Shown here: positions 1 through 62,379 of the stretch, piece after piece | How positions within the stretch are numbered: position 1 is the stretch's first letter | Layout of the letters: each line of letters starts with the position of its first letter | Assembly: GCA_964583285.1 (NCBI GenBank) | Contig: CAZOVD010000003.1 | Span: 1-62,379 of the forward strand | DNA: 62,379 nt | Source: an uncultured archaeon | GTDB lineage: Archaea; Iainarchaeota; Iainarchaeia; Iainarchaeales; JAAZKV01 | Reading direction: 5' to 3' | Translations under genes and position numbers: made by a program | Notes under the pieces: model-generated | Database searches by the model: none | The model's input: the letters and a program-made list of their open reading frames with translations, nothing else | Told to the model about the DNA's origin: nothing

Positions 1-37
1 TTTATACTCAACAAATGTAAATAATAGAGGAGTTATA

Positions 38-727
38 ATGACATTTAATGAAGAGGCTGGAGCAAATAATATAACAAATGGAAATTTATACAAAACATTT
101 GCTGTGCCACTGTTTGTAAAAGTTGATGGGAATGATTCTAGAACAAATAATTTTAATTTAGTACATAATCAATTAAACAATACTTTTACAAGTGATGTTT
201 TTACTTATTGGACAGGAATTGGAAGTACATTAACAAATACTTGCGAAGATATAAAAGTTGGAGAAACTGCACTTGTTTATAGACAAGCAGATTATCTAAC
301 TCCAAGAACAGAAAGTATTCCTGCAAAAATTTCAATTTACGGCGAAGCACCACTAAAAAATACTGGTAGTGAATTTTTAGAAACAGTAATTTACTTGCCA
401 AAAGAACAAACTGATTTAATTGAAAAATTAACAATTAGTGGGAAAGGAAATATTTACACCAAAAATGGTTTATGTGCTTTAGGTGCTGATGGAAATTGTT
501 CTATTGAAATATCGTCAACGGGAAATACAAAAATTACTAACTTGCAAGAAGTATTTGATGGTATTACAAATCAAACAGTGTGTGTTAATAGTTCTCAATC
601 AGCAAACAATGTAGCATGGACTTTATTTTGGAATGAAGCAAAAATAATCCAAGAATTATACAATGCAAAAGTTAACACTATTGGCATAAATAATGTTTGT
701 GGAGAATTAATTAATCCAAATAATTAA
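38..727 (+). CDS. hypothetical Asn/Thr-rich protein (229 aa)
   Basis: Complete ORF with AGAGGAG about 6 nt upstream of the ATG. No motif recognised, no signal peptide and no TM segment. Confidence 0.4.
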   Translation: MTFNEEAGANNITNGNLYKTFAVPLFVKVDGNDSRTNNFNLVHNQLNNTFTSDVFTYWTGIGSTLTNTCEDIKVGETALVYRQADYLTPRTESIPAKISIYGEAPLKNTGSEFLETVIYLPKEQTDLIEKLTISGKGNIYTKNGLCALGADGNCSIEISSTGNTKITNLQEVFDGITNQTVCVNSSQSANNVAWTLFWNEAKIIQELYNAKVNTIGINNVCGELINPNN

Positions 728-730
728 AAC

Positions 731-1516
731 TTAAATAAAAGCTAGGTAAATTAAAAATAATGCAAGAATCATTATTAAAATTAAAACTAATTTTGAGTCA
801 AGAAATGATAAGTCAAGCGATTTAATTACTTCTTTTTTTTCTTTTTTAACTTGTTTTGATTCTACAAGTGACTTTTTTGCATCAATAAACATTTCTTTGG
901 TATAATTTACCCAAGTAGCTGGCGTAGTTAGCTCATCAAGAGTTTCTCTTGTTATCTCTAAAAAACCTTTTTCTCGCTCTGGAATTTTTTCAATACCATG
1001 TAAATTACCATCTACTGCATTCATTCTAATTGAATAATTTTCTTTTTCAATAGTAATATGAGTTTCATAAAATGGAACCAAAAACAATTTTATATTTGAA
1101 ACAATTAAATTTTCTTTTGGAACTTTAAAATGTTGTGCTGTTTTTAATACAAGAATTTTTTCTTGCTCCTTTTTTGTTACATTGGTTTCTTGCTCAATAA
1201 ATTCTATCTCAGGAGCTAAGTTATTATTTGAATCATATAATTTATTTTTAATTAGTCTTGCAACATTTTCATTTATTTTAAGTAGATTTCCATTTAGTGA
1301 AATAAAACCATCAACAGTTTCTTTTACTATTTTTGTAGAGTCTTTTTCTTCTTCTAAAAAATAATGATATTGATAAAAAAAGAAAGGAGTAAGAACTAGC
1401 CGCATTGAACCTATTTCAAAATTCTGCCAGTTCTTTTCCGTGATTACCTTTGTTAATTTTTGTAGCGCTTCATTAACAGGTAGTGAAACAGGCAACATTG
1501 GATTGCCTAAATACAT
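731..1516 (-). CDS. hypothetical tail-anchored membrane protein, co-operonic with sepF
   Basis: 261-aa ORF starting 4 nt after the sepF stop. It has a single hydrophobic helix at the extreme C-terminus (LVLILIMILALFLIYLAFI). Confidence 0.5.
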   Translation of the reverse strand: MYLGNPMLPVSLPVNEALQKLTKVITEKNWQNFEIGSMRLVLTPFFFYQYHYFLEEEKDSTKIVKETVDGFISLNGNLLKINENVARLIKNKLYDSNNNLAPEIEFIEQETNVTKKEQEKILVLKTAQHFKVPKENLIVSNIKLFLVPFYETHITIEKENYSIRMNAVDGNLHGIEKIPEREKGFLEITRETLDELTTPATWVNYTKEMFIDAKKSLVESKQVKKEKKEVIKSLDLSFLDSKLVLILIMILALFLIYLAFI

Positions 1517-1520
1517 TTAT

Positions 1521-1889
1521 TCACTGTCCTTTTCTTTTAATTATTTTAACTTTTGAAGGAGTTACTAAAACTCTGCCTTGAGAAATTCTTGCAATGTCTC
1601 CGTCAATTGCTGCTACTTCTGTTTTTACTTGTCCAATTAATTCTTTTAATTTTAATGCATTTCTTTTTGATAAATCAGAAATGTTTACAAGAATTAAATT
1701 CCCACTCTTTGCTTCATTCATTATTGCATTTACGTCAGCATCTACAACCAAATCCATTGGTTTAACAAATGCATCAGCATCCTCATAATGTTCGTCTTCT
1801 ACTTCATCCAAGTTGTTTAAAAATTCTTCTAAATCAACTGGTGCTTCTTTTTTTGCCATTACTTTATTAAATAGTCCCAAATAAATCAC
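1521..1889 (-). CDS. sepF: cell division protein SepF (archaeal, DUF552-like)
   Basis: The C-terminal core (VVDADVNAIMNEAKSGNLILVNISDL...IDGDIARISQGRVLVTPSKV) matches the SepF pattern (region of interest, then R/K..., then G...i....l.P..v). The frame opens at GTG 1889. A TTG at 1880 lies 5 nt after GGGGTGA, and an ATG lies at 1859. Confidence 0.7.
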   Translation of the reverse strand: MIYLGLFNKVMAKKEAPVDLEEFLNNLDEVEDEHYEDADAFVKPMDLVVDADVNAIMNEAKSGNLILVNISDLSKRNALKLKELIGQVKTEVAAIDGDIARISQGRVLVTPSKVKIIKRKGQ

Positions 1890-2076
1890 CCCGCATTTAA
1901 AGCGCTTTTATATTATTTCACTATAAAAAATATATAAACCCTTTGTTAGAAGCAAATTTGGTTTGTTTTTCAAACACAAAAGATTTTAATCAAACTATTA
2001 CTTATTATTAGTGGAATTAAATTAGTGGAACTAAGCATAACCCCTCCCAATCACACACTTAACAAAAGGGGAAAAA
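1890..2076. other. candidate replication origin / orc1 promoter region
   Basis: Intergenic region between divergent sepF and orc1. It holds two perfect ATTAGTGGAA direct repeats (2007-2016, 2021-2030), an imperfect inverted copy (ATAGTGAA on the minus strand, 1917-1924), and A/T-rich stretches between them. Confidence 0.4.
2007..2030 (+). repeat. tandem 10-bp direct repeat ATTAGTGGAA x2 with 14-bp period (ORB-like core AGTGGAA)
   Basis: Read directly from the sequence: attagtggaa ttaa attagtggaa. Confidence 0.6.
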
Positions 2077-3324
2077 ATGGAAATTATTATTGAAAAAGAA
2101 CGAGAAACTGACTTCTCAGAAAATATTTTTGAAAAACATTTAAGTAAAAAAAGTGTTTTTTTACACAAAGATATTATTTCACCACATTACCTGCCAAAAA
2201 ATTTACCTTTTAGAGAAAAACAAATAGAAGTTATTACTCAAAATCTTGGAGCAGTAGTAAAAAATTCAAAACCAAATAATTTTTTTATTTATGGAAAAAC
2301 TGGAAGTGGAAAAACTTCCACAGTAAAACATGTTACTGATCAGTTAGGTGATTTTGTTAGTAAAAAAGAATTACCTGTTTTTAATTGTTATATCAACTGC
2401 AGAAGTCACCCATCAAAATATAAAGTTCTACTTAAAGCACTTAGAAGTTTTTATCCAGAAAAAGATTTTTTAGGATATAGTGCTAGTTTTGTTTATGAAA
2501 AATTAATTGATTTTTCTCGCGAAAAAAATGCACACGTAATTTTAATTCTTGATGAAATTGATAAAGTAAAAGATGTTGATGATTTAATGTATTCTCTTTC
2601 AAGAGCAAATGATGAACTTAATAAAGGTTCAATTACAGTAATTGGAATTAGTAACAATTTAACATTTAAAGAAAAGCTTGATCCAAGAACAAAAAGTTCT
2701 CTTTGCGAACGTGAAATGGTTTTTGAACCATATAACGCAAATGAACTTCAAAAAATATTAAAAGAAAGAAGTGAAAAAGCATTTAGAAATGGTGTTGTAA
2801 AAGAAGAAGCAATATCTCTTGCTGCTGCAATAGCTGCACAAGAATCAGGAGATGCAAGAACTGCAGTAATGTTACTTCAAAGAGCTGGAGAGATTGCTGA
2901 TAATAAAGAACTAGATTTTGTTGATGATCAATTAGTTGAACAAGCAAAGGTAAGTGTTGAAGAAGAAATAATTATTTCTATGATTTCTACTCTTCCTCAG
3001 CAACAACAATTAGTACTTTATGCAATTAGTCAACTTTCTCTTCAAAATCCATCATTTACAAAAGTTAGTGGCGAGGTTGAAAAAGGAGTGTTATTTAGCG
3101 GAGAAATTTTTGAAAACTATTTAAAACTTGCAGAAAAATTTGAACATAGAAGCATTACAAGTAGATGGTATAGACAATATATTAATGAACTTGAAATGTA
3201 TGGACTTATTCTTGTAACTAATTCTGGAAAAGGAATAAAGGGACAAACAAGATTAATTAAACTTGGTTTTGATGCTAACAAAATAAAAGCAGCTCTTGAA
3301 AAGGAATTATTTAAAAATTTTTAA
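2077..3324 (+). CDS. orc1: Orc1/Cdc6 replication initiator
   Basis: Walker A (YGKTGSGKTS), Walker B (LILDEIDK), an AAA+ lid and a C-terminal winged helix. Length is 415 aa. AAGGGGAA sits upstream of the ATG. Confidence 0.95.
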   Translation: MEIIIEKERETDFSENIFEKHLSKKSVFLHKDIISPHYLPKNLPFREKQIEVITQNLGAVVKNSKPNNFFIYGKTGSGKTSTVKHVTDQLGDFVSKKELPVFNCYINCRSHPSKYKVLLKALRSFYPEKDFLGYSASFVYEKLIDFSREKNAHVILILDEIDKVKDVDDLMYSLSRANDELNKGSITVIGISNNLTFKEKLDPRTKSSLCEREMVFEPYNANELQKILKERSEKAFRNGVVKEEAISLAAAIAAQESGDARTAVMLLQRAGEIADNKELDFVDDQLVEQAKVSVEEEIIISMISTLPQQQQLVLYAISQLSLQNPSFTKVSGEVEKGVLFSGEIFENYLKLAEKFEHRSITSRWYRQYINELEMYGLILVTNSGKGIKGQTRLIKLGFDANKIKAALEKELFKNF

Positions 3325-3716
3325 AATGATTTAATTTTTGGTTTTGCTTTTTCATCAAGTAATAGTGCATGAACTGAATTAAATTCTGATTCAATAGATT
3401 TAACAGAATCATTTAATGTTTTTATTTGAGCTTGATTTAAAGAAAGTAATCTACTTCTTGAAAGTATTTCCATTGCTTGTTTCCATTTTATTGAAAGAAT
3501 TGCGGCTTTTAAAGAATATAATTTGACATGTAAATTACTTTTATATTTAGTTTCTCTTCTTTTTAAATTTGAAATTCTAAATGAAGTTTCATCACAAACA
3601 GTCTCTAGTTTATCCATTTGTCTATTAAAACGAGCTAATGTGTCTTTTAAACCACTCACTTTACTAACATTAATAAAAACTCCATGTAATTTGATTAACG
3701 GCCTTTTTCTTTGCAT
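3321..3716 (-). CDS. hypothetical coiled-coil protein (131 aa)
   Basis: ATG-initiated ORF convergent with orc1, with a 4-nt overlap. Heptad-like composition; no motif recognised. Confidence 0.4.
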   Translation of the reverse strand: MQRKRPLIKLHGVFINVSKVSGLKDTLARFNRQMDKLETVCDETSFRISNLKRRETKYKSNLHVKLYSLKAAILSIKWKQAMEILSRSRLLSLNQAQIKTLNDSVKSIESEFNSVHALLLDEKAKPKIKSF

Positions 3717-3762
3717 ATTAAAATAATGTTTCTTGTTAATAAAAATGTTTCAATTAAAAAAT

Positions 3763-6700
3763 TTAAACAAAATCAAATAATCCTTTTTGTTCTACTTTAT
3801 CATTATTAAAAACTGAATCAATTTCCTTTTCTATCATATCAAGTCTTTGAATTAAATAGTCACTTAAGTTTTCTTGTTTTGCAAGATTTTGCGCAATTTT
3901 CAAATACTTTCTAACCGAACCTTGATGTATTGTTAAAATTAAAGTGTTTTTACCACATTTATAACAAATTCCTGAAAGTGGAATTCTTCTATATTTCTCA
4001 TTACAAGTAGTACATCTAAAAGTTTGACGAGAAAAAGCTCTTGCATTTCCTATTATGTCTGGCAAAAAGTGTGAACCCATTACTCTTTCAAGTGCATCTT
4101 TTGAATCAACTGCCAAAATCTTTTTTTGTAATTTATTTTGTCTACCAATTTTTTCTTCCATTGTTTTTAATTGTATATATTGTGATGTTTTTGGCCCTTC
4201 ATCAAAACAACTAGTATTATGAGTAAATCCAACTTCAGAATATTGATTTTCACTACCCAATTTATCATTTACCGTTTCAATTATATCAAGAAATGGTTCT
4301 GTTATTTTTGTAGCAGTTTCATAAAACTCAAGCGGATAAGAAAAACAAGTTTCCATTTGATGTACTTCATCATCAACTTCGGTTGGAGTTATTATTGTTG
4401 AGAAAACAATTGCTGAATCCATTTTTCCACCATTTCTATTTGCTAAAAATTTTTGTGAAAAATTAAGTAGCCCATCCATTAAAAGCATTACTGAATCTTG
4501 ATCCCCATCAACATTTCTTCTTTTTGCACAAACAAAATAAGGGTGGCCAAAACCAAGTCTTGCTTTAGTATAACCTATTACTCTTGAAGTTACAGCTGCA
4601 GATGTGTGTGGCGCAAGACCTAGTAAAAGAGTTCCAATTAAATCTTCTTTTGTTTTTGCATTATAAAATCTTTTTGATTTATAAAAAAATTCAAGTTCAT
4701 CATCAATGAAATTTGCAACATCAAGCATCCAATCTCCACAGGTTTCATTAACAATTATGTCTTGTGGATAAATTTCAATTAATTGTTCCAAATTAGTTAT
4801 TTCATTTCCTAAGTAATCCTTAATATATCCAAGCTCTTTTACTTTTTCTACAGATAAGTTTATTTCTTTTGGCTTAAAGTGAGTTATTGTTGCATTAAGT
4901 AATTCAAATCTACTAGTTCCATCACGAAAAATATGTACATTGTGTCTTGCACGAAGTATTCCTTTTTCTATTGGTTCAGCTTCTTTTGCATCAGAAACAA
5001 GTCCTTGGACTCCTTTAATTAATTCAGGAATTGGAACTTTTAAGTTTTCTTTAGCATTAATTACCATTTCTCTTAATTTTATTTTATGATTGCCTGACTT
5101 AAATAATTTGCCCCCGCATTTTTTACACATTTCACCTTCAAAACTTTCTTTACAAGCTGAACAATAATTTAATCTAGTGTTACGAGTGTTTGCTTGATTA
5201 TCATAAAAGTAAAATGTTTTTTTTCCAGCTTTATTTTTATACTGTGCTATTTCAATATCAATTTCTCCACTTTCATTATTATATTCATCTATTGCTTTGT
5301 TTATACTTCTAATACTTCCACCAGCAAGTCCAATTGGAAATAAACAATGAGGGTTACCTTTCATTTGTCTTCTTTTTGCTTGTTCTGGCCTACCCATTCT
5401 TCCGCCAATAAAAGAACCGGCTTTATCTTTTATTTTAATTTTAGAAATTTCACTTAAATAATCAAGTACTGTTTCTTTGCTACTTTGTCTTTTTTCAATT
5501 AAAGAAAATGTTTCTATTAAAGTTTTACAAAAATCACTAATTATTATTTTTTCATTTTCTATCTTGTGGGGCAAGCCAATTCTTTCTAAAAATATTTTCA
5601 TTTCAGGATTATTGTTTAGTTCTATTTTTTCTTTAAAAATATCTCCACCCAAAAAATAATTATGTATAAGTTTTATTTCTTTTAAATTTAGTGCTGTATA
5701 AAAATGAATAAATTTTGGATGAAGTGGAATATTAAATTTTTTAGATAAAATAATTGCATCATCTTCACTAATGTTATTAGGATCATCAATTATTTTTTTA
5801 ATATCAACATCTACTGCAAATTCGTTAATTTTATTTTCAGCAATTGCTTTTTTTAATTCAAGAACCCACCATTCTTCAACATACCCTGGTGGAATAAGAG
5901 GGTGTGCACTTTTTCTAAAATCGCCATAAGATACAAGTAAATCTCCAACATAAATTATTTTTTTAACTCTGTTTTTTATTTCATCAGCTTCTTTAGTTGA
6001 ATTTATTCTTTTAACCTCGCCATCATTTAACAAAACTATTGGACCATCAATAGTATCACATGGAAAAAACTGTGTTGCTTTTCCAGGCCTTTCAAGTTTT
6101 CCGTGTGTTCCAACCGCAATAAATTCATCAAGAAGTAACATAGTTGCAGGATTTATTGCCTTAGCCATTATTCCAGTGTTTCTTCCTCGGCCATATCTTA
6201 ATCTAAATCCGCCCCAGTTACTGGGGTATGCCAAAACAGGCCTACCTGCCGCAAGTCCTTCAAGTAATTTTTTAACAGGTTTTATTTCAATTATTGATTG
6301 TTTTTTTTCCACCTTAACAATACTTTCAAGAAATTTCCAATTTTCTTCAAGATCATGTTTTTTTGCTTGGTTTAAAACCCAAAGTGCTTTAAGAGCTAAT
6401 CCTTCAGAAATTACAAGCCCAACCCCTCCCCTAATTCTGTTTGTTGGAATTCTTGGCAAATCTCTATGAACAGAAACTTCTACAAGTTCGGTTGGAGTTC
6501 CATTAATACAAACTGGACAATTTTCAACAATTATTCTTATTTCATTATCAGGAACTGTGTATTGTCTAGAAACAATTTCAGTTTGATATATTGCAACTTC
6601 TTCAATGTATCTTTCTACTTCATCTTTTGTTGGTTTATATTTATCAAGACCGAGTAATTTTCTACCATAATCTCCTAAAATTAATGGTATTACTGTTGAA

Positions 6701-7170
6701 CTTCCGCCCGCCGCACGTATTGGACCTGCATAATAAATATCAACATATTTACTGCCATCTGGATTTTTATTTATTTCAACTTTTGGCAAGCCATCAAGTG
6801 GTGCTACAACAACTCCTTCTGTTTCAATTAAAAGACATGCTTTTATTCCAATTTCAAGTCTTTTTTGATCATCTGGAATCTTACACCATTTTTGTTCAAT
6901 TATTTCTTTAAATATTTGAAAATATGCTTCACGCCTACCTGGTTGTTCTTTAATTACTTCTCTATATCTTTTAGCTAAACCTGGGAGTTCAATAAGTGTT
7001 TCGGCACGATCTGCTAAGTCCACAGCAGGAGTCATTTCAACTTTTGTACTAATATCATTTCCAATTGCACGCATTTTTTTTGCAAGTTCATACTGAATGT
7101 GTGCTTGTTCTTGAATTTTTTGAAAATATTTTTTAATGTGTGGCTTTGCTGGAAATGTTACTTGAGTCAT
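3763..7170 (-). CDS. polC: DNA polymerase II (PolD) large subunit DP2
   Basis: 1135 aa. Contains GGRMGRPEQAK and multiple Cys4 zinc modules (CSACK...CKKCG, CTTCNEKY...CYKCG). Its start overlaps the DP1 stop by 4 nt. Confidence 0.95.
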   Translation of the reverse strand: MTQVTFPAKPHIKKYFQKIQEQAHIQYELAKKMRAIGNDISTKVEMTPAVDLADRAETLIELPGLAKRYREVIKEQPGRREAYFQIFKEIIEQKWCKIPDDQKRLEIGIKACLLIETEGVVVAPLDGLPKVEINKNPDGSKYVDIYYAGPIRAAGGSSTVIPLILGDYGRKLLGLDKYKPTKDEVERYIEEVAIYQTEIVSRQYTVPDNEIRIIVENCPVCINGTPTELVEVSVHRDLPRIPTNRIRGGVGLVISEGLALKALWVLNQAKKHDLEENWKFLESIVKVEKKQSIIEIKPVKKLLEGLAAGRPVLAYPSNWGGFRLRYGRGRNTGIMAKAINPATMLLLDEFIAVGTHGKLERPGKATQFFPCDTIDGPIVLLNDGEVKRINSTKEADEIKNRVKKIIYVGDLLVSYGDFRKSAHPLIPPGYVEEWWVLELKKAIAENKINEFAVDVDIKKIIDDPNNISEDDAIILSKKFNIPLHPKFIHFYTALNLKEIKLIHNYFLGGDIFKEKIELNNNPEMKIFLERIGLPHKIENEKIIISDFCKTLIETFSLIEKRQSSKETVLDYLSEISKIKIKDKAGSFIGGRMGRPEQAKRRQMKGNPHCLFPIGLAGGSIRSINKAIDEYNNESGEIDIEIAQYKNKAGKKTFYFYDNQANTRNTRLNYCSACKESFEGEMCKKCGGKLFKSGNHKIKLREMVINAKENLKVPIPELIKGVQGLVSDAKEAEPIEKGILRARHNVHIFRDGTSRFELLNATITHFKPKEINLSVEKVKELGYIKDYLGNEITNLEQLIEIYPQDIIVNETCGDWMLDVANFIDDELEFFYKSKRFYNAKTKEDLIGTLLLGLAPHTSAAVTSRVIGYTKARLGFGHPYFVCAKRRNVDGDQDSVMLLMDGLLNFSQKFLANRNGGKMDSAIVFSTIITPTEVDDEVHQMETCFSYPLEFYETATKITEPFLDIIETVNDKLGSENQYSEVGFTHNTSCFDEGPKTSQYIQLKTMEEKIGRQNKLQKKILAVDSKDALERVMGSHFLPDIIGNARAFSRQTFRCTTCNEKYRRIPLSGICYKCGKNTLILTIHQGSVRKYLKIAQNLAKQENLSDYLIQRLDMIEKEIDSVFNNDKVEQKGLFDFV

Positions 7171-8693
7171 TCTTTTGCCTCCACCAAATTTTCAAGCGCT
7201 ACTTCTTTTTGAATATTATCTCTTAAAAAATAAGTTTCAGTAATTTGTCTTGTTTTTAAATTAACCATTGGAAATATTCCTGGAGTTGGTGTGTGACCCA
7301 TTTTTTTTTCAAAATCAGTTTGTCCTTCCCAGCACCCGCCATTAATTATTGTTGTTCCGCGATAATTTGTATATCCGTTATGGTGCATGTCACCAATCCA
7401 AACTAAATCTGGTTCCTCTTTTATAACCATATAATCTTTTCCTTCTGGAACATACGGATTTTTTCCACCATACTTTGGCATTAAATCTCTTTTTTTAAGA
7501 AGTTCAACCATTCCATCTTGCGGATGATTCATATCAAGAAATGAAACACTTTGAATAAGGTCATGAATACTTGGTCCATGATAAACTAAATTTTTAAGTC
7601 CCTCAGTTTCAACCCATGAAGGTGAAGAAATAAAATGAAAATTTTTTAAGTCAAATAATCTTGGAACAAATTCTTTACTAATCCCTGGTTGTGGCTCAGC
7701 TCTTCTTACTGCATCGTGCTGTCCTGGGCAAATAAAAACTTGAATATACTCAGGTATTTGAAGCATTAATTCTTCAAATGCTTCATATTGTTTATAAATA
7801 TCTTTTATTTCAAGATCATCAAATTGACCAGGATAAACACCAACCCCGGCAATATTATCGCCATTAATAAATAAATACTGCAATCTTCCAACTCTATCTA
7901 ATTGTTTTTGATTTAAACCTTCTCCATTTAGAAAGCTTATCCATTTTTCTACTGGTTTTCTTAAAAAATGATTACTGCCAAAGTGAAAATCGCTAGTTCC
8001 ACCAGAATAAATTTCTTCTGAAAGTAATTTTGGCGAGCGAACTGGCAAGTCTGGCCAGTAAATTTCTTTTATAATTATAAAATCATCACCAACTTTTGCG
8101 CCTTTTATCCCAACAACATTATCTTCTAAAATATGTTCTCCTTTTTTCATCAATTCTATTTCTTTTTCCATTATTAAAGCAATACATTTTTTTTCAAGGT
8201 CTTCAACTTCAAAAGCAATGTGATTATTTTTTGTTTTCCATTTTTTATTAATTATTGCAATAATATCAACATTTTCTCCTTTTCTTATTCCACTTAAATT
8301 TGAAATTGTTATTGGAGAGAGATTGTGTCTTTTTTTTAACATCCCATATATTAAATTAAACTTACTTCTAAAAAGTCTTAAAAAGTCATCAACTTTTCCT
8401 TCACTTAAACTTTGACCAGTAACATCATATTCAGTCATTATTCTAAAATTAGGAGTTCTGTTTTTTGCAAATGCATCAAAACGAGTGTGTTTTATTTCAA
8501 CCTCTTTTTTAACTTGGTCAAGTTTTGTTCTAGACAATTTTAACTCTATATTTTTTGGTTCAATAAAAACTAACCCTTCATTAACAAGTTCATCAAGTAT
8601 TTTTTCCCAATCATTATTTTCAACAAGTAAATTTATTGATTCTTTTGAAAGAACAAGTCCCTTTTTTTCAGCGTATAAAAGTATATCTTGCAT
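7167..8693 (-). CDS. polB: DNA polymerase II (PolD) small subunit DP1 (Mre11-like exonuclease)
   Basis: Calcineurin-like phosphoesterase motifs (FINGDNIAGVGVYPGQ, CPGQHD, GDMHHNGY) plus an OB-fold region. Length is 508 aa. Confidence 0.9.
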   Translation of the reverse strand: MQDILLYAEKKGLVLSKESINLLVENNDWEKILDELVNEGLVFIEPKNIELKLSRTKLDQVKKEVEIKHTRFDAFAKNRTPNFRIMTEYDVTGQSLSEGKVDDFLRLFRSKFNLIYGMLKKRHNLSPITISNLSGIRKGENVDIIAIINKKWKTKNNHIAFEVEDLEKKCIALIMEKEIELMKKGEHILEDNVVGIKGAKVGDDFIIIKEIYWPDLPVRSPKLLSEEIYSGGTSDFHFGSNHFLRKPVEKWISFLNGEGLNQKQLDRVGRLQYLFINGDNIAGVGVYPGQFDDLEIKDIYKQYEAFEELMLQIPEYIQVFICPGQHDAVRRAEPQPGISKEFVPRLFDLKNFHFISSPSWVETEGLKNLVYHGPSIHDLIQSVSFLDMNHPQDGMVELLKKRDLMPKYGGKNPYVPEGKDYMVIKEEPDLVWIGDMHHNGYTNYRGTTIINGGCWEGQTDFEKKMGHTPTPGIFPMVNLKTRQITETYFLRDNIQKEVALENLVEAKE

Positions 8694-8715
8694 TTTTTTT
8701 CCATCTAGTCAAGCA

Positions 8716-8958
8716 TTACTTCATTTTTTCTTTCGCTTCTTCCACTAGAGAAATAACATGCCAAATATCAGTTCTTGTTTGTTCAGGCATGTTCATGTCG
8801 TTTGAAATATCATCAAGCAAATAAACTACTTCGCTTAAACTAGTATTTGTATTTTGTTTTATTTTTGACATAGCTAGTTCAATTTGAGATCGTATATTTC
8901 TTGGAACAGTTCTGTCCAAAAGAATTTCTTGCAATATTTCAGTTATTTCATCATTCAT
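8716..8958 (-). CDS. UPF0147-family small protein
   Basis: LDRTVPRNIRSQIE...LDDISNDMNMPEQTRTDIWHV matches the UPF0147 pattern. Start re-picked to ATG 8958, which is preceded by GGTGAT-AAA. Confidence 0.65.
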   Translation of the reverse strand: MNDEITEILQEILLDRTVPRNIRSQIELAMSKIKQNTNTSLSEVVYLLDDISNDMNMPEQTRTDIWHVISLVEEAKEKMK

Positions 8959-9131
8959 TTTATCACCAGTGTCAGTGCGAACACTTAAATTAAAATCCGC
9001 GTGACTAACAAAATTAGGAAAGGAAATTTTTTTAAATGGATTATGCAAAACCAAATAATTGGTTAAATTTGCTTAATATTGCTAATATTACATAATAAAA
9101 AAGTTAGAATATAAAGAATAAGCAAATATTA

Positions 9132-10097
9132 TTATTTCATTAATTCTTCTTTTAATGTATTTTTGCCTTGACCTTCTAAAATAATAAAATTACCATTAAA
9201 TTCTCTATTAGCTATTTTAATTTCTTCTTCTGTTGCAATGTCAGTTTTATTTATTACAACAATAAAACCCTTTTCACTAAATAGTTTTTTAACTTCCAAA
9301 AATAATTGCTTTTGATTAGTTAGTGGCTGAGTTGGGTCAATAACAAAAATAATTGTTCCTTTTAAATATTGAAAAGCACTTATTGCTTTTTTTTCAATAT
9401 TATTTCTTTTATGAAGCTCGCGATCAAGTAAACCAGGAGTGTCTATAACTTGAACTGGTAAATATTTTTTAAAAAACACACCAACGTTAAGTCCTTTTGT
9501 TGTAAATGGATATGCTGCAACTTTTGGTTTTGAATCAGTAATTTTTGACATTAAAGTACTTTTTCCAACATTTGGAAATCCTGCTAAAATGTAAAGTTCC
9601 TCATCGGCTTTTATTGATGGAAGTTCTTTTAATTTTTTAACTGCATCGTTATAAATAGAAATTGGTTTTTTAAGACTTTTAATTACTGATGAAACTCTAC
9701 CAAAATATTGGTTTGAGATTTTTTTTGCATCAGAAAAAGAACTTTCTGTAAACTTTAATTCTTTTAAACGAATTATGTTTTCTCTACGCATTTTTTTAAC
9801 TATTTTTGATACTGATGTAATATTTGATAAAGCAATTTTTGTTTCATCTTGATCAATTATTAATCTAAAAAGATCTTGATAAAAAAGTGGTAACGTTTTA
9901 ATGCTTGGAAAATCAACTACTATCTTAGTTAATACCTCTTCAAGATAGTCGCCAGAAACATCTATTTTTGCTATTTCTTTTCCTTTCATGCTATAAAAAT
10001 TAGTTTTTTGTTTAGGATAATTAGACGCAGCTTTTCTGCCTTTTGAAAATGCAATATCAAGTAATTTTTTTGGTTCTTCAATAGTTTTTAAGTTCAT
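9132..10097 (-). CDS. Nog1-type GTP-binding protein
   Basis: NOG1-like N-terminal helical domain followed by G1 (GFPNVGKST), G3 (DTPGLLDR) and G4 (NKTD). Confidence 0.85.
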   Translation of the reverse strand: MNLKTIEEPKKLLDIAFSKGRKAASNYPKQKTNFYSMKGKEIAKIDVSGDYLEEVLTKIVVDFPSIKTLPLFYQDLFRLIIDQDETKIALSNITSVSKIVKKMRRENIIRLKELKFTESSFSDAKKISNQYFGRVSSVIKSLKKPISIYNDAVKKLKELPSIKADEELYILAGFPNVGKSTLMSKITDSKPKVAAYPFTTKGLNVGVFFKKYLPVQVIDTPGLLDRELHKRNNIEKKAISAFQYLKGTIIFVIDPTQPLTNQKQLFLEVKKLFSEKGFIVVINKTDIATEEEIKIANREFNGNFIILEGQGKNTLKEELMK

Positions 10098-10678
10098 AAA
10101 ATAAAACCTTTTCTCTTTGCCACTATATCATACTTTTGCCGCGCAAGAGTTCTTATTTGTTTGCTAGGGTGAAAAAGATAAAATTCTTTAAAATATGAAG
10201 AATACCTTTTTGCTGATTTTAAACTATCTTGATTTAACAAACTTTCTGGGTTTTTAGCAAAGTTTGACCTAACAAGCATAATTGAAACTATCATAGATTC
10301 AACATACTTTTCAAAATTTTCACTTTTAATTAATTTTTCAGCACGCAAATACTCCTGCTCTTTTAATAATCTTGCATTTTTTTTAGCATTAAAAATTTCT
10401 CTTTTTTTAACACGTTCTTTATTTCTTCTAATAGATTTTCCAATCGAGTTTTTTTGACTATTCTCTTTTTTTCTAATTTCTTCATCAAGTTGTTTAAATT
10501 TATTAGCCATATCTTCAATGGATATGTTTTCAGTTAATCCTAAACTAGATTTTAATTTAGCAAGTTTAATCCAAAGCAATACTTTAACAACTTCAGGATC
10601 AATTATTGGTAATTTTCTACCACCCCAAACTGTTTTGGTTTTAGCAACATTTTTTTTAGGATTTTTTTTGCTAGACAT
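10094..10678 (-). CDS. hypothetical basic protein, translationally coupled to the Nog1 GTPase gene
   Basis: 194-aa ATG ORF whose stop overlaps the Nog1 start (ATGA). Lys/Arg-rich; no motif recognised. Confidence 0.5.
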   Translation of the reverse strand: MSSKKNPKKNVAKTKTVWGGRKLPIIDPEVVKVLLWIKLAKLKSSLGLTENISIEDMANKFKQLDEEIRKKENSQKNSIGKSIRRNKERVKKREIFNAKKNARLLKEQEYLRAEKLIKSENFEKYVESMIVSIMLVRSNFAKNPESLLNQDSLKSAKRYSSYFKEFYLFHPSKQIRTLARQKYDIVAKRKGFIL

Positions 10679-10739
10679 AACATATTTAAGGCTTAAGCAG
10701 TTTTTAATTTATATCTAAAGACTAAATTATGTGATATTG

Positions 10740-11774
10740 ATGGATGATTTTTTTGGACAAAATTATAAAAAGTACATGATAATTCCAGCAATTTTACTAA
10801 TACCTATGTTATTTCTTATTTTTGTTTTTCCTGGAGTTAGTCTTGGAATTGATATAACTGGAGGAAATTTAATTATTTTAAGGGCTGAAAAGGAAATAAC
10901 TACTCAAAGTTTAACTGACGCTCTTAATGAATTTAATTTACCTGAATTAAAAATTTCAACAATTGCCTCGCCAACAGGTTATGGTGCTTGGATACAATAT
11001 AGTAAAGATCCAAAAATAATAAATGCTGAAGAGCTAATTTCACAAGCAGAAAGTGTTCTTGATAATGAAGAATTATCTATTTCTATTTCAAACCAAGCAT
11101 TAGTTGTTTTAGATAAAGAAGAACAAAATTTTGATAATTCAAGACTTGCTTTAATTGCAGCACAAGATGCATTAAGCGAGACAAAAGAAAATTTTTATAC
11201 CGGAATACAAAATAGTTTAAAAGAAAAACTTAATCTTGGAGAAGATGTTGAATTTCAGCAAAGAGAAATTTCGCCAACTCTTGGTGCAGCGTCATTTAAT
11301 GGAATAGTTCAAATTTCAATAATTGGTTTTATCTTACTAACAATTGTTGTTTTTATTGCATTTAGACAAGTTGTTCCTAGTGCAGCAATAATTCAAGCAA
11401 TGATTTTTGATGTGCTTGCAGGACTAGCTGGAATGGCTCTACTAAATATTCCACTTTCACTAACAACTCTACCTGCACTTTTATTACTTGTTGGATATTC
11501 TGTTGACACTGATATTATGCTTAGTTCAAGATTGCTTAAAGAAAAAACTGGCACTAGTGGTGAGCGAGCAACAATTTCAATGAAAACTGGTTTAACTATG
11601 ACTGGCACAACTCTTGCCGCATTAATACCAATGATATTAATTTCTTACTTTTATCAAATAGAAGTAATTTATTTTATATCAACAATTTTATTCTTTGGTT
11701 TAATTGGAGATGTTATTTCAACTTGGTTAATTAATGCACCAATACTTATTTGGTTTTTGGAGGGTAAAAAATGA
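10740..11774 (+). CDS. secF: protein-export membrane protein SecF
   Basis: N-terminal TM segment, an extracytoplasmic domain, then a 5-TM SecD/F core (VGYSVDTDIML). Start re-picked to ATG 10740, after GTGAT-ATTG. Confidence 0.8.
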   Translation: MDDFFGQNYKKYMIIPAILLIPMLFLIFVFPGVSLGIDITGGNLIILRAEKEITTQSLTDALNEFNLPELKISTIASPTGYGAWIQYSKDPKIINAEELISQAESVLDNEELSISISNQALVVLDKEEQNFDNSRLALIAAQDALSETKENFYTGIQNSLKEKLNLGEDVEFQQREISPTLGAASFNGIVQISIIGFILLTIVVFIAFRQVVPSAAIIQAMIFDVLAGLAGMALLNIPLSLTTLPALLLLVGYSVDTDIMLSSRLLKEKTGTSGERATISMKTGLTMTGTTLAALIPMILISYFYQIEVIYFISTILFFGLIGDVISTWLINAPILIWFLEGKK

Positions 11775-13417
11775 AACTTCTAAAAAACTGGCAAATGATT
11801 CTTTTAGTTTTTGCTTTAATTTTATCACTTGGTTTAATATTCATAAATGGAGGACACTCTGATGATGGATATTTAAACAATACAAATATTAAATTGGGAC
11901 TTGATTTTGAAGGGGGAACACTTCTTCAAGTAGAACTTCAAAATGAAGTTAGTGTAGAAGAAATTAATAGAATTTCAAATATTATCTCACAAAGAATTGA
12001 CCCTACTGGACTAAAAGATATTATTGTTAGTCCTATTGGAAACAAATTTATAGCAATACAATTATCGGAAACTAATTCAAGTGAAATAGAAAAAATAGAA
12101 TCAAGAATAAGGCAACAAGGACAATTTGAAGCAAATATAAATGGTAGCACTATTTTTACTGGGGACCAAATCTTAAGAATATTAAGAGGAGATACTAGTT
12201 TTGGAGTATTTCAACAAGGTAGTTTTTTTGAATGGAGGCTTCCTTTTGTTTTAAATGAAAGAGCAGTTGAAAGCTTTACAGAACAAACATTTCATCAATG
12301 TACTGCAATTTCTTTTACCACAACAGGCCAGCCAATTTATGATTGTGAAAGAACAATTTTCTTTTTAGATAAACCAAACGCAATAGTTATTGTAAGCGAG
12401 GATCAATATGACCTTGATAGAGACTACCTATTTTTAGGAGATAGAACCCTAAACATGCCACAGCAAACTGATATAGAGGAAGTAATAGAAGATTCTCAAA
12501 TTAATGTAATAGTTTTTGATGGAAATTTAAATATAGCATTATTAAATTCTATTAAAGAAAATGAAAAAATAAACCAAGTAATAATTTCTTCAGATATTGA
12601 TAGTGAAATAGTAACACAGCTAGAAAACTTAAATTTTTTAGTTGAAGTTCGTGAAATTACTCAAAAACCTTTTATTTGGGAAACTCTTCGTGCAAGACAA
12701 ATAATTGGATTAACAGAAGGTATAACAAATCAAAATGTTGCAACAATTGAACAAGCAACAAGATATAGTACTCTTTATATTAGTGGACAAAGAGAAAGTT
12801 TTGAAGAGGCTGTAAATGATCTTGAAGAATTAGCAATTTTACTTGAAAGTGGATCTCTTCCAACGCCAGTAAAAACTATTTCAAGAGAAACTATTTCTGC
12901 ATCACTTGGAGAATCATTCAAATCATTAGTAGTTATAATGGCAATAATTGCATTTATTGTAGTAGGAGTAGTTCTTGCAATAAGATACAAAAATTGGAAA
13001 ATTATAACACCAATATTTGTTATTGGAGTAAGTGAAATAATAATTAACTTTGGATTTATTGCATTAACACAAAGACCGCTTGACCTTGCAGCGTTTGCTG
13101 GTTTAATTGCAGCAATTGGAACAGGGATTGATTCTGAAATTGTTATAACTGATGAAATAATGGCTAAGTCAAAAAGAGTTAAAGAATCTTTAATTAGAAG
13201 AGTTAAATCAGCACTTTTTATTATAATGACATCTGCATTTACTATGATTGCAGTAATGATACCAATATTATTATTTGCAAGAACTTTCCCTGGAATTGAT
13301 AAATTATATGGGTTTGCAACAGTTGCTATAGTTGGAGCATTAATTGGTGTTTTTATAACAAGGCCAGCATTTACTATAATAATGAAGAAAATTGTTGACA
13401 AAATGGAAAGAAATTAA
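11771..13417 (+). CDS. secD: protein-export membrane protein SecD
   Basis: 548 aa with a large periplasmic-type domain and a C-terminal SecD/F TM core (GTGIDSEIVITDE). Its ATGA start overlaps the secF stop. Confidence 0.8.
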   Translation: MKLLKNWQMILLVFALILSLGLIFINGGHSDDGYLNNTNIKLGLDFEGGTLLQVELQNEVSVEEINRISNIISQRIDPTGLKDIIVSPIGNKFIAIQLSETNSSEIEKIESRIRQQGQFEANINGSTIFTGDQILRILRGDTSFGVFQQGSFFEWRLPFVLNERAVESFTEQTFHQCTAISFTTTGQPIYDCERTIFFLDKPNAIVIVSEDQYDLDRDYLFLGDRTLNMPQQTDIEEVIEDSQINVIVFDGNLNIALLNSIKENEKINQVIISSDIDSEIVTQLENLNFLVEVREITQKPFIWETLRARQIIGLTEGITNQNVATIEQATRYSTLYISGQRESFEEAVNDLEELAILLESGSLPTPVKTISRETISASLGESFKSLVVIMAIIAFIVVGVVLAIRYKNWKIITPIFVIGVSEIIINFGFIALTQRPLDLAAFAGLIAAIGTGIDSEIVITDEIMAKSKRVKESLIRRVKSALFIIMTSAFTMIAVMIPILLFARTFPGIDKLYGFATVAIVGALIGVFITRPAFTIIMKKIVDKMERN

Positions 13418-13836
13418 TTAACTAACTTATTTAGATTTTTATAACCAAGAACTTTTTTATTAATATAATACCAAAAAATCAGTATTAAAAAACTCATTAT
13501 AAACCAAGTTATAGTATGAACTAATTCAGCATCAAAACCAATTAAAGCCATTTTAATTACAAAAATTATTCTAAAAAAGTTAAAAACCAATAAAATTAAA
13601 GCCCCAAGTACAAAAATTATTGTTTTATTATAAATTGTTGGTTTGTTAAAAGAAAATATAACACTAAATAAAATTGCTACACTAACAAAGCCCGTACAAA
13701 AATTTGTGACTATAAAGTTAATCCCATTTACAAAAATAATGTTATTTGAATAACTAAGCCCAAAAAATTTTGCAGAATACTCTGCTAAAAAATTATTTAT
13801 TATAATTAAGTCTAAAAATTCTATTATAAAAGACAA
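13414..13836 (-). CDS. short exosortase/archaeosortase-family protein (140 aa)
   Basis: Polytopic membrane protein. The family's Cys / Asn-x-x-Arg / His signature appears in the expected order: VTNFCTGFVS, FNFFRIIF, VHTITW. Confidence 0.55.
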   Translation of the reverse strand: MSFIIEFLDLIIINNFLAEYSAKFFGLSYSNNIIFVNGINFIVTNFCTGFVSVAILFSVIFSFNKPTIYNKTIIFVLGALILLVFNFFRIIFVIKMALIGFDAELVHTITWFIMSFLILIFWYYINKKVLGYKNLNKLVN

Positions 13837-13909
13837 TATTAAAAAAAATATTGAAAATTTTAATAAAAATAAAATTATGTTTTTGTTTTCTTTTGAAATA
13901 TTTATTTTA

Positions 13910-14422
13910 TCACCATGGAACTTTTTTTAGTTTTAATTTAAATGCAAATAAGTTGGAATATTTATGAACAAAAAAAGTAATAAATAGCAATATTATTATA
14001 ATTTCTATCTCAGGAATTCTCACAATTAAGCTAAATAATAATCCACCAATAATGAAATCTACTTGGTCAAATATGAGCCATTTTTCCCCTCTTTTAAGCC
14101 CAATTCTTCTTTTAAAAAAACTTTCAACTATATCACCAAACATAGCACCAAAAGATAACAAAAATGCAAGTGCAAAATAATTAGGGATTAAAGTATTTAT
14201 TTGAAAAAAAAATGAAAACAAAGTTCCTGCAAATGTTCCTGCTATTATACCAACCATTGTTCCAAGTATTGACTTACCATCACCAAGAATTCTTTTTTGA
14301 TTAAATTTTAAATTAAAATCAAGTGGAATTTTTCCATGAAGAAAGACTGGTGAAGAGTTTGATATATATAATGGAATAACATATGCAAAAAAAATCAAAA
14401 AAAAAGTATAATCTAAATACAT
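13910..14422 (-). CDS. carS: CDP-archaeol synthase
   Basis: DUF46/CarS pattern: NSSPVF..., ILGDGKSILGT, FGDIVESFFKRRIGLKRG, IFDQVDF. The ATG is preceded by GTGAT-ATT. Confidence 0.8.
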   Translation of the reverse strand: MYLDYTFFLIFFAYVIPLYISNSSPVFLHGKIPLDFNLKFNQKRILGDGKSILGTMVGIIAGTFAGTLFSFFFQINTLIPNYFALAFLLSFGAMFGDIVESFFKRRIGLKRGEKWLIFDQVDFIIGGLLFSLIVRIPEIEIIIILLFITFFVHKYSNLFAFKLKLKKVPW

Positions 14423-14434
14423 AATATCACTAAT

Positions 14435-15124
14435 TTAAAGAAGGCTCATCAAAAAAGCAAACAATGCTCCAGATAAACCGCCTAATAAATTAACGTGTGT
14501 GTTATTTAAAATCTTTTTTCTTTGAAATATTGCCCCCATTAAAGAGTCAAAATTAGAACCAATTAAACCTGAAACAATTATAACAATCATATAAAAGTAA
14601 TTTCCAAAAAAGAAAAAATGAAACAAACCAATTATAATTCCACCAATAAGTGCTGCAATTTCTCCAAGTAAAGTAACTCCCCCATCAACACCTCTTTCAA
14701 CTTCTCTTAAATTTGTTATCAAACGAGGTTTTGACCTTGAATAATAACCAATTTCACTAGATAAAGTATCGGCCAAAGCCGCGGAAATTGCTCCAAAAAA
14801 TGCTAATTCAAAAAATAAATCATATTCAGGATATATTATTATTAACGCTAAACATAAAAGAGCGGGAAGTGAGTTTCCAATAACATTCCAAATACCTCTT
14901 TTTTCGTGTTTTTTAATTGGATAATTACTTGCAATTTCCCCAAATATAAATAGTAAAACAACTGCAAGGAAATTAATTAAAGGATTTGGGCCATAAGTAA
15001 TAGCAGCAAGCCCAACCGCATTTGCTACTAAAATTCCTTCAAAATCTAGTAAACGTAATTTGTAAGAAAGTATTGAGAAAATTATTAAAAAGATTAAAAC
15101 AAAAATTAGTTCATCTAATAACAT
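14435..15124 (-). CDS. DUF92 (TMEM19/VTE6-like) integral membrane protein
   Basis: Polytopic membrane protein with the DUF92 signature ALADTLSSEIG. Its ATG directly abuts the S3Ae stop. Confidence 0.7.
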   Translation of the reverse strand: MLLDELIFVLIFLIIFSILSYKLRLLDFEGILVANAVGLAAITYGPNPLINFLAVVLLFIFGEIASNYPIKKHEKRGIWNVIGNSLPALLCLALIIIYPEYDLFFELAFFGAISAALADTLSSEIGYYSRSKPRLITNLREVERGVDGGVTLLGEIAALIGGIIIGLFHFFFFGNYFYMIVIIVSGLIGSNFDSLMGAIFQRKKILNNTHVNLLGGLSGALFAFLMSLL

Positions 15125-15700
15125 TTACTTTGCCTCAGTATAAGTTGCTTTTGAAACAATTGTTTTCTTTATTACACACACCTTTGATGCTTTTTTATTC
15201 AAATCATTTGCGAACTTACCCATTAGCAATTCTTTAACTATTTCTTCAAAGTCTTTTCCTTTCAAAGTATTAACTTCATCATCAATTATTTTTCTTATAC
15301 CTGTTTTTTGTGCTTGTGTTGCTTTTTTGTAAGTTACAACAACTGTTGTAATATTTGCTTCACCATTTAAAACTGGAATTTTTTTAACAAGTGATACTTT
15401 ACTATTATTTCTTCTAATCATTCTTCCAAGAGTTCCTTTACTTATTTCAAATTTAGAAACTTTTGTATTCAAATTTGTTCCTTGAACATCAGAATATTTA
15501 AAATAAATTGTAGTATCTCTTCTTGTTCTTTGACCAGTAATATTTCCCATATTAGCTTGAAGGGTTCTTCCAATTAATTGAATTGGCTTTTCAGCAGGAG
15601 TTTCACCAAGTGGTTTTCTATCAAATATTTTTGATGATACTATAGTAAACCATTGTTTCTTTTTCCACTTATCAACTGTTTTTCTTCTTCCTTCTGCCAT
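15125..15700 (-). CDS. rps3ae: 30S ribosomal protein S3Ae (eS1)
   Basis: RKTVDKWKKKQWFTIVSSKIF matches the conserved S3Ae N-terminus. Start re-picked to ATG 15700, after GTGAT-TTTT. Confidence 0.9.
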   Translation of the reverse strand: MAEGRRKTVDKWKKKQWFTIVSSKIFDRKPLGETPAEKPIQLIGRTLQANMGNITGQRTRRDTTIYFKYSDVQGTNLNTKVSKFEISKGTLGRMIRRNNSKVSLVKKIPVLNGEANITTVVVTYKKATQAQKTGIRKIIDDEVNTLKGKDFEEIVKELLMGKFANDLNKKASKVCVIKKTIVSKATYTEAK

Positions 15701-15804
15701 AAAAATCACGCCAACATTTTATCTACTTTTTCTATTGAATCAAATCCTACTCCAACAAATAATAACTTTCTTCTATTAAACAACTTTATTTTAACATCCA
15801 TCAA

Positions 15805-16206
15805 TTATTTCACCAATAGTGCTGCACTTTCTTTAGTGTATCTCCAATCACTTGGTAATCTTTTCTTTTTAATATAATATTTTGATAATTTTCTTATTTT
15901 TGAAACTGTTAATTCATAACCTCTCTTTGCTGAAAAATCTTTTTTATTTTTATCTAGGTGTGAGTTAAGCATAACACTTTTTTTAATTAAATTTAATAAA
16001 TCTTCAGGAATATCACCAAGTAATTTATTTTCTTTTAGAACTGTTCTAATAGTTTTTCCAGTTAATTCTTTGAAATTAACTACATTATGTTCATCTCTTA
16101 AAATAAGACCAACTTTGCTTGGCGAATAACCAGCATTAGTTAAAGAAATTACAATTTCTTCAACATTATCTTTAGAAATTTCTTTTGGTTTTTCTTTTTT
16201 TGCCAT
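15805..16206 (-). CDS. rps15: 30S ribosomal protein S15 (uS15/S13e type)
   Basis: GLILRDEHNV...IPEDLLNLIKKSVMLNSHL...KDFSAKRGYELTVSKIRKLSKYY. The SD is GTGAT-ATAAA-ATG. Confidence 0.9.
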   Translation of the reverse strand: MAKKEKPKEISKDNVEEIVISLTNAGYSPSKVGLILRDEHNVVNFKELTGKTIRTVLKENKLLGDIPEDLLNLIKKSVMLNSHLDKNKKDFSAKRGYELTVSKIRKLSKYYIKKKRLPSDWRYTKESAALLVK

Positions 16207-16350
16207 TTTATATCACTTTAACCTTTCTTGCCCATTTACGGTGCAGAAAAGAACATTAAAAATACAAAATAATTTGGCTTAATAAGGTTTATAAAGATTG
16301 CTTAAACACTTTCAAAAAATAAGAACTACTAGTTTTCTAAAAACATTATA

Positions 16351-16953
16351 CTAATGATATCTTGCCCTTTTTTCAATTTCCGCCATTCTTATAAGCATTT
16401 CTTTACTTGGCAAATAGCCTTTCATTACCAAGTCAAAACTATCTTTTATTTTTGAGTGAGTTGCATTAAATGTTTTTTTAAAAACTATTAAATCGGTTGC
16501 CTTATCTTCTACTTTTTTTGAATAGTAACCTAAACCAAAATCAATAAAATAAATTTTTTTATTAAAATATATTAAATTTGATGTTGTTAAATCACCATGG
16601 ATTATATTTCTATCATGGATTTTTTTTATTTCACTGCCTGCAAGTTCACAAAGATTTTTTTTATTTTCAATTATATCTTTTAATAAAACACCATTAATAA
16701 ATTCCATAGTTATAGAAGCTTCTTTTTCATTGACACTAATTATTTTTGGAACATTTACTGTGTTAAATAAATCATTTAATATTTTTGCTTCGCTTCGTGT
16801 TCTTTTTTTTCGAATATTTTCATCAAGGGTTATTTCTCTATAATTTTTTGGGATTCTTTTCTTAATGATTGTAGAAATTTTATCAAACTTAGCTTCTAAA
16901 ATCTCTGCTTCAGCACCTTTTTTATAAAATTCTGCGTTATTTTTCTTAACCAT
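16351..16953 (-). CDS. bud32: Kae1-associated kinase Bud32 (KEOPS subunit)
   Basis: Small RIO-like kinase: GAEAEI, HGDLTTSN, IDFGL. Start re-picked to ATG 16953, because the track start at 16989 is a TTG. Confidence 0.8.
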   Translation of the reverse strand: MVKKNNAEFYKKGAEAEILEAKFDKISTIIKKRIPKNYREITLDENIRKKRTRSEAKILNDLFNTVNVPKIISVNEKEASITMEFINGVLLKDIIENKKNLCELAGSEIKKIHDRNIIHGDLTTSNLIYFNKKIYFIDFGLGYYSKKVEDKATDLIVFKKTFNATHSKIKDSFDLVMKGYLPSKEMLIRMAEIEKRARYH

Positions 16954-17031
16954 AAAAAAACCTTTTAAAAATATCTTCAGATAATCCAAATAATATATTA
17001 TAATTTAATAAAAATTAACTAAAATATTTTT

Positions 17032-17523
17032 TTAACAAAAACTATTTAATTCAATTAAAGCATTTTCTGAATTTGTTTTTATTTCTTCTAAAACTTCTTT
17101 TTGATTTTCACGAAGATTACTATTTTCAATAAAAAGAAGTGAATTTATTTTATTTATTGCTAAATTAGAGTTACTAATTGCTAAATTTAAATTCTGTCTT
17201 ATAGTAAGTTTATCATTTTCAGAGCAATTGTTTATTGAAATTAATCTGATATTTTGATTTGCAAGAGAATAATAATAAAATGCCTTCGCTGAAGGTATTT
17301 CAGCATCAATAACTGCTGCTAAATTAAAACTACTCTTTGAGCGCATAATAGATAGTTCACTAATATAATCATTCATTATAATTGTATTAACTGAAAATGC
17401 TTGAGTAACTTCATACTTTTCTTTTAAAAAGTTGAAATCTTCAAAAGTTGATTGTTCTAGTGTTGGTGAAATGCAACCAAATATAAGTAAGCTAGCAAGT
17501 ATTATCACAAATAATTTATTCAT
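17032..17523 (-). CDS. hypothetical lipobox protein (163 aa)
   Basis: Signal peptide ending in LLIFGC. No other motif recognised. Confidence 0.5.
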   Translation of the reverse strand: MNKLFVIILASLLIFGCISPTLEQSTFEDFNFLKEKYEVTQAFSVNTIIMNDYISELSIMRSKSSFNLAAVIDAEIPSAKAFYYYSLANQNIRLISINNCSENDKLTIRQNLNLAISNSNLAINKINSLLFIENSNLRENQKEVLEEIKTNSENALIELNSFC

Positions 17524-17552
17524 TATATCTAGTAAGAATAGGCTTTTTTTAT

Positions 17553-20414
17553 TTAAATTCTTTCTCTTTTTATTAAAAATGTGATAAAACTAATTAAAAT
17601 GATTAAAACTAAAATATTATTATCATTAATATTAATTTGTTGATTTGATTTATTAACTACAAAATTCACTGATTTATTACAAACTTCACAAGGTTGATTT
17701 ATTTGAGCATTTAAAGCATATACACCTTCATTTAAATCAACATTTATTACTGATTTTGTTTTAGTAGGACTGCATTCAATTTGATTTTCTGGCAAATTAA
17801 TCATTTCATTTTTAGAGTTAAACAAGTTAATATTTGAATTAGATAAAATACTACAACCAATTTCTATTTCTAAATTAGAATCATAAATTGCATTTAGGTA
17901 ATTTATTGAATTTCTAAAAGAACTAATATTAACACAAGTATTTCCCTGTTTTACAAAACCACCATTACAAACATATTCGCATTTTTCATTAGTATTATTA
18001 TCAACAAGTGTTTTTAACGTATTTTGTGTTAATCCAATATCATCATTTGTAACTAAACTTGCATTATCAAAATCATCTCCAATACAATAAAAAGTTTCTT
18101 CATTTTTACACACATTCCAAAAAATTCCCTCTTCGTAAAAAAATCTTGCATTAATATCAGTATATTCAGAAGTTCGTGCAGGGCGAGTTACACTATCTAT
18201 AATTACCCAATTTGATGAAATATTAGTTGTGTTTGATTTTAGGCACCTAACTACTGTTGAACTATATCCTCCTTGATATATAGTTCCATCTTCATTAAAT
18301 ATTGGAGGGGCTGGCCAAATGGAATTAGTGCAACTTGCAAATAACAAGTTAATTTCAGATTCATTAAAACATTCGTTAGGTATATTAATATTATTTTGAA
18401 ATACACCATTTTTCCATACTAAATTTGCATCAGATGTTCCTAGTGGTGGATAATAATTCCCATATACTATACCACACCCCCCACCATTTCTATAGCCGTA
18501 TGTTTCCCAATTACCATCAATAACTTCTTCATGACTTAAGTCATCATTATTATGCGCATATGTCCATGCACTTGGCAAAGTTATTATAAATTGATTTGCA
18601 TCTTCTTGATATATAGTCTGACAATAATTATTATTTTCTTCTTCATCAATACCTAGACAAACATTTCCACAAGTATCATTATTTGGAACAAATTTTACAA
18701 AACATTCATCAAAAGCAACATCGATATTTTGTTCATTATCTTTAAATGCTTCAGCTAACAAATTTACTTTTCTTGTTCCACTTGGAACTAAAACGTAATC
18801 ACACATAATATTCCAATTTTTTCTTTTTGAAATATCACCTAGTGTTTTTGTATCTGTTGATATTAAATTATTAGATGCATCATAAAATCTTAAACTTAGA
18901 TTTAGATAATCTTTATTTGAACCCATTGCATCAGTAAAAGCATAACAACCATAATTAACATTTAATTTTTCATTATCTATGTCTGAAAAATATTTTGTTT
19001 CTATTAAAACATCTTGACCAACTTTTCCAACATTTCCACAAGTTATTCCATCATTTTCTGACCAACAACCCCTCATTCTTTTTCCATGAAGTTCACCACC
19101 ATAAACACTGTCAAGTGTTCTTCTAAGATAATTATTCATGGACGGACTATTCCAATTATTACTAGTCCCATCTTCAAAATTTGGATTTAATAATTTATTT
19201 TCATAATTAATACAAACACTACATGCACCATATTCCAAACCAAACACATCCTCATCTATTAAACCATTACCATTGTCATCAATACCATTACAAATTTCTG
19301 GCTCAATTATTTCTTCCTCACATTCATTAAGAGTTATTTTTGCAAGAGCCCCACCATTTTTTGGAACTAGTGGATTTCCATTAATAAAAAGAGCAAGTAA
19401 TTCGTTTTCTTTTTTTTCAAGTTCAATTAAAAGTTCAAATTGATTAAATAAATTAGAGTTCAAATCATTAGCAACACCAACCCTTTGTTTTTCAAAATTA
19501 TAAAAATAAATTTTATTGTTAAGATAACTTGACCCACTAATATAATTTGGAGCAATCACTATAAAATTGTTAAAATCTGAATAACCAAAAAACCTTTCAG
19601 AATCACCAAATAAATCAATAAAATTTGTTAATGTTGTTCCATTTAATAGCATAATTTTATTACTTGCACCAAAATAAAAATTTCCATCTTTTTCAAAACC
19701 AGTTTGTGTAAAAATTGAAGATTGGACATTATTGAATTCAGTTTCATATAAACAATTTTTATTTAATTTTTTTAATTTTGGAACTGAATTAATTAAAGAT
19801 TGAAGATAAATATTATTATTAAAATAAAAAACTCTTTCTCCGCGAGAACTGCCTATTGCGCCATTATATGTACATATAATTGACCCATTACTGCCATTTA
19901 ACTTTTTCATTTGTTCAATGTGTTGATTTGATGAATTTAAAACAAAACCAGTAACATAAATATTATTTTCATTATCAATAGTTACTGAAGAAAAATATTC
20001 TGCTTTTTCATTATATTGATTCACTGCATGTCTCCAAATTTCAGTACCATTTGTATTTATTTTTATTACAAACTCCCCATCTAAATTGTTATAACCTCCA
20101 ACAACAATTAAATTTCCTAAAGAATCAGTAGTAGAATCAATAACTCGAACTGGTTTTCCACCAGAATATATATTTGACCAAACTTTTTGATAATCACTAT
20201 CTAATTTTACTACTTTTAACTCATCATTATTATTAATCCCACTAACAAATATTTCAGAGTTATTATTTACTGAAACTGAAGATACTTTCATAGCATTTGT
20301 TCCAGTTAAAAAAGAATACTTATTTTCTATAGTTACTCCGCAAAAACTTGATTCTTCACTTAAAACAAAACTTGCTAAAAATAAGATTACTACTAAAAAT
20401 ATTAGTTTTTTCAC
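17553..20414 (-). CDS. large secreted surface protein with beta-propeller-like repeats, a MopE-like Cys/Asp motif, a CBM-like module and a C-terminal TM anchor
   Basis: Has an N-terminal signal peptide. Carries SBBP-like repeats (GNLIVVGGY, NNIYVTGFV), CNGIDDNGNGLIDED, and LLNPNFEDGTSNNW, which is typical of CBM4/9-like jelly rolls. The C-terminus is ILVLIILISFITFLIKRERI. Confidence 0.6.
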   Translation of the reverse strand: MKKLIFLVVILFLASFVLSEESSFCGVTIENKYSFLTGTNAMKVSSVSVNNNSEIFVSGINNNDELKVVKLDSDYQKVWSNIYSGGKPVRVIDSTTDSLGNLIVVGGYNNLDGEFVIKINTNGTEIWRHAVNQYNEKAEYFSSVTIDNENNIYVTGFVLNSSNQHIEQMKKLNGSNGSIICTYNGAIGSSRGERVFYFNNNIYLQSLINSVPKLKKLNKNCLYETEFNNVQSSIFTQTGFEKDGNFYFGASNKIMLLNGTTLTNFIDLFGDSERFFGYSDFNNFIVIAPNYISGSSYLNNKIYFYNFEKQRVGVANDLNSNLFNQFELLIELEKKENELLALFINGNPLVPKNGGALAKITLNECEEEIIEPEICNGIDDNGNGLIDEDVFGLEYGACSVCINYENKLLNPNFEDGTSNNWNSPSMNNYLRRTLDSVYGGELHGKRMRGCWSENDGITCGNVGKVGQDVLIETKYFSDIDNEKLNVNYGCYAFTDAMGSNKDYLNLSLRFYDASNNLISTDTKTLGDISKRKNWNIMCDYVLVPSGTRKVNLLAEAFKDNEQNIDVAFDECFVKFVPNNDTCGNVCLGIDEEENNNYCQTIYQEDANQFIITLPSAWTYAHNNDDLSHEEVIDGNWETYGYRNGGGCGIVYGNYYPPLGTSDANLVWKNGVFQNNINIPNECFNESEINLLFASCTNSIWPAPPIFNEDGTIYQGGYSSTVVRCLKSNTTNISSNWVIIDSVTRPARTSEYTDINARFFYEEGIFWNVCKNEETFYCIGDDFDNASLVTNDDIGLTQNTLKTLVDNNTNEKCEYVCNGGFVKQGNTCVNISSFRNSINYLNAIYDSNLEIEIGCSILSNSNINLFNSKNEMINLPENQIECSPTKTKSVINVDLNEGVYALNAQINQPCEVCNKSVNFVVNKSNQQININDNNILVLIILISFITFLIKRERI

Positions 20415-20473
20415 CTATATGTTATGTTTTTTGTTTTAATAAATTTGATGTTTAAAGAGTTTTAAAAATACTA

Positions 20474-21604
20474 TTAAAAAATCATTAATTTATCAAATAT
20501 TTTTTCAAATAATCCTTTTCTTTTTTTGGATTCTTTTTCTTCTTTTGCAATACTTTCGAATAATTCTTTTTGCTTTTTTGATAATTTTTTTGGCGTTTCA
20601 ACAATTACTTTAACATATTCATCTCCGTAAATATCTTTATTTAAGTATTTTATTCCTTTTGACTTTAATCTAAAAATCGTTCCTGTTTGAGTGCCTGCTG
20701 GAATTTTAAGATCGGCTTTTCCATTTAATGTAGGAACTTCTATTTTAGCACCAAGTGCGCTTTCGCTAAAAGAAATTGGAACTTCTGCATATATGTCATA
20801 TTCATCTCTTTTAAATATTTCATGATCTTCAACAAATATTACAACAAATAAATCGCTTTCACCATCCCTTCCAGAATGCCCCTTGCCTTCAACTTTTAAA
20901 TGATTTCCAGTGTTTATCCCTGCAGGAATTTTTATTTTTATTGTTTCTTTTTTTGTTAAAAGTCCATTTCCATTACAGGCATTGCAAAGGTTTTCTGCAA
21001 TTGTTCCACTGCCATTACAAGTATGGCAAGTTGATTGTGATTGAAATATTCCAAATGGGGTTCTTTGTTGTCTTATTACGCGTCCTTTTCCATTACAATT
21101 TGAACAAGTTTTCATTTTTTTGTCTTTTGCTCCACTTCCTTCACAGCTTTTACATCTTGTTATTCTTTCAAATTTTATTTCTTTTTCACAACCCATTGCT
21201 GCTTCTTTGAAACTAATTGTTAAATTATATTTTAGATTTGTTCCAAAATCGCGCCTATTATTTTTTTGTGAACTACCAAAAATGTCAGAAAAATCAAATC
21301 CGCCACCACCAGTAAATTGATTAAAAATATCTTCAAAGTCAAAATCCACTCCGCCATGTCCAAAACCTTGTTGATTATATCCTTGAAAATTTTTGTAAGC
21401 ATCCCCATAATTATCATAATTTTGTTTCTTTTCTGGATCTGAAAGAACTTGGTATGCTTCTACAACTTCTTTGAATTTTTTTTCAGCATCAGAATCTTTA
21501 CTAACGTCAGGGTGATATTTTTTTGCAAGATTTTTGTATGCTTTTTTTATTTCTTCAGCAGTTGCTCCTTTTTTTAAACCAAGTATCGTGTAATAGTCAG
21601 ACAT
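20474..21604 (-). CDS. dnaJ: chaperone DnaJ
   Basis: J domain (YYTILGL...HPD), a G/F region and four CxxCxGxG zinc motifs. Confidence 0.95.
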   Translation of the reverse strand: MSDYYTILGLKKGATAEEIKKAYKNLAKKYHPDVSKDSDAEKKFKEVVEAYQVLSDPEKKQNYDNYGDAYKNFQGYNQQGFGHGGVDFDFEDIFNQFTGGGGFDFSDIFGSSQKNNRRDFGTNLKYNLTISFKEAAMGCEKEIKFERITRCKSCEGSGAKDKKMKTCSNCNGKGRVIRQQRTPFGIFQSQSTCHTCNGSGTIAENLCNACNGNGLLTKKETIKIKIPAGINTGNHLKVEGKGHSGRDGESDLFVVIFVEDHEIFKRDEYDIYAEVPISFSESALGAKIEVPTLNGKADLKIPAGTQTGTIFRLKSKGIKYLNKDIYGDEYVKVIVETPKKLSKKQKELFESIAKEEKESKKRKGLFEKIFDKLMIF

Positions 21605-21677
21605 TTATATCACTCTTATTTTTTTATAAAAATTGTTATCCAAAAGGAATATAAAACGAAAAAAATATAATTTATAC

Positions 21678-22106
21678 ATGGTTTTAACTCGTAAAAAACA
21701 ATTTAGGCCAAGAAGAATTGCTCGAACTAAAGAAGAAATTTTACGAATTAAAAAACGAGCAATGTCAAGAAAATCTAATTTTGTTAAAAAACGAAATGAA
21801 CTTTTAGTTAACTTAGATAAATCAGTTATGGGTTTTAAATCAGTTCTTGAAATTTTATTAAAAGAAGAAAAAGGAAGTAATAAAATATATACTAAAGATT
21901 TTTTAAATTCTTCAAAAAATTCATTACTTAATTCTTTAAGTTTTATGCGAGAAAATGCTGATAAATATAAATTTGGAGAAGTCCAAATTAGAAGTATTTT
22001 AATTTTTGAAAATAAATTATCCAATGCAAACACCCTTGGCGAACTTAATTTGGCTTTTGATTATTTTTACAGCAGAAGCTGTATGCTTAAGCTTTCAAAA
22101 AGATAA
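21678..22106 (+). CDS. hypothetical basic protein (142 aa) encoded antisense to the dnaK-dnaJ spacer
   Basis: ATG at 21678 (the track start at 21633 is a TTG). The composition looks protein-like, unlike the opposite-strand ORF 21605-22033. A hairpin plus T-run follows the stop. Confidence 0.45.
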   Translation: MVLTRKKQFRPRRIARTKEEILRIKKRAMSRKSNFVKKRNELLVNLDKSVMGFKSVLEILLKEEKGSNKIYTKDFLNSSKNSLLNSLSFMRENADKYKFGEVQIRSILIFENKLSNANTLGELNLAFDYFYSRSCMLKLSKR

Positions 22107-22113
22107 AAAAATT

Positions 22114-22146
22114 AACTAGCAAACCACATTGATTCGCTAGTTTTTT
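22114..22146. terminator. bidirectional hairpin terminator between the 142-aa ORF (+) and dnaK (-)
   Basis: AACTAGC-15 nt-GCTAGTT followed by TTTT on the plus strand. The reverse complement is also followed by a T-run. Confidence 0.5.
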
Positions 22147-22178
22147 CAATATCTAAAATTTTTTCATCTTTTATATTT

Positions 22179-24044
22179 TCATTTTTTTGTATCATCATTT
22201 TTTTCTTCAAATTCTGCGTCAACAACTTTCTCATCTCCTTTTTTATTATCTTGTGAGTTTTCACTTTGAGATTGTTCTTGTGATTGTGCATTTTGAGCTT
22301 GTTGGTATATCTCTGAACCAATTTGTTGCAATGTATTGTTTAATTCTTCCATTTTTCTTTTTATTTCGCTCGCATTTTTTGGTTCTTTTTTTACTTCATC
22401 ATTTAATACATCAAGTTTTTCTTGAATTTGTTTCTTTTTATCTTCACTTAATTTATCTTTTAATTCTTCTAAAGTTTTTTCTGTTTGATAAATTGTTGCA
22501 TCAGCTGAATTGAAAATTTCTATTTCTTCTTTTACTTTTTCATCTTCTTTTGCATGTTCTTCAGCTTCTTTTTGCATTCTTTTTATTTCATCTTCGTTTA
22601 ATTTTTGTGCTGCAACAATTTTGATACTTTGTTCTTTTCCAGTGCCTTTATCTTTCGCACTAACATTTACTATTCCATTTGCATCAATATCAAATGTTAC
22701 TTCTATTTGTGGCATTCCTCTTGGAGCAGGAAGTATTCCCATTAATTGAAATCTTCCAAGACTTTTATCATCTTTTGCAAGAGGTCTTTCACCTTGAAGT
22801 ATGTGTATATCTACGGTTGATTGATTATCTGCTGCTGTAGAAAACACTTGACTTTTTCTTGTTGGTATTGTTGTATTTCTTTCTATTAATTTTGTAAAAA
22901 CTCCTCCAAGAGTTTCTATTCCTAAAGAAAGCGGAGTTACATCAAGTAGTAATACATCTTTTACTTCACCACTTAAAACTCCCCCTTGTACTGCCGCACC
23001 CATTGCAACACATTCCATTGGATCTATTCCCCTTTCTGGTTCTATTCCAGTTACTTTTTTTACAAATTCATGTATTACTGGCATTCTTGTTGGACCACCA
23101 ACTAGAATTACTTTATTTAAATCAGCAGCAGTTATTTTTGCATCAGCTAATGCTTGATTAATTGGTTTTTCACATCTTTTTACAAGGTCATTAATTAATT
23201 GTTCAAGTTTTGCTCTGTTTAATTTCATGTTCAAATGTTTTGGCCCTTCTGGTGTTGCAGTAATGTATGGTAAATTAATATCTGTTTCAGTTGTTGTTGA
23301 AAGTTCTATTTTTGCTTTTTCAGCAGCTTCTCTTACTCTTTGCATAGCCATACTATCTTTTAGAAGATCTGCGCCTTCTTTTTCTTTGAAATCTTTTATA
23401 ATATAATCAATTAAAACTTGATCCATATCAGTTCCACCAAGTTCAGTATCACCACTTGTTGACTTTACTTCAAATACTCCGTCACTAAGTTCCATTATGG
23501 TAACATCAAGTGTTCCGCCACCTAGATCAAATACTAAAATTTTTGCATCGTGTTTTTTATCAATTCCATATGCAAGCGAAGCAGCTGTTGGTTCATTTAC
23601 TATTCTTACTACTTCAAGACCCGCAATTGCTCCTGCGTCCTTTGTTGCTTGTCTTTGATTGTCATCAAAATAAGCAGGCACTGTAATTACTGCCTTATCT
23701 ACTTTTTCTCCTAAAAATGTTTCTGCATCTTTTTTTATTTTTTGTAAAATAAATGCACTTATTTGTTGTGGAGTGTATTCTTTTCCGGCAGCTTTAAATT
23801 TAAAGTCTTTTCCCATTTGTCTTTTTGCTCTTGCAATAGTGTTATCTGGATTTGTTACTGCTTGACGTCTTGCTGGTTCACCAACAAGCATCTTACCATC
23901 TTTTGTAAATGCTACTACACTAGGAAATGCTTTTCCATATACTGTATTTCCTTCTGCACTTGGCACAATTCTAGGTTTTCCCCCTTCAAGAACTGCTGCT
24001 GCAGAATTACTTGTCCCAAGATCAATTCCAATTATTTTACCCAT
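22179..24044 (-). CDS. dnaK: chaperone DnaK (Hsp70)
   Basis: [19 protein letters not shown], and a full-length 621-aa Hsp70. Confidence 0.97.
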
Positions 24045-24085
24045 ATTTAACCACCTTTTAAATTTAATTTTTTTATTTTTAAAAA

Positions 24086-24697
24086 TTAATTTTCCTCCAT
24101 TTCATTTTTTTTATTAATATCACTATTTAATTTTGACTTTTCATCATCAATTTCATTTTCAGTTTTTTCTTTAATAGATTCGTCTTTTTTATTAATACTT
24201 ATTTTTACTGTCCTAAGTATTTTTCCTTTTAACATATATCCTGTTGAAAGAACTTGTGCAACAACTCCTTCATCTAAATCTTTAACTGATTCTTGCATTA
24301 AACAATCCATTTTATTATGATCAAATTCATCCCCAACATTAACATGCATTTTTTCAAGCCCGTTCTTTTTGAGAATTGAATAAACTTGTTCATAAACACT
24401 AACAAATTCTTTGTTGTGTTTTATTCCCATTTCTAAAGAATCAAGAACTGGTAATAAATCTGAAATTAAATTTGCACTTGCAAGTTCTTTAAATTCATTA
24501 TTTTCTTTTTGTGTTCTTTTCCTATAATTTTCAAACTCTGCACCAAGCCTTTTAATGTCATTTACAAGTTCATTAATTTTAATATCCTTTTGAGCATTTT
24601 CATCAATCTCATCATTTTTACTATTATTTATTATTTTTTCTATTTTTACTTTATTTTCTTTATTTTTTTTATCTTCAACAATATTTTCTTTTTCCAT
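24086..24697 (-). CDS. grpE: nucleotide exchange factor GrpE
   Basis: [12 protein letters not shown], a C-terminal beta domain, and position upstream of dnaK. Confidence 0.85.
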
Positions 24698-24740
24698 ACT
24701 ATTTTACTACAACATAAAGACTTTTAAAGTTAATTCAATA

Positions 24741-24761
24741 TTGTTTAAACTATTTAAACAA
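24741..24761. promoter_or_regulatory. perfect 9-3-9 inverted repeat TTGTTTAAA-cta-TTTAAACAA in the grpE / wHTH divergent promoter region
   Basis: Read directly from the sequence. It lies 44 bp from the grpE ATG and 52 bp from the wHTH ATG. Confidence 0.5.
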
Positions 24762-24812
24762 TTTTAGTATAGTTTAGACAAATTTAAAAATATTTTGTAA
24801 TAAAATAATTCT

Positions 24813-25316
24813 ATGAACAAAAAAAATAATGAGTTAGTAGTTCAAAATAATATCACACCACCAATTACAAAAAATAATATTAATTTTATTACTCCAAAAA
24901 AAGGAAATTATGCCATAACAATTAGAAAAGTATCAACTCCCCAAAATAGTGAATTTAACGAACAATTTGCTTTTATTTGCGCAACACTTGGTTTTTTTGA
25001 AGATATTGATAAAAATAAAGTAGGGGCAAGAATTTTTCGCGAAATCTTTTTAGCATCAAGCCAAGGACAAGTTTTAACAAGCACTACTATTGCAAATAGA
25101 ATTGGCATGAGTAGAGGTAGCACCATAAGTCATCTTAATTCTCTTAAAAATTCAGGATTAATTGAAAAGGGTGGAAAATATTACTTTACTAGACATAGAA
25201 CTATGACTGGGATACTTGATGAGATAGAAGATGATATAATTAGTATTTTTAATCGAGTAAAAAAAGTAGCTAAAGAAATTGACAAAGAAATTAATCAAGT
25301 AATTATAATGAAATAA
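24813..25316 (+). CDS. winged-helix DNA-binding protein, divergent from grpE-dnaK
   Basis: LTSTTIANRIGMSRGSTISHLNSLKNSGLIEKGGKYYF is a helix-turn-helix plus wing pattern. Confidence 0.6.
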   Translation: MNKKNNELVVQNNITPPITKNNINFITPKKGNYAITIRKVSTPQNSEFNEQFAFICATLGFFEDIDKNKVGARIFREIFLASSQGQVLTSTTIANRIGMSRGSTISHLNSLKNSGLIEKGGKYYFTRHRTMTGILDEIEDDIISIFNRVKKVAKEIDKEINQVIIMK

Positions 25317-25338
25317 AAGTACTACATTAACAATAATT

Positions 25339-26292
25339 TTATTTAAAATATTTATTAAAATTATTTTCTAAATCTTCAATGGTTTTTGAAAGTGCAAAAC
25401 TAACTCGCATTTCTTTAGCACCCACTATTCCACTAACAAGTCCTAAAAAATATCCCCGCGCATCATTTACGCCAAGATTAAATTCTTTAATTAATTCTAA
25501 AAATCTATTTCCTTCTTTAAAAATTTCTTCTTTTGTTCTATTGCTTATTTTTTCAACAGGAGTATTATTTTCAAATTCTTTTATTTGCTTAAATAAAAAT
25601 GCGTTTCCAATTGCCCCCCGGCCTATCATTATGTAATCAGCATTAGTTTCTTTTTTTACACGAACATAATCATCAACTGTTTTAACATCACCATTTCCAA
25701 TAACACTTATTTTAACATTATTTTTTAATTCTTTTATTTTATTCCAATCAGCAGTACCACTATAACCTTGAGAACCAAATCTTGCATGAAGTGCTACTGC
25801 AACAGCTCCGTTATTTTGTGCACTTTTTGCAACATCCAAAAATTTTTCTTCTTTTAAACCTAACCTTATTTTCAAAGTTATTGGTTTTTTTGTAACTGAG
25901 TTCATTTCATAAACAATTTCGCCAATTAATTCAGGCTTATCCATTAATGAAGAACCATAATTCCCACTAATTGCTTTAGGAACACTACAACCACAATTAA
26001 TATCATACCCTGCAAAATTAGTAGGATAATTTTCCTCAATCATTTTTACTGCATTTTTAAAATCAAGTGGATTGTTCCCAAAAAGTTGTAAAAAAACTGG
26101 CTTTTCACTTTCACTAACTGCAAGCATTTCTTTTGTTTTTTTATTATTAAAAAGCAAACCTTTTACGCTAATAAGTTCAGTATATGCTAAACTAGCCCCA
26201 TATTCTCTTGCAAGAGTACGAAACGCTACATTAGTATAATCTGCCATTGGGGCAAGTATAGCTCCTTTTTTTAAATCTAAAAATTTTTTCAT
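25339..26292 (-). CDS. tRNA-dihydrouridine synthase (Dus family)
   Basis: LAPMADYTNVAFR, a catalytic-Cys region (DINCGCSVPK), and an FMN TIM-barrel pattern (IGNGDV). Confidence 0.8.
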   Translation of the reverse strand: MKKFLDLKKGAILAPMADYTNVAFRTLAREYGASLAYTELISVKGLLFNNKKTKEMLAVSESEKPVFLQLFGNNPLDFKNAVKMIEENYPTNFAGYDINCGCSVPKAISGNYGSSLMDKPELIGEIVYEMNSVTKKPITLKIRLGLKEEKFLDVAKSAQNNGAVAVALHARFGSQGYSGTADWNKIKELKNNVKISVIGNGDVKTVDDYVRVKKETNADYIMIGRGAIGNAFLFKQIKEFENNTPVEKISNRTKEEIFKEGNRFLELIKEFNLGVNDARGYFLGLVSGIVGAKEMRVSFALSKTIEDLENNFNKYFK

Positions 26293-26388
26293 AAATATAT
26301 TAAAAATAAAAAATTTATAAATAAGAAGTGTCCTAATTTGTGTGTTTTTTTATAATTGAAAATTTATTATTTTAATTAAAACAAAAAT

Positions 26389-27339
26389 TTATTTTTTATA
26401 ATTAAATATCAGATTAATTAAAATTTTTGCGATTTTCTTTGAATCATGTCTAACTACTGGACTAGTTGCAAAATCCGCACAAATAAAATTATGCGGAATT
26501 TTTTTATTTTTAATTAGTACTGGTTTTGCTTTTTCTAATTTATATTTTTTTAAAACTTCTTTAGAAAATTTTGTTTTATTAAAAATGACTAAATCAATAT
26601 CAACAAATCTTTTTATTTCTTTTAAATGATCTTCTACAGAAAATCCATCAGTTTCGGAATATTTTGTCATAATATTGCAATTATAAATTTTAAGCGCACT
26701 TGAATTATTTATTTGTTTAGTTATTCCTTCAACTAAAAAATTTGGAATTATGCTAGTGTAAATATCGCCAGGCCCAACTATTATTGTATCAGCTTCTTTT
26801 ATTGCTTTTAATGCATCAAGATTTGCTTTTGGTTTTGGTTTTAAAAAAATATTTTTTATTTTAATATTATTATTTTTAAGATCAATTTCTGATTCTCTTT
26901 TTAAAATTTTTCCATTAACAAGCTTAGCACAAAGCTCAGCCTTATCTAAAGTAACTGGAATAACATTTCCTTTTACATTAAGAATTTTATGTGCTTTTTT
27001 TATTGCTTCTTTTTCACTACCAAGAATATTTGTCAATGCAGTTAAAAATAAATTTCCAAAACTGTGGTTATTTAAATTATCTTTGAATCTATATTGAAAT
27101 AAATTATTCATTATTTGTGTTTCATCAGAAAGTGCAACAAGCGCTCGTCTAATATCGCCAGGTGGTAAAACACCATGTTCATCCCTAAGTATTCCGCTTG
27201 AACCACCCGAGTCCATCATAGTTATTATTGCACTAATTTCAATTTTATTTTCAGAATAAGGCAAAGCATATTCTTTAAGACCTCTTAAAATATTAAAAGA
27301 TCCACTCCCCCCACCAATAACAACTATTTTTTTCTTCAT
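26389..27339 (-). CDS. YvcK/CofD-family (UPF0052, 2-phospho-L-lactate transferase-like) protein
   Basis: VVIGGGSGSFNILRGLK, MMDSGGSSG, GPGDIYTSIIPN. Confidence 0.75.
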   Translation of the reverse strand: MKKKIVVIGGGSGSFNILRGLKEYALPYSENKIEISAIITMMDSGGSSGILRDEHGVLPPGDIRRALVALSDETQIMNNLFQYRFKDNLNNHSFGNLFLTALTNILGSEKEAIKKAHKILNVKGNVIPVTLDKAELCAKLVNGKILKRESEIDLKNNNIKIKNIFLKPKPKANLDALKAIKEADTIIVGPGDIYTSIIPNFLVEGITKQINNSSALKIYNCNIMTKYSETDGFSVEDHLKEIKRFVDIDLVIFNKTKFSKEVLKKYKLEKAKPVLIKNKKIPHNFICADFATSPVVRHDSKKIAKILINLIFNYKK

Positions 27340-27381
27340 AAAGAATTTCTAAAATTTTAGAATTTAAGTGTTTTGATACAA

Positions 27382-29412
27382 TTATTTAATCATTATTGCA
27401 TCGACTGCATAAGCACCGTTTTCGTTTACTATAACTGGATTCATTTCTATTTCTTTTAACAATGGATAATTTTGCGCCATTAATGCAGTTGCTTTTATTA
27501 CTTTTTTAAGATCATCAATATCATACTTTTTCTTTGTTCGCACACCCTGCAAAACTTTAGTTCCTTTTACTTCATGAAACATTTCCTCAATATCTGAATT
27601 TGAAAGTGGTGCAATTTTTTGAGAAAAGTCTTTCATTACTTCAACAAATATTCCACCAAGCCCATATGTAATAGTTTTGCCAAATTCGTTTGTAATTGAA
27701 GAAACAATTACTTCTTGCCCAACTATCATTTCTTGAACTGCGATTTCTTTTGATTTGTTAAGTTTTATAAGTATTTTTTGCATTTTTTCAAATTCTATTT
27801 CAGCTTCATCAATATTTTTTATGTTTGCTTTTACTAAACCAAGATCAGTTTTATGTGGTATCCCACTTGATGCTTTCATTGCAATTGGAAAATTTAATTT
27901 TCTTATAGCAATTTGAAATTCTTCAGCAGTAGAAACAAATTCTGTTTTACAAGTTTTTATTCCAAATTCTTTTAAGATACTAAATGCTGTTTTCATTTCA
28001 ATGATTTTAGAATTGTCAATTATCTTTTGAGTTTCTGACTTTGGATTTAAAGTTATTTCAAAAAATTTTTTGTGTTTTTTTCGTTCTATATATTTTTTCA
28101 AAATAGAGAGTGCTTTTATTCCTCTTTCAGGAGTAGCAAATTCAACAACACCATGTTCTCGCAAATATCTTCTTGAATGTTCAACACCAGTTCCACCCAA
28201 AAATGAACACATTATTGGTAAATTTTTATTTAAATCAACTATTATTTCTGCAACTCTATCTGGGTCCGTCATACTTTGAGGAGTTAGAAGTGTATAAACA
28301 ATATCCACATTATTATCTTCTTGTAAAACATTTAGAGCTGATCTATAATCAAGTGGTTTTGCATCTCCAATTAAATCAAGTGGATTTGACGCATGTGGGT
28401 TTATTTGAGTAACCACATCCATTGTTTTTTTAGTAAATCCTGGTAAAATAAAATCGTGATTTGCTGCAGAATCGGCAACAATTACCCCTGGCCCACCAGC
28501 GTTAGTTACAACTGCCATTCTAAATCCTTTTAAATTATCTATTTTTGATAACAACTTTGCCATATCAAAAAATCCTTCTATTGAATTCATTCGCATTATA
28601 TTTACTTTTTTGCAAGCTACAGAAAATATATGATCATCAACACTTAATGCACCGGTGTGAGAACTAGCTGCTTTAACACCCGCTTCACTTCTGCCGGATT
28701 TAATTAACACTACTGGTTTTTTCTTTGCTAAATTATGCGCAGCATGCATAAAGTCATTGTGATTTTTTACTGATTCCATATAAACTAAAACGGCTTTTGT
28801 TTTTGGATCATCAGCCAAATATCTAAAATAATCATCTTCTTCCATAAATGCTTTATTTCCTGTTGAAATAAATTTACTAAAACCAATTTTTTCTTGGCGA
28901 GCCCAGTCTAAAATTGCAGTACAAAGAGCACCACTTTGTGAAACTAATGCGATTTGTCCTTCGCGAGGAAAAGTTGCTGAAAAAGAAGCATTAAGTCCAT
29001 TCTCTGAATTAATTATTCCAAGTGTGTTTGGGCCAACAACGTTCATTTTGTATTTTTTAACAATAACATCAATACTATCCTGAAGTTTTTTTCCTTCTGA
29101 CCCAGTTTCACTAAAACCAGCAGTTATAATTACTGCATTTTTTATTCCTTTTTTTGCACAATTTTCCATTATTTGTGGAACAAATTTTGATGGAACTACT
29201 ACAACTGCCAAATCAATTTTTTTCTTTATTTTAAGAACTGATTGATATGCAGTTAGACCCAGTATCTCTTTTTCATTTAAGTTAATTGGGAATATATCTC
29301 CATTAAAATTAGCATCAATTAGATTTTTTACAATAGCATATCCAACTTTTCCAGGAGTATTAGATGCACCAATAACTGCCACTGAATTAGGATAAAACAT
29401 TTTAGTTAACAT
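27382..29412 (-). CDS. acetate--CoA ligase (ADP-forming), fused alpha/beta subunits
   Basis: CoA-binding domain (VAVIGASNTPGKVG), a succinyl-CoA-synthetase-like phosphohistidine region (SSHTGALS), and a C-terminal ATP-grasp. Length is 676 aa. Confidence 0.85.
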   Translation of the reverse strand: MLTKMFYPNSVAVIGASNTPGKVGYAIVKNLIDANFNGDIFPINLNEKEILGLTAYQSVLKIKKKIDLAVVVVPSKFVPQIMENCAKKGIKNAVIITAGFSETGSEGKKLQDSIDVIVKKYKMNVVGPNTLGIINSENGLNASFSATFPREGQIALVSQSGALCTAILDWARQEKIGFSKFISTGNKAFMEEDDYFRYLADDPKTKAVLVYMESVKNHNDFMHAAHNLAKKKPVVLIKSGRSEAGVKAASSHTGALSVDDHIFSVACKKVNIMRMNSIEGFFDMAKLLSKIDNLKGFRMAVVTNAGGPGVIVADSAANHDFILPGFTKKTMDVVTQINPHASNPLDLIGDAKPLDYRSALNVLQEDNNVDIVYTLLTPQSMTDPDRVAEIIVDLNKNLPIMCSFLGGTGVEHSRRYLREHGVVEFATPERGIKALSILKKYIERKKHKKFFEITLNPKSETQKIIDNSKIIEMKTAFSILKEFGIKTCKTEFVSTAEEFQIAIRKLNFPIAMKASSGIPHKTDLGLVKANIKNIDEAEIEFEKMQKILIKLNKSKEIAVQEMIVGQEVIVSSITNEFGKTITYGLGGIFVEVMKDFSQKIAPLSNSDIEEMFHEVKGTKVLQGVRTKKKYDIDDLKKVIKATALMAQNYPLLKEIEMNPVIVNENGAYAVDAIMIK

Positions 29413-29456
29413 GAAAAAATAATGTATTAGTCAAATAAATACTTTTGCCCCATCAT

Positions 29457-31643
29457 CTAAATTTTTTCATTTTTTAGACGTACTGAGTTTAAAATTACAC
29501 TTATTGAACTAATAGTCATTGCACTCATACCAATCATTGGGTGTAATAATCCAAAAAATGCAATTGGTATTGCAATTATATTGTAAAACCAAGCCCAAAA
29601 TAAATTTTGTTTTATTTTTTTAAATGTCGCACGGCTTAATTTTATAGCCGAAACTACTCCGCTAAGATTTCCATTTACTAAAATTATATCTGCAGATTCT
29701 ATTGCAATATCAGTACCAGTGCCTATTGCAATACCAACATTTGCTTGCTTTAATGCTGGTGCATCATTAATACCATCACCAACAAAAGCAATCATTTCAT
29801 TTTTTTGAAGATCTATTATTTTTTGTGCTTTTTCATCAGGAAGTACATTTGCAATAATTTCATTTATTCCACACTCACTACCGATTGCTTTTGCAGTACG
29901 CTCATTATCGCCAGTAATCATAACTGTTTTAAAACCAAGATTATGTAATTTAGATATTGCTTCTTTTGAATCAGCTTTAATAATATCTGAGACAGCAATT
30001 ATTCCAATTATTTTTTTATTTTTAGCAACAATCATTATTGATTTCCCTTGGTTTTCAAAACTAACTATTTCTTTTTCAATATTAGTTAAACTAATTTTAT
30101 TTTCATTTAATAAATTTCTATTTCCAATTATTATATTATCATTTTTAATTTTACCAAAAACTCCTTTTCCACGAATTATACTAAAATTGTTTACTTTTAA
30201 TGTTGATATTTTATTTTTTTGTGCATAGTTAACAATTGCTTTTGCAATTGGATGTTCGGAAAGATTTTCAAGAGAACTTGCAATTTGTATTAATTCATTT
30301 TCACTAACACCCATTGTTTTTATTTCACAAATTTCTGGCTTTCCTTTTGTTATAGTTCCAGTTTTATCAAAAACAATTGTTTTAACATCTTTTATTGTTT
30401 GAATTGCTTCACCTCTTCTTATCAAAATTCCTTTTTTTGCACCAAGTCCAGAACTAACCATTAATGCTGTTGGAGTTGCAAGACCAAGAGCACAAGGACA
30501 AGCAATTACAAGCACTGCAACTGTTGCGAGTATTGCAAGTGTAAAAACTGGGGCGCTTGGATTAGTCCAAGGTAAATTAAAACCTTCAACTATTGGTACA
30601 AAAAAATTTGGAAATAATGTCCAAAAGACAAACGCAGAAATTGCAAGTATTATTACTGCTGGTACAAAATAACCAGTAACTCTATCAGCAAATTCTTGAA
30701 TTGGAACTTTACTACTTTGAGCTTCTTCAACAAGTTTTATTATTTGACTTAAAAAAGTGTCCTTTCCAATTTTTGTTGCTTTAATATATAAAACACCATC
30801 TTGATTTATTGTTGCTCCAATTACATTACTATTAACTTTTTTTTCAACCGGTAAACTTTCTCCAGAAATCATTGACTCATCAACACTACTTTCTCCTTTT
30901 ATTACAATACCATCAATTGGTATTTTTTCACCAGGCCTAACTATTAAAATATCGCCAAGTTTCACATCTTCTATTTTCACTTCTATTTCTTTATTTTTAA
31001 CAATTAATTTTGCTGTTTTTGCACCAAGTTTTAGAAGTTGTTTAATTGCCATTGATGCTTTTCCTTTAGCACGCATTTCAAGAAATCTTCCAATTAAATG
31101 AAATGTAACAATTGTTGTTGCCATTTCAATAAAAGTCGTTACTGGAAAAAAAAATCCTAAAAAACTTAAAAAATAAGGAACTACTGAACCAAGTGTTATT
31201 AATACATCCATATTGGCAGTTTTTCTTTTAAGTGATTTTATTGTAGACTTATGCGTATCAAAACCAAGAATAAAAATTACTGGAAATGCTAAAACCGCAC
31301 TTATTGCAAAATAATAAGGGACCATTACTACAAACATGTCAATAAACATTAGCAGCATTATAACTGCAGTTATAATTGATGCAAGTATTGTGTTTTTCTT
31401 TGCACGTTTATGTTCAATTAGTTCTGAATTGGCTTCATTTTCTTTTTCAATTATTTTATAACCAATACGCAATACTTCTTTTTTTACTTTTTCATCAGTT
31501 ATTTCACCAGAAATGTAAAGTTTTTTTGTTGCAAAATTAACAGATGCGCTTTCAACTCCATTAATATTCTTAAAAGATTTCTCTATAGTACTTGCACAAG
31601 TAGCACAGTGCATACCTTCAACTAAAAAAATTTTCTTAGACAT
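29457..31643 (-). CDS. copA: copper-translocating P1B-type ATPase
   Basis: N-terminal HMA domain (GMHCATCAS), TGES, CPC ([11 protein letters not shown]), DKTGT and GDGINDAP. Confidence 0.95.
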
Positions 31644-31655
31644 AATCTCATCTTT

Positions 31656-32111
31656 TTAAATAAACCTAAAACGACCTGCATCCAAATCGGATTTTTTTAT
31701 AAATACTTTGTCTTCAACCACACTATTTTTTAAATATCCTGGCCAACAACCGCCACCAGTTTTATTTTCAGTACCAAGTGAAGAAATTAAAAATTTATTT
31801 CCACAATTATTACAAACCATAAAATTGCCTTCTTGCCTATACCCTCTTTTTTCACTAAAACAAACATCACAAGCATCAAATGCGGTTTTTACATCGCCCA
31901 AATTATCTTTAACTGCAAAAAACCTTATTGTTACTCCGTTTGATTCATATACATACCAATTAGCAACAGTACTAATTTTTTCCATTTCTAAGAATATATA
32001 ATCATCATAGTTAACATTTCCACTTTCAAAATCTATGTCACTATTTGCTGTTGACGTGCAACCAAAAATAAACAACATAAATATTGCCAAAACAATCATA
32101 ATCTTTTTCAT
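31656..32111 (-). CDS. Cys-rich lipobox protein (DUF2318-like metal-binding module)
   Basis: Signal peptide ending in FIFGC. Also FDACDVC...GYRQEG...VCNNCGNKF...GGCWP. Sits between the HMA membrane protein and copA. Confidence 0.45.
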   Translation of the reverse strand: MKKIMIVLAIFMLFIFGCTSTANSDIDFESGNVNYDDYIFLEMEKISTVANWYVYESNGVTIRFFAVKDNLGDVKTAFDACDVCFSEKRGYRQEGNFMVCNNCGNKFLISSLGTENKTGGGCWPGYLKNSVVEDKVFIKKSDLDAGRFRFI

Positions 32112-33068
32112 TTAATCACCAATTATATTTATTGTACAAGCGCCTTGTGAAAAATCAAGTTGTGGAGTAAGTCCCACACTTTCAATTAAAAAGCGTTCAT
32201 AATTATTCCTATCACTTATTCTTTCTTCAAGAACCGTTGCTTTATAAGTATCAAATATTTCTAAATTTAATAAATCTTGTTTTGTAGCAGGAGCAACATA
32301 TGCAACTTCAAAAATATTTGGCATAGAATATCTAACTCCACTAACTCCATTAATTGTTTTAATATCCCCTGAAATTAAAGCAGCATGTCCAGAACAAGGA
32401 ATGTCTACTGCCAATTTTATTATAGAATTTTCACCATTTGATAAATTATTATTTGAATAATTAGTAGAAAAAAAACCAACATCAAAATTAGCAACAGCTG
32501 GGAATATTACAAATAATAGTAGTAAATTAATTCCAATAGTTGTGCCATACATTATGGAAATATAATTTCTTTTCTTACTTATTCCAGCTATTGAAACTAA
32601 ATTATTTTTTCTTAGATATAAATAAGTTCCAATAGTTGCAAACAAAAATGATAATGCTATTAGTATATGGAAAAAATATTGATTTAATAAAATGGGCCTA
32701 AAATAAGTTATAAGCAATGTCGAACCTAAAATTGATGCCACTATAAAACCAATACACCCAATGTGTGGCATTAAACCAAATGTTAATCCACTAATTAAGG
32801 AATTGTCTGTTTTTTTAGTAGACCCATTTATAGTATATCCTAAATTAAATATGGCTTCTTCTATTTGTTTTTTTGATATTTTATTATCATCAAAATTAAT
32901 ATCTGCACTATCATCAATAATACTCACATTTACCTTTATTACTCCATTAAGTTTTGATAATTTTTCTTCGATTAGTTTTGAACATGATGCGCAGTGCATC
33001 CCATTTATTTTGAACTTATAATTTTTCAAACAAATCACCTTTTTCATAAATATGGAGCGTGAAACCAT
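32112..33068 (-). CDS. HMA-domain membrane protein (HMA / ~4 TM / second ferredoxin-like domain)
   Basis: N-terminal HMA (GMHCASCSKLIEEKL), a TM block containing MPHIGCIG, and a C-terminal domain with CSGHAAL. There are two in-frame ATGs (33068 and 33047). Confidence 0.6.
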   Translation of the reverse strand: MVSRSIFMKKVICLKNYKFKINGMHCASCSKLIEEKLSKLNGVIKVNVSIIDDSADINFDDNKISKKQIEEAIFNLGYTINGSTKKTDNSLISGLTFGLMPHIGCIGFIVASILGSTLLITYFRPILLNQYFFHILIALSFLFATIGTYLYLRKNNLVSIAGISKKRNYISIMYGTTIGINLLLLFVIFPAVANFDVGFFSTNYSNNNLSNGENSIIKLAVDIPCSGHAALISGDIKTINGVSGVRYSMPNIFEVAYVAPATKQDLLNLEIFDTYKATVLEERISDRNNYERFLIESVGLTPQLDFSQGACTINIIGD

Positions 33069-33144
33069 AAATATAGGTTATTGAAACCATCGTTTTTCTA
33101 AAAAAAAGAATAAGTATTTAATTTAATTTAACATTAAATAAATC

Positions 33145-33657
33145 ATGGATCTAAGGATTGATTTATCAAATAAAAAAAGCATTGCTGGAATTATAATTCT
33201 TTTGTGCATTATAATGGTGATATTTTACTTACCTAGTTTAATGAATGAATTTAAATCAGATGTTTGTACTATTGATGGGTCTTGTCAGCATGAGGCCCAG
33301 CTTGATTTAGTAAATAAAACAATACCTTTGTTTTTAATTGGTGGGATTGCCATTGGAGCAATAGTTTTTTTCTTTATGACAAATAAAATAGATAATACAA
33401 AAAAAGATACTCAAAAAATTGTTAATGCTTTAATAAATTTTTTAAATAAAGATGAAAAAAAAATTGTTGAAGTTTTAATTGAAAATAATGGAAAAATTTT
33501 TCAATCAGAAATAAGCAGAATTGAAGGAATTGGAAAACTAAAAAGTCATAGAATCATCCAAAAACTTGTTGATAGAAATGTTATTGTGGTTGAAAAGCAC
33601 GGCAAAACTAATATAATAAAACTTAGTAAAGAAATAAAGGAAGTAATAATAAAATAA
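33145..33657 (+). CDS. membrane-tethered winged-helix regulator (2 TM plus C-terminal wHTH)
   Basis: TM1 (IAGIIILLCIIMVIFYL), a ~30-aa loop containing CTIDGSCQH, TM2 (IPLFLIGGIAIGAIVFFFM), then wHTH (IFQSEISRIEGIGKLKSHRIIQKLVDRNVIVVEKHGKTNI). Confidence 0.6.
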   Translation: MDLRIDLSNKKSIAGIIILLCIIMVIFYLPSLMNEFKSDVCTIDGSCQHEAQLDLVNKTIPLFLIGGIAIGAIVFFFMTNKIDNTKKDTQKIVNALINFLNKDEKKIVEVLIENNGKIFQSEISRIEGIGKLKSHRIIQKLVDRNVIVVEKHGKTNIIKLSKEIKEVIIK

Positions 33658-33705
33658 TTTAATTAGTTGAAATATCAACTAACTAAAAAATATTAAATAA
33701 ATTAC

Positions 33706-33829
33706 TTACTCTTCACTTTCAGCAAATTCTTTAATAGCATCATAATTCCAAACGCAACGCTCTCGCCGTTGCATCACGAATAAAAATTTACTCTTCACTT
33801 TCAGCAAATTCTTTAATAGCATCATAATT
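33706..33829. repeat. 42-bp perfect direct repeat (33706-33747 and 33788-33829) with a 40-bp GC-rich spacer
   Basis: ttactcttcactttcagcaaattctttaatagcatcataatt occurs twice. The spacer contains the hairpin GCAACG-ctctcgc-CGTTGC (33754-33772). Confidence 0.9.
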
Positions 33830-33943
33830 TTCTACTATTAATTTTGCTTTTCCTTTTCCAAATTGGAATGGATAAGTGTCCGTTTCATTTCTCTTTAATA
33901 TTATCATTTTATTTCCTTTAAATTCTCCATATTCTACTGGCAT
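33788..33943 (-). CDS. small protein (51 aa), possibly a PC4/YdbC-like fold
   Basis: Not in the ORF track because it is under 60 aa. AAGGGGGA sits 6 nt upstream of the ATG. Translation: MPVEYGEFKGNKMIILKRNETDTYPFQFGKGKAKLIVENYDAIKEFAESEE. The fold assignment is weak. Confidence 0.45.
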   Translation of the reverse strand: MPVEYGEFKGNKMIILKRNETDTYPFQFGKGKAKLIVENYDAIKEFAESEE

Positions 33944-34095
33944 TATAATTCCCCCTTTGCTAAAAAAATTTTAAATATTTATTAATAGGCAATTCTTAAA
34001 AAGGTACTTAAAGGAGAATGCCACTTACTAATCAATAAACTTATAAAAAATATACTAATTTAAACTTATTATTACTAAATATATAGGTGTTATTA

Positions 34096-34230
34096 ATGGA
34101 TTTAAAAAAAGCTCAGAGTTTAATTCACAGACTTGAAAATTATGTTGATTATATGGAAAAGGAAGCAAAATATTTGAGAAAAAATATTGATGAAATAAAA
34201 AAAGAGCTAAGAGATGAAACAAAAAAATAG
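34096..34230 (+). CDS. small helical protein (44 aa)
   Basis: Not in the ORF track. AGGTG sits 6 nt upstream of the ATG. Translation: MDLKKAQSLIHRLENYVDYMEKEAKYLRKNIDEIKKELRDETKK. Confidence 0.35.
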   Translation: MDLKKAQSLIHRLENYVDYMEKEAKYLRKNIDEIKKELRDETKK

Positions 34231-34842
34231 TTATATTACTACTGGTTCTATTGAATCAATTTCTTCAAGGTTAATTATTTCAAAAGTATTTCCATCATAA
34301 TCCAGTTCAAAAACCGCACAATCTTTTATTCCTTTTATTTCAAAACCAATTAATTCTCTAAAAATTATTTTTATAGTATCTTCATGAGTAATAAATGCAA
34401 TTCCGTTTGTTTCACTAATAAATTCTTTTTCTACAATTTTATTAAATTGTTTTAACATACGTTCTACATACTCATAATAATCTTCAGAATTTTCTATTTT
34501 ATGATATGGAAATTGAGACTCTATTTCTTCAACTATTAAAGGAAATTCTTTTTTTGCATCAACTTTTTTCATGCCAGTTAATTTACCATAACTCCTTCTT
34601 TCAGCTAGTTCAGTCGCAGTAAAAGTTTCTGCATTGCAATTTTCTTCTAAAATATATGCAGTATCAACACAATGTATTCTTGGAGAAACATATACTTTTT
34701 CAAGGCCTTTTCCATCAAGTTTTTTATACAATTCTTTTGATTGTTTTTTTCCCAAATCACTTAAATGATCCTCATAATGCCCAGTATACCTATTTTCTGC
34801 TTCAGCTTGACTTTGGCCATGTTTTATTAAATACACTCTCAT
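34231..34842 (-). CDS. histidine phosphatase superfamily (phosphoglycerate-mutase-like) protein
   Basis: N-terminal VYLIKHGQS is an RHG-type motif with Lys in place of Arg. LSDLGKKQ and a distal ITHEDTI are also present. Confidence 0.6.
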   Translation of the reverse strand: MRVYLIKHGQSQAEAENRYTGHYEDHLSDLGKKQSKELYKKLDGKGLEKVYVSPRIHCVDTAYILEENCNAETFTATELAERRSYGKLTGMKKVDAKKEFPLIVEEIESQFPYHKIENSEDYYEYVERMLKQFNKIVEKEFISETNGIAFITHEDTIKIIFRELIGFEIKGIKDCAVFELDYDGNTFEIINLEEIDSIEPVVI

Positions 34843-34928
34843 AAAAAAAAGAGTTATTGATAAAATTTATAAATCGTGTTAAGTAGCGCACATTTAAAAA
34901 TAAAAAAAACCTAAATTTTTTGATTTTT

Positions 34929-35927
34929 ATGAAGGGTGCTTTTGACAATAATAAATATTTAAAACTTGAAAAAAAAATACTTTTAAAAAGAGCGAATAAA
35001 TTTAACACTTTATTTTTAGAAATTGGTGGACATTTGCTTTATGATGGGCACGCAAAAAGAGTGCTACCAGGATATGACCCAAAAAATAAATTGAATTTAA
35101 TTAAATCTTTGAAAAAAAAAGTTGGAGTAATTTATTGTGTTAGTGCTAAAGAACTTGCATTAAATAGAAATTGGGGAAATTCTAATAAAAAAATTAAAGA
35201 TGTTGCTCTTTTTGAATTAAAAAAATTATCAAAGGATTTAGAAATTATTGGGATTTGTATTAGTTTGTTTAATAACCAAAAAAAAGCAATTGATTTCGCA
35301 TTAACTGCTAGTGAAAAATTTTTAGTTCCAATATATTTTACAAGCATAATAAAAGATTACCCTAATTTAAAAACAACTTTTTCAAAAAATGGTTTTGATA
35401 TTCAACCCAAATTAAAAACTAAGAAAAAGATTGTTGTTGTTACTGGCGCTGGCGCAAATAATGGAAAATTATTTTTTTGTTTAAGTCAAATTTATCATCA
35501 AAACAAAGAAAATAAAAATGCAGGTTTTGCAAAAATTGAAACTTTTCCAGTTTGGGATTTAGATGTAAATCATCCACTAAATTTAGCTTACATGAGTGCT
35601 ACTGCTGATATTAAAGACAAAGTTTTAATAGATCATTTTTACAAAAAGAAATACAAAAAAATAGTAGTAAATTATAACAGAGATATTAAAGCATTTCCAG
35701 TTTTAAAAAAAATAATAAATAAATTAAGCAAAAAGAATAATTTTATGAATAATTATAATTCTCCGACAGAAATGGGTTTAAACGCACTAAGTAGTGGGAT
35801 TATTGATGAGAAAAAAATAGAAAGTGCTTGTAAAAAAGAAATCATAAACAGGAAAAAATCTTTTTTAAAATTAAAAAATAAAATGGCGGTAAAAGAAATA
35901 AATAATTTATTAAAAAAATTAAATTAG
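34929..35927 (+). CDS. DUF1846 (UPF0371)-like protein, short form
   Basis: FDNNKYLKLEKKILLKR...LFLEIGGHLLYDGHAKRVLPGYDP matches the DUF1846 N-terminus. It is 332 aa from ATG 34929, versus roughly 500 aa as I recall for typical members. Confidence 0.5.
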   Translation: MKGAFDNNKYLKLEKKILLKRANKFNTLFLEIGGHLLYDGHAKRVLPGYDPKNKLNLIKSLKKKVGVIYCVSAKELALNRNWGNSNKKIKDVALFELKKLSKDLEIIGICISLFNNQKKAIDFALTASEKFLVPIYFTSIIKDYPNLKTTFSKNGFDIQPKLKTKKKIVVVTGAGANNGKLFFCLSQIYHQNKENKNAGFAKIETFPVWDLDVNHPLNLAYMSATADIKDKVLIDHFYKKKYKKIVVNYNRDIKAFPVLKKIINKLSKKNNFMNNYNSPTEMGLNALSSGIIDEKKIESACKKEIINRKKSFLKLKNKMAVKEINNLLKKLN

Positions 35928-36391
35928 AGTTTTTTATAAACTTCAGTTTCACCAAATCTGCTTAACACGGTAAATCCTAATTTTTTATATGTTTTATGCC
36001 CCATTAGTACTGATTTTGCTTGAACATAACTAACTCCTTTTTTCTTTAAAATTTTTAAAACATTTTCAAGCATTTTTGAATAAAGTCCACTAACTCGTTC
36101 ATTTTCAACTATGCTTGGCCAATCAATAAAAGCATCTAAAAAATTACCAGTTTTTCTTAAATTGACCCTCATTTCTCCAATTTTTTCTTTTTGGGAATTT
36201 AATAATTCTATTTCATATCTATTTTTTTCTAAGACAAAATTAATTGTTTGAATATATCTTTTTCCATTAATATTTATTATTCTCAAAGTAGCCTTAGGAT
36301 TCGCTGTTTTTTTTGGTTTTATTTTTCTTAACAAAACTGCCTTTGATTTTTGTTTTGAATTTAATAAAGGGATTGTATTTTTTTTAATCAT
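35924..36391 (-). CDS. small basic protein with a GNAT-like C-terminal half (155 aa)
   Basis: Its ATGA start overlaps the phosphomevalonate kinase stop. IGEMRVNL...ERVSGLYSKMLENVLKILKKKG...HKTYKKLGFTVL resembles GNAT motifs A/B. Paralogous in pattern to ORF 37518-38000. Confidence 0.4.
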   Translation of the reverse strand: MIKKNTIPLLNSKQKSKAVLLRKIKPKKTANPKATLRIININGKRYIQTINFVLEKNRYEIELLNSQKEKIGEMRVNLRKTGNFLDAFIDWPSIVENERVSGLYSKMLENVLKILKKKGVSYVQAKSVLMGHKTYKKLGFTVLSRFGETEVYKKL

Positions 36392-37503
36392 TCTAAGTAA
36401 ACACCTTCCTTTGAAATATTTGCGTTTATTAAGTATATATTATTTATTTTCCATTCTTTTTCAATTAATTTTTTTGTTTCTTTATTAAAACTAATAGCAA
36501 TCCCACAATCTCCTCCCCCTGCCCCAGAAAATTTTCCAGCCCCGCCAAACTTTTCTGCAATGTTAGAAAGTAGTGTTAGTTCAGCAGTTTCTAAATTATT
36601 ATTACTTTTGTCATTTAGTTCTTTTAAAAATATTCTATTTTTTTTAAGCAAGTCAATTATTAATTCTTGATTTCCTAATCTAATAGCATAAATTAACTTC
36701 GTAGTTATATTTTTTATTTCATTTATTAAATTATTATAATCTACTAAATTTTTTTCTTTAAATTCTTGTATTTTTAAAACTAATTCTTTTGTTGATGCAC
36801 TATAGCCAACAAAACCAATACTTAAAAAAAAATCTTTTGGTAAATCTATTTTTTCTACTTTAAAATATGGCCAATTCATTTCAACTATTTCTTTTATTAA
36901 AAAAGTTTCATTTAATTTTTTGGTTATAACTTCCATGTCTGGTTTTTGATAAACTATAACTCCGCCATAAGTAGAAGCTGCAACATCAAAGCTACTTCCA
37001 AGTTTTCCTTGTGCAAAATAATGTGCAATACAACCTAACTTATAAATTATTTCTTTTGATTTGTTTGATTCTATTTCAAAGTTATGAATTTTGAGTACTG
37101 CTGCAACAGTTGCAGTAACTATTGCTGCACTTGAACCAAACCCAACTTTTGCTTTTTTATTTTCACCAATATCAATTTGAGTGTCACTTGAATTTGTTTT
37201 AATTGAAAAATTTCTTACTTTTATATTGTTTTCAGTCAGATATAATAATGTTGTTTCAACTGATTTTGTTACAAATAAATAAAATGCCTTTTCATTTTCA
37301 CTCCCAAATGTTTCTAATTTATTATTTTTAAAAACAGCTTTTAATTTTAAATCATTAGAACTTGTAGAAAAATTTATTTCTCCATTTTCTTTTATTTCTA
37401 CACTTACTTTTTGGTCAATTGCCATTACAATGCATGGCACATCATTTTCAAGAACACTCCATTCTCCTGAAAGCATTAACTTTCCAGGCGCACTAATTTT
37501 CAT
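36388..37503 (-). CDS. mvaK2: phosphomevalonate kinase (ERG8/bacterial mvaK2 type)
   Basis: APGKLMLSGEWSVLE, GHMP motif GFGSSAAIVTA, and SGAGGGDCGIA near the C-terminus. ATG 37503 has GGAG upstream. Confidence 0.85.
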   Translation of the reverse strand: MKISAPGKLMLSGEWSVLENDVPCIVMAIDQKVSVEIKENGEINFSTSSNDLKLKAVFKNNKLETFGSENEKAFYLFVTKSVETTLLYLTENNIKVRNFSIKTNSSDTQIDIGENKKAKVGFGSSAAIVTATVAAVLKIHNFEIESNKSKEIIYKLGCIAHYFAQGKLGSSFDVAASTYGGVIVYQKPDMEVITKKLNETFLIKEIVEMNWPYFKVEKIDLPKDFFLSIGFVGYSASTKELVLKIQEFKEKNLVDYNNLINEIKNITTKLIYAIRLGNQELIIDLLKKNRIFLKELNDKSNNNLETAELTLLSNIAEKFGGAGKFSGAGGGDCGIAISFNKETKKLIEKEWKINNIYLINANISKEGVYLE

Positions 37504-37517
37504 ATAAACTATCTCCT

Positions 37518-38000
37518 TCAAATAATTTTTTTTCTTGATTTTCTAATATTGCTAATTATTTTTTTTCTTATTAATTTTAACCCCTTCTTTTGAGAATAAC
37601 CTTTTTTTATTTCTCTTCCTAATAATCCTCTTTTTTTTAATTGTTTTACTCTATTATTCATAATATCCGTTGAATGTTTTATTTTAAAATCAGGATATTT
37701 TATTCTTGTAGCAAGTAAAAATTTTCTTTCAAGGAGCGTAGCAAGTCCAATATTTCTTGCGTTTGTTCCTAAATTTACTATTGGTTCATATAAAGACCAT
37801 TCTAGTTTTTTTTCTTCTTTATTCACTTTTATTTCCATTCTGCCAACTGGATCTCCATAAGCGAATTTTTTAAGCAATTCATTTATTTTTTCACTGGTAA
37901 CAAAGTTATTTGTATTCTTTTGACCATAAGCAGTATTTAAATTAGCAACAAAATTTTGGCCTCTTTCTAAAAAGGTTATTTTTATTCCTTTATTTTCCAT
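37518..38000 (-). CDS. small protein with a GNAT-like core and a Lys/Arg-rich tail (160 aa)
   Basis: ATG 38000 lies 5 nt after the MDD stop (TGAtttttATG). VGRMEIKV...ARNIGLATLLERKFLLA...NRVKQLKKRGLLG aligns in pattern with ORF 35924-36391. Confidence 0.4.
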   Translation of the reverse strand: MENKGIKITFLERGQNFVANLNTAYGQKNTNNFVTSEKINELLKKFAYGDPVGRMEIKVNKEEKKLEWSLYEPIVNLGTNARNIGLATLLERKFLLATRIKYPDFKIKHSTDIMNNRVKQLKKRGLLGREIKKGYSQKKGLKLIRKKIISNIRKSRKKII

Positions 38001-38005
38001 AAAAA

Positions 38006-38995
38006 TCAAAATAAATGTTTATCTACGATTCTTGGGCCTGTCCCTGGTTTACATTCAATTATTTCATTTACGCCAATGCTATTTAATTCTTTTTTTAAAA
38101 ATTCAACATCTTTTTGTTGACAAATTATCTTTGCTTGTGGGCCGCCATCAATTGTGAAATAAGCTTCAATACCTTGATCTTGTAATTCTAAAATTTTATG
38201 AATTACTTCAATAGTGCCTGCTTGCCAATAAAATATACTTGGTCTTGTTGTCATTGCACACGCATGCATTAAAATACAGTTATCTTGTGCAAGTCTTCCA
38301 AGTTCTTTAAAATTTTTTTCTTTTATTAATTCAACCATTTTTTTTGCGTCTTTTTCTGCTTCTTGATACCATGTCTTAAAAATTGGCGAAGTTTCTACAC
38401 TTTGTTTCATACCTGCTCTTGACTTTACTTTTTTTTGTTTTTTTGATATTACACAACCAAGTATTCTAAATTCTGGCCAATGTTCTTTTGGTTTTATTTG
38501 CTCTGCAAAACTACTTTCGCTTGTTTCTCCACTATGCCATATTGCAAACCCATCAATTAAACTTCTAGAAGCACTTCCACTACCCATTCTTGCTAAAATA
38601 CTTAGTTCTTTTGTTGAAAGATTAAGTCCAATAGCTTTACTTGCAGCAAAAGTTAGTGCGGCAAGCCCTGATGCGCTTGAGGCAAAACCAGCAGCAGTAG
38701 GAAAATTATTTTCACTAACTGTTTTTGCTTTTGTATTAATATTAGCTTTTTTTCTAATAATATTTAATTGTTCTACTACTTCATCATATTCAGCTTGTCC
38801 TTTAAAATATTCTTTTTTATCAAGAATAAAAATATCTTCTTTGTATTTATCACTAAACTCAACAGTTGTTGTTGTTTCTAAACCTTCAAGAGTAACACTA
38901 GTATTTGAATTCCAAGGGGTTTTAAGTCCATCATTTTTTTTGCCCCAATATTTTGTTAATGCAATATTAGCATTTGCTTTTACTGTTACTTTCAT
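38006..38995 (-). CDS. mvaD: diphosphomevalonate decarboxylase
   Basis: ANANIALTKYWGKKN, GFASSASG, GSGSASRS, TIDGGPQ. ATG 38995 follows GGGTGAT, which contains the MVK stop codon. Confidence 0.85.
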   Translation of the reverse strand: MKVTVKANANIALTKYWGKKNDGLKTPWNSNTSVTLEGLETTTTVEFSDKYKEDIFILDKKEYFKGQAEYDEVVEQLNIIRKKANINTKAKTVSENNFPTAAGFASSASGLAALTFAASKAIGLNLSTKELSILARMGSGSASRSLIDGFAIWHSGETSESSFAEQIKPKEHWPEFRILGCVISKKQKKVKSRAGMKQSVETSPIFKTWYQEAEKDAKKMVELIKEKNFKELGRLAQDNCILMHACAMTTRPSIFYWQAGTIEVIHKILELQDQGIEAYFTIDGGPQAKIICQQKDVEFLKKELNSIGVNEIIECKPGTGPRIVDKHLF

Positions 38996-38999
38996 AAAA

Positions 39000-39935
39000 T
39001 CACCCAATTGTTGTTAATGTAACTTCATAGCCTGCCTTTTTTATTTTTTTTGCTACAGCTTCTTGAAGTTCTTTTGTAGGGGTTAGTGCAATTACACTAC
39101 CGCCCCTGCCCGTCCCAGTTAGTTTGGCACTTATTGCACCAGCTTTTTTTGCATCATCAATAATATTTTCAAGTAAGTCACTTGAAACATTTATTTTTCT
39201 TAAAAGTTCTTGATTCTTTTCCATCAATTCTGCAATTTTTTCTATATTAAAATTAGCAATTGCAATTTTCGCTTCTTGAACAATTTTTTCATACTCATTC
39301 AAAATTTTTGCAAATTCTTCTTCATCTGCTTCTTTTAATTTTCTTACATCATCAACTACTTCTTTTGTAAGCGCTGCTTTACCAGAATTTATTAAAACTA
39401 TTTCTAGAGGTTTTTTTATTTTAAGCGACTCAATTTTGTTTTCTTTGCCACTTAAATTTTTTTGAAAAATTAAGAATCCGCCATATGCTGCGCAAGTATT
39501 GTCTATTCCACTAGGCGTTCCGCTTCCTGCAGTTTCTCCAGCATATGCTGCGTTATTTATTTCTTCCTTACTTAAATTCAAATTAAATTCTTCACTTATT
39601 GCTTCACTTATTGCTACGGCCGCAGCAGCACTTGCTCCAACACCACTAGCGGGAACTAAATCTCCACTAAGTGTTATTTTAACTTTTTCCTTTATATTTA
39701 AATAATTTAAAATTGCTTTTATTATATTATCATATTCTTCTTTTTTCTTTATTTTATAATCGCCATTATCTGGCCTATTATCAATTAATTCATATTCAAA
39801 GGGTTTGTTTTTTTCTAAAATTTCAACTTCGCAAATAGTTTTTTGACCCAAAGCACAAGGTATTCCTGGTAAACCATATACTACAAAATGTTCTCCAAAT
39901 AGGATTGTTTTTCCAAATCCACTGCCTTTTCCCAT
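39000..39935 (-). CDS. mvk: mevalonate kinase
   Basis: GKTILFGEHFVVYG, GVGASAAAAVA, TPSGIDN, KLTGTGRGGSVIAL. ATG 39935 follows GGTGA-AACAA. Confidence 0.9.
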   Translation of the reverse strand: MGKGSGFGKTILFGEHFVVYGLPGIPCALGQKTICEVEILEKNKPFEYELIDNRPDNGDYKIKKKEEYDNIIKAILNYLNIKEKVKITLSGDLVPASGVGASAAAAVAISEAISEEFNLNLSKEEINNAAYAGETAGSGTPSGIDNTCAAYGGFLIFQKNLSGKENKIESLKIKKPLEIVLINSGKAALTKEVVDDVRKLKEADEEEFAKILNEYEKIVQEAKIAIANFNIEKIAELMEKNQELLRKINVSSDLLENIIDDAKKAGAISAKLTGTGRGGSVIALTPTKELQEAVAKKIKKAGYEVTLTTIG

Positions 39936-40023
39936 TTGTTTCACCAAAAATATAATAAGATTGAATTAAATAATGTTTTTAATTACTTTGAATTAAAAAT
40001 AAAGATAAATTTTGTTTAAATAG

Positions 40024-40422
40024 TTAAAATTTTAAAATAAATTTTGTTCCATAATGGATTGCGCCCTTCTCTCCACTTTTATAAAATTTTCTAAAAACAG
40101 CTTCAACCTTAGCTCCAACTTTTAAATCTTCAAATTTACAATCAACTACTTGTCCAGTAATTCTTGCACCATCTTCAAGATCAATTATTGCAACAAGATA
40201 GGGTGCTTGGCTTTCAAATGCAGTTGGACCAGAATGAATTTGCGTGAATGATACTATACTGCCTTTTCCATTTGATTCAAATTCACTAAATTCAAGTGAC
40301 CCACAAACACACATTCCTTTTCTTTCAAAATAAACTTTATCACAATTAACACATTTATATGATGTTAATCTGTAACGATCTGAATAATTCCTCCATCTTA
40401 TTATTGGACTATCACGAAACAT
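40024..40422 (-). CDS. DUF35 OB-fold/zinc-ribbon protein (thiolase/HMG-CoA synthase complex partner)
   Basis: Zinc ribbon (CVNCDKVYFERKGMCVCG) plus an OB-fold. 132 aa, downstream of the thiolase. Confidence 0.8.
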   Translation of the reverse strand: MFRDSPIIRWRNYSDRYRLTSYKCVNCDKVYFERKGMCVCGSLEFSEFESNGKGSIVSFTQIHSGPTAFESQAPYLVAIIDLEDGARITGQVVDCKFEDLKVGAKVEAVFRKFYKSGEKGAIHYGTKFILKF

Positions 40423-40575
40423 TTTATCTCACTTTCCTAAAAACATGAACTACTGCAGTTGCTCCACTTGCACTTTTTGTCGCTGATGCGTCAAAACCTG
40501 CACTAAAAATGCTACGCAATAAAATCATTTTATCTCACTTTCCTAAAAACATGAACTACTGCAGTTGCTCCACTT
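40420..40575. repeat. 50-bp perfect direct repeat (40420-40469 and 40526-40575) with a 56-bp unique spacer
   Basis: cattttatctcactttcctaaaaacatgaactactgcagttgctccactt occurs twice with a 106-bp period. Confidence 0.9.
40424..40528 (-). pseudogene. 34-codon stub ORF ending with the thiolase C-terminus (MILLRSIFSAGFDASATKSASGATAVVHVFRKVR)
   Basis: Its last 14 codons, stop and downstream TAAAATG junction are nucleotide-identical to the 3' end of the intact thiolase gene. It carries the same RBS context as DUF35. Confidence 0.6.
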
Positions 40576-41687
40576 CCACCAACATTATGTGTTATCCCAA
40601 CTTCTGCATTTTTTACTTGTCTTTTATTTGCTTCTCCGCGTAGTTGCATTGTTGCTTCTATTGCTTGTTTTACTCCAGTTGCTCCAACTGGGTGTCCACA
40701 TGCTTTAAGTCCACCACTAGTATTTACTGGGTGTTTACTATCAAAATAAGTTTCTTTATTTTCATATAATTTATACGCTTCTCCTTTTTTTGCAATTCCA
40801 AGTGCTTCTGTAGCCATTATTTCTGCAATTGTAAAACAATCATGTACTTCTGCAAAATCAATGTGTTGTGCAGTTATTCCTGCTTGAGAATATGCTACTT
40901 CGGCCGCTTTTTTTCCAGCAGGTATTTCATATAAACTTTTTCTTCTTGCAAGTGACAAAGTATCATTTGCAAGACCTGAACCAGTAATAAAAACATCAGT
41001 TCCAAGTTTTTTTGAAACTTTTTCGCTTGCAAGTATTATTGTCGCACTTCCATCAGTTATTGGAGAGCAATCAAAAAGTGTTAATGGATTTGCAACCATT
41101 GTTGCATTTTTTACTGTGTCAATTGTTATTTCATTTTTGAATTGACAATAAGAGTTTCTTGCTCCGTGAAAGTGATTTTTTACTGCTACTTCTGCTAAAA
41201 GGTCTCTTGTTAATTTTGGAAATTCAAACATGTAAGCATTTGCCATTAATGCATAAAGTCCTGGAAAAGTTAAACCATTAAATCCCTCAAGTTCTTCATC
41301 CCCAGCACCCATCAGTGCAGTTGTTACTGCGCCAGTATCAACGTCAGTCATTTTTTCTATACCATTAACCATTGCAATATCTACTTGGCCTGCTTCTATT
41401 GCATGAACCGCTTGGCGTATTGCAAGACCCCCGCTAGCACAAGCACCTTCAACTCTTATACTTGGTTTATCTAAATTTAAATTTTCTGCAGCCATTGCAC
41501 CTAAGTGAAGTTGTCCACTAAGTGGCCCGCTTGCCATATTTCCAGTATAAATCGCATCAATTTGTTCTGGTGCGATTTTTGCATCATTAAGCGCATTAAG
41601 TTGTGACTCAAGGAGTAATTCTCTTAATCCTTTATTCCAAATTTCTCCAAATTGAGTTATTCCTATGCCAAGAATACCAACTTTCAT
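40530..41687 (-). CDS. acetyl-CoA C-acetyltransferase (archaeal-type thiolase)
   Basis: Active-site Cys region (VEGACASGG) and C-terminal GHPVGATG...NVGGSG. Length is 385 aa. Confidence 0.9.
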   Translation of the reverse strand: MKVGILGIGITQFGEIWNKGLRELLLESQLNALNDAKIAPEQIDAIYTGNMASGPLSGQLHLGAMAAENLNLDKPSIRVEGACASGGLAIRQAVHAIEAGQVDIAMVNGIEKMTDVDTGAVTTALMGAGDEELEGFNGLTFPGLYALMANAYMFEFPKLTRDLLAEVAVKNHFHGARNSYCQFKNEITIDTVKNATMVANPLTLFDCSPITDGSATIILASEKVSKKLGTDVFITGSGLANDTLSLARRKSLYEIPAGKKAAEVAYSQAGITAQHIDFAEVHDCFTIAEIMATEALGIAKKGEAYKLYENKETYFDSKHPVNTSGGLKACGHPVGATGVKQAIEATMQLRGEANKRQVKNAEVGITHNVGGSGATAVVHVFRKVR

Positions 41688-41797
41688 AATATCAACTCCG
41701 CTCTATCGATCCCAAAGGCGAAGATAGTGCTTTTGCCAACCTTAACAAGGTTGTCTTCGAACTGCGTAATGCCAATTCCTAAAACTCCAACTTTCAT
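41684..41797 (-). pseudogene. 37-codon stub ORF beginning with a thiolase N-terminus (MKVGVLGIGITQFEDNLVKVGKSTIFAFGIDRAELIL)
   Basis: The first 13 codons give 12/13 aa and 28/39 nt identity to the intact thiolase start, and most differences are synonymous. Its TGA overlaps the thiolase ATG (ATGA). Confidence 0.55.
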
Positions 41798-41802
41798 AAA
41801 AA

Positions 41803-42072
41803 TCAATTATTTCCTTTTTTCTTTTTTCCAAATCCTTTTATTCCATCATAACCCTTTGCAAATTTTGGATTATAACCTACCTTTGTGCCACTATCCCTAA
41901 CTTCCATTTGAAGTTTGTATTCTGGTCTTATTTTTGACATTTCAATTAATCTTTTTTCCATTGCTGCAACTTTACTCGCATCAACCATTCCACTTTTAGA
42001 ACCCTTAAATCCACCAACTTCAACTCTTGCAACAACATGTTTTTGTCTGTTTCTTCTTATAGGCCCAACCAT
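41803..42072 (-). CDS. hypothetical basic protein (89 aa) between HMG-CoA synthase and thiolase
   Basis: AAAGGTGA sits 5 nt upstream of ATG 42072. Translation begins MVGPIRRNRQKHVVARVEVGGFKG and ends GFGKKKKGNN. No motif recognised. Confidence 0.55.
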   Translation of the reverse strand: MVGPIRRNRQKHVVARVEVGGFKGSKSGMVDASKVAAMEKRLIEMSKIRPEYKLQMEVRDSGTKVGYNPKFAKGYDGIKGFGKKKKGNN

Positions 42073-42083
42073 AAAATTCACCT

Positions 42084-43121
42084 TTAGTGTATCTCTTCCA
42101 TGTGTTTTAAATATTTTGCATATGAAATGTATTCTTTTCTTTCTATATAATCATTAACTGTTTTTGCTTTATTTTGAACTTCTTCAATTTTTTTTGTTGT
42201 TGTTAAAATAAATGCGTCACTACCACTACCACTTCCATAACTAACACAAAGAATTTTTTGATTTGCTTTTGCAATATCAAGCACTGCTGCAAGACCAAGA
42301 AGTGAACTTCCTGAGTAAGTATTTCCAATTTTTTTTACTACAAGGCCAGGCGCAAGTTGTTCTTTTGTTACTCCAAATTGTTTTCCAACTCTCTCAGGGA
42401 ATTTTCCATTTGGCATGTGAAAAACAACATAAGAAAATTCATCTATTTTCATATTACTTTTTTCAAGTATTAATTTTGTTGCACCACTCACGTGTTTAAA
42501 GTAAGCAGGGTCTCCAGTAAATCTTCCTGCGTGTGCTGGGTAAGGTTGTAATGCGCGTCTCCAAAAATCAGGAGTATCACTAGTATAAGATAAAGTGTAA
42601 TCAATTGTTGCTACTGATTCAGAATTATTTCCAATAATAAATGCTGCTCCGCCAGCTGCTGCACTATATTCAAGTGCGTTGCCTGGTTCTGCTTGAGAAG
42701 TATCTGCTCCAATTGAAAGACCATATTTTATCATTTTTGAATCAACTAACCCTGCATTAATTTGTATTGTAGCACTTCCTGCTTTACAAGCAAATTCAGT
42801 GTCTACTGCCATGTAATTATTTCCTATATTAAGCGCTTCAGCAACTATACTACTTGACGGTTTTACTGCATAAGGGTGAGATTCACTTCCAATATAAACT
42901 GCCCCAATTTCTCTTTTGTTTATGCCAGCTCTTGCCAGTGCATTTCTTGCTGCCATTGTTGAAATAGTAACTGTATCTTCATCTTTACCAGGAACTGATT
43001 TTTCAGTTAGTCCTAATCCTGCTTTAATTGCATTAGCATCAGCATTTTGTACTTGCGCAATACTTTCCGCAGTTATTCTATATTTTGGGATATATGCTCC
43101 AAAGCCAACGATTCCTGCCAT
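42084..43121 (-). CDS. hydroxymethylglutaryl-CoA synthase (archaeal type)
   Basis: Thiolase-fold condensing enzyme with FACKAGS (catalytic Cys), HMPNGKF and NTYSGS. ATG 43121 gives MAGIVGFGAYIP. Confidence 0.9.
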   Translation of the reverse strand: MAGIVGFGAYIPKYRITAESIAQVQNADANAIKAGLGLTEKSVPGKDEDTVTISTMAARNALARAGINKREIGAVYIGSESHPYAVKPSSSIVAEALNIGNNYMAVDTEFACKAGSATIQINAGLVDSKMIKYGLSIGADTSQAEPGNALEYSAAAGGAAFIIGNNSESVATIDYTLSYTSDTPDFWRRALQPYPAHAGRFTGDPAYFKHVSGATKLILEKSNMKIDEFSYVVFHMPNGKFPERVGKQFGVTKEQLAPGLVVKKIGNTYSGSSLLGLAAVLDIAKANQKILCVSYGSGSGSDAFILTTTKKIEEVQNKAKTVNDYIERKEYISYAKYLKHMEEIH

Positions 43122-43286
43122 TTTAACACACACTATTTTATTTTTATTAAATTAATTAAAAAAAATTTGTTTAATTTTTCTATATTTAGATTAAAATCTA
43201 ACTCTATATAAACCTTTCTTTACGCCGAAATAGATTTCGTCACTTGCCGAAAGAAGTATTTTATTCTTAAACAAAGTATATTATTT

Positions 43287-44117
43287 ATGCCTTTAAAAAA
43301 ACAAGTTAGAAGAAACACTACAAAAAAAAGAAGAAAATTTTCAAATCAATCTCGTTTAATGGCGGACGCAAGAATGCTTTCAAAAGGAATTAATACTTTA
43401 TACCAAGGAAAAATTGAAACTAACCCAAGTGAAAGATATGGTGCTAACGAAAGCCAAGTAGTATTAAAGAGAAGTTTAAAATCACAATTAAGATGTAAAA
43501 TTTCTAGTGCAATAGAAACTTCAAAAATCACAAAAAATCCATTAAAAATTATTAGTGCATTTATTAGAGAACAAAATATTGGAGAATATAGAAATGGGCC
43601 GGTAGCTGAAGAAGGTTATGAAAAAAGAGATAATGGTAGAATTAGAATTACAAAAAAAAAAGGAACATATTACAAAAATCGTAAAAAATATAGAGCTGCT
43701 TTAATGCATGAATTTTTTCATTCAACTCACATACCACCTAATGATGTCGGTGCACATGCATTTGAAAATTATCTTGAAAATAAATTAAATAAATCAAAAT
43801 TAAAAAGAACTTCTCAAGACATTGTTAATAGAGCAATTGCTCTTGAAATATTATTAAAAAAACTTAATGAAATGAAACTTGGAGAGTATGAAACAAAAAA
43901 CAAGATGTCTCCAGCAAAAGTTGGAGAAGAACTTGGAATTATTGCTAATGATATAGAACTTCAAACAGGAAAAAGAGGATCAGGGTTATTTTTTTTAAAA
44001 GAGATATTAATTGGAAAAAGCGCAACACACACTATTTCAAGAATTTCTAAAAATGAATTTGACAAAGAAATAAGAGCATGGCTTAAAATGAATCCAAGAC
44101 TTGCGAGGTTATTATAA
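43287..44117 (+). CDS. hypothetical basic protein with an HExxH motif (LMHEFFHSTH)
   Basis: 276-aa ORF with a Lys/Arg-rich N-terminus and an HEFFH motif at about residue 150. Its stop overlaps the next gene's ATG. Confidence 0.5.
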   Translation: MPLKKQVRRNTTKKRRKFSNQSRLMADARMLSKGINTLYQGKIETNPSERYGANESQVVLKRSLKSQLRCKISSAIETSKITKNPLKIISAFIREQNIGEYRNGPVAEEGYEKRDNGRIRITKKKGTYYKNRKKYRAALMHEFFHSTHIPPNDVGAHAFENYLENKLNKSKLKRTSQDIVNRAIALEILLKKLNEMKLGEYETKNKMSPAKVGEELGIIANDIELQTGKRGSGLFFLKEILIGKSATHTISRISKNEFDKEIRAWLKMNPRLARLL

Positions 44118-44902
44118 TGCAAAAAAATAAAGTCACACAAGGTTTAAAATTTAACGAAAAATTTGGAAAAATGAATTTTGGAGAAAAACGAAGTAAAGTG
44201 AGAAATGATCTTGCGCAAAGAATTAGAAGTTCAAGATTTGTTGATAGACATTCTGGTTGGGAAGTTAGAAGAAGTTTATTAAAATATCAAACAATGCTAA
44301 AAATTGATTTTGGATTATTATTGACAAATATGCTAAAAAAACATAAAAGGTTAAGAGTTCTTGATATTGGTTGCGGAGCAGGTTATTTTTTAAATGAATT
44401 AAAAAATTTTGATAGGAAAAGAATTGAAACTCACGGCATAAGAACAACTTTAAATGGATCCCCCTATCTAGGAGATGTTGAAAAATTAGATAAAGAAATG
44501 ACAAAAAAAATGGACTTGCTACACATAGGGAGTTTTGAAAATTATAAATTTAAAACAAAGTTTAATATTATTGTTTCTACGATTGGGAGCGTTTACACTG
44601 CAAGTCAAGCACACACCATACAAAAAATTTGTTCGCTTCTTGAAGTTGGCGGAGTTAGTGCAATAATAATTCCAAAAAAAGGAGTTTCAAAATCTTTACT
44701 AAATGAAATAACAAAAACAGGTTATAAAATAAAAGTTGAAACTAAACAAGTTAGAAAAAGAAATGGTGAAATTGATAGATTAAGAATTTTAAAAATAAGA
44801 AAAACTACTAATAGTGTTCCAAATTTAAGTAATTTTATTTTAAAAGAAATAAATAAAGGAATAGATGTTACTGTAAACCCAAGAATTGCTGAATTTTCTT
44901 AA
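44117..44902 (+). CDS. class I SAM-dependent methyltransferase
   Basis: Motif I is RVLDIGCGAGYFLNEL, and the spacing of later motifs fits a Rossmann-like fold. Confidence 0.7.
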   Translation: MQKNKVTQGLKFNEKFGKMNFGEKRSKVRNDLAQRIRSSRFVDRHSGWEVRRSLLKYQTMLKIDFGLLLTNMLKKHKRLRVLDIGCGAGYFLNELKNFDRKRIETHGIRTTLNGSPYLGDVEKLDKEMTKKMDLLHIGSFENYKFKTKFNIIVSTIGSVYTASQAHTIQKICSLLEVGGVSAIIIPKKGVSKSLLNEITKTGYKIKVETKQVRKRNGEIDRLRILKIRKTTNSVPNLSNFILKEINKGIDVTVNPRIAEFS

Positions 44903-44908
44903 AAAATA

Positions 44909-46210
44909 TTATTTTCTTATTTTTTTAATTATTTTTTCCGCACTACTTTGCGAAACGTTTTTTTCTTCAAGCATTTTTTTTACAACTTCATTAATTTCAC
45001 TTTCTTTTGCACCTGCCTGAAAAGCAATATTTTTTGCATGAAGTTTCATATGTCCTTCTTGAATACCACTACTAACAAGTGCTCTAAGTGCTGCAAAATT
45101 TTGAGCAAGACCAACGCTAGCAATAATACTTGCAAGTTCACTAGCTGATTTTACATTAAGTATTTTTAAATTCATTTGAGCAAGTGGGTGAATTTTTGTC
45201 ACGCCGCCTATAGTTCCAATAGCAAGAGGAATATCTATTTCGCCAACTAAATCACCATCTTTATTCTTGTAAAATTTTGTAAGTGGCGAATATTTTTCTT
45301 CAAATGCACTAAATGCGTGTGCGCCCGCTTCTATCGCACGAAAATCATTTCCAGTTGCAATTACTACTGCATCAATTCCATTCATTATCCCTTTATTATG
45401 TGTTGCGCATCTAAAAGGAGAACTAACTGCAAATTCATAAGCATCAAGAATTCTTTCTATTACTTTTTCACCACTTAAAAGTCCTTTTGTACTTTCTTGC
45501 AAAATGTTTTTTTTCCAAATTGTTTTTGCTTGTGCTCGTCTATAAATTGCTAGATTTGATAATATTTTTAATAAAACTTCACCATTAGAATATTCTTCTA
45601 TTTTTGGAGCTATTTTTTCAAGCATGGTATTTATTGCATTTGCACCCATTGCATCTTTTACATCAACCAGTATTTTAACATCAAGCATTTCTCCCCTTTT
45701 TGTTTTTAATATTTCAATAGTTAAGTCGCGTGGACCTCCCCCAGCTTTTATTAAATTAGATTCTTTATTAATTAATGAATTTAATATTTCTTTTTTATTT
45801 TTTAAAATATTTTCTTTGGCTATTTTTGTATTTTTACATTTAATAACTTGTAATTGACCTATCATTATTGAATCATCAACATTTGTTATAAATCCGCTTG
45901 AAAGTTTTGCTGCGTTGCTTGCAGCTGCAACCACACTAGCTTCTTCTATAACAAATGGAACTATATAGTCTTTTCCATTAATATTAAAATTGGTTGCAAC
46001 ACCAAGAGGAAGTGAAAAATTGCCCACTACATTTTCTATCATTTGATTAGCAGTTTCTAGTTTTAAAGAGCCTTCTTTATTTAGTAAACTAACTTCAACA
46101 TCGGTTAAACTAAATTCTTTTTTAAGTAAATTCTGTCTTTCTAAAATATTTTTTTTGTAAAAACCTTCAAAATTTTTTTTATTTATAAAATCACCTAAAA
46201 CTCTTCCCAA
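44909..46210 (-). CDS. mvaA: HMG-CoA reductase, class II
   Basis: ENVVGNFSLPLGVATNFNINGKDYIVPFVIEEASVVAAASNAAK, DAMGANAIN, and about 430 aa in length. No in-frame ATG occurs near the 5' end: there is a TTG at 46210 and an ATA at 46186. Confidence 0.85.
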   Translation of the reverse strand: MGRVLGDFINKKNFEGFYKKNILERQNLLKKEFSLTDVEVSLLNKEGSLKLETANQMIENVVGNFSLPLGVATNFNINGKDYIVPFVIEEASVVAAASNAAKLSSGFITNVDDSIMIGQLQVIKCKNTKIAKENILKNKKEILNSLINKESNLIKAGGGPRDLTIEILKTKRGEMLDVKILVDVKDAMGANAINTMLEKIAPKIEEYSNGEVLLKILSNLAIYRRAQAKTIWKKNILQESTKGLLSGEKVIERILDAYEFAVSSPFRCATHNKGIMNGIDAVVIATGNDFRAIEAGAHAFSAFEEKYSPLTKFYKNKDGDLVGEIDIPLAIGTIGGVTKIHPLAQMNLKILNVKSASELASIIASVGLAQNFAALRALVSSGIQEGHMKLHAKNIAFQAGAKESEINEVVKKMLEEKNVSQSSAEKIIKKIRK

Positions 46211-46386
46211 CTTTTTAATAATTGCATTGCTTCTTTTGGATTTCTTTTATATACTCTTCTAAAATCAGCTAAATAATTTACATCAAACCTTTGTAAAACA
46301 TATTGTTCTAATTTACCAACTGCCCCCTTTTTTGCGAGTGGTAATTTTTTTTTCATTAAGTTAACTTTTTTCTTAACAATTGGCAT
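46195..46386 (-). CDS. hypothetical small basic protein (63 aa) overlapping the HMGR 5' end
   Basis: The start context is GTGAT-ATT-ATG. Translation begins MPIVKKKVNLMKKKLPLAKKG. The stop lies inside the AGGTGA upstream of the HMGR coding region. Confidence 0.5.
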   Translation of the reverse strand: MPIVKKKVNLMKKKLPLAKKGAVGKLEQYVLQRFDVNYLADFRRVYKRNPKEAMQLLKSWEEF

Positions 46387-46412
46387 AATATCACTTCTTA
46401 AAAATAATTTTT

Positions 46413-46940
46413 TTATTTAGAAAATTTTTCTTTAACAATTTCCCACCCGGGATGAGTTATAATTATTTTAAACCACGCAGTATATTTTTTTGGATCATAA
46501 TAAATATCTTTCATTAATTCATCTACATTAATCCATTTATACTCGCTAACTTCATTAGGGTTTGGTTTTATTTCACCATCATAAACTCCAACAAATGTTT
46601 GATCCATTTCATATTCTGCTAAACCATTTAAAAATTCTGCATAATATGTAAATTTATAAAATGGAGTAAGTTCACATGAAAATCCCATTTCTTCAGGCAA
46701 TCTTCTTTTTGCAGCATCTAAATAAGTTTCGTTCATTCTTGGGTGTGTACAACAAGCATTTGTCCAAAGACCAGGGCAATGATATTTTGAATCAGCGCGC
46801 CTATGAAGTAGCATTTCGCCATTTTTATTAAAAATTAATACTGAAATTGCCCTATGTAACTTAGGGTTTTTATGTGCACTCATTTTTTCTTCTTTTCCAA
46901 CCACATTATCATTAAAATCTACAAGCACTACTTCTTCCAT
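46413..46940 (-). CDS. idi: isopentenyl-diphosphate delta-isomerase, type 1 (Nudix)
   Basis: LHRAISVLIFNKNGEMLLHRRADSKYHCPGLWTNACCTHP and a downstream E...E pair. AAGGAGAA sits upstream of the ATG. Confidence 0.85.
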   Translation of the reverse strand: MEEVVLVDFNDNVVGKEEKMSAHKNPKLHRAISVLIFNKNGEMLLHRRADSKYHCPGLWTNACCTHPRMNETYLDAAKRRLPEEMGFSCELTPFYKFTYYAEFLNGLAEYEMDQTFVGVYDGEIKPNPNEVSEYKWINVDELMKDIYYDPKKYTAWFKIIITHPGWEIVKEKFSK

Positions 46941-47007
46941 TTATATCAATTCTCCTTTAATAAAATAAAAATAATGTTATTTTAAAGTTTTTTAAAACAT
47001 AAAAAAA

Positions 47008-47691
47008 TTAAATTATTAATTCGCTACCATCTCCAAAAGCACTTTTTGATGCTAATTTATCTTTTTCTACAAAAGCATCATATTTTTTTCCCAGAACTAA
47101 TTTTGCATAACTACTTTCAAGATCCCCAAGCATCATAAGTAATACTCTATTAAGAATAATTGGCTTTGAACCATGAAGTGTAGTTGGAAGTAAAATGTGA
47201 TCTACTCGTTCAACTATTCCTGGATTATAATCAAGATCGTGTTTTGGGCCAGTTTGATTTTTCAAACTTGCATCAATACTTTTTTCAATCCAACTTACAA
47301 AATCTATTGATTTTGGATCACTTTTTTTATTAGATAAACCTTTTCCATGAATATCAATTAATAATTCTTTATTTCTTCTAACAAAATCTTTTATTTCAAG
47401 AGCTGCATTAAGCGAAACAACTTGACCTTGATATGCTTTCATGCCAGCCATTGCAAATGGCGTTATTTCACAAATTTTATCTATTTGAGCTTTGCTAAGT
47501 CCAAAAGCGGACAGTAATTTTTTTTTAGAACTAAGATAAACATTAAATCTTTGTTTAAAAAAAGAATGATCATTTAATCTCATAACTTGTACTCTTGATT
47601 TTTTCCCATGTTTGTTACGAACACTAAATATGTTTTTTTTAAATGGAGAAAATTTTTTCTTAACAGTATCCCACCATTTTTTTCCAACCAT
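47008..47691 (-). CDS. hypothetical protein (227 aa) between GGPP synthase and IDI
   Basis: ATG 47691 lies 1 nt after the GGPPS stop (the track start at 47709 is a TTG). It has a basic N-terminus (MVGKKWWDTVKKKF). No motif recognised. Confidence 0.5.
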   Translation of the reverse strand: MVGKKWWDTVKKKFSPFKKNIFSVRNKHGKKSRVQVMRLNDHSFFKQRFNVYLSSKKKLLSAFGLSKAQIDKICEITPFAMAGMKAYQGQVVSLNAALEIKDFVRRNKELLIDIHGKGLSNKKSDPKSIDFVSWIEKSIDASLKNQTGPKHDLDYNPGIVERVDHILLPTTLHGSKPIILNRVLLMMLGDLESSYAKLVLGKKYDAFVEKDKLASKSAFGDGSELII

Positions 47692-47692
47692 A

Positions 47693-48802
47693 TTAGATCT
47701 TCCTGTCAACTAAATATTCTGCAAATTTTTTTAAAATTAATTTGGCATTTGACTCTGGCAAAACACCATCCACTTCTTTCCAAGCGCTTTCAACTAATTC
47801 TTCTGCCTTTTTGCGCGAATAATCTATTCCATCATATTTATTTATTATGTTTAGTGCTTCTTTTATTTCACTTTCTTTTTCTGTGTGAGAATCAAGAATT
47901 TCTATTAATCTTTTCTTATCAGTAGGCGTTGCAACTTCAAGTGTTCTAATAACAATTAATGTTCTCTTGCCTTCATGGATATCTCCGCCTATACTTCCCT
48001 TACCTGCTTTAAATGAATCTTCAGTTAATTCTAATATATCATCTTGTATTTGAAAACCAACACCTACAATTTGACCAAAATTACCAAGCGCATCATATTG
48101 TTTTTCGTTTGCTTCACCAACTATTGCTCCAAGTTGACAAGCAAATTTTGTTAATACTCCTGTTTTACTTAAGCACATATTCAAATATTGTTTTTCATTT
48201 GGAGTAAATCCCCCATTATGCCAAGCAATATCCCAAACTTGTCCAGAACACACTCTTAACATTTCTTTTACGAAAAGATCATAAATTTTTAATTTTTTTT
48301 CATTTCCAAGATTAAAATCATCATTCATTATTTTTACTACTGGCCAGAAGTACATTATTGTGCCAGTGTTTACTGCAGTATCAACACCAAATATTTTATG
48401 AGTACAAGGTTTTCCTCTTCTTGCAGTTGAATCATCTTCAACATCATCTTGCATCAAAGTTCCATTATGAATAAGTTCTACTATTGGAGCTACTTTTAAA
48501 CCAGTTTTCCAAGTTCCACCAACTGCTTCACAAGTAATACAAGTTAAAATTGGCCTAAACCTTTTTCCACCCCTATCAAGTAAATCCCAAATTGGAGTGT
48601 TACATCCAGCATTATATGCCTCAATATCAAGCTCAAAAATAGTTTTTCCAAGAGCATTTTCTACCCATTTTTTACTAGCTTTTCGCGGAATAAAATTTTC
48701 CATTTCTTTATCAATTACTGGCGAATATTTTTTTAAAAATTCTTTAATTTCTAAATTTGTTTCCTCTTTACTAATCATAATAATATTTTCTATAAAACCC
48801 AT
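47693..48802 (-). CDS. idsA: geranylgeranyl diphosphate synthase (trans-polyprenyl synthase)
   Basis: First Asp-rich motif (LMQDDVEDDSTARRG), second Asp-rich motif (FQIQDDILE), and GKGSIGGDIHEGKRT. Confidence 0.85.
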   Translation of the reverse strand: MGFIENIIMISKEETNLEIKEFLKKYSPVIDKEMENFIPRKASKKWVENALGKTIFELDIEAYNAGCNTPIWDLLDRGGKRFRPILTCITCEAVGGTWKTGLKVAPIVELIHNGTLMQDDVEDDSTARRGKPCTHKIFGVDTAVNTGTIMYFWPVVKIMNDDFNLGNEKKLKIYDLFVKEMLRVCSGQVWDIAWHNGGFTPNEKQYLNMCLSKTGVLTKFACQLGAIVGEANEKQYDALGNFGQIVGVGFQIQDDILELTEDSFKAGKGSIGGDIHEGKRTLIVIRTLEVATPTDKKRLIEILDSHTEKESEIKEALNIINKYDGIDYSRKKAEELVESAWKEVDGVLPESNAKLILKKFAEYLVDRKI

Positions 48803-48872
48803 TAAAAAAGTTAACTAGTGTGATAAAACTCCCCCCAAACTCTTTTTATAACCTATTTTATTAAATCTTAAT

Positions 48873-49937
48873 ATGAATTTAGAATTAAGCAACTTAGCTC
48901 TTCACCATTTAATAGAAGAAAACCAAGTACTTTTAAATGGCTTTATTAATAAAGTTCAAACTACCCCCCAAGGTTTATTAAAATTAAAAATACATACTAA
49001 AGAAGGGGACAAAAATGTTTTAGTAAATAATAAAGCAATTTTTATTTCAAGTAATAGCATATCTGCAAAACAAAATCCTGGCGGATTTTCTTCATTTATC
49101 AAAAAATATATTTTTAATCAAAGAATTATTTCTCTTACACAAAAAGATTTTGATAGAATCGTTTTAATGGAATTTCCAAGCGTTATTTTAATTTTTGAGT
49201 TATTTGCTAAAGGGAATGTAATACTTTGTAATAAAGAATTTAAAATTATACGTGCAATGAAAAAAGAAAAATGGAAAGATAGGGAAATAAAAACTGGTGA
49301 AATTTATAAATTTCCTAGTTCTCGCGGAAAAAACCCTCTTGAAATTAAAACTGAAGAATTTTTTTATTTATTAAAAGAAAATGAAAAAACTATTTTTGGA
49401 AGTATTTTTGACATACTTAATGTTGCTCCAGGAATAATTAATTATTTATTTGAAAAAAATAATTGGAACAAAACAATTAATGCAAGCACAATAGATAAAA
49501 AAAAGAGTGAAGAAATTTTAAGTGAAATAAAAAAGTTATACGCTAGCAAAGAGACTGGCGCATATGTTCTTGAAAACACTATTTATTCTATTGAAATAAA
49601 TGCAGAAAGAAAAAGTGACAATATAACTGGCTTATTAAATGAAAATATTTTAGTTAACACTAACCATATTGAAAAAAAGGAAATAAAGAAAAATGTTAAT
49701 AGGACAGAAAATTATAATTCCCAAATAAAAAAGAGTGAACTTGAAGAGAAAGAATATTTAGAAGTTGGAGAAAAAATATATTTAGAATATCAAGAATTGC
49801 AAGAAATTATAGAAAAAATAAAATTAATGCAAAAAAATAATGTAAATGATGATGAAATTAAAAGTAAAATAAAGTCTACCCATCAAAGAATAAAAGATAT
49901 TAATCTACAGAAGAGCAAACTTATAATCGAAATTTAG
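48873..49937 (+). CDS. NFACT-N domain protein (RqcH/NEMF-like, short form)
   Basis: The N-terminal 150 aa follow the NFACT-N pattern (LLNGFINKV...LKLKIHTKEG..., LIFELFAKGNVILC). A Lys/Glu-rich helical tail follows. No NFACT-R/C region is seen. Confidence 0.65.
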   Translation: MNLELSNLALHHLIEENQVLLNGFINKVQTTPQGLLKLKIHTKEGDKNVLVNNKAIFISSNSISAKQNPGGFSSFIKKYIFNQRIISLTQKDFDRIVLMEFPSVILIFELFAKGNVILCNKEFKIIRAMKKEKWKDREIKTGEIYKFPSSRGKNPLEIKTEEFFYLLKENEKTIFGSIFDILNVAPGIINYLFEKNNWNKTINASTIDKKKSEEILSEIKKLYASKETGAYVLENTIYSIEINAERKSDNITGLLNENILVNTNHIEKKEIKKNVNRTENYNSQIKKSELEEKEYLEVGEKIYLEYQELQEIIEKIKLMQKNNVNDDEIKSKIKSTHQRIKDINLQKSKLIIEI

Positions 49938-50209
49938 TTTTTTGCTGATAATTCTTCAACTAGTTCTCTTTCATCAATGATAAAAACGTCACTTACCGCA
50001 GTTACTGCTGAATAAGGTACTTCTATTATTTTATCTGTTCTTCCTGCTTTACTTAGAACTTTTGAATTTCTATCAACTTCAATTATTAAAGTTTCAATGT
50101 CGCCGCCAACTTCGCTAACAACCATGTCAGAAAGTTTTCCGATTTCATCTCCCCTATTTGTAATAACTCTTTTTGAAGCTAATTGTCTTGCTATTGTATA
50201 TTTGTACAT
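49934..50209 (-). CDS. PRC-barrel domain protein
   Basis: LASKRVITNRGDEIGKLSDMVVSEVGGDIETLIIEV. AGGTGA sits 4 nt upstream of ATG 50209. Confidence 0.6.
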   Translation of the reverse strand: MYKYTIARQLASKRVITNRGDEIGKLSDMVVSEVGGDIETLIIEVDRNSKVLSKAGRTDKIIEVPYSAVTAVSDVFIIDERELVEELSAKN

Positions 50210-50464
50210 ATTTTCACCTAAATTGTTTCTACAATATAAATGCATTACACCTTTATAAATATTTCTTAAAAATAAAAAAAAATTAATAATAAAAAAATAG
50301 GTTATGTATAATTAATATTATTGTTGATTTTTGGAAGTAGTAAAACTTGAAAAGAGAATCTTGCTAAAACAACGCAAATATTCAAATAAATATTAAAAAA
50401 CACCCAATTAAACATAATTTTGTTTATTGAAAAGATTTTTATATTTCAAAAACATTCTCTAATT

Positions 50465-50761
50465 ATGTCACTAGCAAACCCAAATGAGGAACTTGATGAT
50501 TTAATAACTCCAAAAAAATCTAAACTTGGAAATTTAACTAAGAAATTTTCTAAAATAAGAATGTTTGCAATTATCCTAATTATTGGAGTTATTATTGGAA
50601 TTTTAATTGGGCATTATTATATAGAACCATTAATAACGCAAGAATCTGCAGTTTGTAAAAACTGTATTTTAACAAACCAATTACTAACTAAAGAAAATCA
50701 ATGCTTATATTCAATATTGCCTAATTCACAAGAAGCAATACTAAATTGTGTTGACAAATGA
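50465..50761 (+). CDS. small single-pass membrane protein with a Cys-rich ectodomain
   Basis: One TM segment (MFAIILIIGVIIGILIGHYYI), then CKNC...C...C. ATG at 50465. Confidence 0.45.
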   Translation: MSLANPNEELDDLITPKKSKLGNLTKKFSKIRMFAIILIIGVIIGILIGHYYIEPLITQESAVCKNCILTNQLLTKENQCLYSILPNSQEAILNCVDK

Positions 50762-50806
50762 CGAAAAGTTAATTAATTTTTTAAACTCTCAAAAAAAAAT
50801 TAAATA

Positions 50807-53800
50807 ATGAAAATTACAATTGCATTATTAGTAGTTATTTTTTTATTTTTCTTTGGTTGTACTGAAATGACTAGGGATGAAGTGAATACTTGTTATTCTC
50901 TAACCAGCAAAAGTTTTGATTATATACCATACTGTGAAACTACAAATAGTTGTTATGCAAGACTTAATACATTATTTAAAACAAACTTTGAAATACCTAC
51001 TGAAAATGATTTATATCACTTAAAAAATAGTGTTGCAAGAAGCTGGTTTTATTATAATAAATCAATTAAAGAAATTGAGAACATATCAAAACAATGTTTA
51101 ACAAAAAATGCTTCAACAATACCTGGGCAAGTAAACCAAACAAGGTTCTATATTAAAGAAGCTTTTAATGAAATGGACAAATATATGAAAAAAAGTTTTG
51201 AAATCATATTAAAAGAATATAAATTTTTAGATAGTGAAGATATCAAATTAATACCAGAAGAAAAAATATATGATGATTATATTTATTTTAAACAGATTTT
51301 AACCGAACTTGAAAGCGGATCTACAAAAAGTAATTCATATATTTCATTTTTCACAAAAAAAGTTGAAAACTTTAAAAACTCAAATTCAGATTTACCAAGT
51401 AATTTAATTGAAAAAGATTCTTTTTATATGCAAGCACTAAACATAACTTCAAATAAACTTCTTGATGAACTAGAACTTAATAATGTAAAAATAGACTTTT
51501 ACTTTTTATCAACACCAATAAATAATCTGTTTACTTATTTTGAAGATTTAATTTATAAAAAACAAAGCATTACTGCATTAAGCCAACTACCAACAAATCA
51601 GTTAATGATACTTTATTCTGATTTAACTGGTGAGAAGCATTCTGCGTTAGAGCAGTTTTCTTTATTAATAAATAATTATAATGAAAACTTTAAACAACTT
51701 TCAACTAGAAAAATTCAACTTTGGGAAAATGTTGAAAATGAATATAATACTACAAAAAATTTAAGAAATTCATCAAAAGATAATGAAAATATTGAATATA
51801 TTAGAACTAATTTAGTTAGTGAAAAAATAATTTCAAATACTGATATTGAAAAACTTTTTTTAGAAAATGAAAACAGATTGATTTTATTAAGAAAGGATAA
51901 ATTTGAAAACAGATTAACCATTGGTAAAGAAATAAGTAATTTAAAAGAGATTAATAACAATTTTTTAATATTAACTAAACATTACCTTGAAAAAAAATTT
52001 GAAAATAATACACTTATAACTAATGCTTGTGATAAAAAAGCTAGCGACATTTTGAAAATAAAAAATGATTCTAGTGAACTAGAAAAAATCTATTCTGATT
52101 TAATATTTTATGCTAAACAAACGTTAAATAGTGCTGACTTAAAGCCGGAATTTTGCAAAAAGACTATTCAAAAAGAAAAAGAATATTTTGAAGGAAAAAA
52201 TAACTTTGAATTATTAAAAGCAAAACAAATAGATATAACTAAAGAGTGTTTTTCTTTTTTAGATGAAGTTTTTTTACAATCTAATTTTAATGAATTAAAA
52301 AAAATATATGAACAATTAAAAAAAGAAACTGTTACCAACGAAAACATATTTTATTTTAAAGAAGCGTGTGAAAAGATAAAAATGCAAGTAGAAAATGAAA
52401 TATATTCTAATAAAAACATCATAGAAATAGAAAATAATTATAAAATATTAAATAATTTAAAAAACGAATTAATTTTAGTTGAACAATATTCTAAAAAAAG
52501 TCAAAAACCCCAAATTAACGAAATTGAAAAAGAAATAAATTTTTATAATAATTATCGCCAAGATAACAAATTTGATTATATTAAAATAATTAATATAATT
52601 GAAGAGTTAAATGAACGACTAATTATGTTTAATCAAAAAACTATTACTTATTTAGATAAAGAAAAAATAGAAACAATAATAAATAATATAAAATTCATAA
52701 ATCATAGTAAAAATTTAATTGTAGCAAACACTGATTTTAATTCAGAAATAACTATAGAAATACATAATCCATTTAAAGAAATTAGTAAAGAAGTTTCGTT
52801 TAAAGTTCCTTTTAAAATATCTATACAAAATGTTGATTTTGTAAAAGATTATTTAACTGGTGAAAATCAAAGCGTTATTATATTAAGTAAAATACCTTTT
52901 GGAACAAGTAAAATAATTGCCAGTTATAAAAATAAAATAGAATATGAGATTATTGAAAAAATAATTCTTGCAACAAATAAAGAAAGTTTAATAGAAAAAA
53001 GAATTAATATAAAAAATGATGAGATTTTTTCAAAATCTTTATTTTCAGTAGAATCGCAAAAACACACTAAATTAATAATAACATTAAATAAAAAAGAAAT
53101 AAGTTATGTAATAGAAAACAATAAAATAAATTTTGTTTTAGATGATGTTTCAAAAAACTCGGAAATAATATTATATTTTTATATTAATGATTTAATAACT
53201 CTGGAAAAAAATATTAAAGATATAACTAACATTGATCTTGAAAATCAAACAATAGAATATGAACTAAAATTAAAAAATAATATTGGAAAAAAGCTCAATT
53301 CAAATATTTTAATTGATTTTAAAAATGATTTTTATGTAAAAAAAATAAATATTTATGACGAAAAGTTTACAAATAAACAAATTACTATAATAAATGACCA
53401 AATATTACTAAAAAATATTGAATTTATTGAAAATGAACAGAAAACATTTGTTATGGTTGCTCAAATAAATAATTCTAAAGAATATTACTCTAATCAACTT
53501 TTAAATTTGAAAAATAATTTATTTGAAATAAATAATTTTTTGTCTAAAGAAATAGAAAAACATTTAACCTACAAATTTTCAGAAGAATGGCTTAAAACAG
53601 CTCAAAAGTTAATAAATCAGGCAAATAAAGAAATAGAACAAGATAACATTTTAAAGGCAAAAGAAAATCAAATACTTTTAGTAAAAAATGAATTAATTGA
53701 AAAAATATCTATTTACGAAAATATTTTATTAGAATTAAAAGAACTAAATTTGTTAAGTGATTTTGATAAATTACAAAATGTGTTAGGTGTTGCAAAAGAA

Positions 53801-54604
53801 AATTTAAACTCTAGTGATGAAAAAAAAATGCTTTCTTCTTTAATTTTATTAAATGATTTAAATTTTGATATTGATTCAAAAATAAAAGGCGAACTTAATA
53901 CTTTTTTAGAAAAACTTAGCGAAATTGATCCAAATCAAAATTTTATTGCAGATGAAATAAAAAACAAAATATATAATTTATTAAATTCCAAAAATAGTTT
54001 GAGCGAATTAAAATCAAACTTTTTAAAAATAAAAATTGATTATGAAAACTTTTTAAAAAGTAGTGAAAATAATGAAATAAACAAAATCAGTAAAATAAAT
54101 GAATTAAAAAATAAAATTAATGATGCTAAGAATTTAATTTATTTATTAAGAAAAGAATTGTCGATTGATTCTGAAAAACTTGTTGAAATTAGATTTATTC
54201 CACCAATAACAATTAGCAGGCTTGATAAATTAGAACTTAGTCTAAATTCTAATAAAGAAAATGAATTTTTAGAAAAAGAATTTGAGATAATTAATATTCA
54301 TAATGAACTTCTAAGTGCTTATTCTGACATTAAAAAACAAGCAATAACTAAGTTTAATGAAAGTGTTGAAAATAATTTTGATGCAGTTTTATTAAAAAAT
54401 GCAAAGGAAAATATTGATAATAATAATTATATTTTAAGTATGTTTAGCTTAAATGAAAAACAAGATAATAACTTTAATATAATTGGAATAGTTCCAATAA
54501 TTTTAATTTTAATTATTTTAATAGTGATTGCAATTTATTCTAAAAAAAATAATAAAGATAGTAAGAAAATTGAAGATGAAATAAAATCTAGTTGGGAAGA
54601 TTAA
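50807..54604 (+). CDS. giant Lys/Asn/Glu/Ile-rich surface protein (1265 aa) with a lipobox and a C-terminal TM anchor
   Basis: Signal peptide ending in FFFGC, long helical or coiled-coil-like low-complexity stretches, a C-terminal TM (IIGIVPIILILIILIVIAIY) and a charged tail. Confidence 0.6.
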   Translation: MKITIALLVVIFLFFFGCTEMTRDEVNTCYSLTSKSFDYIPYCETTNSCYARLNTLFKTNFEIPTENDLYHLKNSVARSWFYYNKSIKEIENISKQCLTKNASTIPGQVNQTRFYIKEAFNEMDKYMKKSFEIILKEYKFLDSEDIKLIPEEKIYDDYIYFKQILTELESGSTKSNSYISFFTKKVENFKNSNSDLPSNLIEKDSFYMQALNITSNKLLDELELNNVKIDFYFLSTPINNLFTYFEDLIYKKQSITALSQLPTNQLMILYSDLTGEKHSALEQFSLLINNYNENFKQLSTRKIQLWENVENEYNTTKNLRNSSKDNENIEYIRTNLVSEKIISNTDIEKLFLENENRLILLRKDKFENRLTIGKEISNLKEINNNFLILTKHYLEKKFENNTLITNACDKKASDILKIKNDSSELEKIYSDLIFYAKQTLNSADLKPEFCKKTIQKEKEYFEGKNNFELLKAKQIDITKECFSFLDEVFLQSNFNELKKIYEQLKKETVTNENIFYFKEACEKIKMQVENEIYSNKNIIEIENNYKILNNLKNELILVEQYSKKSQKPQINEIEKEINFYNNYRQDNKFDYIKIINIIEELNERLIMFNQKTITYLDKEKIETIINNIKFINHSKNLIVANTDFNSEITIEIHNPFKEISKEVSFKVPFKISIQNVDFVKDYLTGENQSVIILSKIPFGTSKIIASYKNKIEYEIIEKIILATNKESLIEKRINIKNDEIFSKSLFSVESQKHTKLIITLNKKEISYVIENNKINFVLDDVSKNSEIILYFYINDLITLEKNIKDITNIDLENQTIEYELKLKNNIGKKLNSNILIDFKNDFYVKKINIYDEKFTNKQITIINDQILLKNIEFIENEQKTFVMVAQINNSKEYYSNQLLNLKNNLFEINNFLSKEIEKHLTYKFSEEWLKTAQKLINQANKEIEQDNILKAKENQILLVKNELIEKISIYENILLELKELNLLSDFDKLQNVLGVAKENLNSSDEKKMLSSLILLNDLNFDIDSKIKGELNTFLEKLSEIDPNQNFIADEIKNKIYNLLNSKNSLSELKSNFLKIKIDYENFLKSSENNEINKISKINELKNKINDAKNLIYLLRKELSIDSEKLVEIRFIPPITISRLDKLELSLNSNKENEFLEKEFEIINIHNELLSAYSDIKKQAITKFNESVENNFDAVLLKNAKENIDNNNYILSMFSLNEKQDNNFNIIGIVPIILILIILIVIAIYSKKNNKDSKKIEDEIKSSWED

Positions 54605-54769
54605 CTATATTTTGTTAATACTTGAAAAAAACAATAAGAATATTGCCAGCACTAACCAAATTTTTTTCAATAAAACACCTTTGAAAACGACTGCTAATAA
54701 TAAGTAATTATAGTTTATATACTTTTATAAACTAAAAAATCTTAGAATTATTCTAAATAAAATTATCAA

Positions 54770-56209
54770 CTAATTTCCATTCAATTGCAAAAGTAATTTT
54801 TCTTCTAGTAAATTCAAAAATTCTTCTTTTTTTTCTTTTGGAAGCTTAAGACCAGCAGCAACATTGTGCCCACCACCCTCACAACCTTCAATTTCTTTTG
54901 AAATTTCTTTAAATACACCACCTAAATTTATTCCTTTTTTTACTAAAGTAGAAGTTGCCCTGCCAGAAATTTTTATTGTACCATCTTCATTTTCTGCAAG
55001 TGCTATTATTGGTTTGTTTTCTGCTATAACACCACCATAAAGCATTCCTGCAATTACTCCAACAATTGATTCATTTATTTCTCCGCGCGCATCAAAAAAA
55101 TAAAAAGATTTTTTTTCTTCTATTCCGTTTTTTTGTACAAATTCTATTCCTGCTCGCAAATTTTCTTTATGAATTTGAAGCATTGAAAGTGCGCGGCCAT
55201 ATTCTCCAAATGGATCCCTATCACCCAAACACACTGCAAGTGCAATATCTGTTTTTGCGTTACGCCCGCAGGCGTTAAGCACCGTTGCAAATTCTTTTGC
55301 ATCACGAAGAGGTGATTTTTTATATTCTTTTTCAAGAGTATAAACTTCTCCAATTAGTTCTTTTATTTTCCACTCTGGAGTATTGAAATCATTTAAGTGC
55401 ATTATTAATGCTGAAGAAAATTTTCTTTTTTCTTCTTCACTTAAATCTTCATAACTTCTATAGTTGTCATGATGATCTTTTAGAGGAATATCAAGTTCTT
55501 TAAAAAAAGAAATACAATTATCTTGACTTGCAGTTAGGTTTGGCAAAATTGGAGACGAAGAAAACATTAAATATGAAACAAGTGGGCGACTTATTCTGCC
55601 ATATAGCCGTAAATCAATTTTTTTTGAAAGCAAATTTTCTTTTTCTGCAATTTCTATTATTTTTTTATTCATTCCTATTAATGAACCGCTATAATCTTGC
55701 ATATCTCCAAGCGCACCAATTATTGCTAGGATTGATAAGTCACTATTTTTTTTATCAAGTGTTAATGCAAAGAAAAATGTAGTACCTGCACCACTAATTT
55801 CTGTTCCACCATCAACACCATATAATAATGGATTTATGTGCCACTTTAGTCCAACTATTTTACCATCAATTTTTAATGGTTGATGATGATCTATTACAAA
55901 AACATTATCTTCCCCTAAGTCTTCTTTTAAATAATCAAGTTGTCCGCTCCCAAAATCAACAAATAAATAATTAGAACCCATTCTTTTTATTTCTTCAATA
56001 TTTTCTTTGTAAAGTTGTTTTAAGCACAAATATTTTAATTTTTTATTTTTTCTTCTTAGGGCAGTTATTGCTATTGCGCCGCTTGTTACTCCATCAGCAT
56101 CGTGATGAAACACTACTACAAAATTATCTCTTTTTTTTATTTCGCTAGCAAACAATTCTATATCTTTAAAGAATTTTTCTTCATTTCTTACTGAAAGGTT
56201 TTTTTCCAT
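54770..56209 (-). CDS. RecJ-like DHH/DHHA1 phosphoesterase (archaeal GAN/RecJ homologue)
   Basis: DHH motifs (HHDADGVTSG, GALGD) and the DHHA1 motif GGGHNVAAG. ATG at 56209. Confidence 0.8.
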   Translation of the reverse strand: MEKNLSVRNEEKFFKDIELFASEIKKRDNFVVVFHHDADGVTSGAIAITALRRKNKKLKYLCLKQLYKENIEEIKRMGSNYLFVDFGSGQLDYLKEDLGEDNVFVIDHHQPLKIDGKIVGLKWHINPLLYGVDGGTEISGAGTTFFFALTLDKKNSDLSILAIIGALGDMQDYSGSLIGMNKKIIEIAEKENLLSKKIDLRLYGRISRPLVSYLMFSSSPILPNLTASQDNCISFFKELDIPLKDHHDNYRSYEDLSEEEKRKFSSALIMHLNDFNTPEWKIKELIGEVYTLEKEYKKSPLRDAKEFATVLNACGRNAKTDIALAVCLGDRDPFGEYGRALSMLQIHKENLRAGIEFVQKNGIEEKKSFYFFDARGEINESIVGVIAGMLYGGVIAENKPIIALAENEDGTIKISGRATSTLVKKGINLGGVFKEISKEIEGCEGGGHNVAAGLKLPKEKKEEFLNLLEEKLLLQLNGN

Positions 56210-56268
56210 AATTAATTTAAAAATAAAGTTATTATAAAGCAAAAGCTAGGTATTTTGCCGGGGTTAAA

Positions 56269-56979
56269 TCAAATAGAATCAGCTTTTTGTAAAAAAATAA
56301 ATTTTTTATTTTTGTAACCAGCTATAAAAAAATTACCAAAATTATTTATTCTTCTTGAGTGGCGCCCAGCTTCTTTTTGTATTAATTTTTGTAATTCACT
56401 AACTGCTAAAATGAATTCAGCATCAGAAAATTTGTACTTGTTTTTTAATTTTAAATATTTTTCACTTGCTAAGTTAGTCGCTGGTTTAAATGAATAACTA
56501 CTTGGGTTTCTTGCTAATTTATAACCATCCCTAAACATTTCTGAGATTGTTAAAAAGTCAACTTTTGACATTGCAATAAAATCTTCATTTAAAATATAAA
56601 AAAATGGTTTTTTTAAAACAAAATTTTTTGGTTTTTCGGCTAAAATAAAATCATAAAATTTTTGTAATTTTAAAATAGCGCTTTTTGATGTCTCTCCAAA
56701 ATCAACTTTTTTTATTACTACTTTTTTAACTTTTGGAAATTGACGAGAAACATTAAATTCCCTAACCGCGCTTCCACGACTATTAATATCACGATTGTTT
56801 GTAACTAAATGTTTTCTCCAATCAACAATATTTAAACGAGAAAATAAGTGTTTTATATTAGTTAATCTTGGAACTGCTTCTTTTGAACTAGTTATTGGGT
56901 TGCCTGGTTTTTTTCCAGGATTATTTGATAAATTAACAAGTTTTTTAACAAGTTTTTTTGGTAATTTTTTATTTGGCAT
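56269..56979 (-). CDS. hypothetical basic protein (236 aa)
   Basis: ATG ORF with a Lys/Pro-rich N-terminus (MPNKKLPKKLVKKLV). No motif recognised. Confidence 0.45.
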   Translation of the reverse strand: MPNKKLPKKLVKKLVNLSNNPGKKPGNPITSSKEAVPRLTNIKHLFSRLNIVDWRKHLVTNNRDINSRGSAVREFNVSRQFPKVKKVVIKKVDFGETSKSAILKLQKFYDFILAEKPKNFVLKKPFFYILNEDFIAMSKVDFLTISEMFRDGYKLARNPSSYSFKPATNLASEKYLKLKNKYKFSDAEFILAVSELQKLIQKEAGRHSRRINNFGNFFIAGYKNKKFIFLQKADSI

Positions 56980-57031
56980 ATAAGATTGATGTTAGCATTA
57001 TTTAATTAATGTTTTTACATAAAATAATAAT

Positions 57032-58327
57032 ATGGGTTTATTTAGTCAATTTTTTAAAAGGCAAGAAAGGCCAGTAATTACAACAACTATTGATTTACTC
57101 CCAAGCATTTTAGAAAATAATTTAACTGTTAAAAGAAAAGAACTTGAAATGACTGTGGCAAAAAATATTTCTGAATTAAAATATTTATATGAAAAAAGTA
57201 AATCGTTATTAAAAGATATAAAGGAAAAGGAATTAGAAGAAAAGAATAACGAAAGACTAAATAAGGCCGCAAATACTTCAAAAAATCAAATGGAAAAACA
57301 ACTTGAAAAAATGTTGGTTAAAATTAATCCAAATTTAGAAAAAAATGAACTTGAAAATATTTATTCATATTCAAAAGAAAGTTTTATTTTTTTGTTTAAT
57401 GAAATTAATATTTATAGAAAAAGTATTGCATATACTAGTATTTATTTAAAAGATGAAATGAAGTTACTTGGAAATAACCTGCAAGAAATGTTAAATAAGT
57501 TGCAAGAAATAAATAATCTTTTTGATAAAGAGCACAATATTTTCTTTTTTGAAAAAGCTAAAAAAAATATTTTAGAAATACAAAATAATAAAAAAATGAT
57601 TGCCCAAAAAGAAGAAGAAATAAAAATGATTGAAAATGATTTAATTAAGTTTAATAAAGAACTTCTTAGTAAAAAAAATGAAATTAATGATTTGAAAAAT
57701 AGCGCGGGGGCTAAGGAAATTGAATCATTAAATAATAGAAAAAGCGATCTTTTAAATGAAAAACAATCATTAAAAGTTGAATTAAGTTCTATGATTTCTA
57801 CAGTAGACAAACCCTTACAAAGATTTTCTCAATTAATTGAAAGCGGGCGCTGGAGAATTAGTAGTGAGGATAAAGATTTACTTGACTCTTTTTTAGTTAA
57901 CCCAATTGTTGCATTAAAAAAAGATATTAATGGAAAAAAAATAAAAGAAATTTTAAATGAAGTATTAAAAGCAATTGAAGATGAAAAAATAGAATTAAAA
58001 GATAAAGAAAAAGAAAAACGAATTGATGCATTAATGGAGCTAATAAATTTTGATTATTTTGGAAAAATTTTTTGGAAAGTTAATGAGATTCAAAAAGAGA
58101 TTAATGAAATTGAATCTAAAATAAGTAAAAATGAAACGTCTAAAATTATTAATAAAAATGAACAAATTTTAGTCCAAATTGACTTAAAAATTAAGGAAAA
58201 AAATCAAGAAATAGAGTTTTTAAAAACACAAATTAACAATATTAATCTAAAAATTAATGATGAAACAAAAAAAATTCAGGAATTTAGTGAGAAAGTCCTC
58301 AATAAAAAAATCATAATAGATGAGTAA
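57032..58327 (+). CDS. coiled-coil protein (431 aa) with an MGLF amphipathic N-terminus
   Basis: N-terminus is MGLFSQFFKRQ. The remainder is strongly heptad-like and Lys/Glu/Asn-rich. No TM segment. Confidence 0.5.
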   Translation: MGLFSQFFKRQERPVITTTIDLLPSILENNLTVKRKELEMTVAKNISELKYLYEKSKSLLKDIKEKELEEKNNERLNKAANTSKNQMEKQLEKMLVKINPNLEKNELENIYSYSKESFIFLFNEINIYRKSIAYTSIYLKDEMKLLGNNLQEMLNKLQEINNLFDKEHNIFFFEKAKKNILEIQNNKKMIAQKEEEIKMIENDLIKFNKELLSKKNEINDLKNSAGAKEIESLNNRKSDLLNEKQSLKVELSSMISTVDKPLQRFSQLIESGRWRISSEDKDLLDSFLVNPIVALKKDINGKKIKEILNEVLKAIEDEKIELKDKEKEKRIDALMELINFDYFGKIFWKVNEIQKEINEIESKISKNETSKIINKNEQILVQIDLKIKEKNQEIEFLKTQINNINLKINDETKKIQEFSEKVLNKKIIIDE

Positions 58328-58392
58328 ATTTGACTAATAACTCAAAAAAAGGCAATTTTTAAGCTTTTCTGGGCAAGTTATGTATAGAGAAT

Positions 58393-58977
58393 ATGATTGA
58401 AAAAGAGAATAAACTTGCAAAATTTTTGCTTGCAAAATATGCTGATTTGATTAATGAACGTGAACAAAGAACAATTGGGGAAATAAAATCTCTTGTTGAT
58501 GGTACTGATTTAACTATTTTAAATATTGTTAATGAATTTAAACCAGAATTTTATAAATTTGAAACAGATTATTTAAAAGTTTTAAAAAATGTTTACCAAT
58601 TTATACTTGATGAAATTGAATTCAGCGAAGTTAATTTTGGAATAAATTATTGGCTTACTGCAAAAGAAATAATGGATGTTAAAGTAGTTGACGATGAGGA
58701 TTTGGCCGTATTTGTTTGTGCTTGTGCAAAAGCTCTTGGTGATGATAATGCAGAAGTTATTATTGCAGAACTTGATAATCTTAAAACACATGCTTTTGTA
58801 ATTAGTGAGTTTAACAATGAATTTATTTTGCTTGATGCCGCACAAAAATGCGAATTTGAAAAATATTTTGGGAAAAAAGTTGAAATAATAAAAAATTATG
58901 ATTTTAAATCAAACAAAATTAAAAGATTTTTATATAGATTTAATTCAAACAAATATGAACAATTTTTAGAAGAATAA
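58393..58977 (+). CDS. hypothetical protein with a possible transglutaminase-like fold lacking the catalytic Cys
   Basis: DDEDLAVFVCACAKALG...THAFVISEF...LLDAAQ resembles the Cys-His-Asp core spacing, but has Asp/Glu where the Cys is expected. The match is weak. Confidence 0.35.
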   Translation: MIEKENKLAKFLLAKYADLINEREQRTIGEIKSLVDGTDLTILNIVNEFKPEFYKFETDYLKVLKNVYQFILDEIEFSEVNFGINYWLTAKEIMDVKVVDDEDLAVFVCACAKALGDDNAEVIIAELDNLKTHAFVISEFNNEFILLDAAQKCEFEKYFGKKVEIIKNYDFKSNKIKRFLYRFNSNKYEQFLEE

Positions 58978-58996
58978 TGCTTATTAAGAAATTAAA

Positions 58997-60148
58997 TTAG
59001 TTTTTTTGGAAATAAATCCAAGCAAAAATTACAGCAGCAATTAGTATTGCTATTGTTGAAAACAAAATTTCAAACGAATAATCTTTTTTATCAATTAAAA
59101 ACTCTAGCGATTCTGAAGCAAAAAATTTATTGTTAGAATCTATTGTTGCAAGAATAGAATATTTTCCAGCATTAAGATTTTTTGTTTGAAGTAAAATTTC
59201 TTTTTCTTCAAATGGTCTGAGTAATAAAACTGAATTATAATCATCAATTAAATCAAAGGGGGCTAATTCTAAATTTCCAACAAAATTTGAATTCCAATTA
59301 TTTTTAATCAATAGTTTAAAACTAAATTTATCATCAGATAGTTTTTCACTTATTAAAATTAAATTTATTTGTTCTTGATCAAGAACTATTAATGGGGGGT
59401 GTGAACTTGCAATTTTTTGATTTTCATTAAATATATTTGTAAAAGAAAGAACTGCAGACGGCAAGTTATATGATGAACTTTGTGTTGGTTTTATATAATA
59501 AAAAAATTCTTTTTCTTCGTTTGGATTTATTGTTACTCTTGCTGACGCATCACCCTCAACTATATCAAAACTTGTAATCTTAAGAAAACTTCTTAAGTCT
59601 TCAGCCAAAAATTGAACAAAAACATCAGCTGGTAAATTACCAGAATTTTTTATTTTTATTTGCATTCTTGCTCTTTCTCCAAGAACTATTTGTCCTGGAG
59701 AATTATGTTCTATTTCAAGAACTGGTGAGTTATAAGTACCAATAGAAGAATTTGCAAATATTTTGGAATAAGATGTTTTTCCGCCAGAATTTAAACAAAT
59801 CGTTGTTAATATATCTTCAGACAAAATTGGCGTAAAAACCCTTGCAACACAATTATTAACACAAATAAAATTTTCAGTCCAAATTAGATTTTCTTTACCT
59901 TCATTAAATGAAATTGTTACATAGGTGTTGTCTCCAACTTCTCCAATAAATTCTGATCTTATTGATAAAATTCCATGTCCTTGTTCTATTGACTTTGGAA
60001 TAGTAAATGTTTGACATATTTTTTGATCTGGCCCAATTATTTCTATGCCATTAAAGCCATAGTTTTGTAATGTATTTTCAAAAGCTAGTGAAACTGATGA
60101 AAATATTAAGATTAATGACAAAACTAGCATAAACTTCTTGTTAAACAT
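58997..60148 (-). CDS. secreted surface protein with CARDB/DUF11-like beta-sandwich modules and a C-terminal TM anchor
   Basis: Signal peptide present. GERARMQIKIKNSGNLPADVFV and FKLLIKNNWNSNFVGNLEL are CARDB-like strands. C-terminal TM is ILFSTIAILIAAVIFAWIYF. Confidence 0.5.
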   Translation of the reverse strand: MFNKKFMLVLSLILIFSSVSLAFENTLQNYGFNGIEIIGPDQKICQTFTIPKSIEQGHGILSIRSEFIGEVGDNTYVTISFNEGKENLIWTENFICVNNCVARVFTPILSEDILTTICLNSGGKTSYSKIFANSSIGTYNSPVLEIEHNSPGQIVLGERARMQIKIKNSGNLPADVFVQFLAEDLRSFLKITSFDIVEGDASARVTINPNEEKEFFYYIKPTQSSSYNLPSAVLSFTNIFNENQKIASSHPPLIVLDQEQINLILISEKLSDDKFSFKLLIKNNWNSNFVGNLELAPFDLIDDYNSVLLLRPFEEKEILLQTKNLNAGKYSILATIDSNNKFFASESLEFLIDKKDYSFEILFSTIAILIAAVIFAWIYFQKN

Positions 60149-60185
60149 ACAAATATAGTTTACAAAATAGCTTTTAAATTATTCT

Positions 60186-60668
60186 TTATAATGAACTTGC
60201 AAGCTTTTGCATTAGTTCAAAAAATGTATCTTTAGTACTTGGTTTTGACTTAATCTCAATTATTTTGGAATTGGCATAATTTTTACTAACTTTTTTTTTA
60301 CAATACTCTATTCCCTCACAAAAAACATTATCCATTATTTTTAAATCTGAATAATTTCTTTGAATAAGACGCATTTCTAAATCTTCTGGATCTATTGTAA
60401 TTAATATCACTTTATCTACTTTTAATTTCATTTCGCAAAGAGTATGTCCTTCAAGTATAACTCCTTTATTTTTTGATAAGTATAAATTGGCTTTTTTTTC
60501 AAATTCATTAGTTGGTATTTCAAGTTCATTTTCTTCATTAAAAAAACCAATTGAATTTTTTAAAGCAAAATCTTTTTCATTTATTACTTTTAATTTTAAC
60601 TTTTTTGCAAGTAAATTGGCAATTGTGGTTTTTCCACACCCTGGAGTTCCAGTGATAACAAAATTCAT
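60186..60668 (-). CDS. adenylate kinase 6 / Fap7-like P-loop NTPase
   Basis: MNFVITGTPGCGKTTIANLLAKKL at the N-terminus. Length is 160 aa. Confidence 0.6.
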   Translation of the reverse strand: MNFVITGTPGCGKTTIANLLAKKLKLKVINEKDFALKNSIGFFNEENELEIPTNEFEKKANLYLSKNKGVILEGHTLCEMKLKVDKVILITIDPEDLEMRLIQRNYSDLKIMDNVFCEGIEYCKKKVSKNYANSKIIEIKSKPSTKDTFFELMQKLASSL

Positions 60669-60714
60669 AAATATAATAAGTTAAAAGGATTAAAAAAAGT
60701 AAGAGTTTTTATTT

Positions 60715-60864
60715 TTACTCAGTCAATGAATTTGAAAAAGAAATTTTCTTCTCAAAGGCCCTTAAATCGTCGTTTAATTGTTTGCCTGAACAATCTAGGC
60801 TTTTGCATAATTCATTTATTTTTTCTTCAAAAGACATATTATCACTTTTGTGTTGAGGTTGCAT
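60715..60864 (-). CDS. possible small ORF (49 aa)
   Basis: Not in the ORF track. Translation: MQPQHKSDNMSFEEKINELCKSLDCSGKQLNDDLRAFEKKISFSNSLTE. No clear SD. Confidence 0.2.
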   Translation of the reverse strand: MQPQHKSDNMSFEEKINELCKSLDCSGKQLNDDLRAFEKKISFSNSLTE

Positions 60865-61026
60865 GCTAGAGTAATGTTTTTTTTATTTAAAAACTTTATT
60901 ATAAAAAAATACATATTTTGTATGGTTACTTAGTGAATAATTGAATTTTTTATGTATATTTATATTAAAACTTCATTTAAAAAATCACAAAAATTAGGAC
61001 ATAAATATTTTACAATTTTTAAAAAA

Positions 61027-61644
61027 TTATTTAACATAAATGAAATAATCAAGAATTGAATTGTATAAAAGTTCAAAAGTAAATTCTTCCTTACAATATC
61101 TTTCTATTAAATCAAATCTTTTTTCATAATAATATTTTGAAACATCTGCGCCGGTGTCCTGTTTTACTGGAATATCAAAGTATGTATTAATTCTTTTTTG
61201 AGAAATACATCTAAAATCTTCATCACGCTTAGTATCCTCACTTATAGCCATTGCTAATTGAGAAAGATCTATGTGGCGAGGGTCAGTAAAAAGTAAATCA
61301 AAAAGTTCTTGGTCGCTTGCAATTTTATTTTCTTTCATTCTTGAAAACAAAAATGGTAAATCGTACGCTAAGTGGTTAAAACCAACTAATTTTAAAAAAG
61401 AATCATTTTTTGCAACTTCTTTTAAAAATAAATAAAATTTTTCAAGTAATTTTTTTTCACCACCAATACTCCATTCATATAAAAAAACTGGTTCTTTAAT
61501 TTGAGATGCAGATGGAGCTTTATTTAAATTATAATAAGAATATGCAATAACTAAAACCTTACTTTCGCTAAAATGTGGATTAAGGCCAGTTTTTGGATTC
61601 TTTTCATGCATTAGTGATTCAATATCTAAAAACAAAAATCCCAT
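61027..61644 (-). CDS. DEDD-type 3'-5' exonuclease (RNase H-like, PolB-exonuclease-domain-like)
   Basis: ExoI (FLDIES), ExoII (GFNHLAYDLPFL), and an ExoIII-like Y...D (YYYEKRFDLIERY). Confidence 0.55.
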   Translation of the reverse strand: MGFLFLDIESLMHEKNPKTGLNPHFSESKVLVIAYSYYNLNKAPSASQIKEPVFLYEWSIGGEKKLLEKFYLFLKEVAKNDSFLKLVGFNHLAYDLPFLFSRMKENKIASDQELFDLLFTDPRHIDLSQLAMAISEDTKRDEDFRCISQKRINTYFDIPVKQDTGADVSKYYYEKRFDLIERYCKEEFTFELLYNSILDYFIYVK

Positions 61645-61650
61645 TAATAT

Positions 61651-61944
61651 CTATGTAACTAAATACTTGAAATAATTTAAATTAATAGGATAAATAAAAC
61701 TTATTTGGGTTTTCAAAAAAAAAGGAGACTTGCTAGATTGGTTTGGTTCACAAACTGAGTTATCACCCTCTCTTTGATGTTTTTGAGTATAACTTAAATA
61801 GTCTCTTTCAAGAGTTATTAAGAATGCAACAATTAATACTAAAAACATCATATCAAAAATGGTTATGTTATAAAACAACCATTGTTGTATGCTTGTTAAT
61901 GCTGAAAATAGTGCAACACCTTTTAAGAAAATTGTTTGTTCCAT
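61651..61944 (-). CDS. hypothetical membrane protein
   Basis: ATG at 61944, with one or two hydrophobic segments. Weak support. Confidence 0.3.
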   Translation of the reverse strand: MEQTIFLKGVALFSALTSIQQWLFYNITIFDMMFLVLIVAFLITLERDYLSYTQKHQREGDNSVCEPNQSSKSPFFLKTQISFIYPINLNYFKYLVT

Positions 61945-62143
61945 AATCTTAATACAACCCCCAACTGATATTATTATGTACAATAAGATTAATTAAATAT
62001 AATATTTAAAAACATAAAAAAACTATTAAATTATTGTGCATTTATATAAAAAAATGCATAATATAACAGAAATGAATGTTTTTTTATTGTTTTTCACAAC
62101 TTACTAATGAAAAGTTTTTAAGCGACAAATGTCGTAAATATAT

Positions 62144-62379
62144 ATGTTAGAAAAAATAGAGCTTAGAAAAAAAATACTAAAAGAAGTTTATGTGCATGGG
62201 CTATACAACAAAACAAAAATAGAAGATAGACTAAAAATGAATCCACAAACAATAAATTATGTTTTAAAAAAATTACAAGAAGAAAAATTATTTGTAAAAA
62301 AAAGATATGTAATTAATTTAAATCATTTTGACATAAACACGTTTGCATGGATTTTTATTTCAATTAATTGGATTGAAAT
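62144..62379 (+). CDS. Lrp/AsnC-like HTH regulator (5' part; runs off the window)
   Basis: Open frame from ATG 62144 to the window end. Translation: MLEKIELRKKILKEVYVHGLYNKTKIEDRLKMNPQTINYVLKKLQEEKLFVKKRYVINLNHFDINTFAWIFISI (HTH followed by the start of a RAM-like domain). Confidence 0.5.
   Translation, partial: MLEKIELRKKILKEVYVHGLYNKTKIEDRLKMNPQTINYVLKKLQEEKLFVKKRYVINLNHFDINTFAWIFISINWIE

Follow-up and report, generated by a model that had tools for sequence, protein, structure and literature searches.

A classical mevalonate pathway gene cluster, from acetyl-CoA to prenyl diphosphate, in a probable Iainarchaeota genome, with a putatively exchangeable lower module

Does a contiguous set of isoprenoid genes that was initially annotated as a supercluster of classical bacterial type belong to the archaeal genome in which it lies, or was it brought there from elsewhere? 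We conclude that it is very probably a biosynthetic cluster, kept by vertical descent, in a small-genome DPANN archaeon that most likely belongs to Iainarchaeota (previously named Diapherotrites), and that it leads from acetyl-CoA to prenyl diphosphate for ether lipids. In the window, meaning the whole stretch of 62,379 nucleotides that was analysed, all nine pathway enzyme genes lie on the minus strand within 13 kb (Table 1). Their identities and positions are borne out by family models together with catalytic and signature motifs; seven of the nine pass curated NCBIfam cut-offs. Of the other two, the DUF35 protein clears a single Pfam cut-off, and for the prenyl synthase it is the general Pfam model alone that is passed. 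The first coordinate given for the cluster, 35924, is not that of a pathway enzyme but that of a predicted GNAT-fold ORF, one of five non-pathway ORFs inside the region. Since two opposite-strand genes and gaps of 153-396 nt break up the cluster, it is not one operon. The clustering is not a matter of chance, because the gene order recurs in independent assemblies (loci L084, L085 and L003). Furthermore, the flanks are archaeal, as had been stated, with PolD, Orc1/Cdc6, S3Ae and CarS all confirmed; the last of these, which would belong to the later CDP-archaeol lipid steps, lies 22 kb from the cluster. The taxonomic placement is taken from the names borne by homologues of these same pathway enzymes; the window holds no rRNA or tRNA genes.

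Table 1. Genes of the cluster region and the CarS gene outside it (scores in bits, model cut-offs in brackets).
Feature	Position	Strand	Model match or remark
CDP-archaeol synthase CarS, outside cluster	13910..14422	-	PF01864 131; NF003114 170 (148)
155-aa protein, predicted GNAT fold	35924..36391	-	4-nt overlap with PMK, translationally coupled
GHMP-family phosphomevalonate kinase (PMK)	36388..37521	-	TIGR01220 235 (166)
163-aa ORF	37518..38009	-	fills ~490-nt insertion between MDD and PMK
Diphosphomevalonate decarboxylase (MDD), 333-aa ORF	38006..39007	-	TIGR01240 280 (171)
Mevalonate kinase (MVK)	39000..39947	-	TIGR00549 220.5 (163)
DUF35 scaffold subunit, zinc ribbon and OB fold	40024..40422	-	PF01796 66.9; PF12172 22.7
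Acetoacetyl-CoA thiolase, archaeal type	40530..41687	-	NF004720 502 (420)
HMG-CoA synthase (HMGCS), archaeal type	42084..43133	-	NF003274 524 (244); TIGR00748 480 (353)
276-aa ORF, inserted pair	43287..44117	+	opposite strand
SAM-dependent methyltransferase, inserted pair	44117..44902	+	PF13847 and PF13489 matches
HMG-CoA reductase (HMGR), class II	44909..46210	-	TIGR00532 433 (260)
Isopentenyl-diphosphate isomerase (IDI), type 1 (Nudix)	46413..46940	-	TIGR02150 132.5 (105.8); NF002995 157 (127)
233-aa ORF	47008..47709	-	17-nt overlap with prenyl synthase stop
trans-Prenyl diphosphate synthase, GGPPS-like	47693..48802	-	PF00348 222

Judged by their sequences, the thiolase, HMGCS and DUF35 genes form an archaeal-type trio and not a bacterial one, because HMGCS scores 480 bits on the archaeal equivalog as against 137 on the bacterial model TIGR01835 (cut-off 360), and because the thiolase carries, at residue 282 and between CASG (83) and GHP (331), an HDCF that fits the HDxF motif described for archaeal ACATs (PMC12960953). 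The DUF35 protein has a CxxC...CxC zinc ribbon made up of Cys24, Cys27, Cys38 and Cys40. Adjacent genes in the order HMGCS-thiolase-DUF35, the archaeal HMGCS equivalog, HDxF, and the zinc ribbon with OB fold of DUF35 are likenesses, known here from the genes, to the archaeal channelling complex of these three proteins (Vögeli et al. 2018, cited in PMC12960953); compared with what is cited there, the window differs in a 396-nt spacer with a 92-aa ORF that separates HMGCS from thiolase. As such, the label ‘classical bacterial type’ lacks support for the cluster as a whole.

For HMGR, the class II assignment is secure in that the class I model TIGR00533 reaches just 49 bits against a cut-off of 442, and the motifs ENVVG, DAMGAN, GTIGG and GHMKLH are found. 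The accompanying view that class I HMGR prevails among archaea does not agree with Table S3 of PMC11052028, which scores HMGR2 in many archaeal lineages. The model that the enzyme passes, TIGR00532, is named ‘degradative’, and its best structural relative is the Pseudomonas mevalonii enzyme (1qax, 378 bits), so that one might read the cluster as partly catabolic or regulatory, with HMGR running in the degradative direction as it does in that bacterium. Against this, HMG-CoA lyase is absent, the same table has class II enzymes in many archaeal lineages, and the neighbours of HMGR (HMGCS, thiolase, MVK, PMK, MDD, IDI and prenyl synthase) all suit the biosynthetic direction; we therefore hold a catabolic role to be highly improbable. 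Type 1 was likewise correct for IDI, which exceeds both cut-offs, aligns to the IDI structures 3hyq and 1i9a and contains LHRA, TNACCTHP and EYEMD. The call ‘GGPP synthase’ stands as far as the prenyl synthase family (PF00348) is concerned, but its GGPP label is only putative: the top NCBIfam model, IdsA_Meth, gives 259 against a cut-off of 468, none of the chain-length-specific NCBIfam models gets to its cut-off, and the chain-length residue is a non-aromatic Gly. The top solved-structure match is nevertheless the GGPPS of P. horikoshii (1wy0, 175 bits). With this Gly at position -5 of the first Asp-rich motif, DDVED, and DDILE as the second, both of them kept in L084-L086, the enzyme departs from the archaeal GGPPS rule.

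So is the route onward from mevalonate truly the classical one? By family models, MVK, PMK and MDD make it complete within the cluster. The amino-acid-kinase family (AA_kinase, to which IPK belongs) has no match in a profile search of the scanned window ORFs, which agrees with the earlier remark that no IPK is visible here, and AcnX, UbiD and UbiX have none among these ORFs either. The PMK contains GKL, GFGSSAA and, at residues 332-342, the SGAGGGDCGIA that had been pointed out; among solved structures it matches Listeria 3k17 at 144 bits and, at 69 bits, the S. pneumoniae PMK 1k47. Like the window, Sulfolobales are archaeal and have a classical pathway with MVK, PMK and MDD; HMGR-I and IDI-2 are used there and IPK is mostly kept (PMC11052028 Table S3), whereas the window has class II HMGR and IDI-1, and its PMK scores 94 against a cut-off of 500 on the Sulfolobales-type model NF040957.

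The decarboxylase needs closer attention, as MDD and phosphomevalonate decarboxylase (PMD) are often misannotated (PMC3857490; PMC11052028), and a PMD would go together with an IPK encoded elsewhere and a ‘PMK’ that is another GHMP kinase. The Anaerolinea PMD 6n0z does score slightly above the S. epidermidis MDD (200 versus 193 bits), and a Lys stands nine positions after the conserved Tyr, where PMDs have Arg. That position, however, differs from one bona fide bacterial MDD to another and is also variable in the family studied here. Judged against Table 4 of PMC3857490, the substrate-filter residues at the active site are MDD-like, as the initial annotation had proposed to check: Tyr20 and Lys23, Ser143/Ser145 within GSGSASRS (residues 142-149), and Ser196 within KSRAGM (195-200). 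Furthermore, TIGR01240 is passed while the PMD model NF040704 gives 171 against a cut-off of 475, and the E. faecalis MDD structure 5v2l matches at 253 bits. The equivalog-passing PMK lies one ORF (490 nt) downstream and directly adjoins in relatives, and Ca. Iainarchaeum is listed without IPK in PMC11052028 Table S3. Taken together, a PMD is very unlikely.

Where, then, did these lower genes come from? Their order is real in the window and is, as noted before, that of the Gram-positive mvaK1-mvaD-mvaK2 operon, the same as in Bacillota loci such as L012, L016-L018, L021 and L037. A recent acquisition of the whole 13-kb cluster en bloc from a bacterium of this type would account for the shared order and for a PMK that fits the ‘Gram-positive’ model TIGR01220 best, and it could also draw on the class II HMGR and type 1 IDI, as in many MVA-using bacteria, on best solved structures that are bacterial, and on the nearest IDI-1 relatives beyond the window's own clade, which include Flavobacteriia (53-58% identity). 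Unlike that operon, the window's cassette is joined to the archaeal-type trio and has the 163-aa ORF between MDD and PMK, and identity to the fetched Bacillota loci is 26-46%, thus 46% at most. Closest to PMK (60-72%) and MDD (70-82%) are proteins of DPANN, some of them named Ca. Iainarchaeum or Diapherotrites, the next-nearest MDDs being those of Aenigmatarchaeota (55%) and CPR (51-52%). In rough neighbour-joining trees (corrected p-distances, limited sampling without eukaryotes or Sulfolobales, several deep nodes below 70% support), MDD falls in an Iainarchaeota clade inside a DPANN and CPR group, PMK groups with Diapherotrites, Hodarchaeales and Micrarchaeota, and MVK with Nanoarchaeota and Aenigmatarchaeota; these DPANN, CPR and Asgard affiliations speak against a Gram-positive source. 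Moreover, GC at third codon positions (GC3) of the cluster genes (0.118-0.165) lies inside the range of the other 42 contig genes (0.087-0.191, mean 0.129, sd 0.023), and in relatives the cluster is 60-87% identical with flanking genes diverged to a similar degree. Bacterial en-bloc import, once suggested for this locus, is largely refuted, and we regard it as having little probability left.

The mixture of an archaeal upper trio with a ‘bacterial-looking’ lower cassette could also arise from a bacterial/archaeal assembly or binning chimera, which had been raised as a possibility. Yet the contig is one contiguous sequence of uniform composition, with PolD, Orc1, S3Ae and CarS on one side of the cluster and NFACT and a DHH/DHHA1 phosphoesterase on the other. 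L085, a locus from another sample that was put together with another assembler, reproduces both junctions: NFACT_N and PRC-barrel next to the prenyl synthase on one side, and PMK/GNAT followed by DUF1846 and His_Phos_1 on the other. The same cluster and flanks in independent assemblies therefore argue against a chimera, the least probable of the explanations considered and close to negligible, as well as against recent en-bloc import.

Vertical maintenance agrees with the synteny of related loci, in which cluster and flanks are conserved among close relatives, so that the ‘lineage-specific consolidation’ proposed earlier fits. Gene order is identical in L084 and L085 and partly syntenic in L003, and the upper genes (prenyl synthase, IDI-1, HMGR-II, HMGCS, thiolase and DUF35) are common to close relatives. 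The slot after DUF35 holds MVK-MDD-PMK in the window, L003, L084 and L085. In L086, however, upper genes that are 63-85% identical to those of the window are followed by an MVK of only 44% identity (against 75-76% for the MVKs of L084 and L085), and then by UbiX (TIGR00421, 200 bits), UbiD (TIGR00148, 325 bits) and AcnX. In the tree this MVK joins L003's additional copy, ‘MVKa’, at 73% support. A concatenated HMGCS, thiolase and DUF35 neighbour-joining tree gives (L003,(L086,(window,(L084,L085)))), with 100% bootstrap for the four-member inner clade. Because the slot in L086 holds these other genes under the same upper genes, the lower pathway seems to behave as an exchangeable cassette.

The non-pathway ORFs are conserved to varying extents. 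The methyltransferase has a 62%-identical copy at the equivalent spot in L084 and is missing from L085 and L086, and its partner, the 276-aa ORF, has no Pfam match and a 53-55% identical copy in L084. No match in Pfam or NCBIfam was found for the 163-aa ORF, which has no counterpart in L003, L084 and L085 (MDD-PMK spacing 10-25 nt) and whose single-sequence AF2 model, with a pLDDT of 53, is too poor to be informative. The 233-aa ORF has neither a Pfam match nor a homologue in the related loci. The 155-aa ORF also lacks a Pfam match; its AF2 model (pLDDT 84), with GNAT acetyltransferases and GNAT-fold toxins as top Foldseek PDB matches, predicts a GNAT fold. Its family is small, with 15 matches at E <= 0.001 when the ORF itself is counted, 12 of which are about 150-180 aa long, and a 30%-identical orthologue follows PMK in L085.

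The gene set itself is mostly ordinary for the group. Classical mevalonate pathways in DPANN were already reported in 2018 (PMC6107057), and an identical complement, HMGS, HMGR-II, MVK, PMK, MDD and IDI-1 without IPK or AcnX/AMPD, was tabulated in 2024 for Ca. Iainarchaeum (GCA_000402355; PMC11052028 Table S3), which removes the novelty implied at first. Since that table consists of counts only, the window adds the physical linkage of all steps and a prenyl synthase in 13 kb; it also differs in having one MVK where Ca. Iainarchaeum is listed with two, as in L003. Both pathway types are listed within Iainarchaeota in the same table, and the archaeal type (the phosphomevalonate dehydratase AcnX, a UbiD-type decarboxylase and IPK), absent from the window, has its counterpart in the same cluster slot of L086; this lower-module exchange may be new.

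Ordered by family membership, with every step resting on homology, the thiolase/HMGCS/DUF35 complex would convert three acetyl-CoA into HMG-CoA with channelling of acetoacetyl-CoA, and class II HMGR would yield mevalonate. MVK, GHMP-type PMK and then MDD would lead to IPP by the classical (eukaryote-type) route without need of IPK, after which IDI-1 would supply DMAPP and the prenyl synthase would extend the chain to GGPP or slightly beyond. Close relatives share an upper-pathway scaffold, followed after DUF35 by a lower module open to exchange, and the classical cassette would be old in this lineage and part of a DPANN/CPR/Asgard sequence pool rather than recently imported from Gram-positive bacteria.

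Every gene call that the initial annotation had made for this mevalonate-to-prenyl-diphosphate cluster was confirmed by ORF listing and profile searches, with all nine enzymes on the minus strand and five further ORFs within the same interval (see the table). Profile scans of all 56 distinct window ORFs with a length of 120 aa or more, and of two shorter ones, likewise recovered the archaeal genes noted before (PolD as DP1 and DP2, Orc1/Cdc6, S3Ae and CarS), together with SepF and S15. In agreement with the earlier remark that the window lacks an IPK-like gene, none of these scanned ORFs matched the amino-acid kinases (IPK), AcnX, UbiD or UbiX, and scans of the window for tRNAs and Rfam families were empty. 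The window has a GC content of 27%. Judged by sequence, the cluster looks functional and unremarkable, a set of genes for isoprenoid precursors in a DPANN archaeon resembling Iainarchaeota.

Genes of the isoprenoid cluster and other features discussed in the text (positions are those of the window unless a related locus is named)
Feature	Position	Strand	Profile	Score	Cut-off	Remark
CarS and DUF92/TIGR00297 membrane protein	13910-15124	-				directly adjoining
953-aa ORF	17553-20414	-				no Pfam match
DnaJ, 142-aa ORF, DnaK, GrpE	20474-24697	-				chaperone cluster
Whole cluster	35924-48802
155-aa ORF	35924-36391	-				4-nt overlap with PMK stop; GNAT fold in model
PMK	36388-37521	-	TIGR01220	235	166
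163-aa ORF	37518-38009	-				fills ~490-nt insertion between MDD and PMK
MDD	38006-39007	-	TIGR01240	280	171
MVK	39000-39947	-	TIGR00549	220.5	163
DUF35	40024-40422	-	PF01796	66.9	27.1
Thiolase	40530-41687	-	NF004720	502	420
Spacer	41688-42083					396 nt, between thiolase and HMGCS
92-aa ORF	41803-42081					GTG start, within spacer
HMG-CoA synthase	42084-43133	-	TIGR00748	480	353
276-aa ORF and SAM methyltransferase	43287-44902	+				opposite-strand pair between HMGR and HMGCS
HMG-CoA reductase	44909-46210	-	TIGR00532 (class II)	433	260
IDI-1	46413-46940	-	TIGR02150	132.5	105.8
233-aa ORF						between prenyl synthase and IDI
Polyprenyl synthase	47693-48802	-	PF00348	222	27
1265-aa ORF	50807-54604	+				no Pfam match
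Prenyl synthase gene with intein (locus L086)	1-1507
Tandem MVK genes (locus L003)	7176-9169

By profile score, the lower pathway, after mevalonate, is of the classical, eukaryote-type kind. Besides an MVK above the cut-off of its model, it has a PMK that carries GHMP motifs I-III, can be aligned to the Listeria (3k17) and S. pneumoniae enzymes, and contains, at residues 332-342 of its ORF, the SGAGGGDCGIA motif reported before. A route through PMD and IPK would require a different decarboxylase, and we reject it since TIGR01240 passes while NF040704 fails, and since the protein carries the MDD-type signature: Tyr and Lys of KYWGK, both Ser of GSGSASRS and the Ser of KSRAGM, as in the residue pattern for bona fide MDDs (Dellas et al., PMC3857490 Table 4). 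Its catalytic Asp lies within TIDGGP, and its best structural alignment is to Enterococcus faecalis MDD (253 bits). Only one position recalls a PMD: nine residues beyond the Tyr there is a Lys, at a site that varies both in bacterial MDDs and within the window's own MDD family. The window decarboxylase is predicted to be of the 5-diphosphate-specific MDD type.

The order MVK-MDD-PMK is indeed that of the Gram-positive mvaK1-mvaD-mvaK2 operon, with one additional ORF between MDD and PMK, and had been read as a possible sign of en-bloc acquisition of bacterial-type genes. Whereas this gene order is shared, the three enzymes do not branch with Bacillota homologues in our rough, bootstrapped neighbour-joining trees, where their neighbours are DPANN, CPR and Asgard sequences. 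MDD falls in a 100%-supported Iainarchaeota clade within a DPANN and CPR group (68%), PMK groups with Diapherotrites and Hodarchaeales (74%) and then Micrarchaeota, and MVK with Nanoarchaeota and Aenigmatarchaeota (94-100%). IDI-1 stands in a separate clade, neighboured by a mix of Woesearchaeota, Flavobacteriia and Parcubacteria, and the HMGR tree is poorly supported (24-64%). The best matches of PMK (60-72% identity) and MDD (70-82%) are metagenomic proteins, named, where a name is given, 'Candidatus Diapherotrites archaeon' or 'Candidatus Iainarchaeum sp.'. Next in rank for MDD are Aenigmatarchaeota (55%) and CPR bacteria (51-52%), and for PMK, at 42-53%, proteins that include Diapherotrites-named and Hodarchaeales-named ones. 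Bacillota MDDs fetched from the genome collection reach at most 46% identity among the matches listed, and a scan of genome contigs gave relatives of at most 55% among the matches listed; the taxonomic placement of the window follows the names given to its protein matches. An exact-sequence search with the PMK ORF matched no contig. Furthermore, no cluster gene stands out in GC3: their values (0.118-0.165) fall within those of the remaining 42 genes (0.087-0.191, mean 0.129, sd 0.023). On these trees, GC3 values and Bacillota identities, neither a Gram-positive source nor a recent en-bloc import from bacteria can be upheld. Two fetched contigs labelled as Gammaproteobacteria and Pseudomonadales MAGs (L007 and L009) encode MDDs 45-50% identical to that of the window; the former has archaeal-type HMGCS, thiolase and DUF35, the latter DUF35, and both taxonomic labels look doubtful.

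In the upper pathway, the class II assignment of HMGR holds: the class I model TIGR00533 reaches only 49 where 442 would be needed to pass, the protein aligns with the Pseudomonas mevalonii class II enzyme 1qax at 378 bits, and the catalytic motifs ENVVG, DAMGAN, GTIGG and GHMKLH are all found. A catabolic role for the cluster was considered and rejected. The isomerase is alignable to type 1 enzymes, as had been called for this Nudix protein, its TNACCTHP aligning with WTNSVCGHP of 3hyq and its EYEMD with ENEVC; the Cys, Glu and His residues of these motifs presumably have the active-site roles that they have in E. coli IDI. HMGCS is of the archaeal type, and its gene, with those of thiolase and DUF35, makes up an adjacent trio. 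The thiolase carries CxS, HDxF and GHx motifs, of which HDxF has been described in the archaeal ACATs that belong to the HMGS/ACAT/DUF35 complex (PMC12960953). As judged by these features the three proteins fit the archaeal channelling-complex type and may form such a putative complex. The 92-aa ORF in the spacer between HMGCS and thiolase bears, on inspection, no visible likeness to the small ORFs of related loci.

The prenyl synthase is the one enzyme for which the earlier name was too specific: that it is a prenyl synthase is clear from its profile, while GGPP specificity could not be substantiated. Its closest match is the Pyrococcus horikoshii GGPPS (175 bits), and its first Asp-rich motif is DDVED. 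Archaeal (type I) GGPP synthases combine two Asp-rich motifs with an aromatic residue at position -5 to the first, and mutagenesis of the Sulfolobus enzyme has reportedly shown that this residue limits the product to C20. The window enzyme differs in having Gly at this position, where the P. horikoshii enzyme has Tyr, and DDILE instead of DDxxD as second motif; none of the chain-length-specific NCBIfam models passes its cut-off. Because both deviations are conserved in three related loci (L084, L085 and L086), product chain length is uncertain, and a GGPP synthase is plausible but unverified. In L086 the gene contains an intein, its 829-aa product matching Hint, Intein_splicing and LAGLIDADG. 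Elsewhere in the window, CarS has as its direct neighbour a membrane protein of the DUF92/TIGR00297 family, which includes the plant phytyl-phosphate kinase VTE6; by analogy, the neighbour may be a kinase that salvages prenyl phosphates.

Several accessory ORFs accompany the enzymes. The 155-aa ORF has no match in Pfam and belongs to a small family (15 matches including itself, among 1.8 billion representatives). Its AF2 model (pLDDT 84) has GNAT acetyltransferases and GNAT-fold toxins as top Foldseek PDB matches (TM 0.5-0.65), and the protein may be an acetyl-CoA-using accessory of the pathway. The 163-aa ORF gave no family match, no homologue and no paralogue in the window, and only 1.2% probability against the GNAT-like family by hhalign; its single-sequence AF2 model is not confident (pLDDT 53). 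In L003, L084 and L085, which are without this insertion, the gap between MDD and PMK is only 10-25 nt. The plus-strand pair recurs in L084 at 53-62% identity and is absent from L085 and L086; other, unrelated methyltransferases lie within the cluster in L003 and a further locus, L001, and beside it in L085. Of the two very large ORFs without Pfam match, that of 1265 aa lies in the lowest-GC stretch of the window (about 18.5%), and L084 and L085 have, in the equivalent place next to the cluster, a 1245-1264-aa ORF that likewise lacks a Pfam match. The chaperone genes are followed by a winged-helix regulator on the other strand.

The same cluster is found in independent assemblies, which rules out a binning or assembly chimera and makes its consolidation a property of the lineage. 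L085 (JGI 3300068291) has the order of the window from prenyl synthase through IDI-1, HMGR, HMGCS, thiolase, DUF35, MVK, MDD and PMK to an orthologue of the 155-aa ORF, and the same flanks, with NFACT_N and PRC-barrel genes on one side and DUF1846 and His_Phos_1 on the other; its enzymes are 65-87% identical to those of the window and the small orthologue 30%. L084 (Logan SRR30872637) has the same gene order, and L003 (JGI 3300029268) combines HMGR, HMGCS, thiolase, DUF35, a methyltransferase, two MVKs, a HAD-family gene, MDD and PMK. As such, what the initial annotation observed stands, and of its two interpretations lineage-specific consolidation is borne out by this shared synteny, while bacterial import is not. 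Consolidation that includes IDI-1 is limited to a close clade, since the IDI-1 genes of two further loci (L087, 62% identical; L088, Woesearchaeota-named, 61%) lie outside any mevalonate cluster.

A different lower pathway occupies the same place in L086 (GCA_964534045.1). Upstream, this locus closely resembles the window (prenyl synthase 84%, IDI-1 74%, HMGR 63%, HMGCS 85%, thiolase 84% and DUF35 76% identity), whereas its MVK is only 44% identical and precedes genes for UbiX, a UbiD-family decarboxylase and the large and small subunits of AcnX, hallmarks of the archaeal pathway. MVK thus changes along with the other genes of the lower module. In a tree of concatenated HMGCS, thiolase and DUF35, L086 lies within the clade of classical-type loci and L003 outside it (100% bootstrap), so that exchange, in one direction or the other, or differential loss appears to have happened within the lineage. 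One of the tandem MVKs of L003 is of the window type (61%), while the other (35%) clusters with the MVK of L086 (73% support); this pair may be left over from an ancestor with both routes. We consider it an evenly balanced proposition that one family-level Iainarchaeota lineage has a conserved supercluster, whose upstream scaffold (prenyl synthase, IDI-1, HMGR-II, HMGCS, thiolase and DUF35) would be followed, after DUF35, by a slot for an exchangeable cassette, either MVK-MDD-PMK or MVK'-UbiX-UbiD-AcnX.

Hoshino and Gaucher (PMC6107057) described that some DPANN possess sets of MVK, PMK and MDD and that HMGR-II occurs in DPANN, Asgard and TACK archaea; a complete classical pathway has been described in Sulfolobales and some DPANN (PMC11052028). 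Table S3 of the latter lists, for Ca. Iainarchaeum GCA_000402355, one each of HMGS, HMGR2, IDI1, PMK and DMD, two MVKs, as in L003, zero IPK and no AcnX, and an AcnX/AMPD/IPK set in two other Iainarchaeota genomes. It also scores HMGR2 in many archaeal lineages, which makes the earlier premise that most archaea use class I HMGR too strong. With the complement already tabulated and classical pathways in DPANN discussed since 2018, the cluster itself adds little; a limited literature search yielded no account of the physical supercluster or of a same-slot exchange, and the exchangeable cassette is the only aspect worth pursuing. At least some DPANN of this lineage are predicted to be able to make their own isoprenoid precursors, which bears on their degree of host dependence. 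If the exchange is true, near-identical scaffolds with either a classical or an archaeal lower pathway would offer a clean comparative system, a natural pair, closely matched, with which to study how one variant of the mevalonate pathway comes to replace another and for what reason; such replacement bears on the debate over where the eukaryote-type pathway came from.

Follow-up and report, generated by a model that had tools for sequence, protein, structure and literature searches.

Two small accessory genes beside phosphomevalonate kinase in an Iainarchaeia mevalonate operon: a probable shortened GNAT-fold protein and a DPANN-restricted basic family

Gene organization of the mevalonate locus

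The window, which is the whole stretch of 62,379 nucleotides that was analysed, comes from an Iainarchaeia/"Diapherotrites" archaeon (DPANN) from activated sludge, with a genome GC of 25–30%. The only runs that contain its sequence are DNA runs of an activated-sludge study. Phosphomevalonate kinase (PMK) lies here in a mevalonate operon between two small basic genes, termed ORF-A and ORF-B, with the following features.

34920..35927, plus strand: DUF1846 gene, convergent (Pfam PF08903, E 3e-88)
35924..36391, minus strand: ORF-B, 155 aa, pI 10.3
36388..36391, minus strand: ATGA overlap of PMK stop and ORF-B start, from the sequence
36388..37503, minus strand: PMK, GHMP type, 'Gram-positive' PMK (TIGR01220, 235 bits, cut-off 165.7)
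37513..37517, minus strand: AGGAG, Shine-Dalgarno-like site for PMK, directly after the ORF-A stop and 9 nt ahead of the PMK ATG, as read from the letters
37518..38000, minus strand: ORF-A, 160 aa, pI 10.4
38006..39007, minus strand: diphosphomevalonate decarboxylase, MDD (TIGR01240, 279.7 bits, above cut-off; Pfam MVD-like_N and MDD_C)
39000..39947, minus strand: mevalonate kinase, MVK (TIGR00549, 220.5 bits)
40024-40422, minus strand: DUF35/OB-fold protein (Pfam matches)
40530-41687, minus strand: thiolase (via the gene of relative L079 with a Thiolase Pfam match)
41803-42081, minus strand: orf92, between thiolase and HMG-CoA synthase
42084-43133, minus strand: HMG-CoA synthase, HMGS (via the L079 gene with an HMG_CoA_synt Pfam match)
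44909-46210, minus strand: HMG-CoA reductase, HMGR (Pfam PF00368, 5e-105)
46413-46940, minus strand: Nudix protein, probably IDI type 1 (Pfam PF00293, 6e-23)
47008-47709, minus strand: ORF of 233 aa, given no identity, part of the isoprenoid cluster 44909..48802
47693-48802, minus strand: polyprenyl synthetase (Pfam PF00348, 1e-65)

An earlier sequence-only reading had named PMK and MDD, and both identities were borne out by profile matches over cut-off (TIGR01220, 235 bits; TIGR01240, 280 bits). PMK also matched Pfam GHMP_kinases_N and GHMP_kinases_C, and its homologs carry the name PMK in Diapherotrites/Iainarchaeum MAGs. The HMGS-orf92-thiolase-DUF35 block (40024..43133) makes up the upstream portion of the cluster on the same strand as PMK. 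HMGS, thiolase and DUF35 are 70–84% identical to those of relative L016, and thiolase and DUF35 are 70–77% identical to those of L009. An ADP-forming acetyl-CoA synthetase is found in the conserved neighbourhood of the operon. Since the window carries a complete set of pathway enzymes, the Nudix/IDI gene included, ORF-A and ORF-B are extras. Nudix genes fill the same slots in relatives, and replacement of IDI by ORF-A or ORF-B was rejected, as the window has a Nudix gene beside HMGR and neither ORF matches Nudix. Scans of the window with Rfam and for tRNAs gave no matches.

Both small genes are tightly packed against their neighbours. The MDD stop TGA (38008-38006) is separated by 5 nt from the ORF-A ATG at 38000, the ORF-A stop TGA (37520-37518) lies 14 nt ahead of the PMK ATG at 37503, and the stop codons of ORF-B and the convergent DUF1846 gene overlap. 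The sequence GGAAGGTG is found at 36409-36402, upstream of the PMK/ORF-B overlap. These coordinates, the two spacers and the ATGA overlap were exactly as had been claimed. As for the translational coupling proposed along with them, the tight spacing stands; coupling itself is suggested by that spacing only, and PMK has a Shine-Dalgarno-like site of its own. Because the ORF-B start overlaps the PMK stop, PMK and ORF-B most likely share one mRNA, on which ribosomes terminating on PMK would re-initiate on ORF-B.

ORF-A and ORF-B are conserved genes without similarity to each other

ORF-A and ORF-B are both real, conserved genes. That one or both might be spurious open frames in AT-rich DNA would fit the lack of Pfam or NCBIfam matches for the window proteins and a word-indexed search of 5.8 billion proteins that returned only self matches for both. 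However, homologs with conserved motifs were found at 30–42% identity (18 clusters for ORF-A, three syntenic orthologs for ORF-B), and this conservation effectively refutes the spurious-frame reading; both frames also exactly fill the space between well-defined genes.

The two proteins had been described as paralogs that share a sequence pattern. The strings quoted for this pattern are present, but the similarity between ORF-A and ORF-B does not exceed chance. The best BLASTP E value was 1.6, and hhalign gave a probability of 0.6% with 3-sequence profiles and of 0.25% with a 19-sequence against a 4-sequence profile; paralogy is not supported.

ORF-B is probably a shortened GNAT-fold protein linked to PMK

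ORF-B begins with a Lys/Arg-rich N-terminus (residues ~1–33) that is apparently disordered, and the core that follows is predicted to form a truncated GNAT fold, β2-β3-β4-α3-β5-α4-β6, in which the β1-α1 arm is absent. The window protein lies below every curated GNAT profile cut-off and gave no GNAT match even at E≤10. Its ortholog in L009 matched Pfam Acetyltransf_1 (E 5.9e-4, 20.5 bits against a cut-off of 20.7) and is named 'GNAT family N-acetyltransferase' by NCBI PGAP (MEK6958680.1). When the ORF-B family profile was compared with the PDB, it marginally matched the Tetrahymena GCN5 HAT domain (tGCN5; E 0.004, 116 columns, tGCN5 residues 25-137), and Naa30 and PaiA were also matched. An AlphaFold single-sequence model reached pLDDT 68 and pTM 0.60, with one of five models confident; the top 28 Foldseek matches of the model in the PDB were all GNATs (best E 5.5e-4, TM ~0.45-0.5). 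The agreement of three independent lines (the ortholog annotation, the profile matches and Foldseek) supports ORF-B as a divergent, shortened GNAT-fold protein. Our confidence in this fold is moderate, given the single confident model and the missing β1-α1 arm.

The motifs of ORF-B are partly retained. Motif A (consensus Q/R-x-x-G-x-G/A) reads R-V-S-G-L-Y in the window. All four orthologs have Phe or Tyr as its sixth residue, and L079 has Glu for its central Gly. In the window protein a Phe stands at the position aligned with the GCN5 catalytic Glu. Y135, G139 and F140, which form a Tyr-x3-Gly-Phe motif at the end of α4, are invariant in the four sequences. The α4 Tyr of this motif is the general acid in many GNATs. 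Its retention suggests that ORF-B may still bind acyl-CoA and would probably pass the acyl group to an amine. Since the pyrophosphate-binding loop is non-canonical, ORF-B could also serve purely to bind CoA or a partner, and the loop together with the Phe at the catalytic position means that ORF-B might be a pseudo-enzyme.

ORF-B orthologs were found directly 3' of PMK in L005 (PMK 68% identical), L079 (65%) and L009 (57%), so that all four members follow PMK directly among the PMK-centred loci searched; these loci were retrieved through PMK, and ORF-B copies elsewhere would escape such retrieval. The 4-nt ATGA overlap is present in three of the four (the window; L005, 6089/6086; L079, 6113/6110). 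In L009 the genes downstream of the ORF-B ortholog differ, yet the ortholog still adjoins PMK. ORF-B appears to be a fast-evolving, N-terminally truncated GNAT (acyl-CoA N-acyltransferase) fold with a basic disordered N-terminal extension, and it was probably passed on together with PMK within a sub-clade.

ORF-A belongs to a small DPANN family with scattered neighbourhoods

Among 1.84 billion representatives, ORF-A had 18 further homologous clusters at E<1e-3, giving a small, DPANN-restricted family of 19 clusters with a conserved core (G85, E91, P103, R117 and Q120). The C-terminal tail of the family is basic and helical. A metagenome search with a 3-sequence alignment of the family found no relative. 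None of the 19 members matches Pfam, NCBIfam or PHROG, and comparison with PDB profiles gave nothing significant (NAT16, E ~0.25-0.3; malonyl-CoA decarboxylase, which has a GNAT fold, E 1.7). The AlphaFold model of ORF-A had a pLDDT of 53, and Foldseek assigned it no significant fold (best match SpeG, E 0.3, TM 0.24). The non-significant top matches are enriched for GNAT-fold proteins (NAT16, malonyl-CoA decarboxylase, SpeG), one family member bears the IMG name 'predicted GNAT family acetyltransferase', and the ORF-A sequence recalls the β4-α3-β5-α4 segment of GNATs in its pattern, a likeness without statistical support. ORF-A may be a GNAT derivative after all. The GNAT-like character ascribed to both proteins at the outset is supported for ORF-B by the Pfam match of its ortholog, the GCN5 profile and Foldseek, but was not demonstrated for ORF-A, which had no significant match.

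Nine ORF-A family copies in eight genomes were examined, and two lie between MDD and PMK (the window and L005). Other copies were found after EF-2 within an S12-S7-EF-2-EF-1α-S10 cluster (L164), after Sua5 (L165), between PPIase and SMC (L163), near NMD3 (L161), adjoining Hjc and a Toprim gene (L166) and adjoining CorA and A-ATPase (L167); L005 has a second copy, an intact paralog beside DUF1846. The L005 ortholog at the MDD-PMK junction is syntenic, but a frameshift within a poly-A tract breaks its reading frame in two. Since most family members stand in unrelated neighbourhoods, the MDD-PMK position of ORF-A would best be read as an incidental, lineage-specific insertion, not as a pathway function.

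Some of these neighbourhoods could be taken to mean that ORF-A and ORF-B are non-catalytic, basic proteins associated with nucleic acids or ribosomes, ORF-A being especially linked to translation or RNA, and that their place in the operon reflects only how densely genes are packed in a very compact genome. Such a role would be consistent with the high pI (>10) of both proteins and their long tails rich in Lys/Arg, with ORF-A family members that follow EF-2 or Sua5 or lie close to ribosomal protein genes and Kae1/TsaD or to NMD3, and with the degenerate CoA loop of ORF-B; extreme compaction, with overlapping convergent stop codons, fits it as well. However, the SMC, Hjc and CorA/ATPase contexts are unrelated to translation, a Lys-rich composition is expected at 25–30% GC, and the GNAT Tyr-x3-Gly-Phe motif is invariant in ORF-B. 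We consider such a role unlikely.

The junctions beside PMK vary among relatives

PMK relatives in GTDB genomes were retrieved with an alignment query, as a single-protein query gave none. Twelve relatives that keep the operon, with PMK 57–72% identical, contained ORF-B in three cases and ORF-A in one; L005 carries both genes and two relatives carry ORF-B only. Neither gene was present in the closest relatives by PMK (72% and 69% identity), and neither was seen in L001, L003/L007, L078, L008, L080, L010, L011 or L016, the last of which cannot be scored for ORF-B as its contig stops right after PMK. In a metagenome scan with the PMK alignment, PMK identity was ≤46% among the matches listed, and none of these had ORF-A or ORF-B. 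Consistent co-occurrence with PMK, which the sequence-only reading proposed to check, is not seen, and the bracketing of PMK by the two genes is not a general unit; seven of the nine ORF-A family copies examined lie in unrelated contexts.

In relatives, the PMK-flanking slots are empty or hold Nudix/IDI, a HAD protein, another GNAT, a Na/Ca exchanger or an HD-like protein. The GNAT between MDD and PMK in L014 (HIH10373.1, Acetyltransf_1 26.8 bits, above cut-off) was considered as an ortholog of ORF-A or ORF-B and rejected, as it has no detectable relation to either family. The view that acyltransferase-like genes are absent from described mevalonate operons seems fair for the literature searched, but at least two related MAG records have a GNAT annotation in the operon.

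These distributions bear on the proposal that ORF-A and ORF-B are paralogous mini-GNATs acting on the mevalonate pathway, by lysine acetylation of PMK or other enzymes or by scaffolding, which would tie flux to acetyl-CoA supply. ORF-B resembles GNATs and keeps its place next to PMK in four genomes, the unrelated GNAT of L014 indicates that a GNAT in this operon recurs, and the acetyl-CoA synthetase nearby is in keeping with such a link, as are the GNAT-like motif pattern and GNAT-enriched weak matches of ORF-A. Against this, the two proteins share no similarity, most of the examined ORF-A family copies lie elsewhere, relatives with the same operon are without ORF-A, ORF-B or both, the L005 copy of ORF-A is frameshifted, and the catalytic and CoA-loop positions of ORF-B are not conserved. 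Taken as a whole, the proposal seems to us quite improbable.

Interpretation

The account we lean towards is that ORF-A and ORF-B are genuine, mutually unrelated accessory genes that occupy two junctions, both variable in evolution, in a mevalonate operon of eukaryote type with the order MVK-MDD-[A]-PMK-[B], with ORF-B a PMK-linked truncated GNAT and ORF-A incidental. A more elaborate variant would make ORF-B a PMK-coupled mini-GNAT of Iainarchaeia that responds to acetyl-CoA and modulates the eukaryote-type pathway, itself probably acquired horizontally, in a physical or catalytic manner; it might, for instance, acetylate PMK or bind to it. ORF-A would then be its complement, a GNAT half-domain that has diverged extremely. 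Here ORF-A would have the N-terminal arm and ORF-B the C-terminal strands, each absent from the other. We regard this variant as very improbable.

Should ORF-B indeed have PMK or the pathway as its target, this would make it a first example of an acetyl-CoA-sensing accessory within a mevalonate operon, and also a minimal GNAT scaffold of ~115 residues. The present outcome is mainly an annotation correction, with ORF-B a divergent GNAT that is already named as such in one related MAG. ORF-A represents an uncharacterised, DPANN-specific family of small basic proteins (19 clusters) that is worth naming and a structure. Overall, the two genes are modest, clade-specific operon accessories. The PMK-flanking junctions of Iainarchaeia operons are gene-turnover hot spots, and this turnover calls for caution when gene adjacency is used to infer function in genomes this compact.

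Comparison with known systems

With the GNAT superfamily (PF00583; tGCN5 1QST, GNA1, AAC(6'), serotonin N-acetyltransferase), ORF-B shares a predicted β-sheet/α3/β5/α4/β6 core, aligned with tGCN5 over ~115 residues, an R-x-x-G loop where β4 meets α3, and the Y-x3-G-F that ends α4. ORF-B differs from these proteins in that its fold is ~40 residues shorter, a basic disordered tail replaces the β1-α1 arm, motif A ends in Phe/Tyr instead of Gly/Ala and there is no conservation at the position of the catalytic Glu of GCN5.

The nearest named counterpart is MEK6958680.1, from an archaeal MAG (L009, JBBSVX010000013.1), an ORF-B ortholog with 30% identity that immediately follows PMK in an operon of the order thiolase-DUF35-...-MVK-MDD-PMK. 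It differs from ORF-B in an 86-nt gap to PMK with no ATGA overlap, in other downstream genes and in a shorter annotated start (136 aa). In Candidatus Iainarchaeum UBA10205 (L014), HIH10373.1 is likewise a small GNAT in the MDD-PMK slot that ORF-A fills in the window, but it is a canonical GNAT, named 'GNAT family N-acetyltransferase', unlike either ORF-A or ORF-B.

RimI and archaeal Ard1-type proteins are small GNATs that act as N-terminal acetyltransferases and are functionally tied to the translation apparatus, and in bacteria the rimI gene usually sits in a cluster with tsaB and tsaD, genes of the t6A pathway. One ORF-A family gene after Sua5 near Kae1/TsaD and another after EF-2 recall this arrangement by resemblance only, whereas the ORF-A family has no significant sequence or fold match to any GNAT.

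The mevalonate operon of the bacterial Gram-positive type is mvaK1-mvaD-mvaK2(-fni/idi). The operon in the window has the same MVK-MDD-PMK order and a PMK of the TIGR01220 type, and more distant DPANN relatives have a Nudix/IDI gene in the slots beside PMK. In the window, by contrast, the Nudix-type IDI gene lies ~8 kb off with HMGR and polyprenyl synthase, and the flanks of PMK hold ORF-A and ORF-B.

Gene order and junctions of the isoprenoid cluster

The window (GC 23-35%) carries a long isoprenoid cluster on the minus strand that runs from a polyprenyl synthetase to ORF-B and is broken by two plus-strand genes. The closest matches of its phosphomevalonate kinase (PMK) came from MAGs under the names Candidatus Diapherotrites or Iainarchaeum (DPANN archaea), and public runs containing the window sequence came only from one activated-sludge metagenome study. 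PMK and diphosphomevalonate decarboxylase (MDD) were identified by NCBIfam equivalog models, matched above their cut-offs. Eukaryote-type sets of mevalonate kinase (MVK), PMK and MDD have already been described in some DPANN archaea (PMC11052028, PMC6107057).

Cluster order in the window
47693-48802 (-), polyprenyl synthetase
(-), 233-aa ORF with no named function
46413-46940 (-), Nudix protein, probably type-1 IDI
44909-46210 (-), HMG-CoA reductase (HMGR)
43287-44902 (+), two plus-strand genes
(-), HMG-CoA synthase (HMGS)
41803-42081 (-), 92-aa ORF
(-), thiolase, then DUF35/OB-fold subunit
39000-39947 (-), MVK
38006-39007 (-), MDD
37518-38000 (-), ORF-A, 160 aa
36388-37503 (-), PMK
35924-36391 (-), ORF-B, 155 aa

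Since every pathway enzyme, including the Nudix/IDI protein, is encoded in the window, neither ORF-A nor ORF-B supplies a missing step. The gene junctions, read from the sequence, were exactly as the sequence-only reading had described them. The MDD stop TGA (38008-38006) is followed by a 5-nt spacer and the ORF-A ATG at 38000, and the ORF-A stop TGA (37520-37518) by 14 nt with AGGAG and the PMK ATG at 37503. An ATGA at 36391-36388 forms both the PMK stop and the ORF-B start, with GGAAGGTG 11 nt upstream. The stop codons of ORF-B (TAA, minus) and a convergent DUF1846 gene (TAG, plus) overlap at 35924-35927, leaving no room for a terminator between the two genes; this junction is a 6-nt overlap in L079 and a 15-nt gap in L005, two loci from relatives.

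The plus-strand pair, which splits the cluster between HMGR and HMGS, encodes a 276-aa basic protein without a family and a class-I SAM methyltransferase (Methyltransf_31, E 1e-7). The third small basic ORF (92 aa), squeezed between HMGS and thiolase, had no homologs among 167 fetched loci and its exact sequence was absent from the protein collection; no ORF lies at this position in L016, where the genes abut or overlap, or in L079 (gap 36 nt). It may be spurious, or else one more insertion specific to this lineage. Within a few kb of the PMK end lies an ADP-forming acetyl-CoA synthetase (27382-29412, -; CoA_binding, Succ_CoA_lig, ATP-grasp_5), which is also near PMK in three relatives (L003, L005 and L079), so that an acetyl-CoA-related neighbourhood is conserved. 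The stretch 29457-33068 (-) has, from its translations, the appearance of a copper/heavy-metal module: a 728-aa P-type ATPase whose N-terminus bears the metal-binding motif GMHCATC, an ORF of 151 aa resembling a lipoprotein, and a membrane protein of 318 aa bearing GMHCASC.

ORF-A and ORF-B have homologs in related archaea

Neither ORF matched any Pfam or NCBIfam model, and in a word-indexed search of 5.8 billion proteins each matched only itself. Homologs were therefore sought through PMK synteny, using PMK homologs, their contigs, and GTDB and metagenome loci. We found the same layout in L005, with an A-like gene between MDD and PMK (42% identity over 86 aa) and a B-like gene overlapping the PMK stop by 4 nt (35% over 103 aa); B was present and A absent in L079 and L009. 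Furthermore, when ORF-A was run exhaustively with HMMER against 1.84 billion cluster representatives, another 18 clusters scored E<1e-3 (157-206 aa); they have in common a basic tail and, in the core, the motifs G-I-x-I-x-Y, F-x-T-x-P, W-x-x-Y-x-P, G-I-A-x-L-L-E, F-P-x-x-K-x-x-x-H and R-x-x-Q-L-x-K-R-G. Judged by these syntenic homologs and A clusters, both ORFs are real, fast-evolving genes.

In the syntenic A gene of L005 (4393-4943) a frameshift within a poly-A run, CAATCAAAAAAGAAA, puts profile positions 4-49 and 54-170 in different frames, identically in L006 (contigs, two runs). The split may reflect a pseudogene, a misassembly or programmed frameshifting.

B follows PMK in PMK-centred loci, but the A-PMK-B arrangement is not conserved

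The arrangement A-PMK-B was not a conserved unit but patchy among relatives whose PMK is 57-72% identical to that of the window.

Genes flanking PMK in related loci (PMK identity; between MDD and PMK; after PMK)
L001: 72%; empty, genes abut; unrelated 230-aa ORF, opposite strand
L003/L007: 69%; empty, genes abut; unrelated 251-aa ORF, opposite strand
L005: 68%; A (frameshifted); B
L079: 65%; nothing; B
L078: 65%; nothing; other genes
L008, L080: 62%; HAD hydrolase (further genes in L080); other genes
L016: 61%; nothing; contig end
L010, L011: 59-60%; other genes; other genes
L009: 57%; nothing; B

Among the PMK-centred loci, the window's included, B directly follows PMK in all four genomes that have it, with the same 4-nt overlap in three, and in L009 it is still attached to PMK while the genes downstream differ. 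Within that scope, this is real evidence of linkage between B and PMK.

The opposite-strand ORF that takes ORF-B's place (L001:3031-3723, -; L003:2187-2942, -) is a conserved basic protein of 230-251 aa; the two copies share 51% identity, carry no recorded Pfam domain and resemble neither A nor B. The MDD-PMK junction is a hot spot in Iainarchaeia and related DPANN operons, its contents varying by genome, and a HAD gene within the mevalonate operon is recurrent (L008, L080). In more distant DPANN relatives, to which L013 and L014 also belong, PMK-flanking slots hold Nudix/IDI genes in L015, L018, L019, L020, L022 and L033.

Contents of the MDD-PMK junction
L014:6438-6935, canonical GNAT (HIH10373.1), unrelated to the window ORFs
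L013:6001-6945, Na/Ca exchanger
L008:6271-6954 and L080:3001-3681, HAD hydrolases
L015:5019-5522 and L018:2455-2973, Nudix, probably IDI

A-family copies lay away from PMK in seven of the nine cases with readable context.

A-family copies away from PMK
L164:6001-6567, directly after EF-2 in an S12-S7-EF-2 cluster, overlapping the EF-2 stop by 4 nt
L165:6001-6474, 4 nt downstream of Sua5, amid ribosomal protein genes and near Kae1/TsaD
between PPIase and SMC
near NMD3
adjoining Hjc and a Toprim gene
adjoining CorA and an A-type ATPase
second, intact L005 copy, beside DUF1846

The tight packing at EF-2 and Sua5 hints at a possible role of the A family in translation or RNA biology.

ORF-B has a predicted GNAT fold

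Both ORFs had been proposed to be GNAT-like, which held for ORF-B; ORF-A gave no significant match. The L009 ortholog of B (MEK6958680.1), named 'GNAT family N-acetyltransferase' at NCBI, matched Pfam Acetyltransf_1 (E 5.9e-4, 20.5 bits, cut-off 20.7) as well as Acetyltransf_9 and Acetyltransf_7. The B-family profile matched the Tetrahymena GCN5 HAT domain in the PDB over 116 columns (E 0.009 with three sequences, 0.004 with four), followed by Naa30, PaiA and other N-acetyltransferases. The best single-sequence AlphaFold model (pLDDT 68, pTM 0.60; the remaining four were poor) had GNATs as its top 28 PDB matches, including GNA1, AAC(6')-Ih, serotonin N-acetyltransferase, Hat1 and Hpa2 (best E 5.5e-4, TM ~0.45-0.5, ~100 columns). 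From these three independent lines, which agree on the fold, we conclude that ORF-B is a predicted divergent minimal GNAT.

In the model and alignments, residues 1-33 form a basic, disordered stretch, the fold starts at about the α2/β2 level and the β1-α1 arm is absent. Motif A reads R-V-S-G-L-Y, its final position being Phe/Tyr in all orthologs and its Gly being Glu in L079. At the alignment position of the GCN5 catalytic Glu, the window protein has Phe and its L009 ortholog Arg; those of L005 and L079 have Glu. Y135, G139 and F140 are invariant across B sequences and make up the 'Y-x-x-x-G-F' with which α4 ends; in many GNATs this Tyr serves as general acid. ORF-B may plausibly be an active enzyme.

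ORF-A belongs to a separate family

Against Pfam, NCBIfam and PHROGs, the 19 A-family members gave no GNAT match and no family that recurred among them. Full and core-only A profiles gave nothing significant in the PDB (NAT16, E 0.25-0.29, on its R-G-K-G-V-A motif-A region; malonyl-CoA decarboxylase, E 1.7; an unrelated TetR-family protein, E 0.12). The AlphaFold model was poor (pLDDT 53); SpeG acetyltransferases headed its Foldseek list, yet with E≥0.3 and TM ~0.25. One member is named 'predicted GNAT family acetyltransferase' in IMG, and the pattern Y-x-P...R-x-x-G-I-A...F-P-x-V-K...R-x-x-Q-L-K-K-R-G and predicted secondary-structure order resemble GNAT β4-α3-β5-α4; the α4 Tyr is missing from the family. 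A putative GNAT origin of A has roughly even odds.

The motif strings on which paralogy of A and B had been proposed were found in both ORFs, but they did not hold as a sign of relatedness: the best BLASTP E was 1.6, and hhalign probability was 0.6% with 3-sequence profiles and 0.25% when the A profile had 19 sequences and the B profile four.

Interpretation

A joint pathway role of A and B is unsupported, most A-family copies examined lying elsewhere and the arrangement being patchy. The junctions flanking PMK are permissive slots with high gene turnover. B is a clade-specific accessory with a predicted GNAT fold, probably co-translated with PMK. Acetyl-CoA-dependent control by B of this acetyl-CoA-consuming pathway, the idea of the sequence-only reading, would be possible, but the patchy distribution speaks against it. 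As for A, it is a member of an uncharacterised DPANN family, and its place in the operon looks incidental. No published account of a GNAT belonging to a mevalonate operon turned up in a literature search. The novelty is modest, B adding a very divergent new member to a known superfamily and A an unnamed small family.
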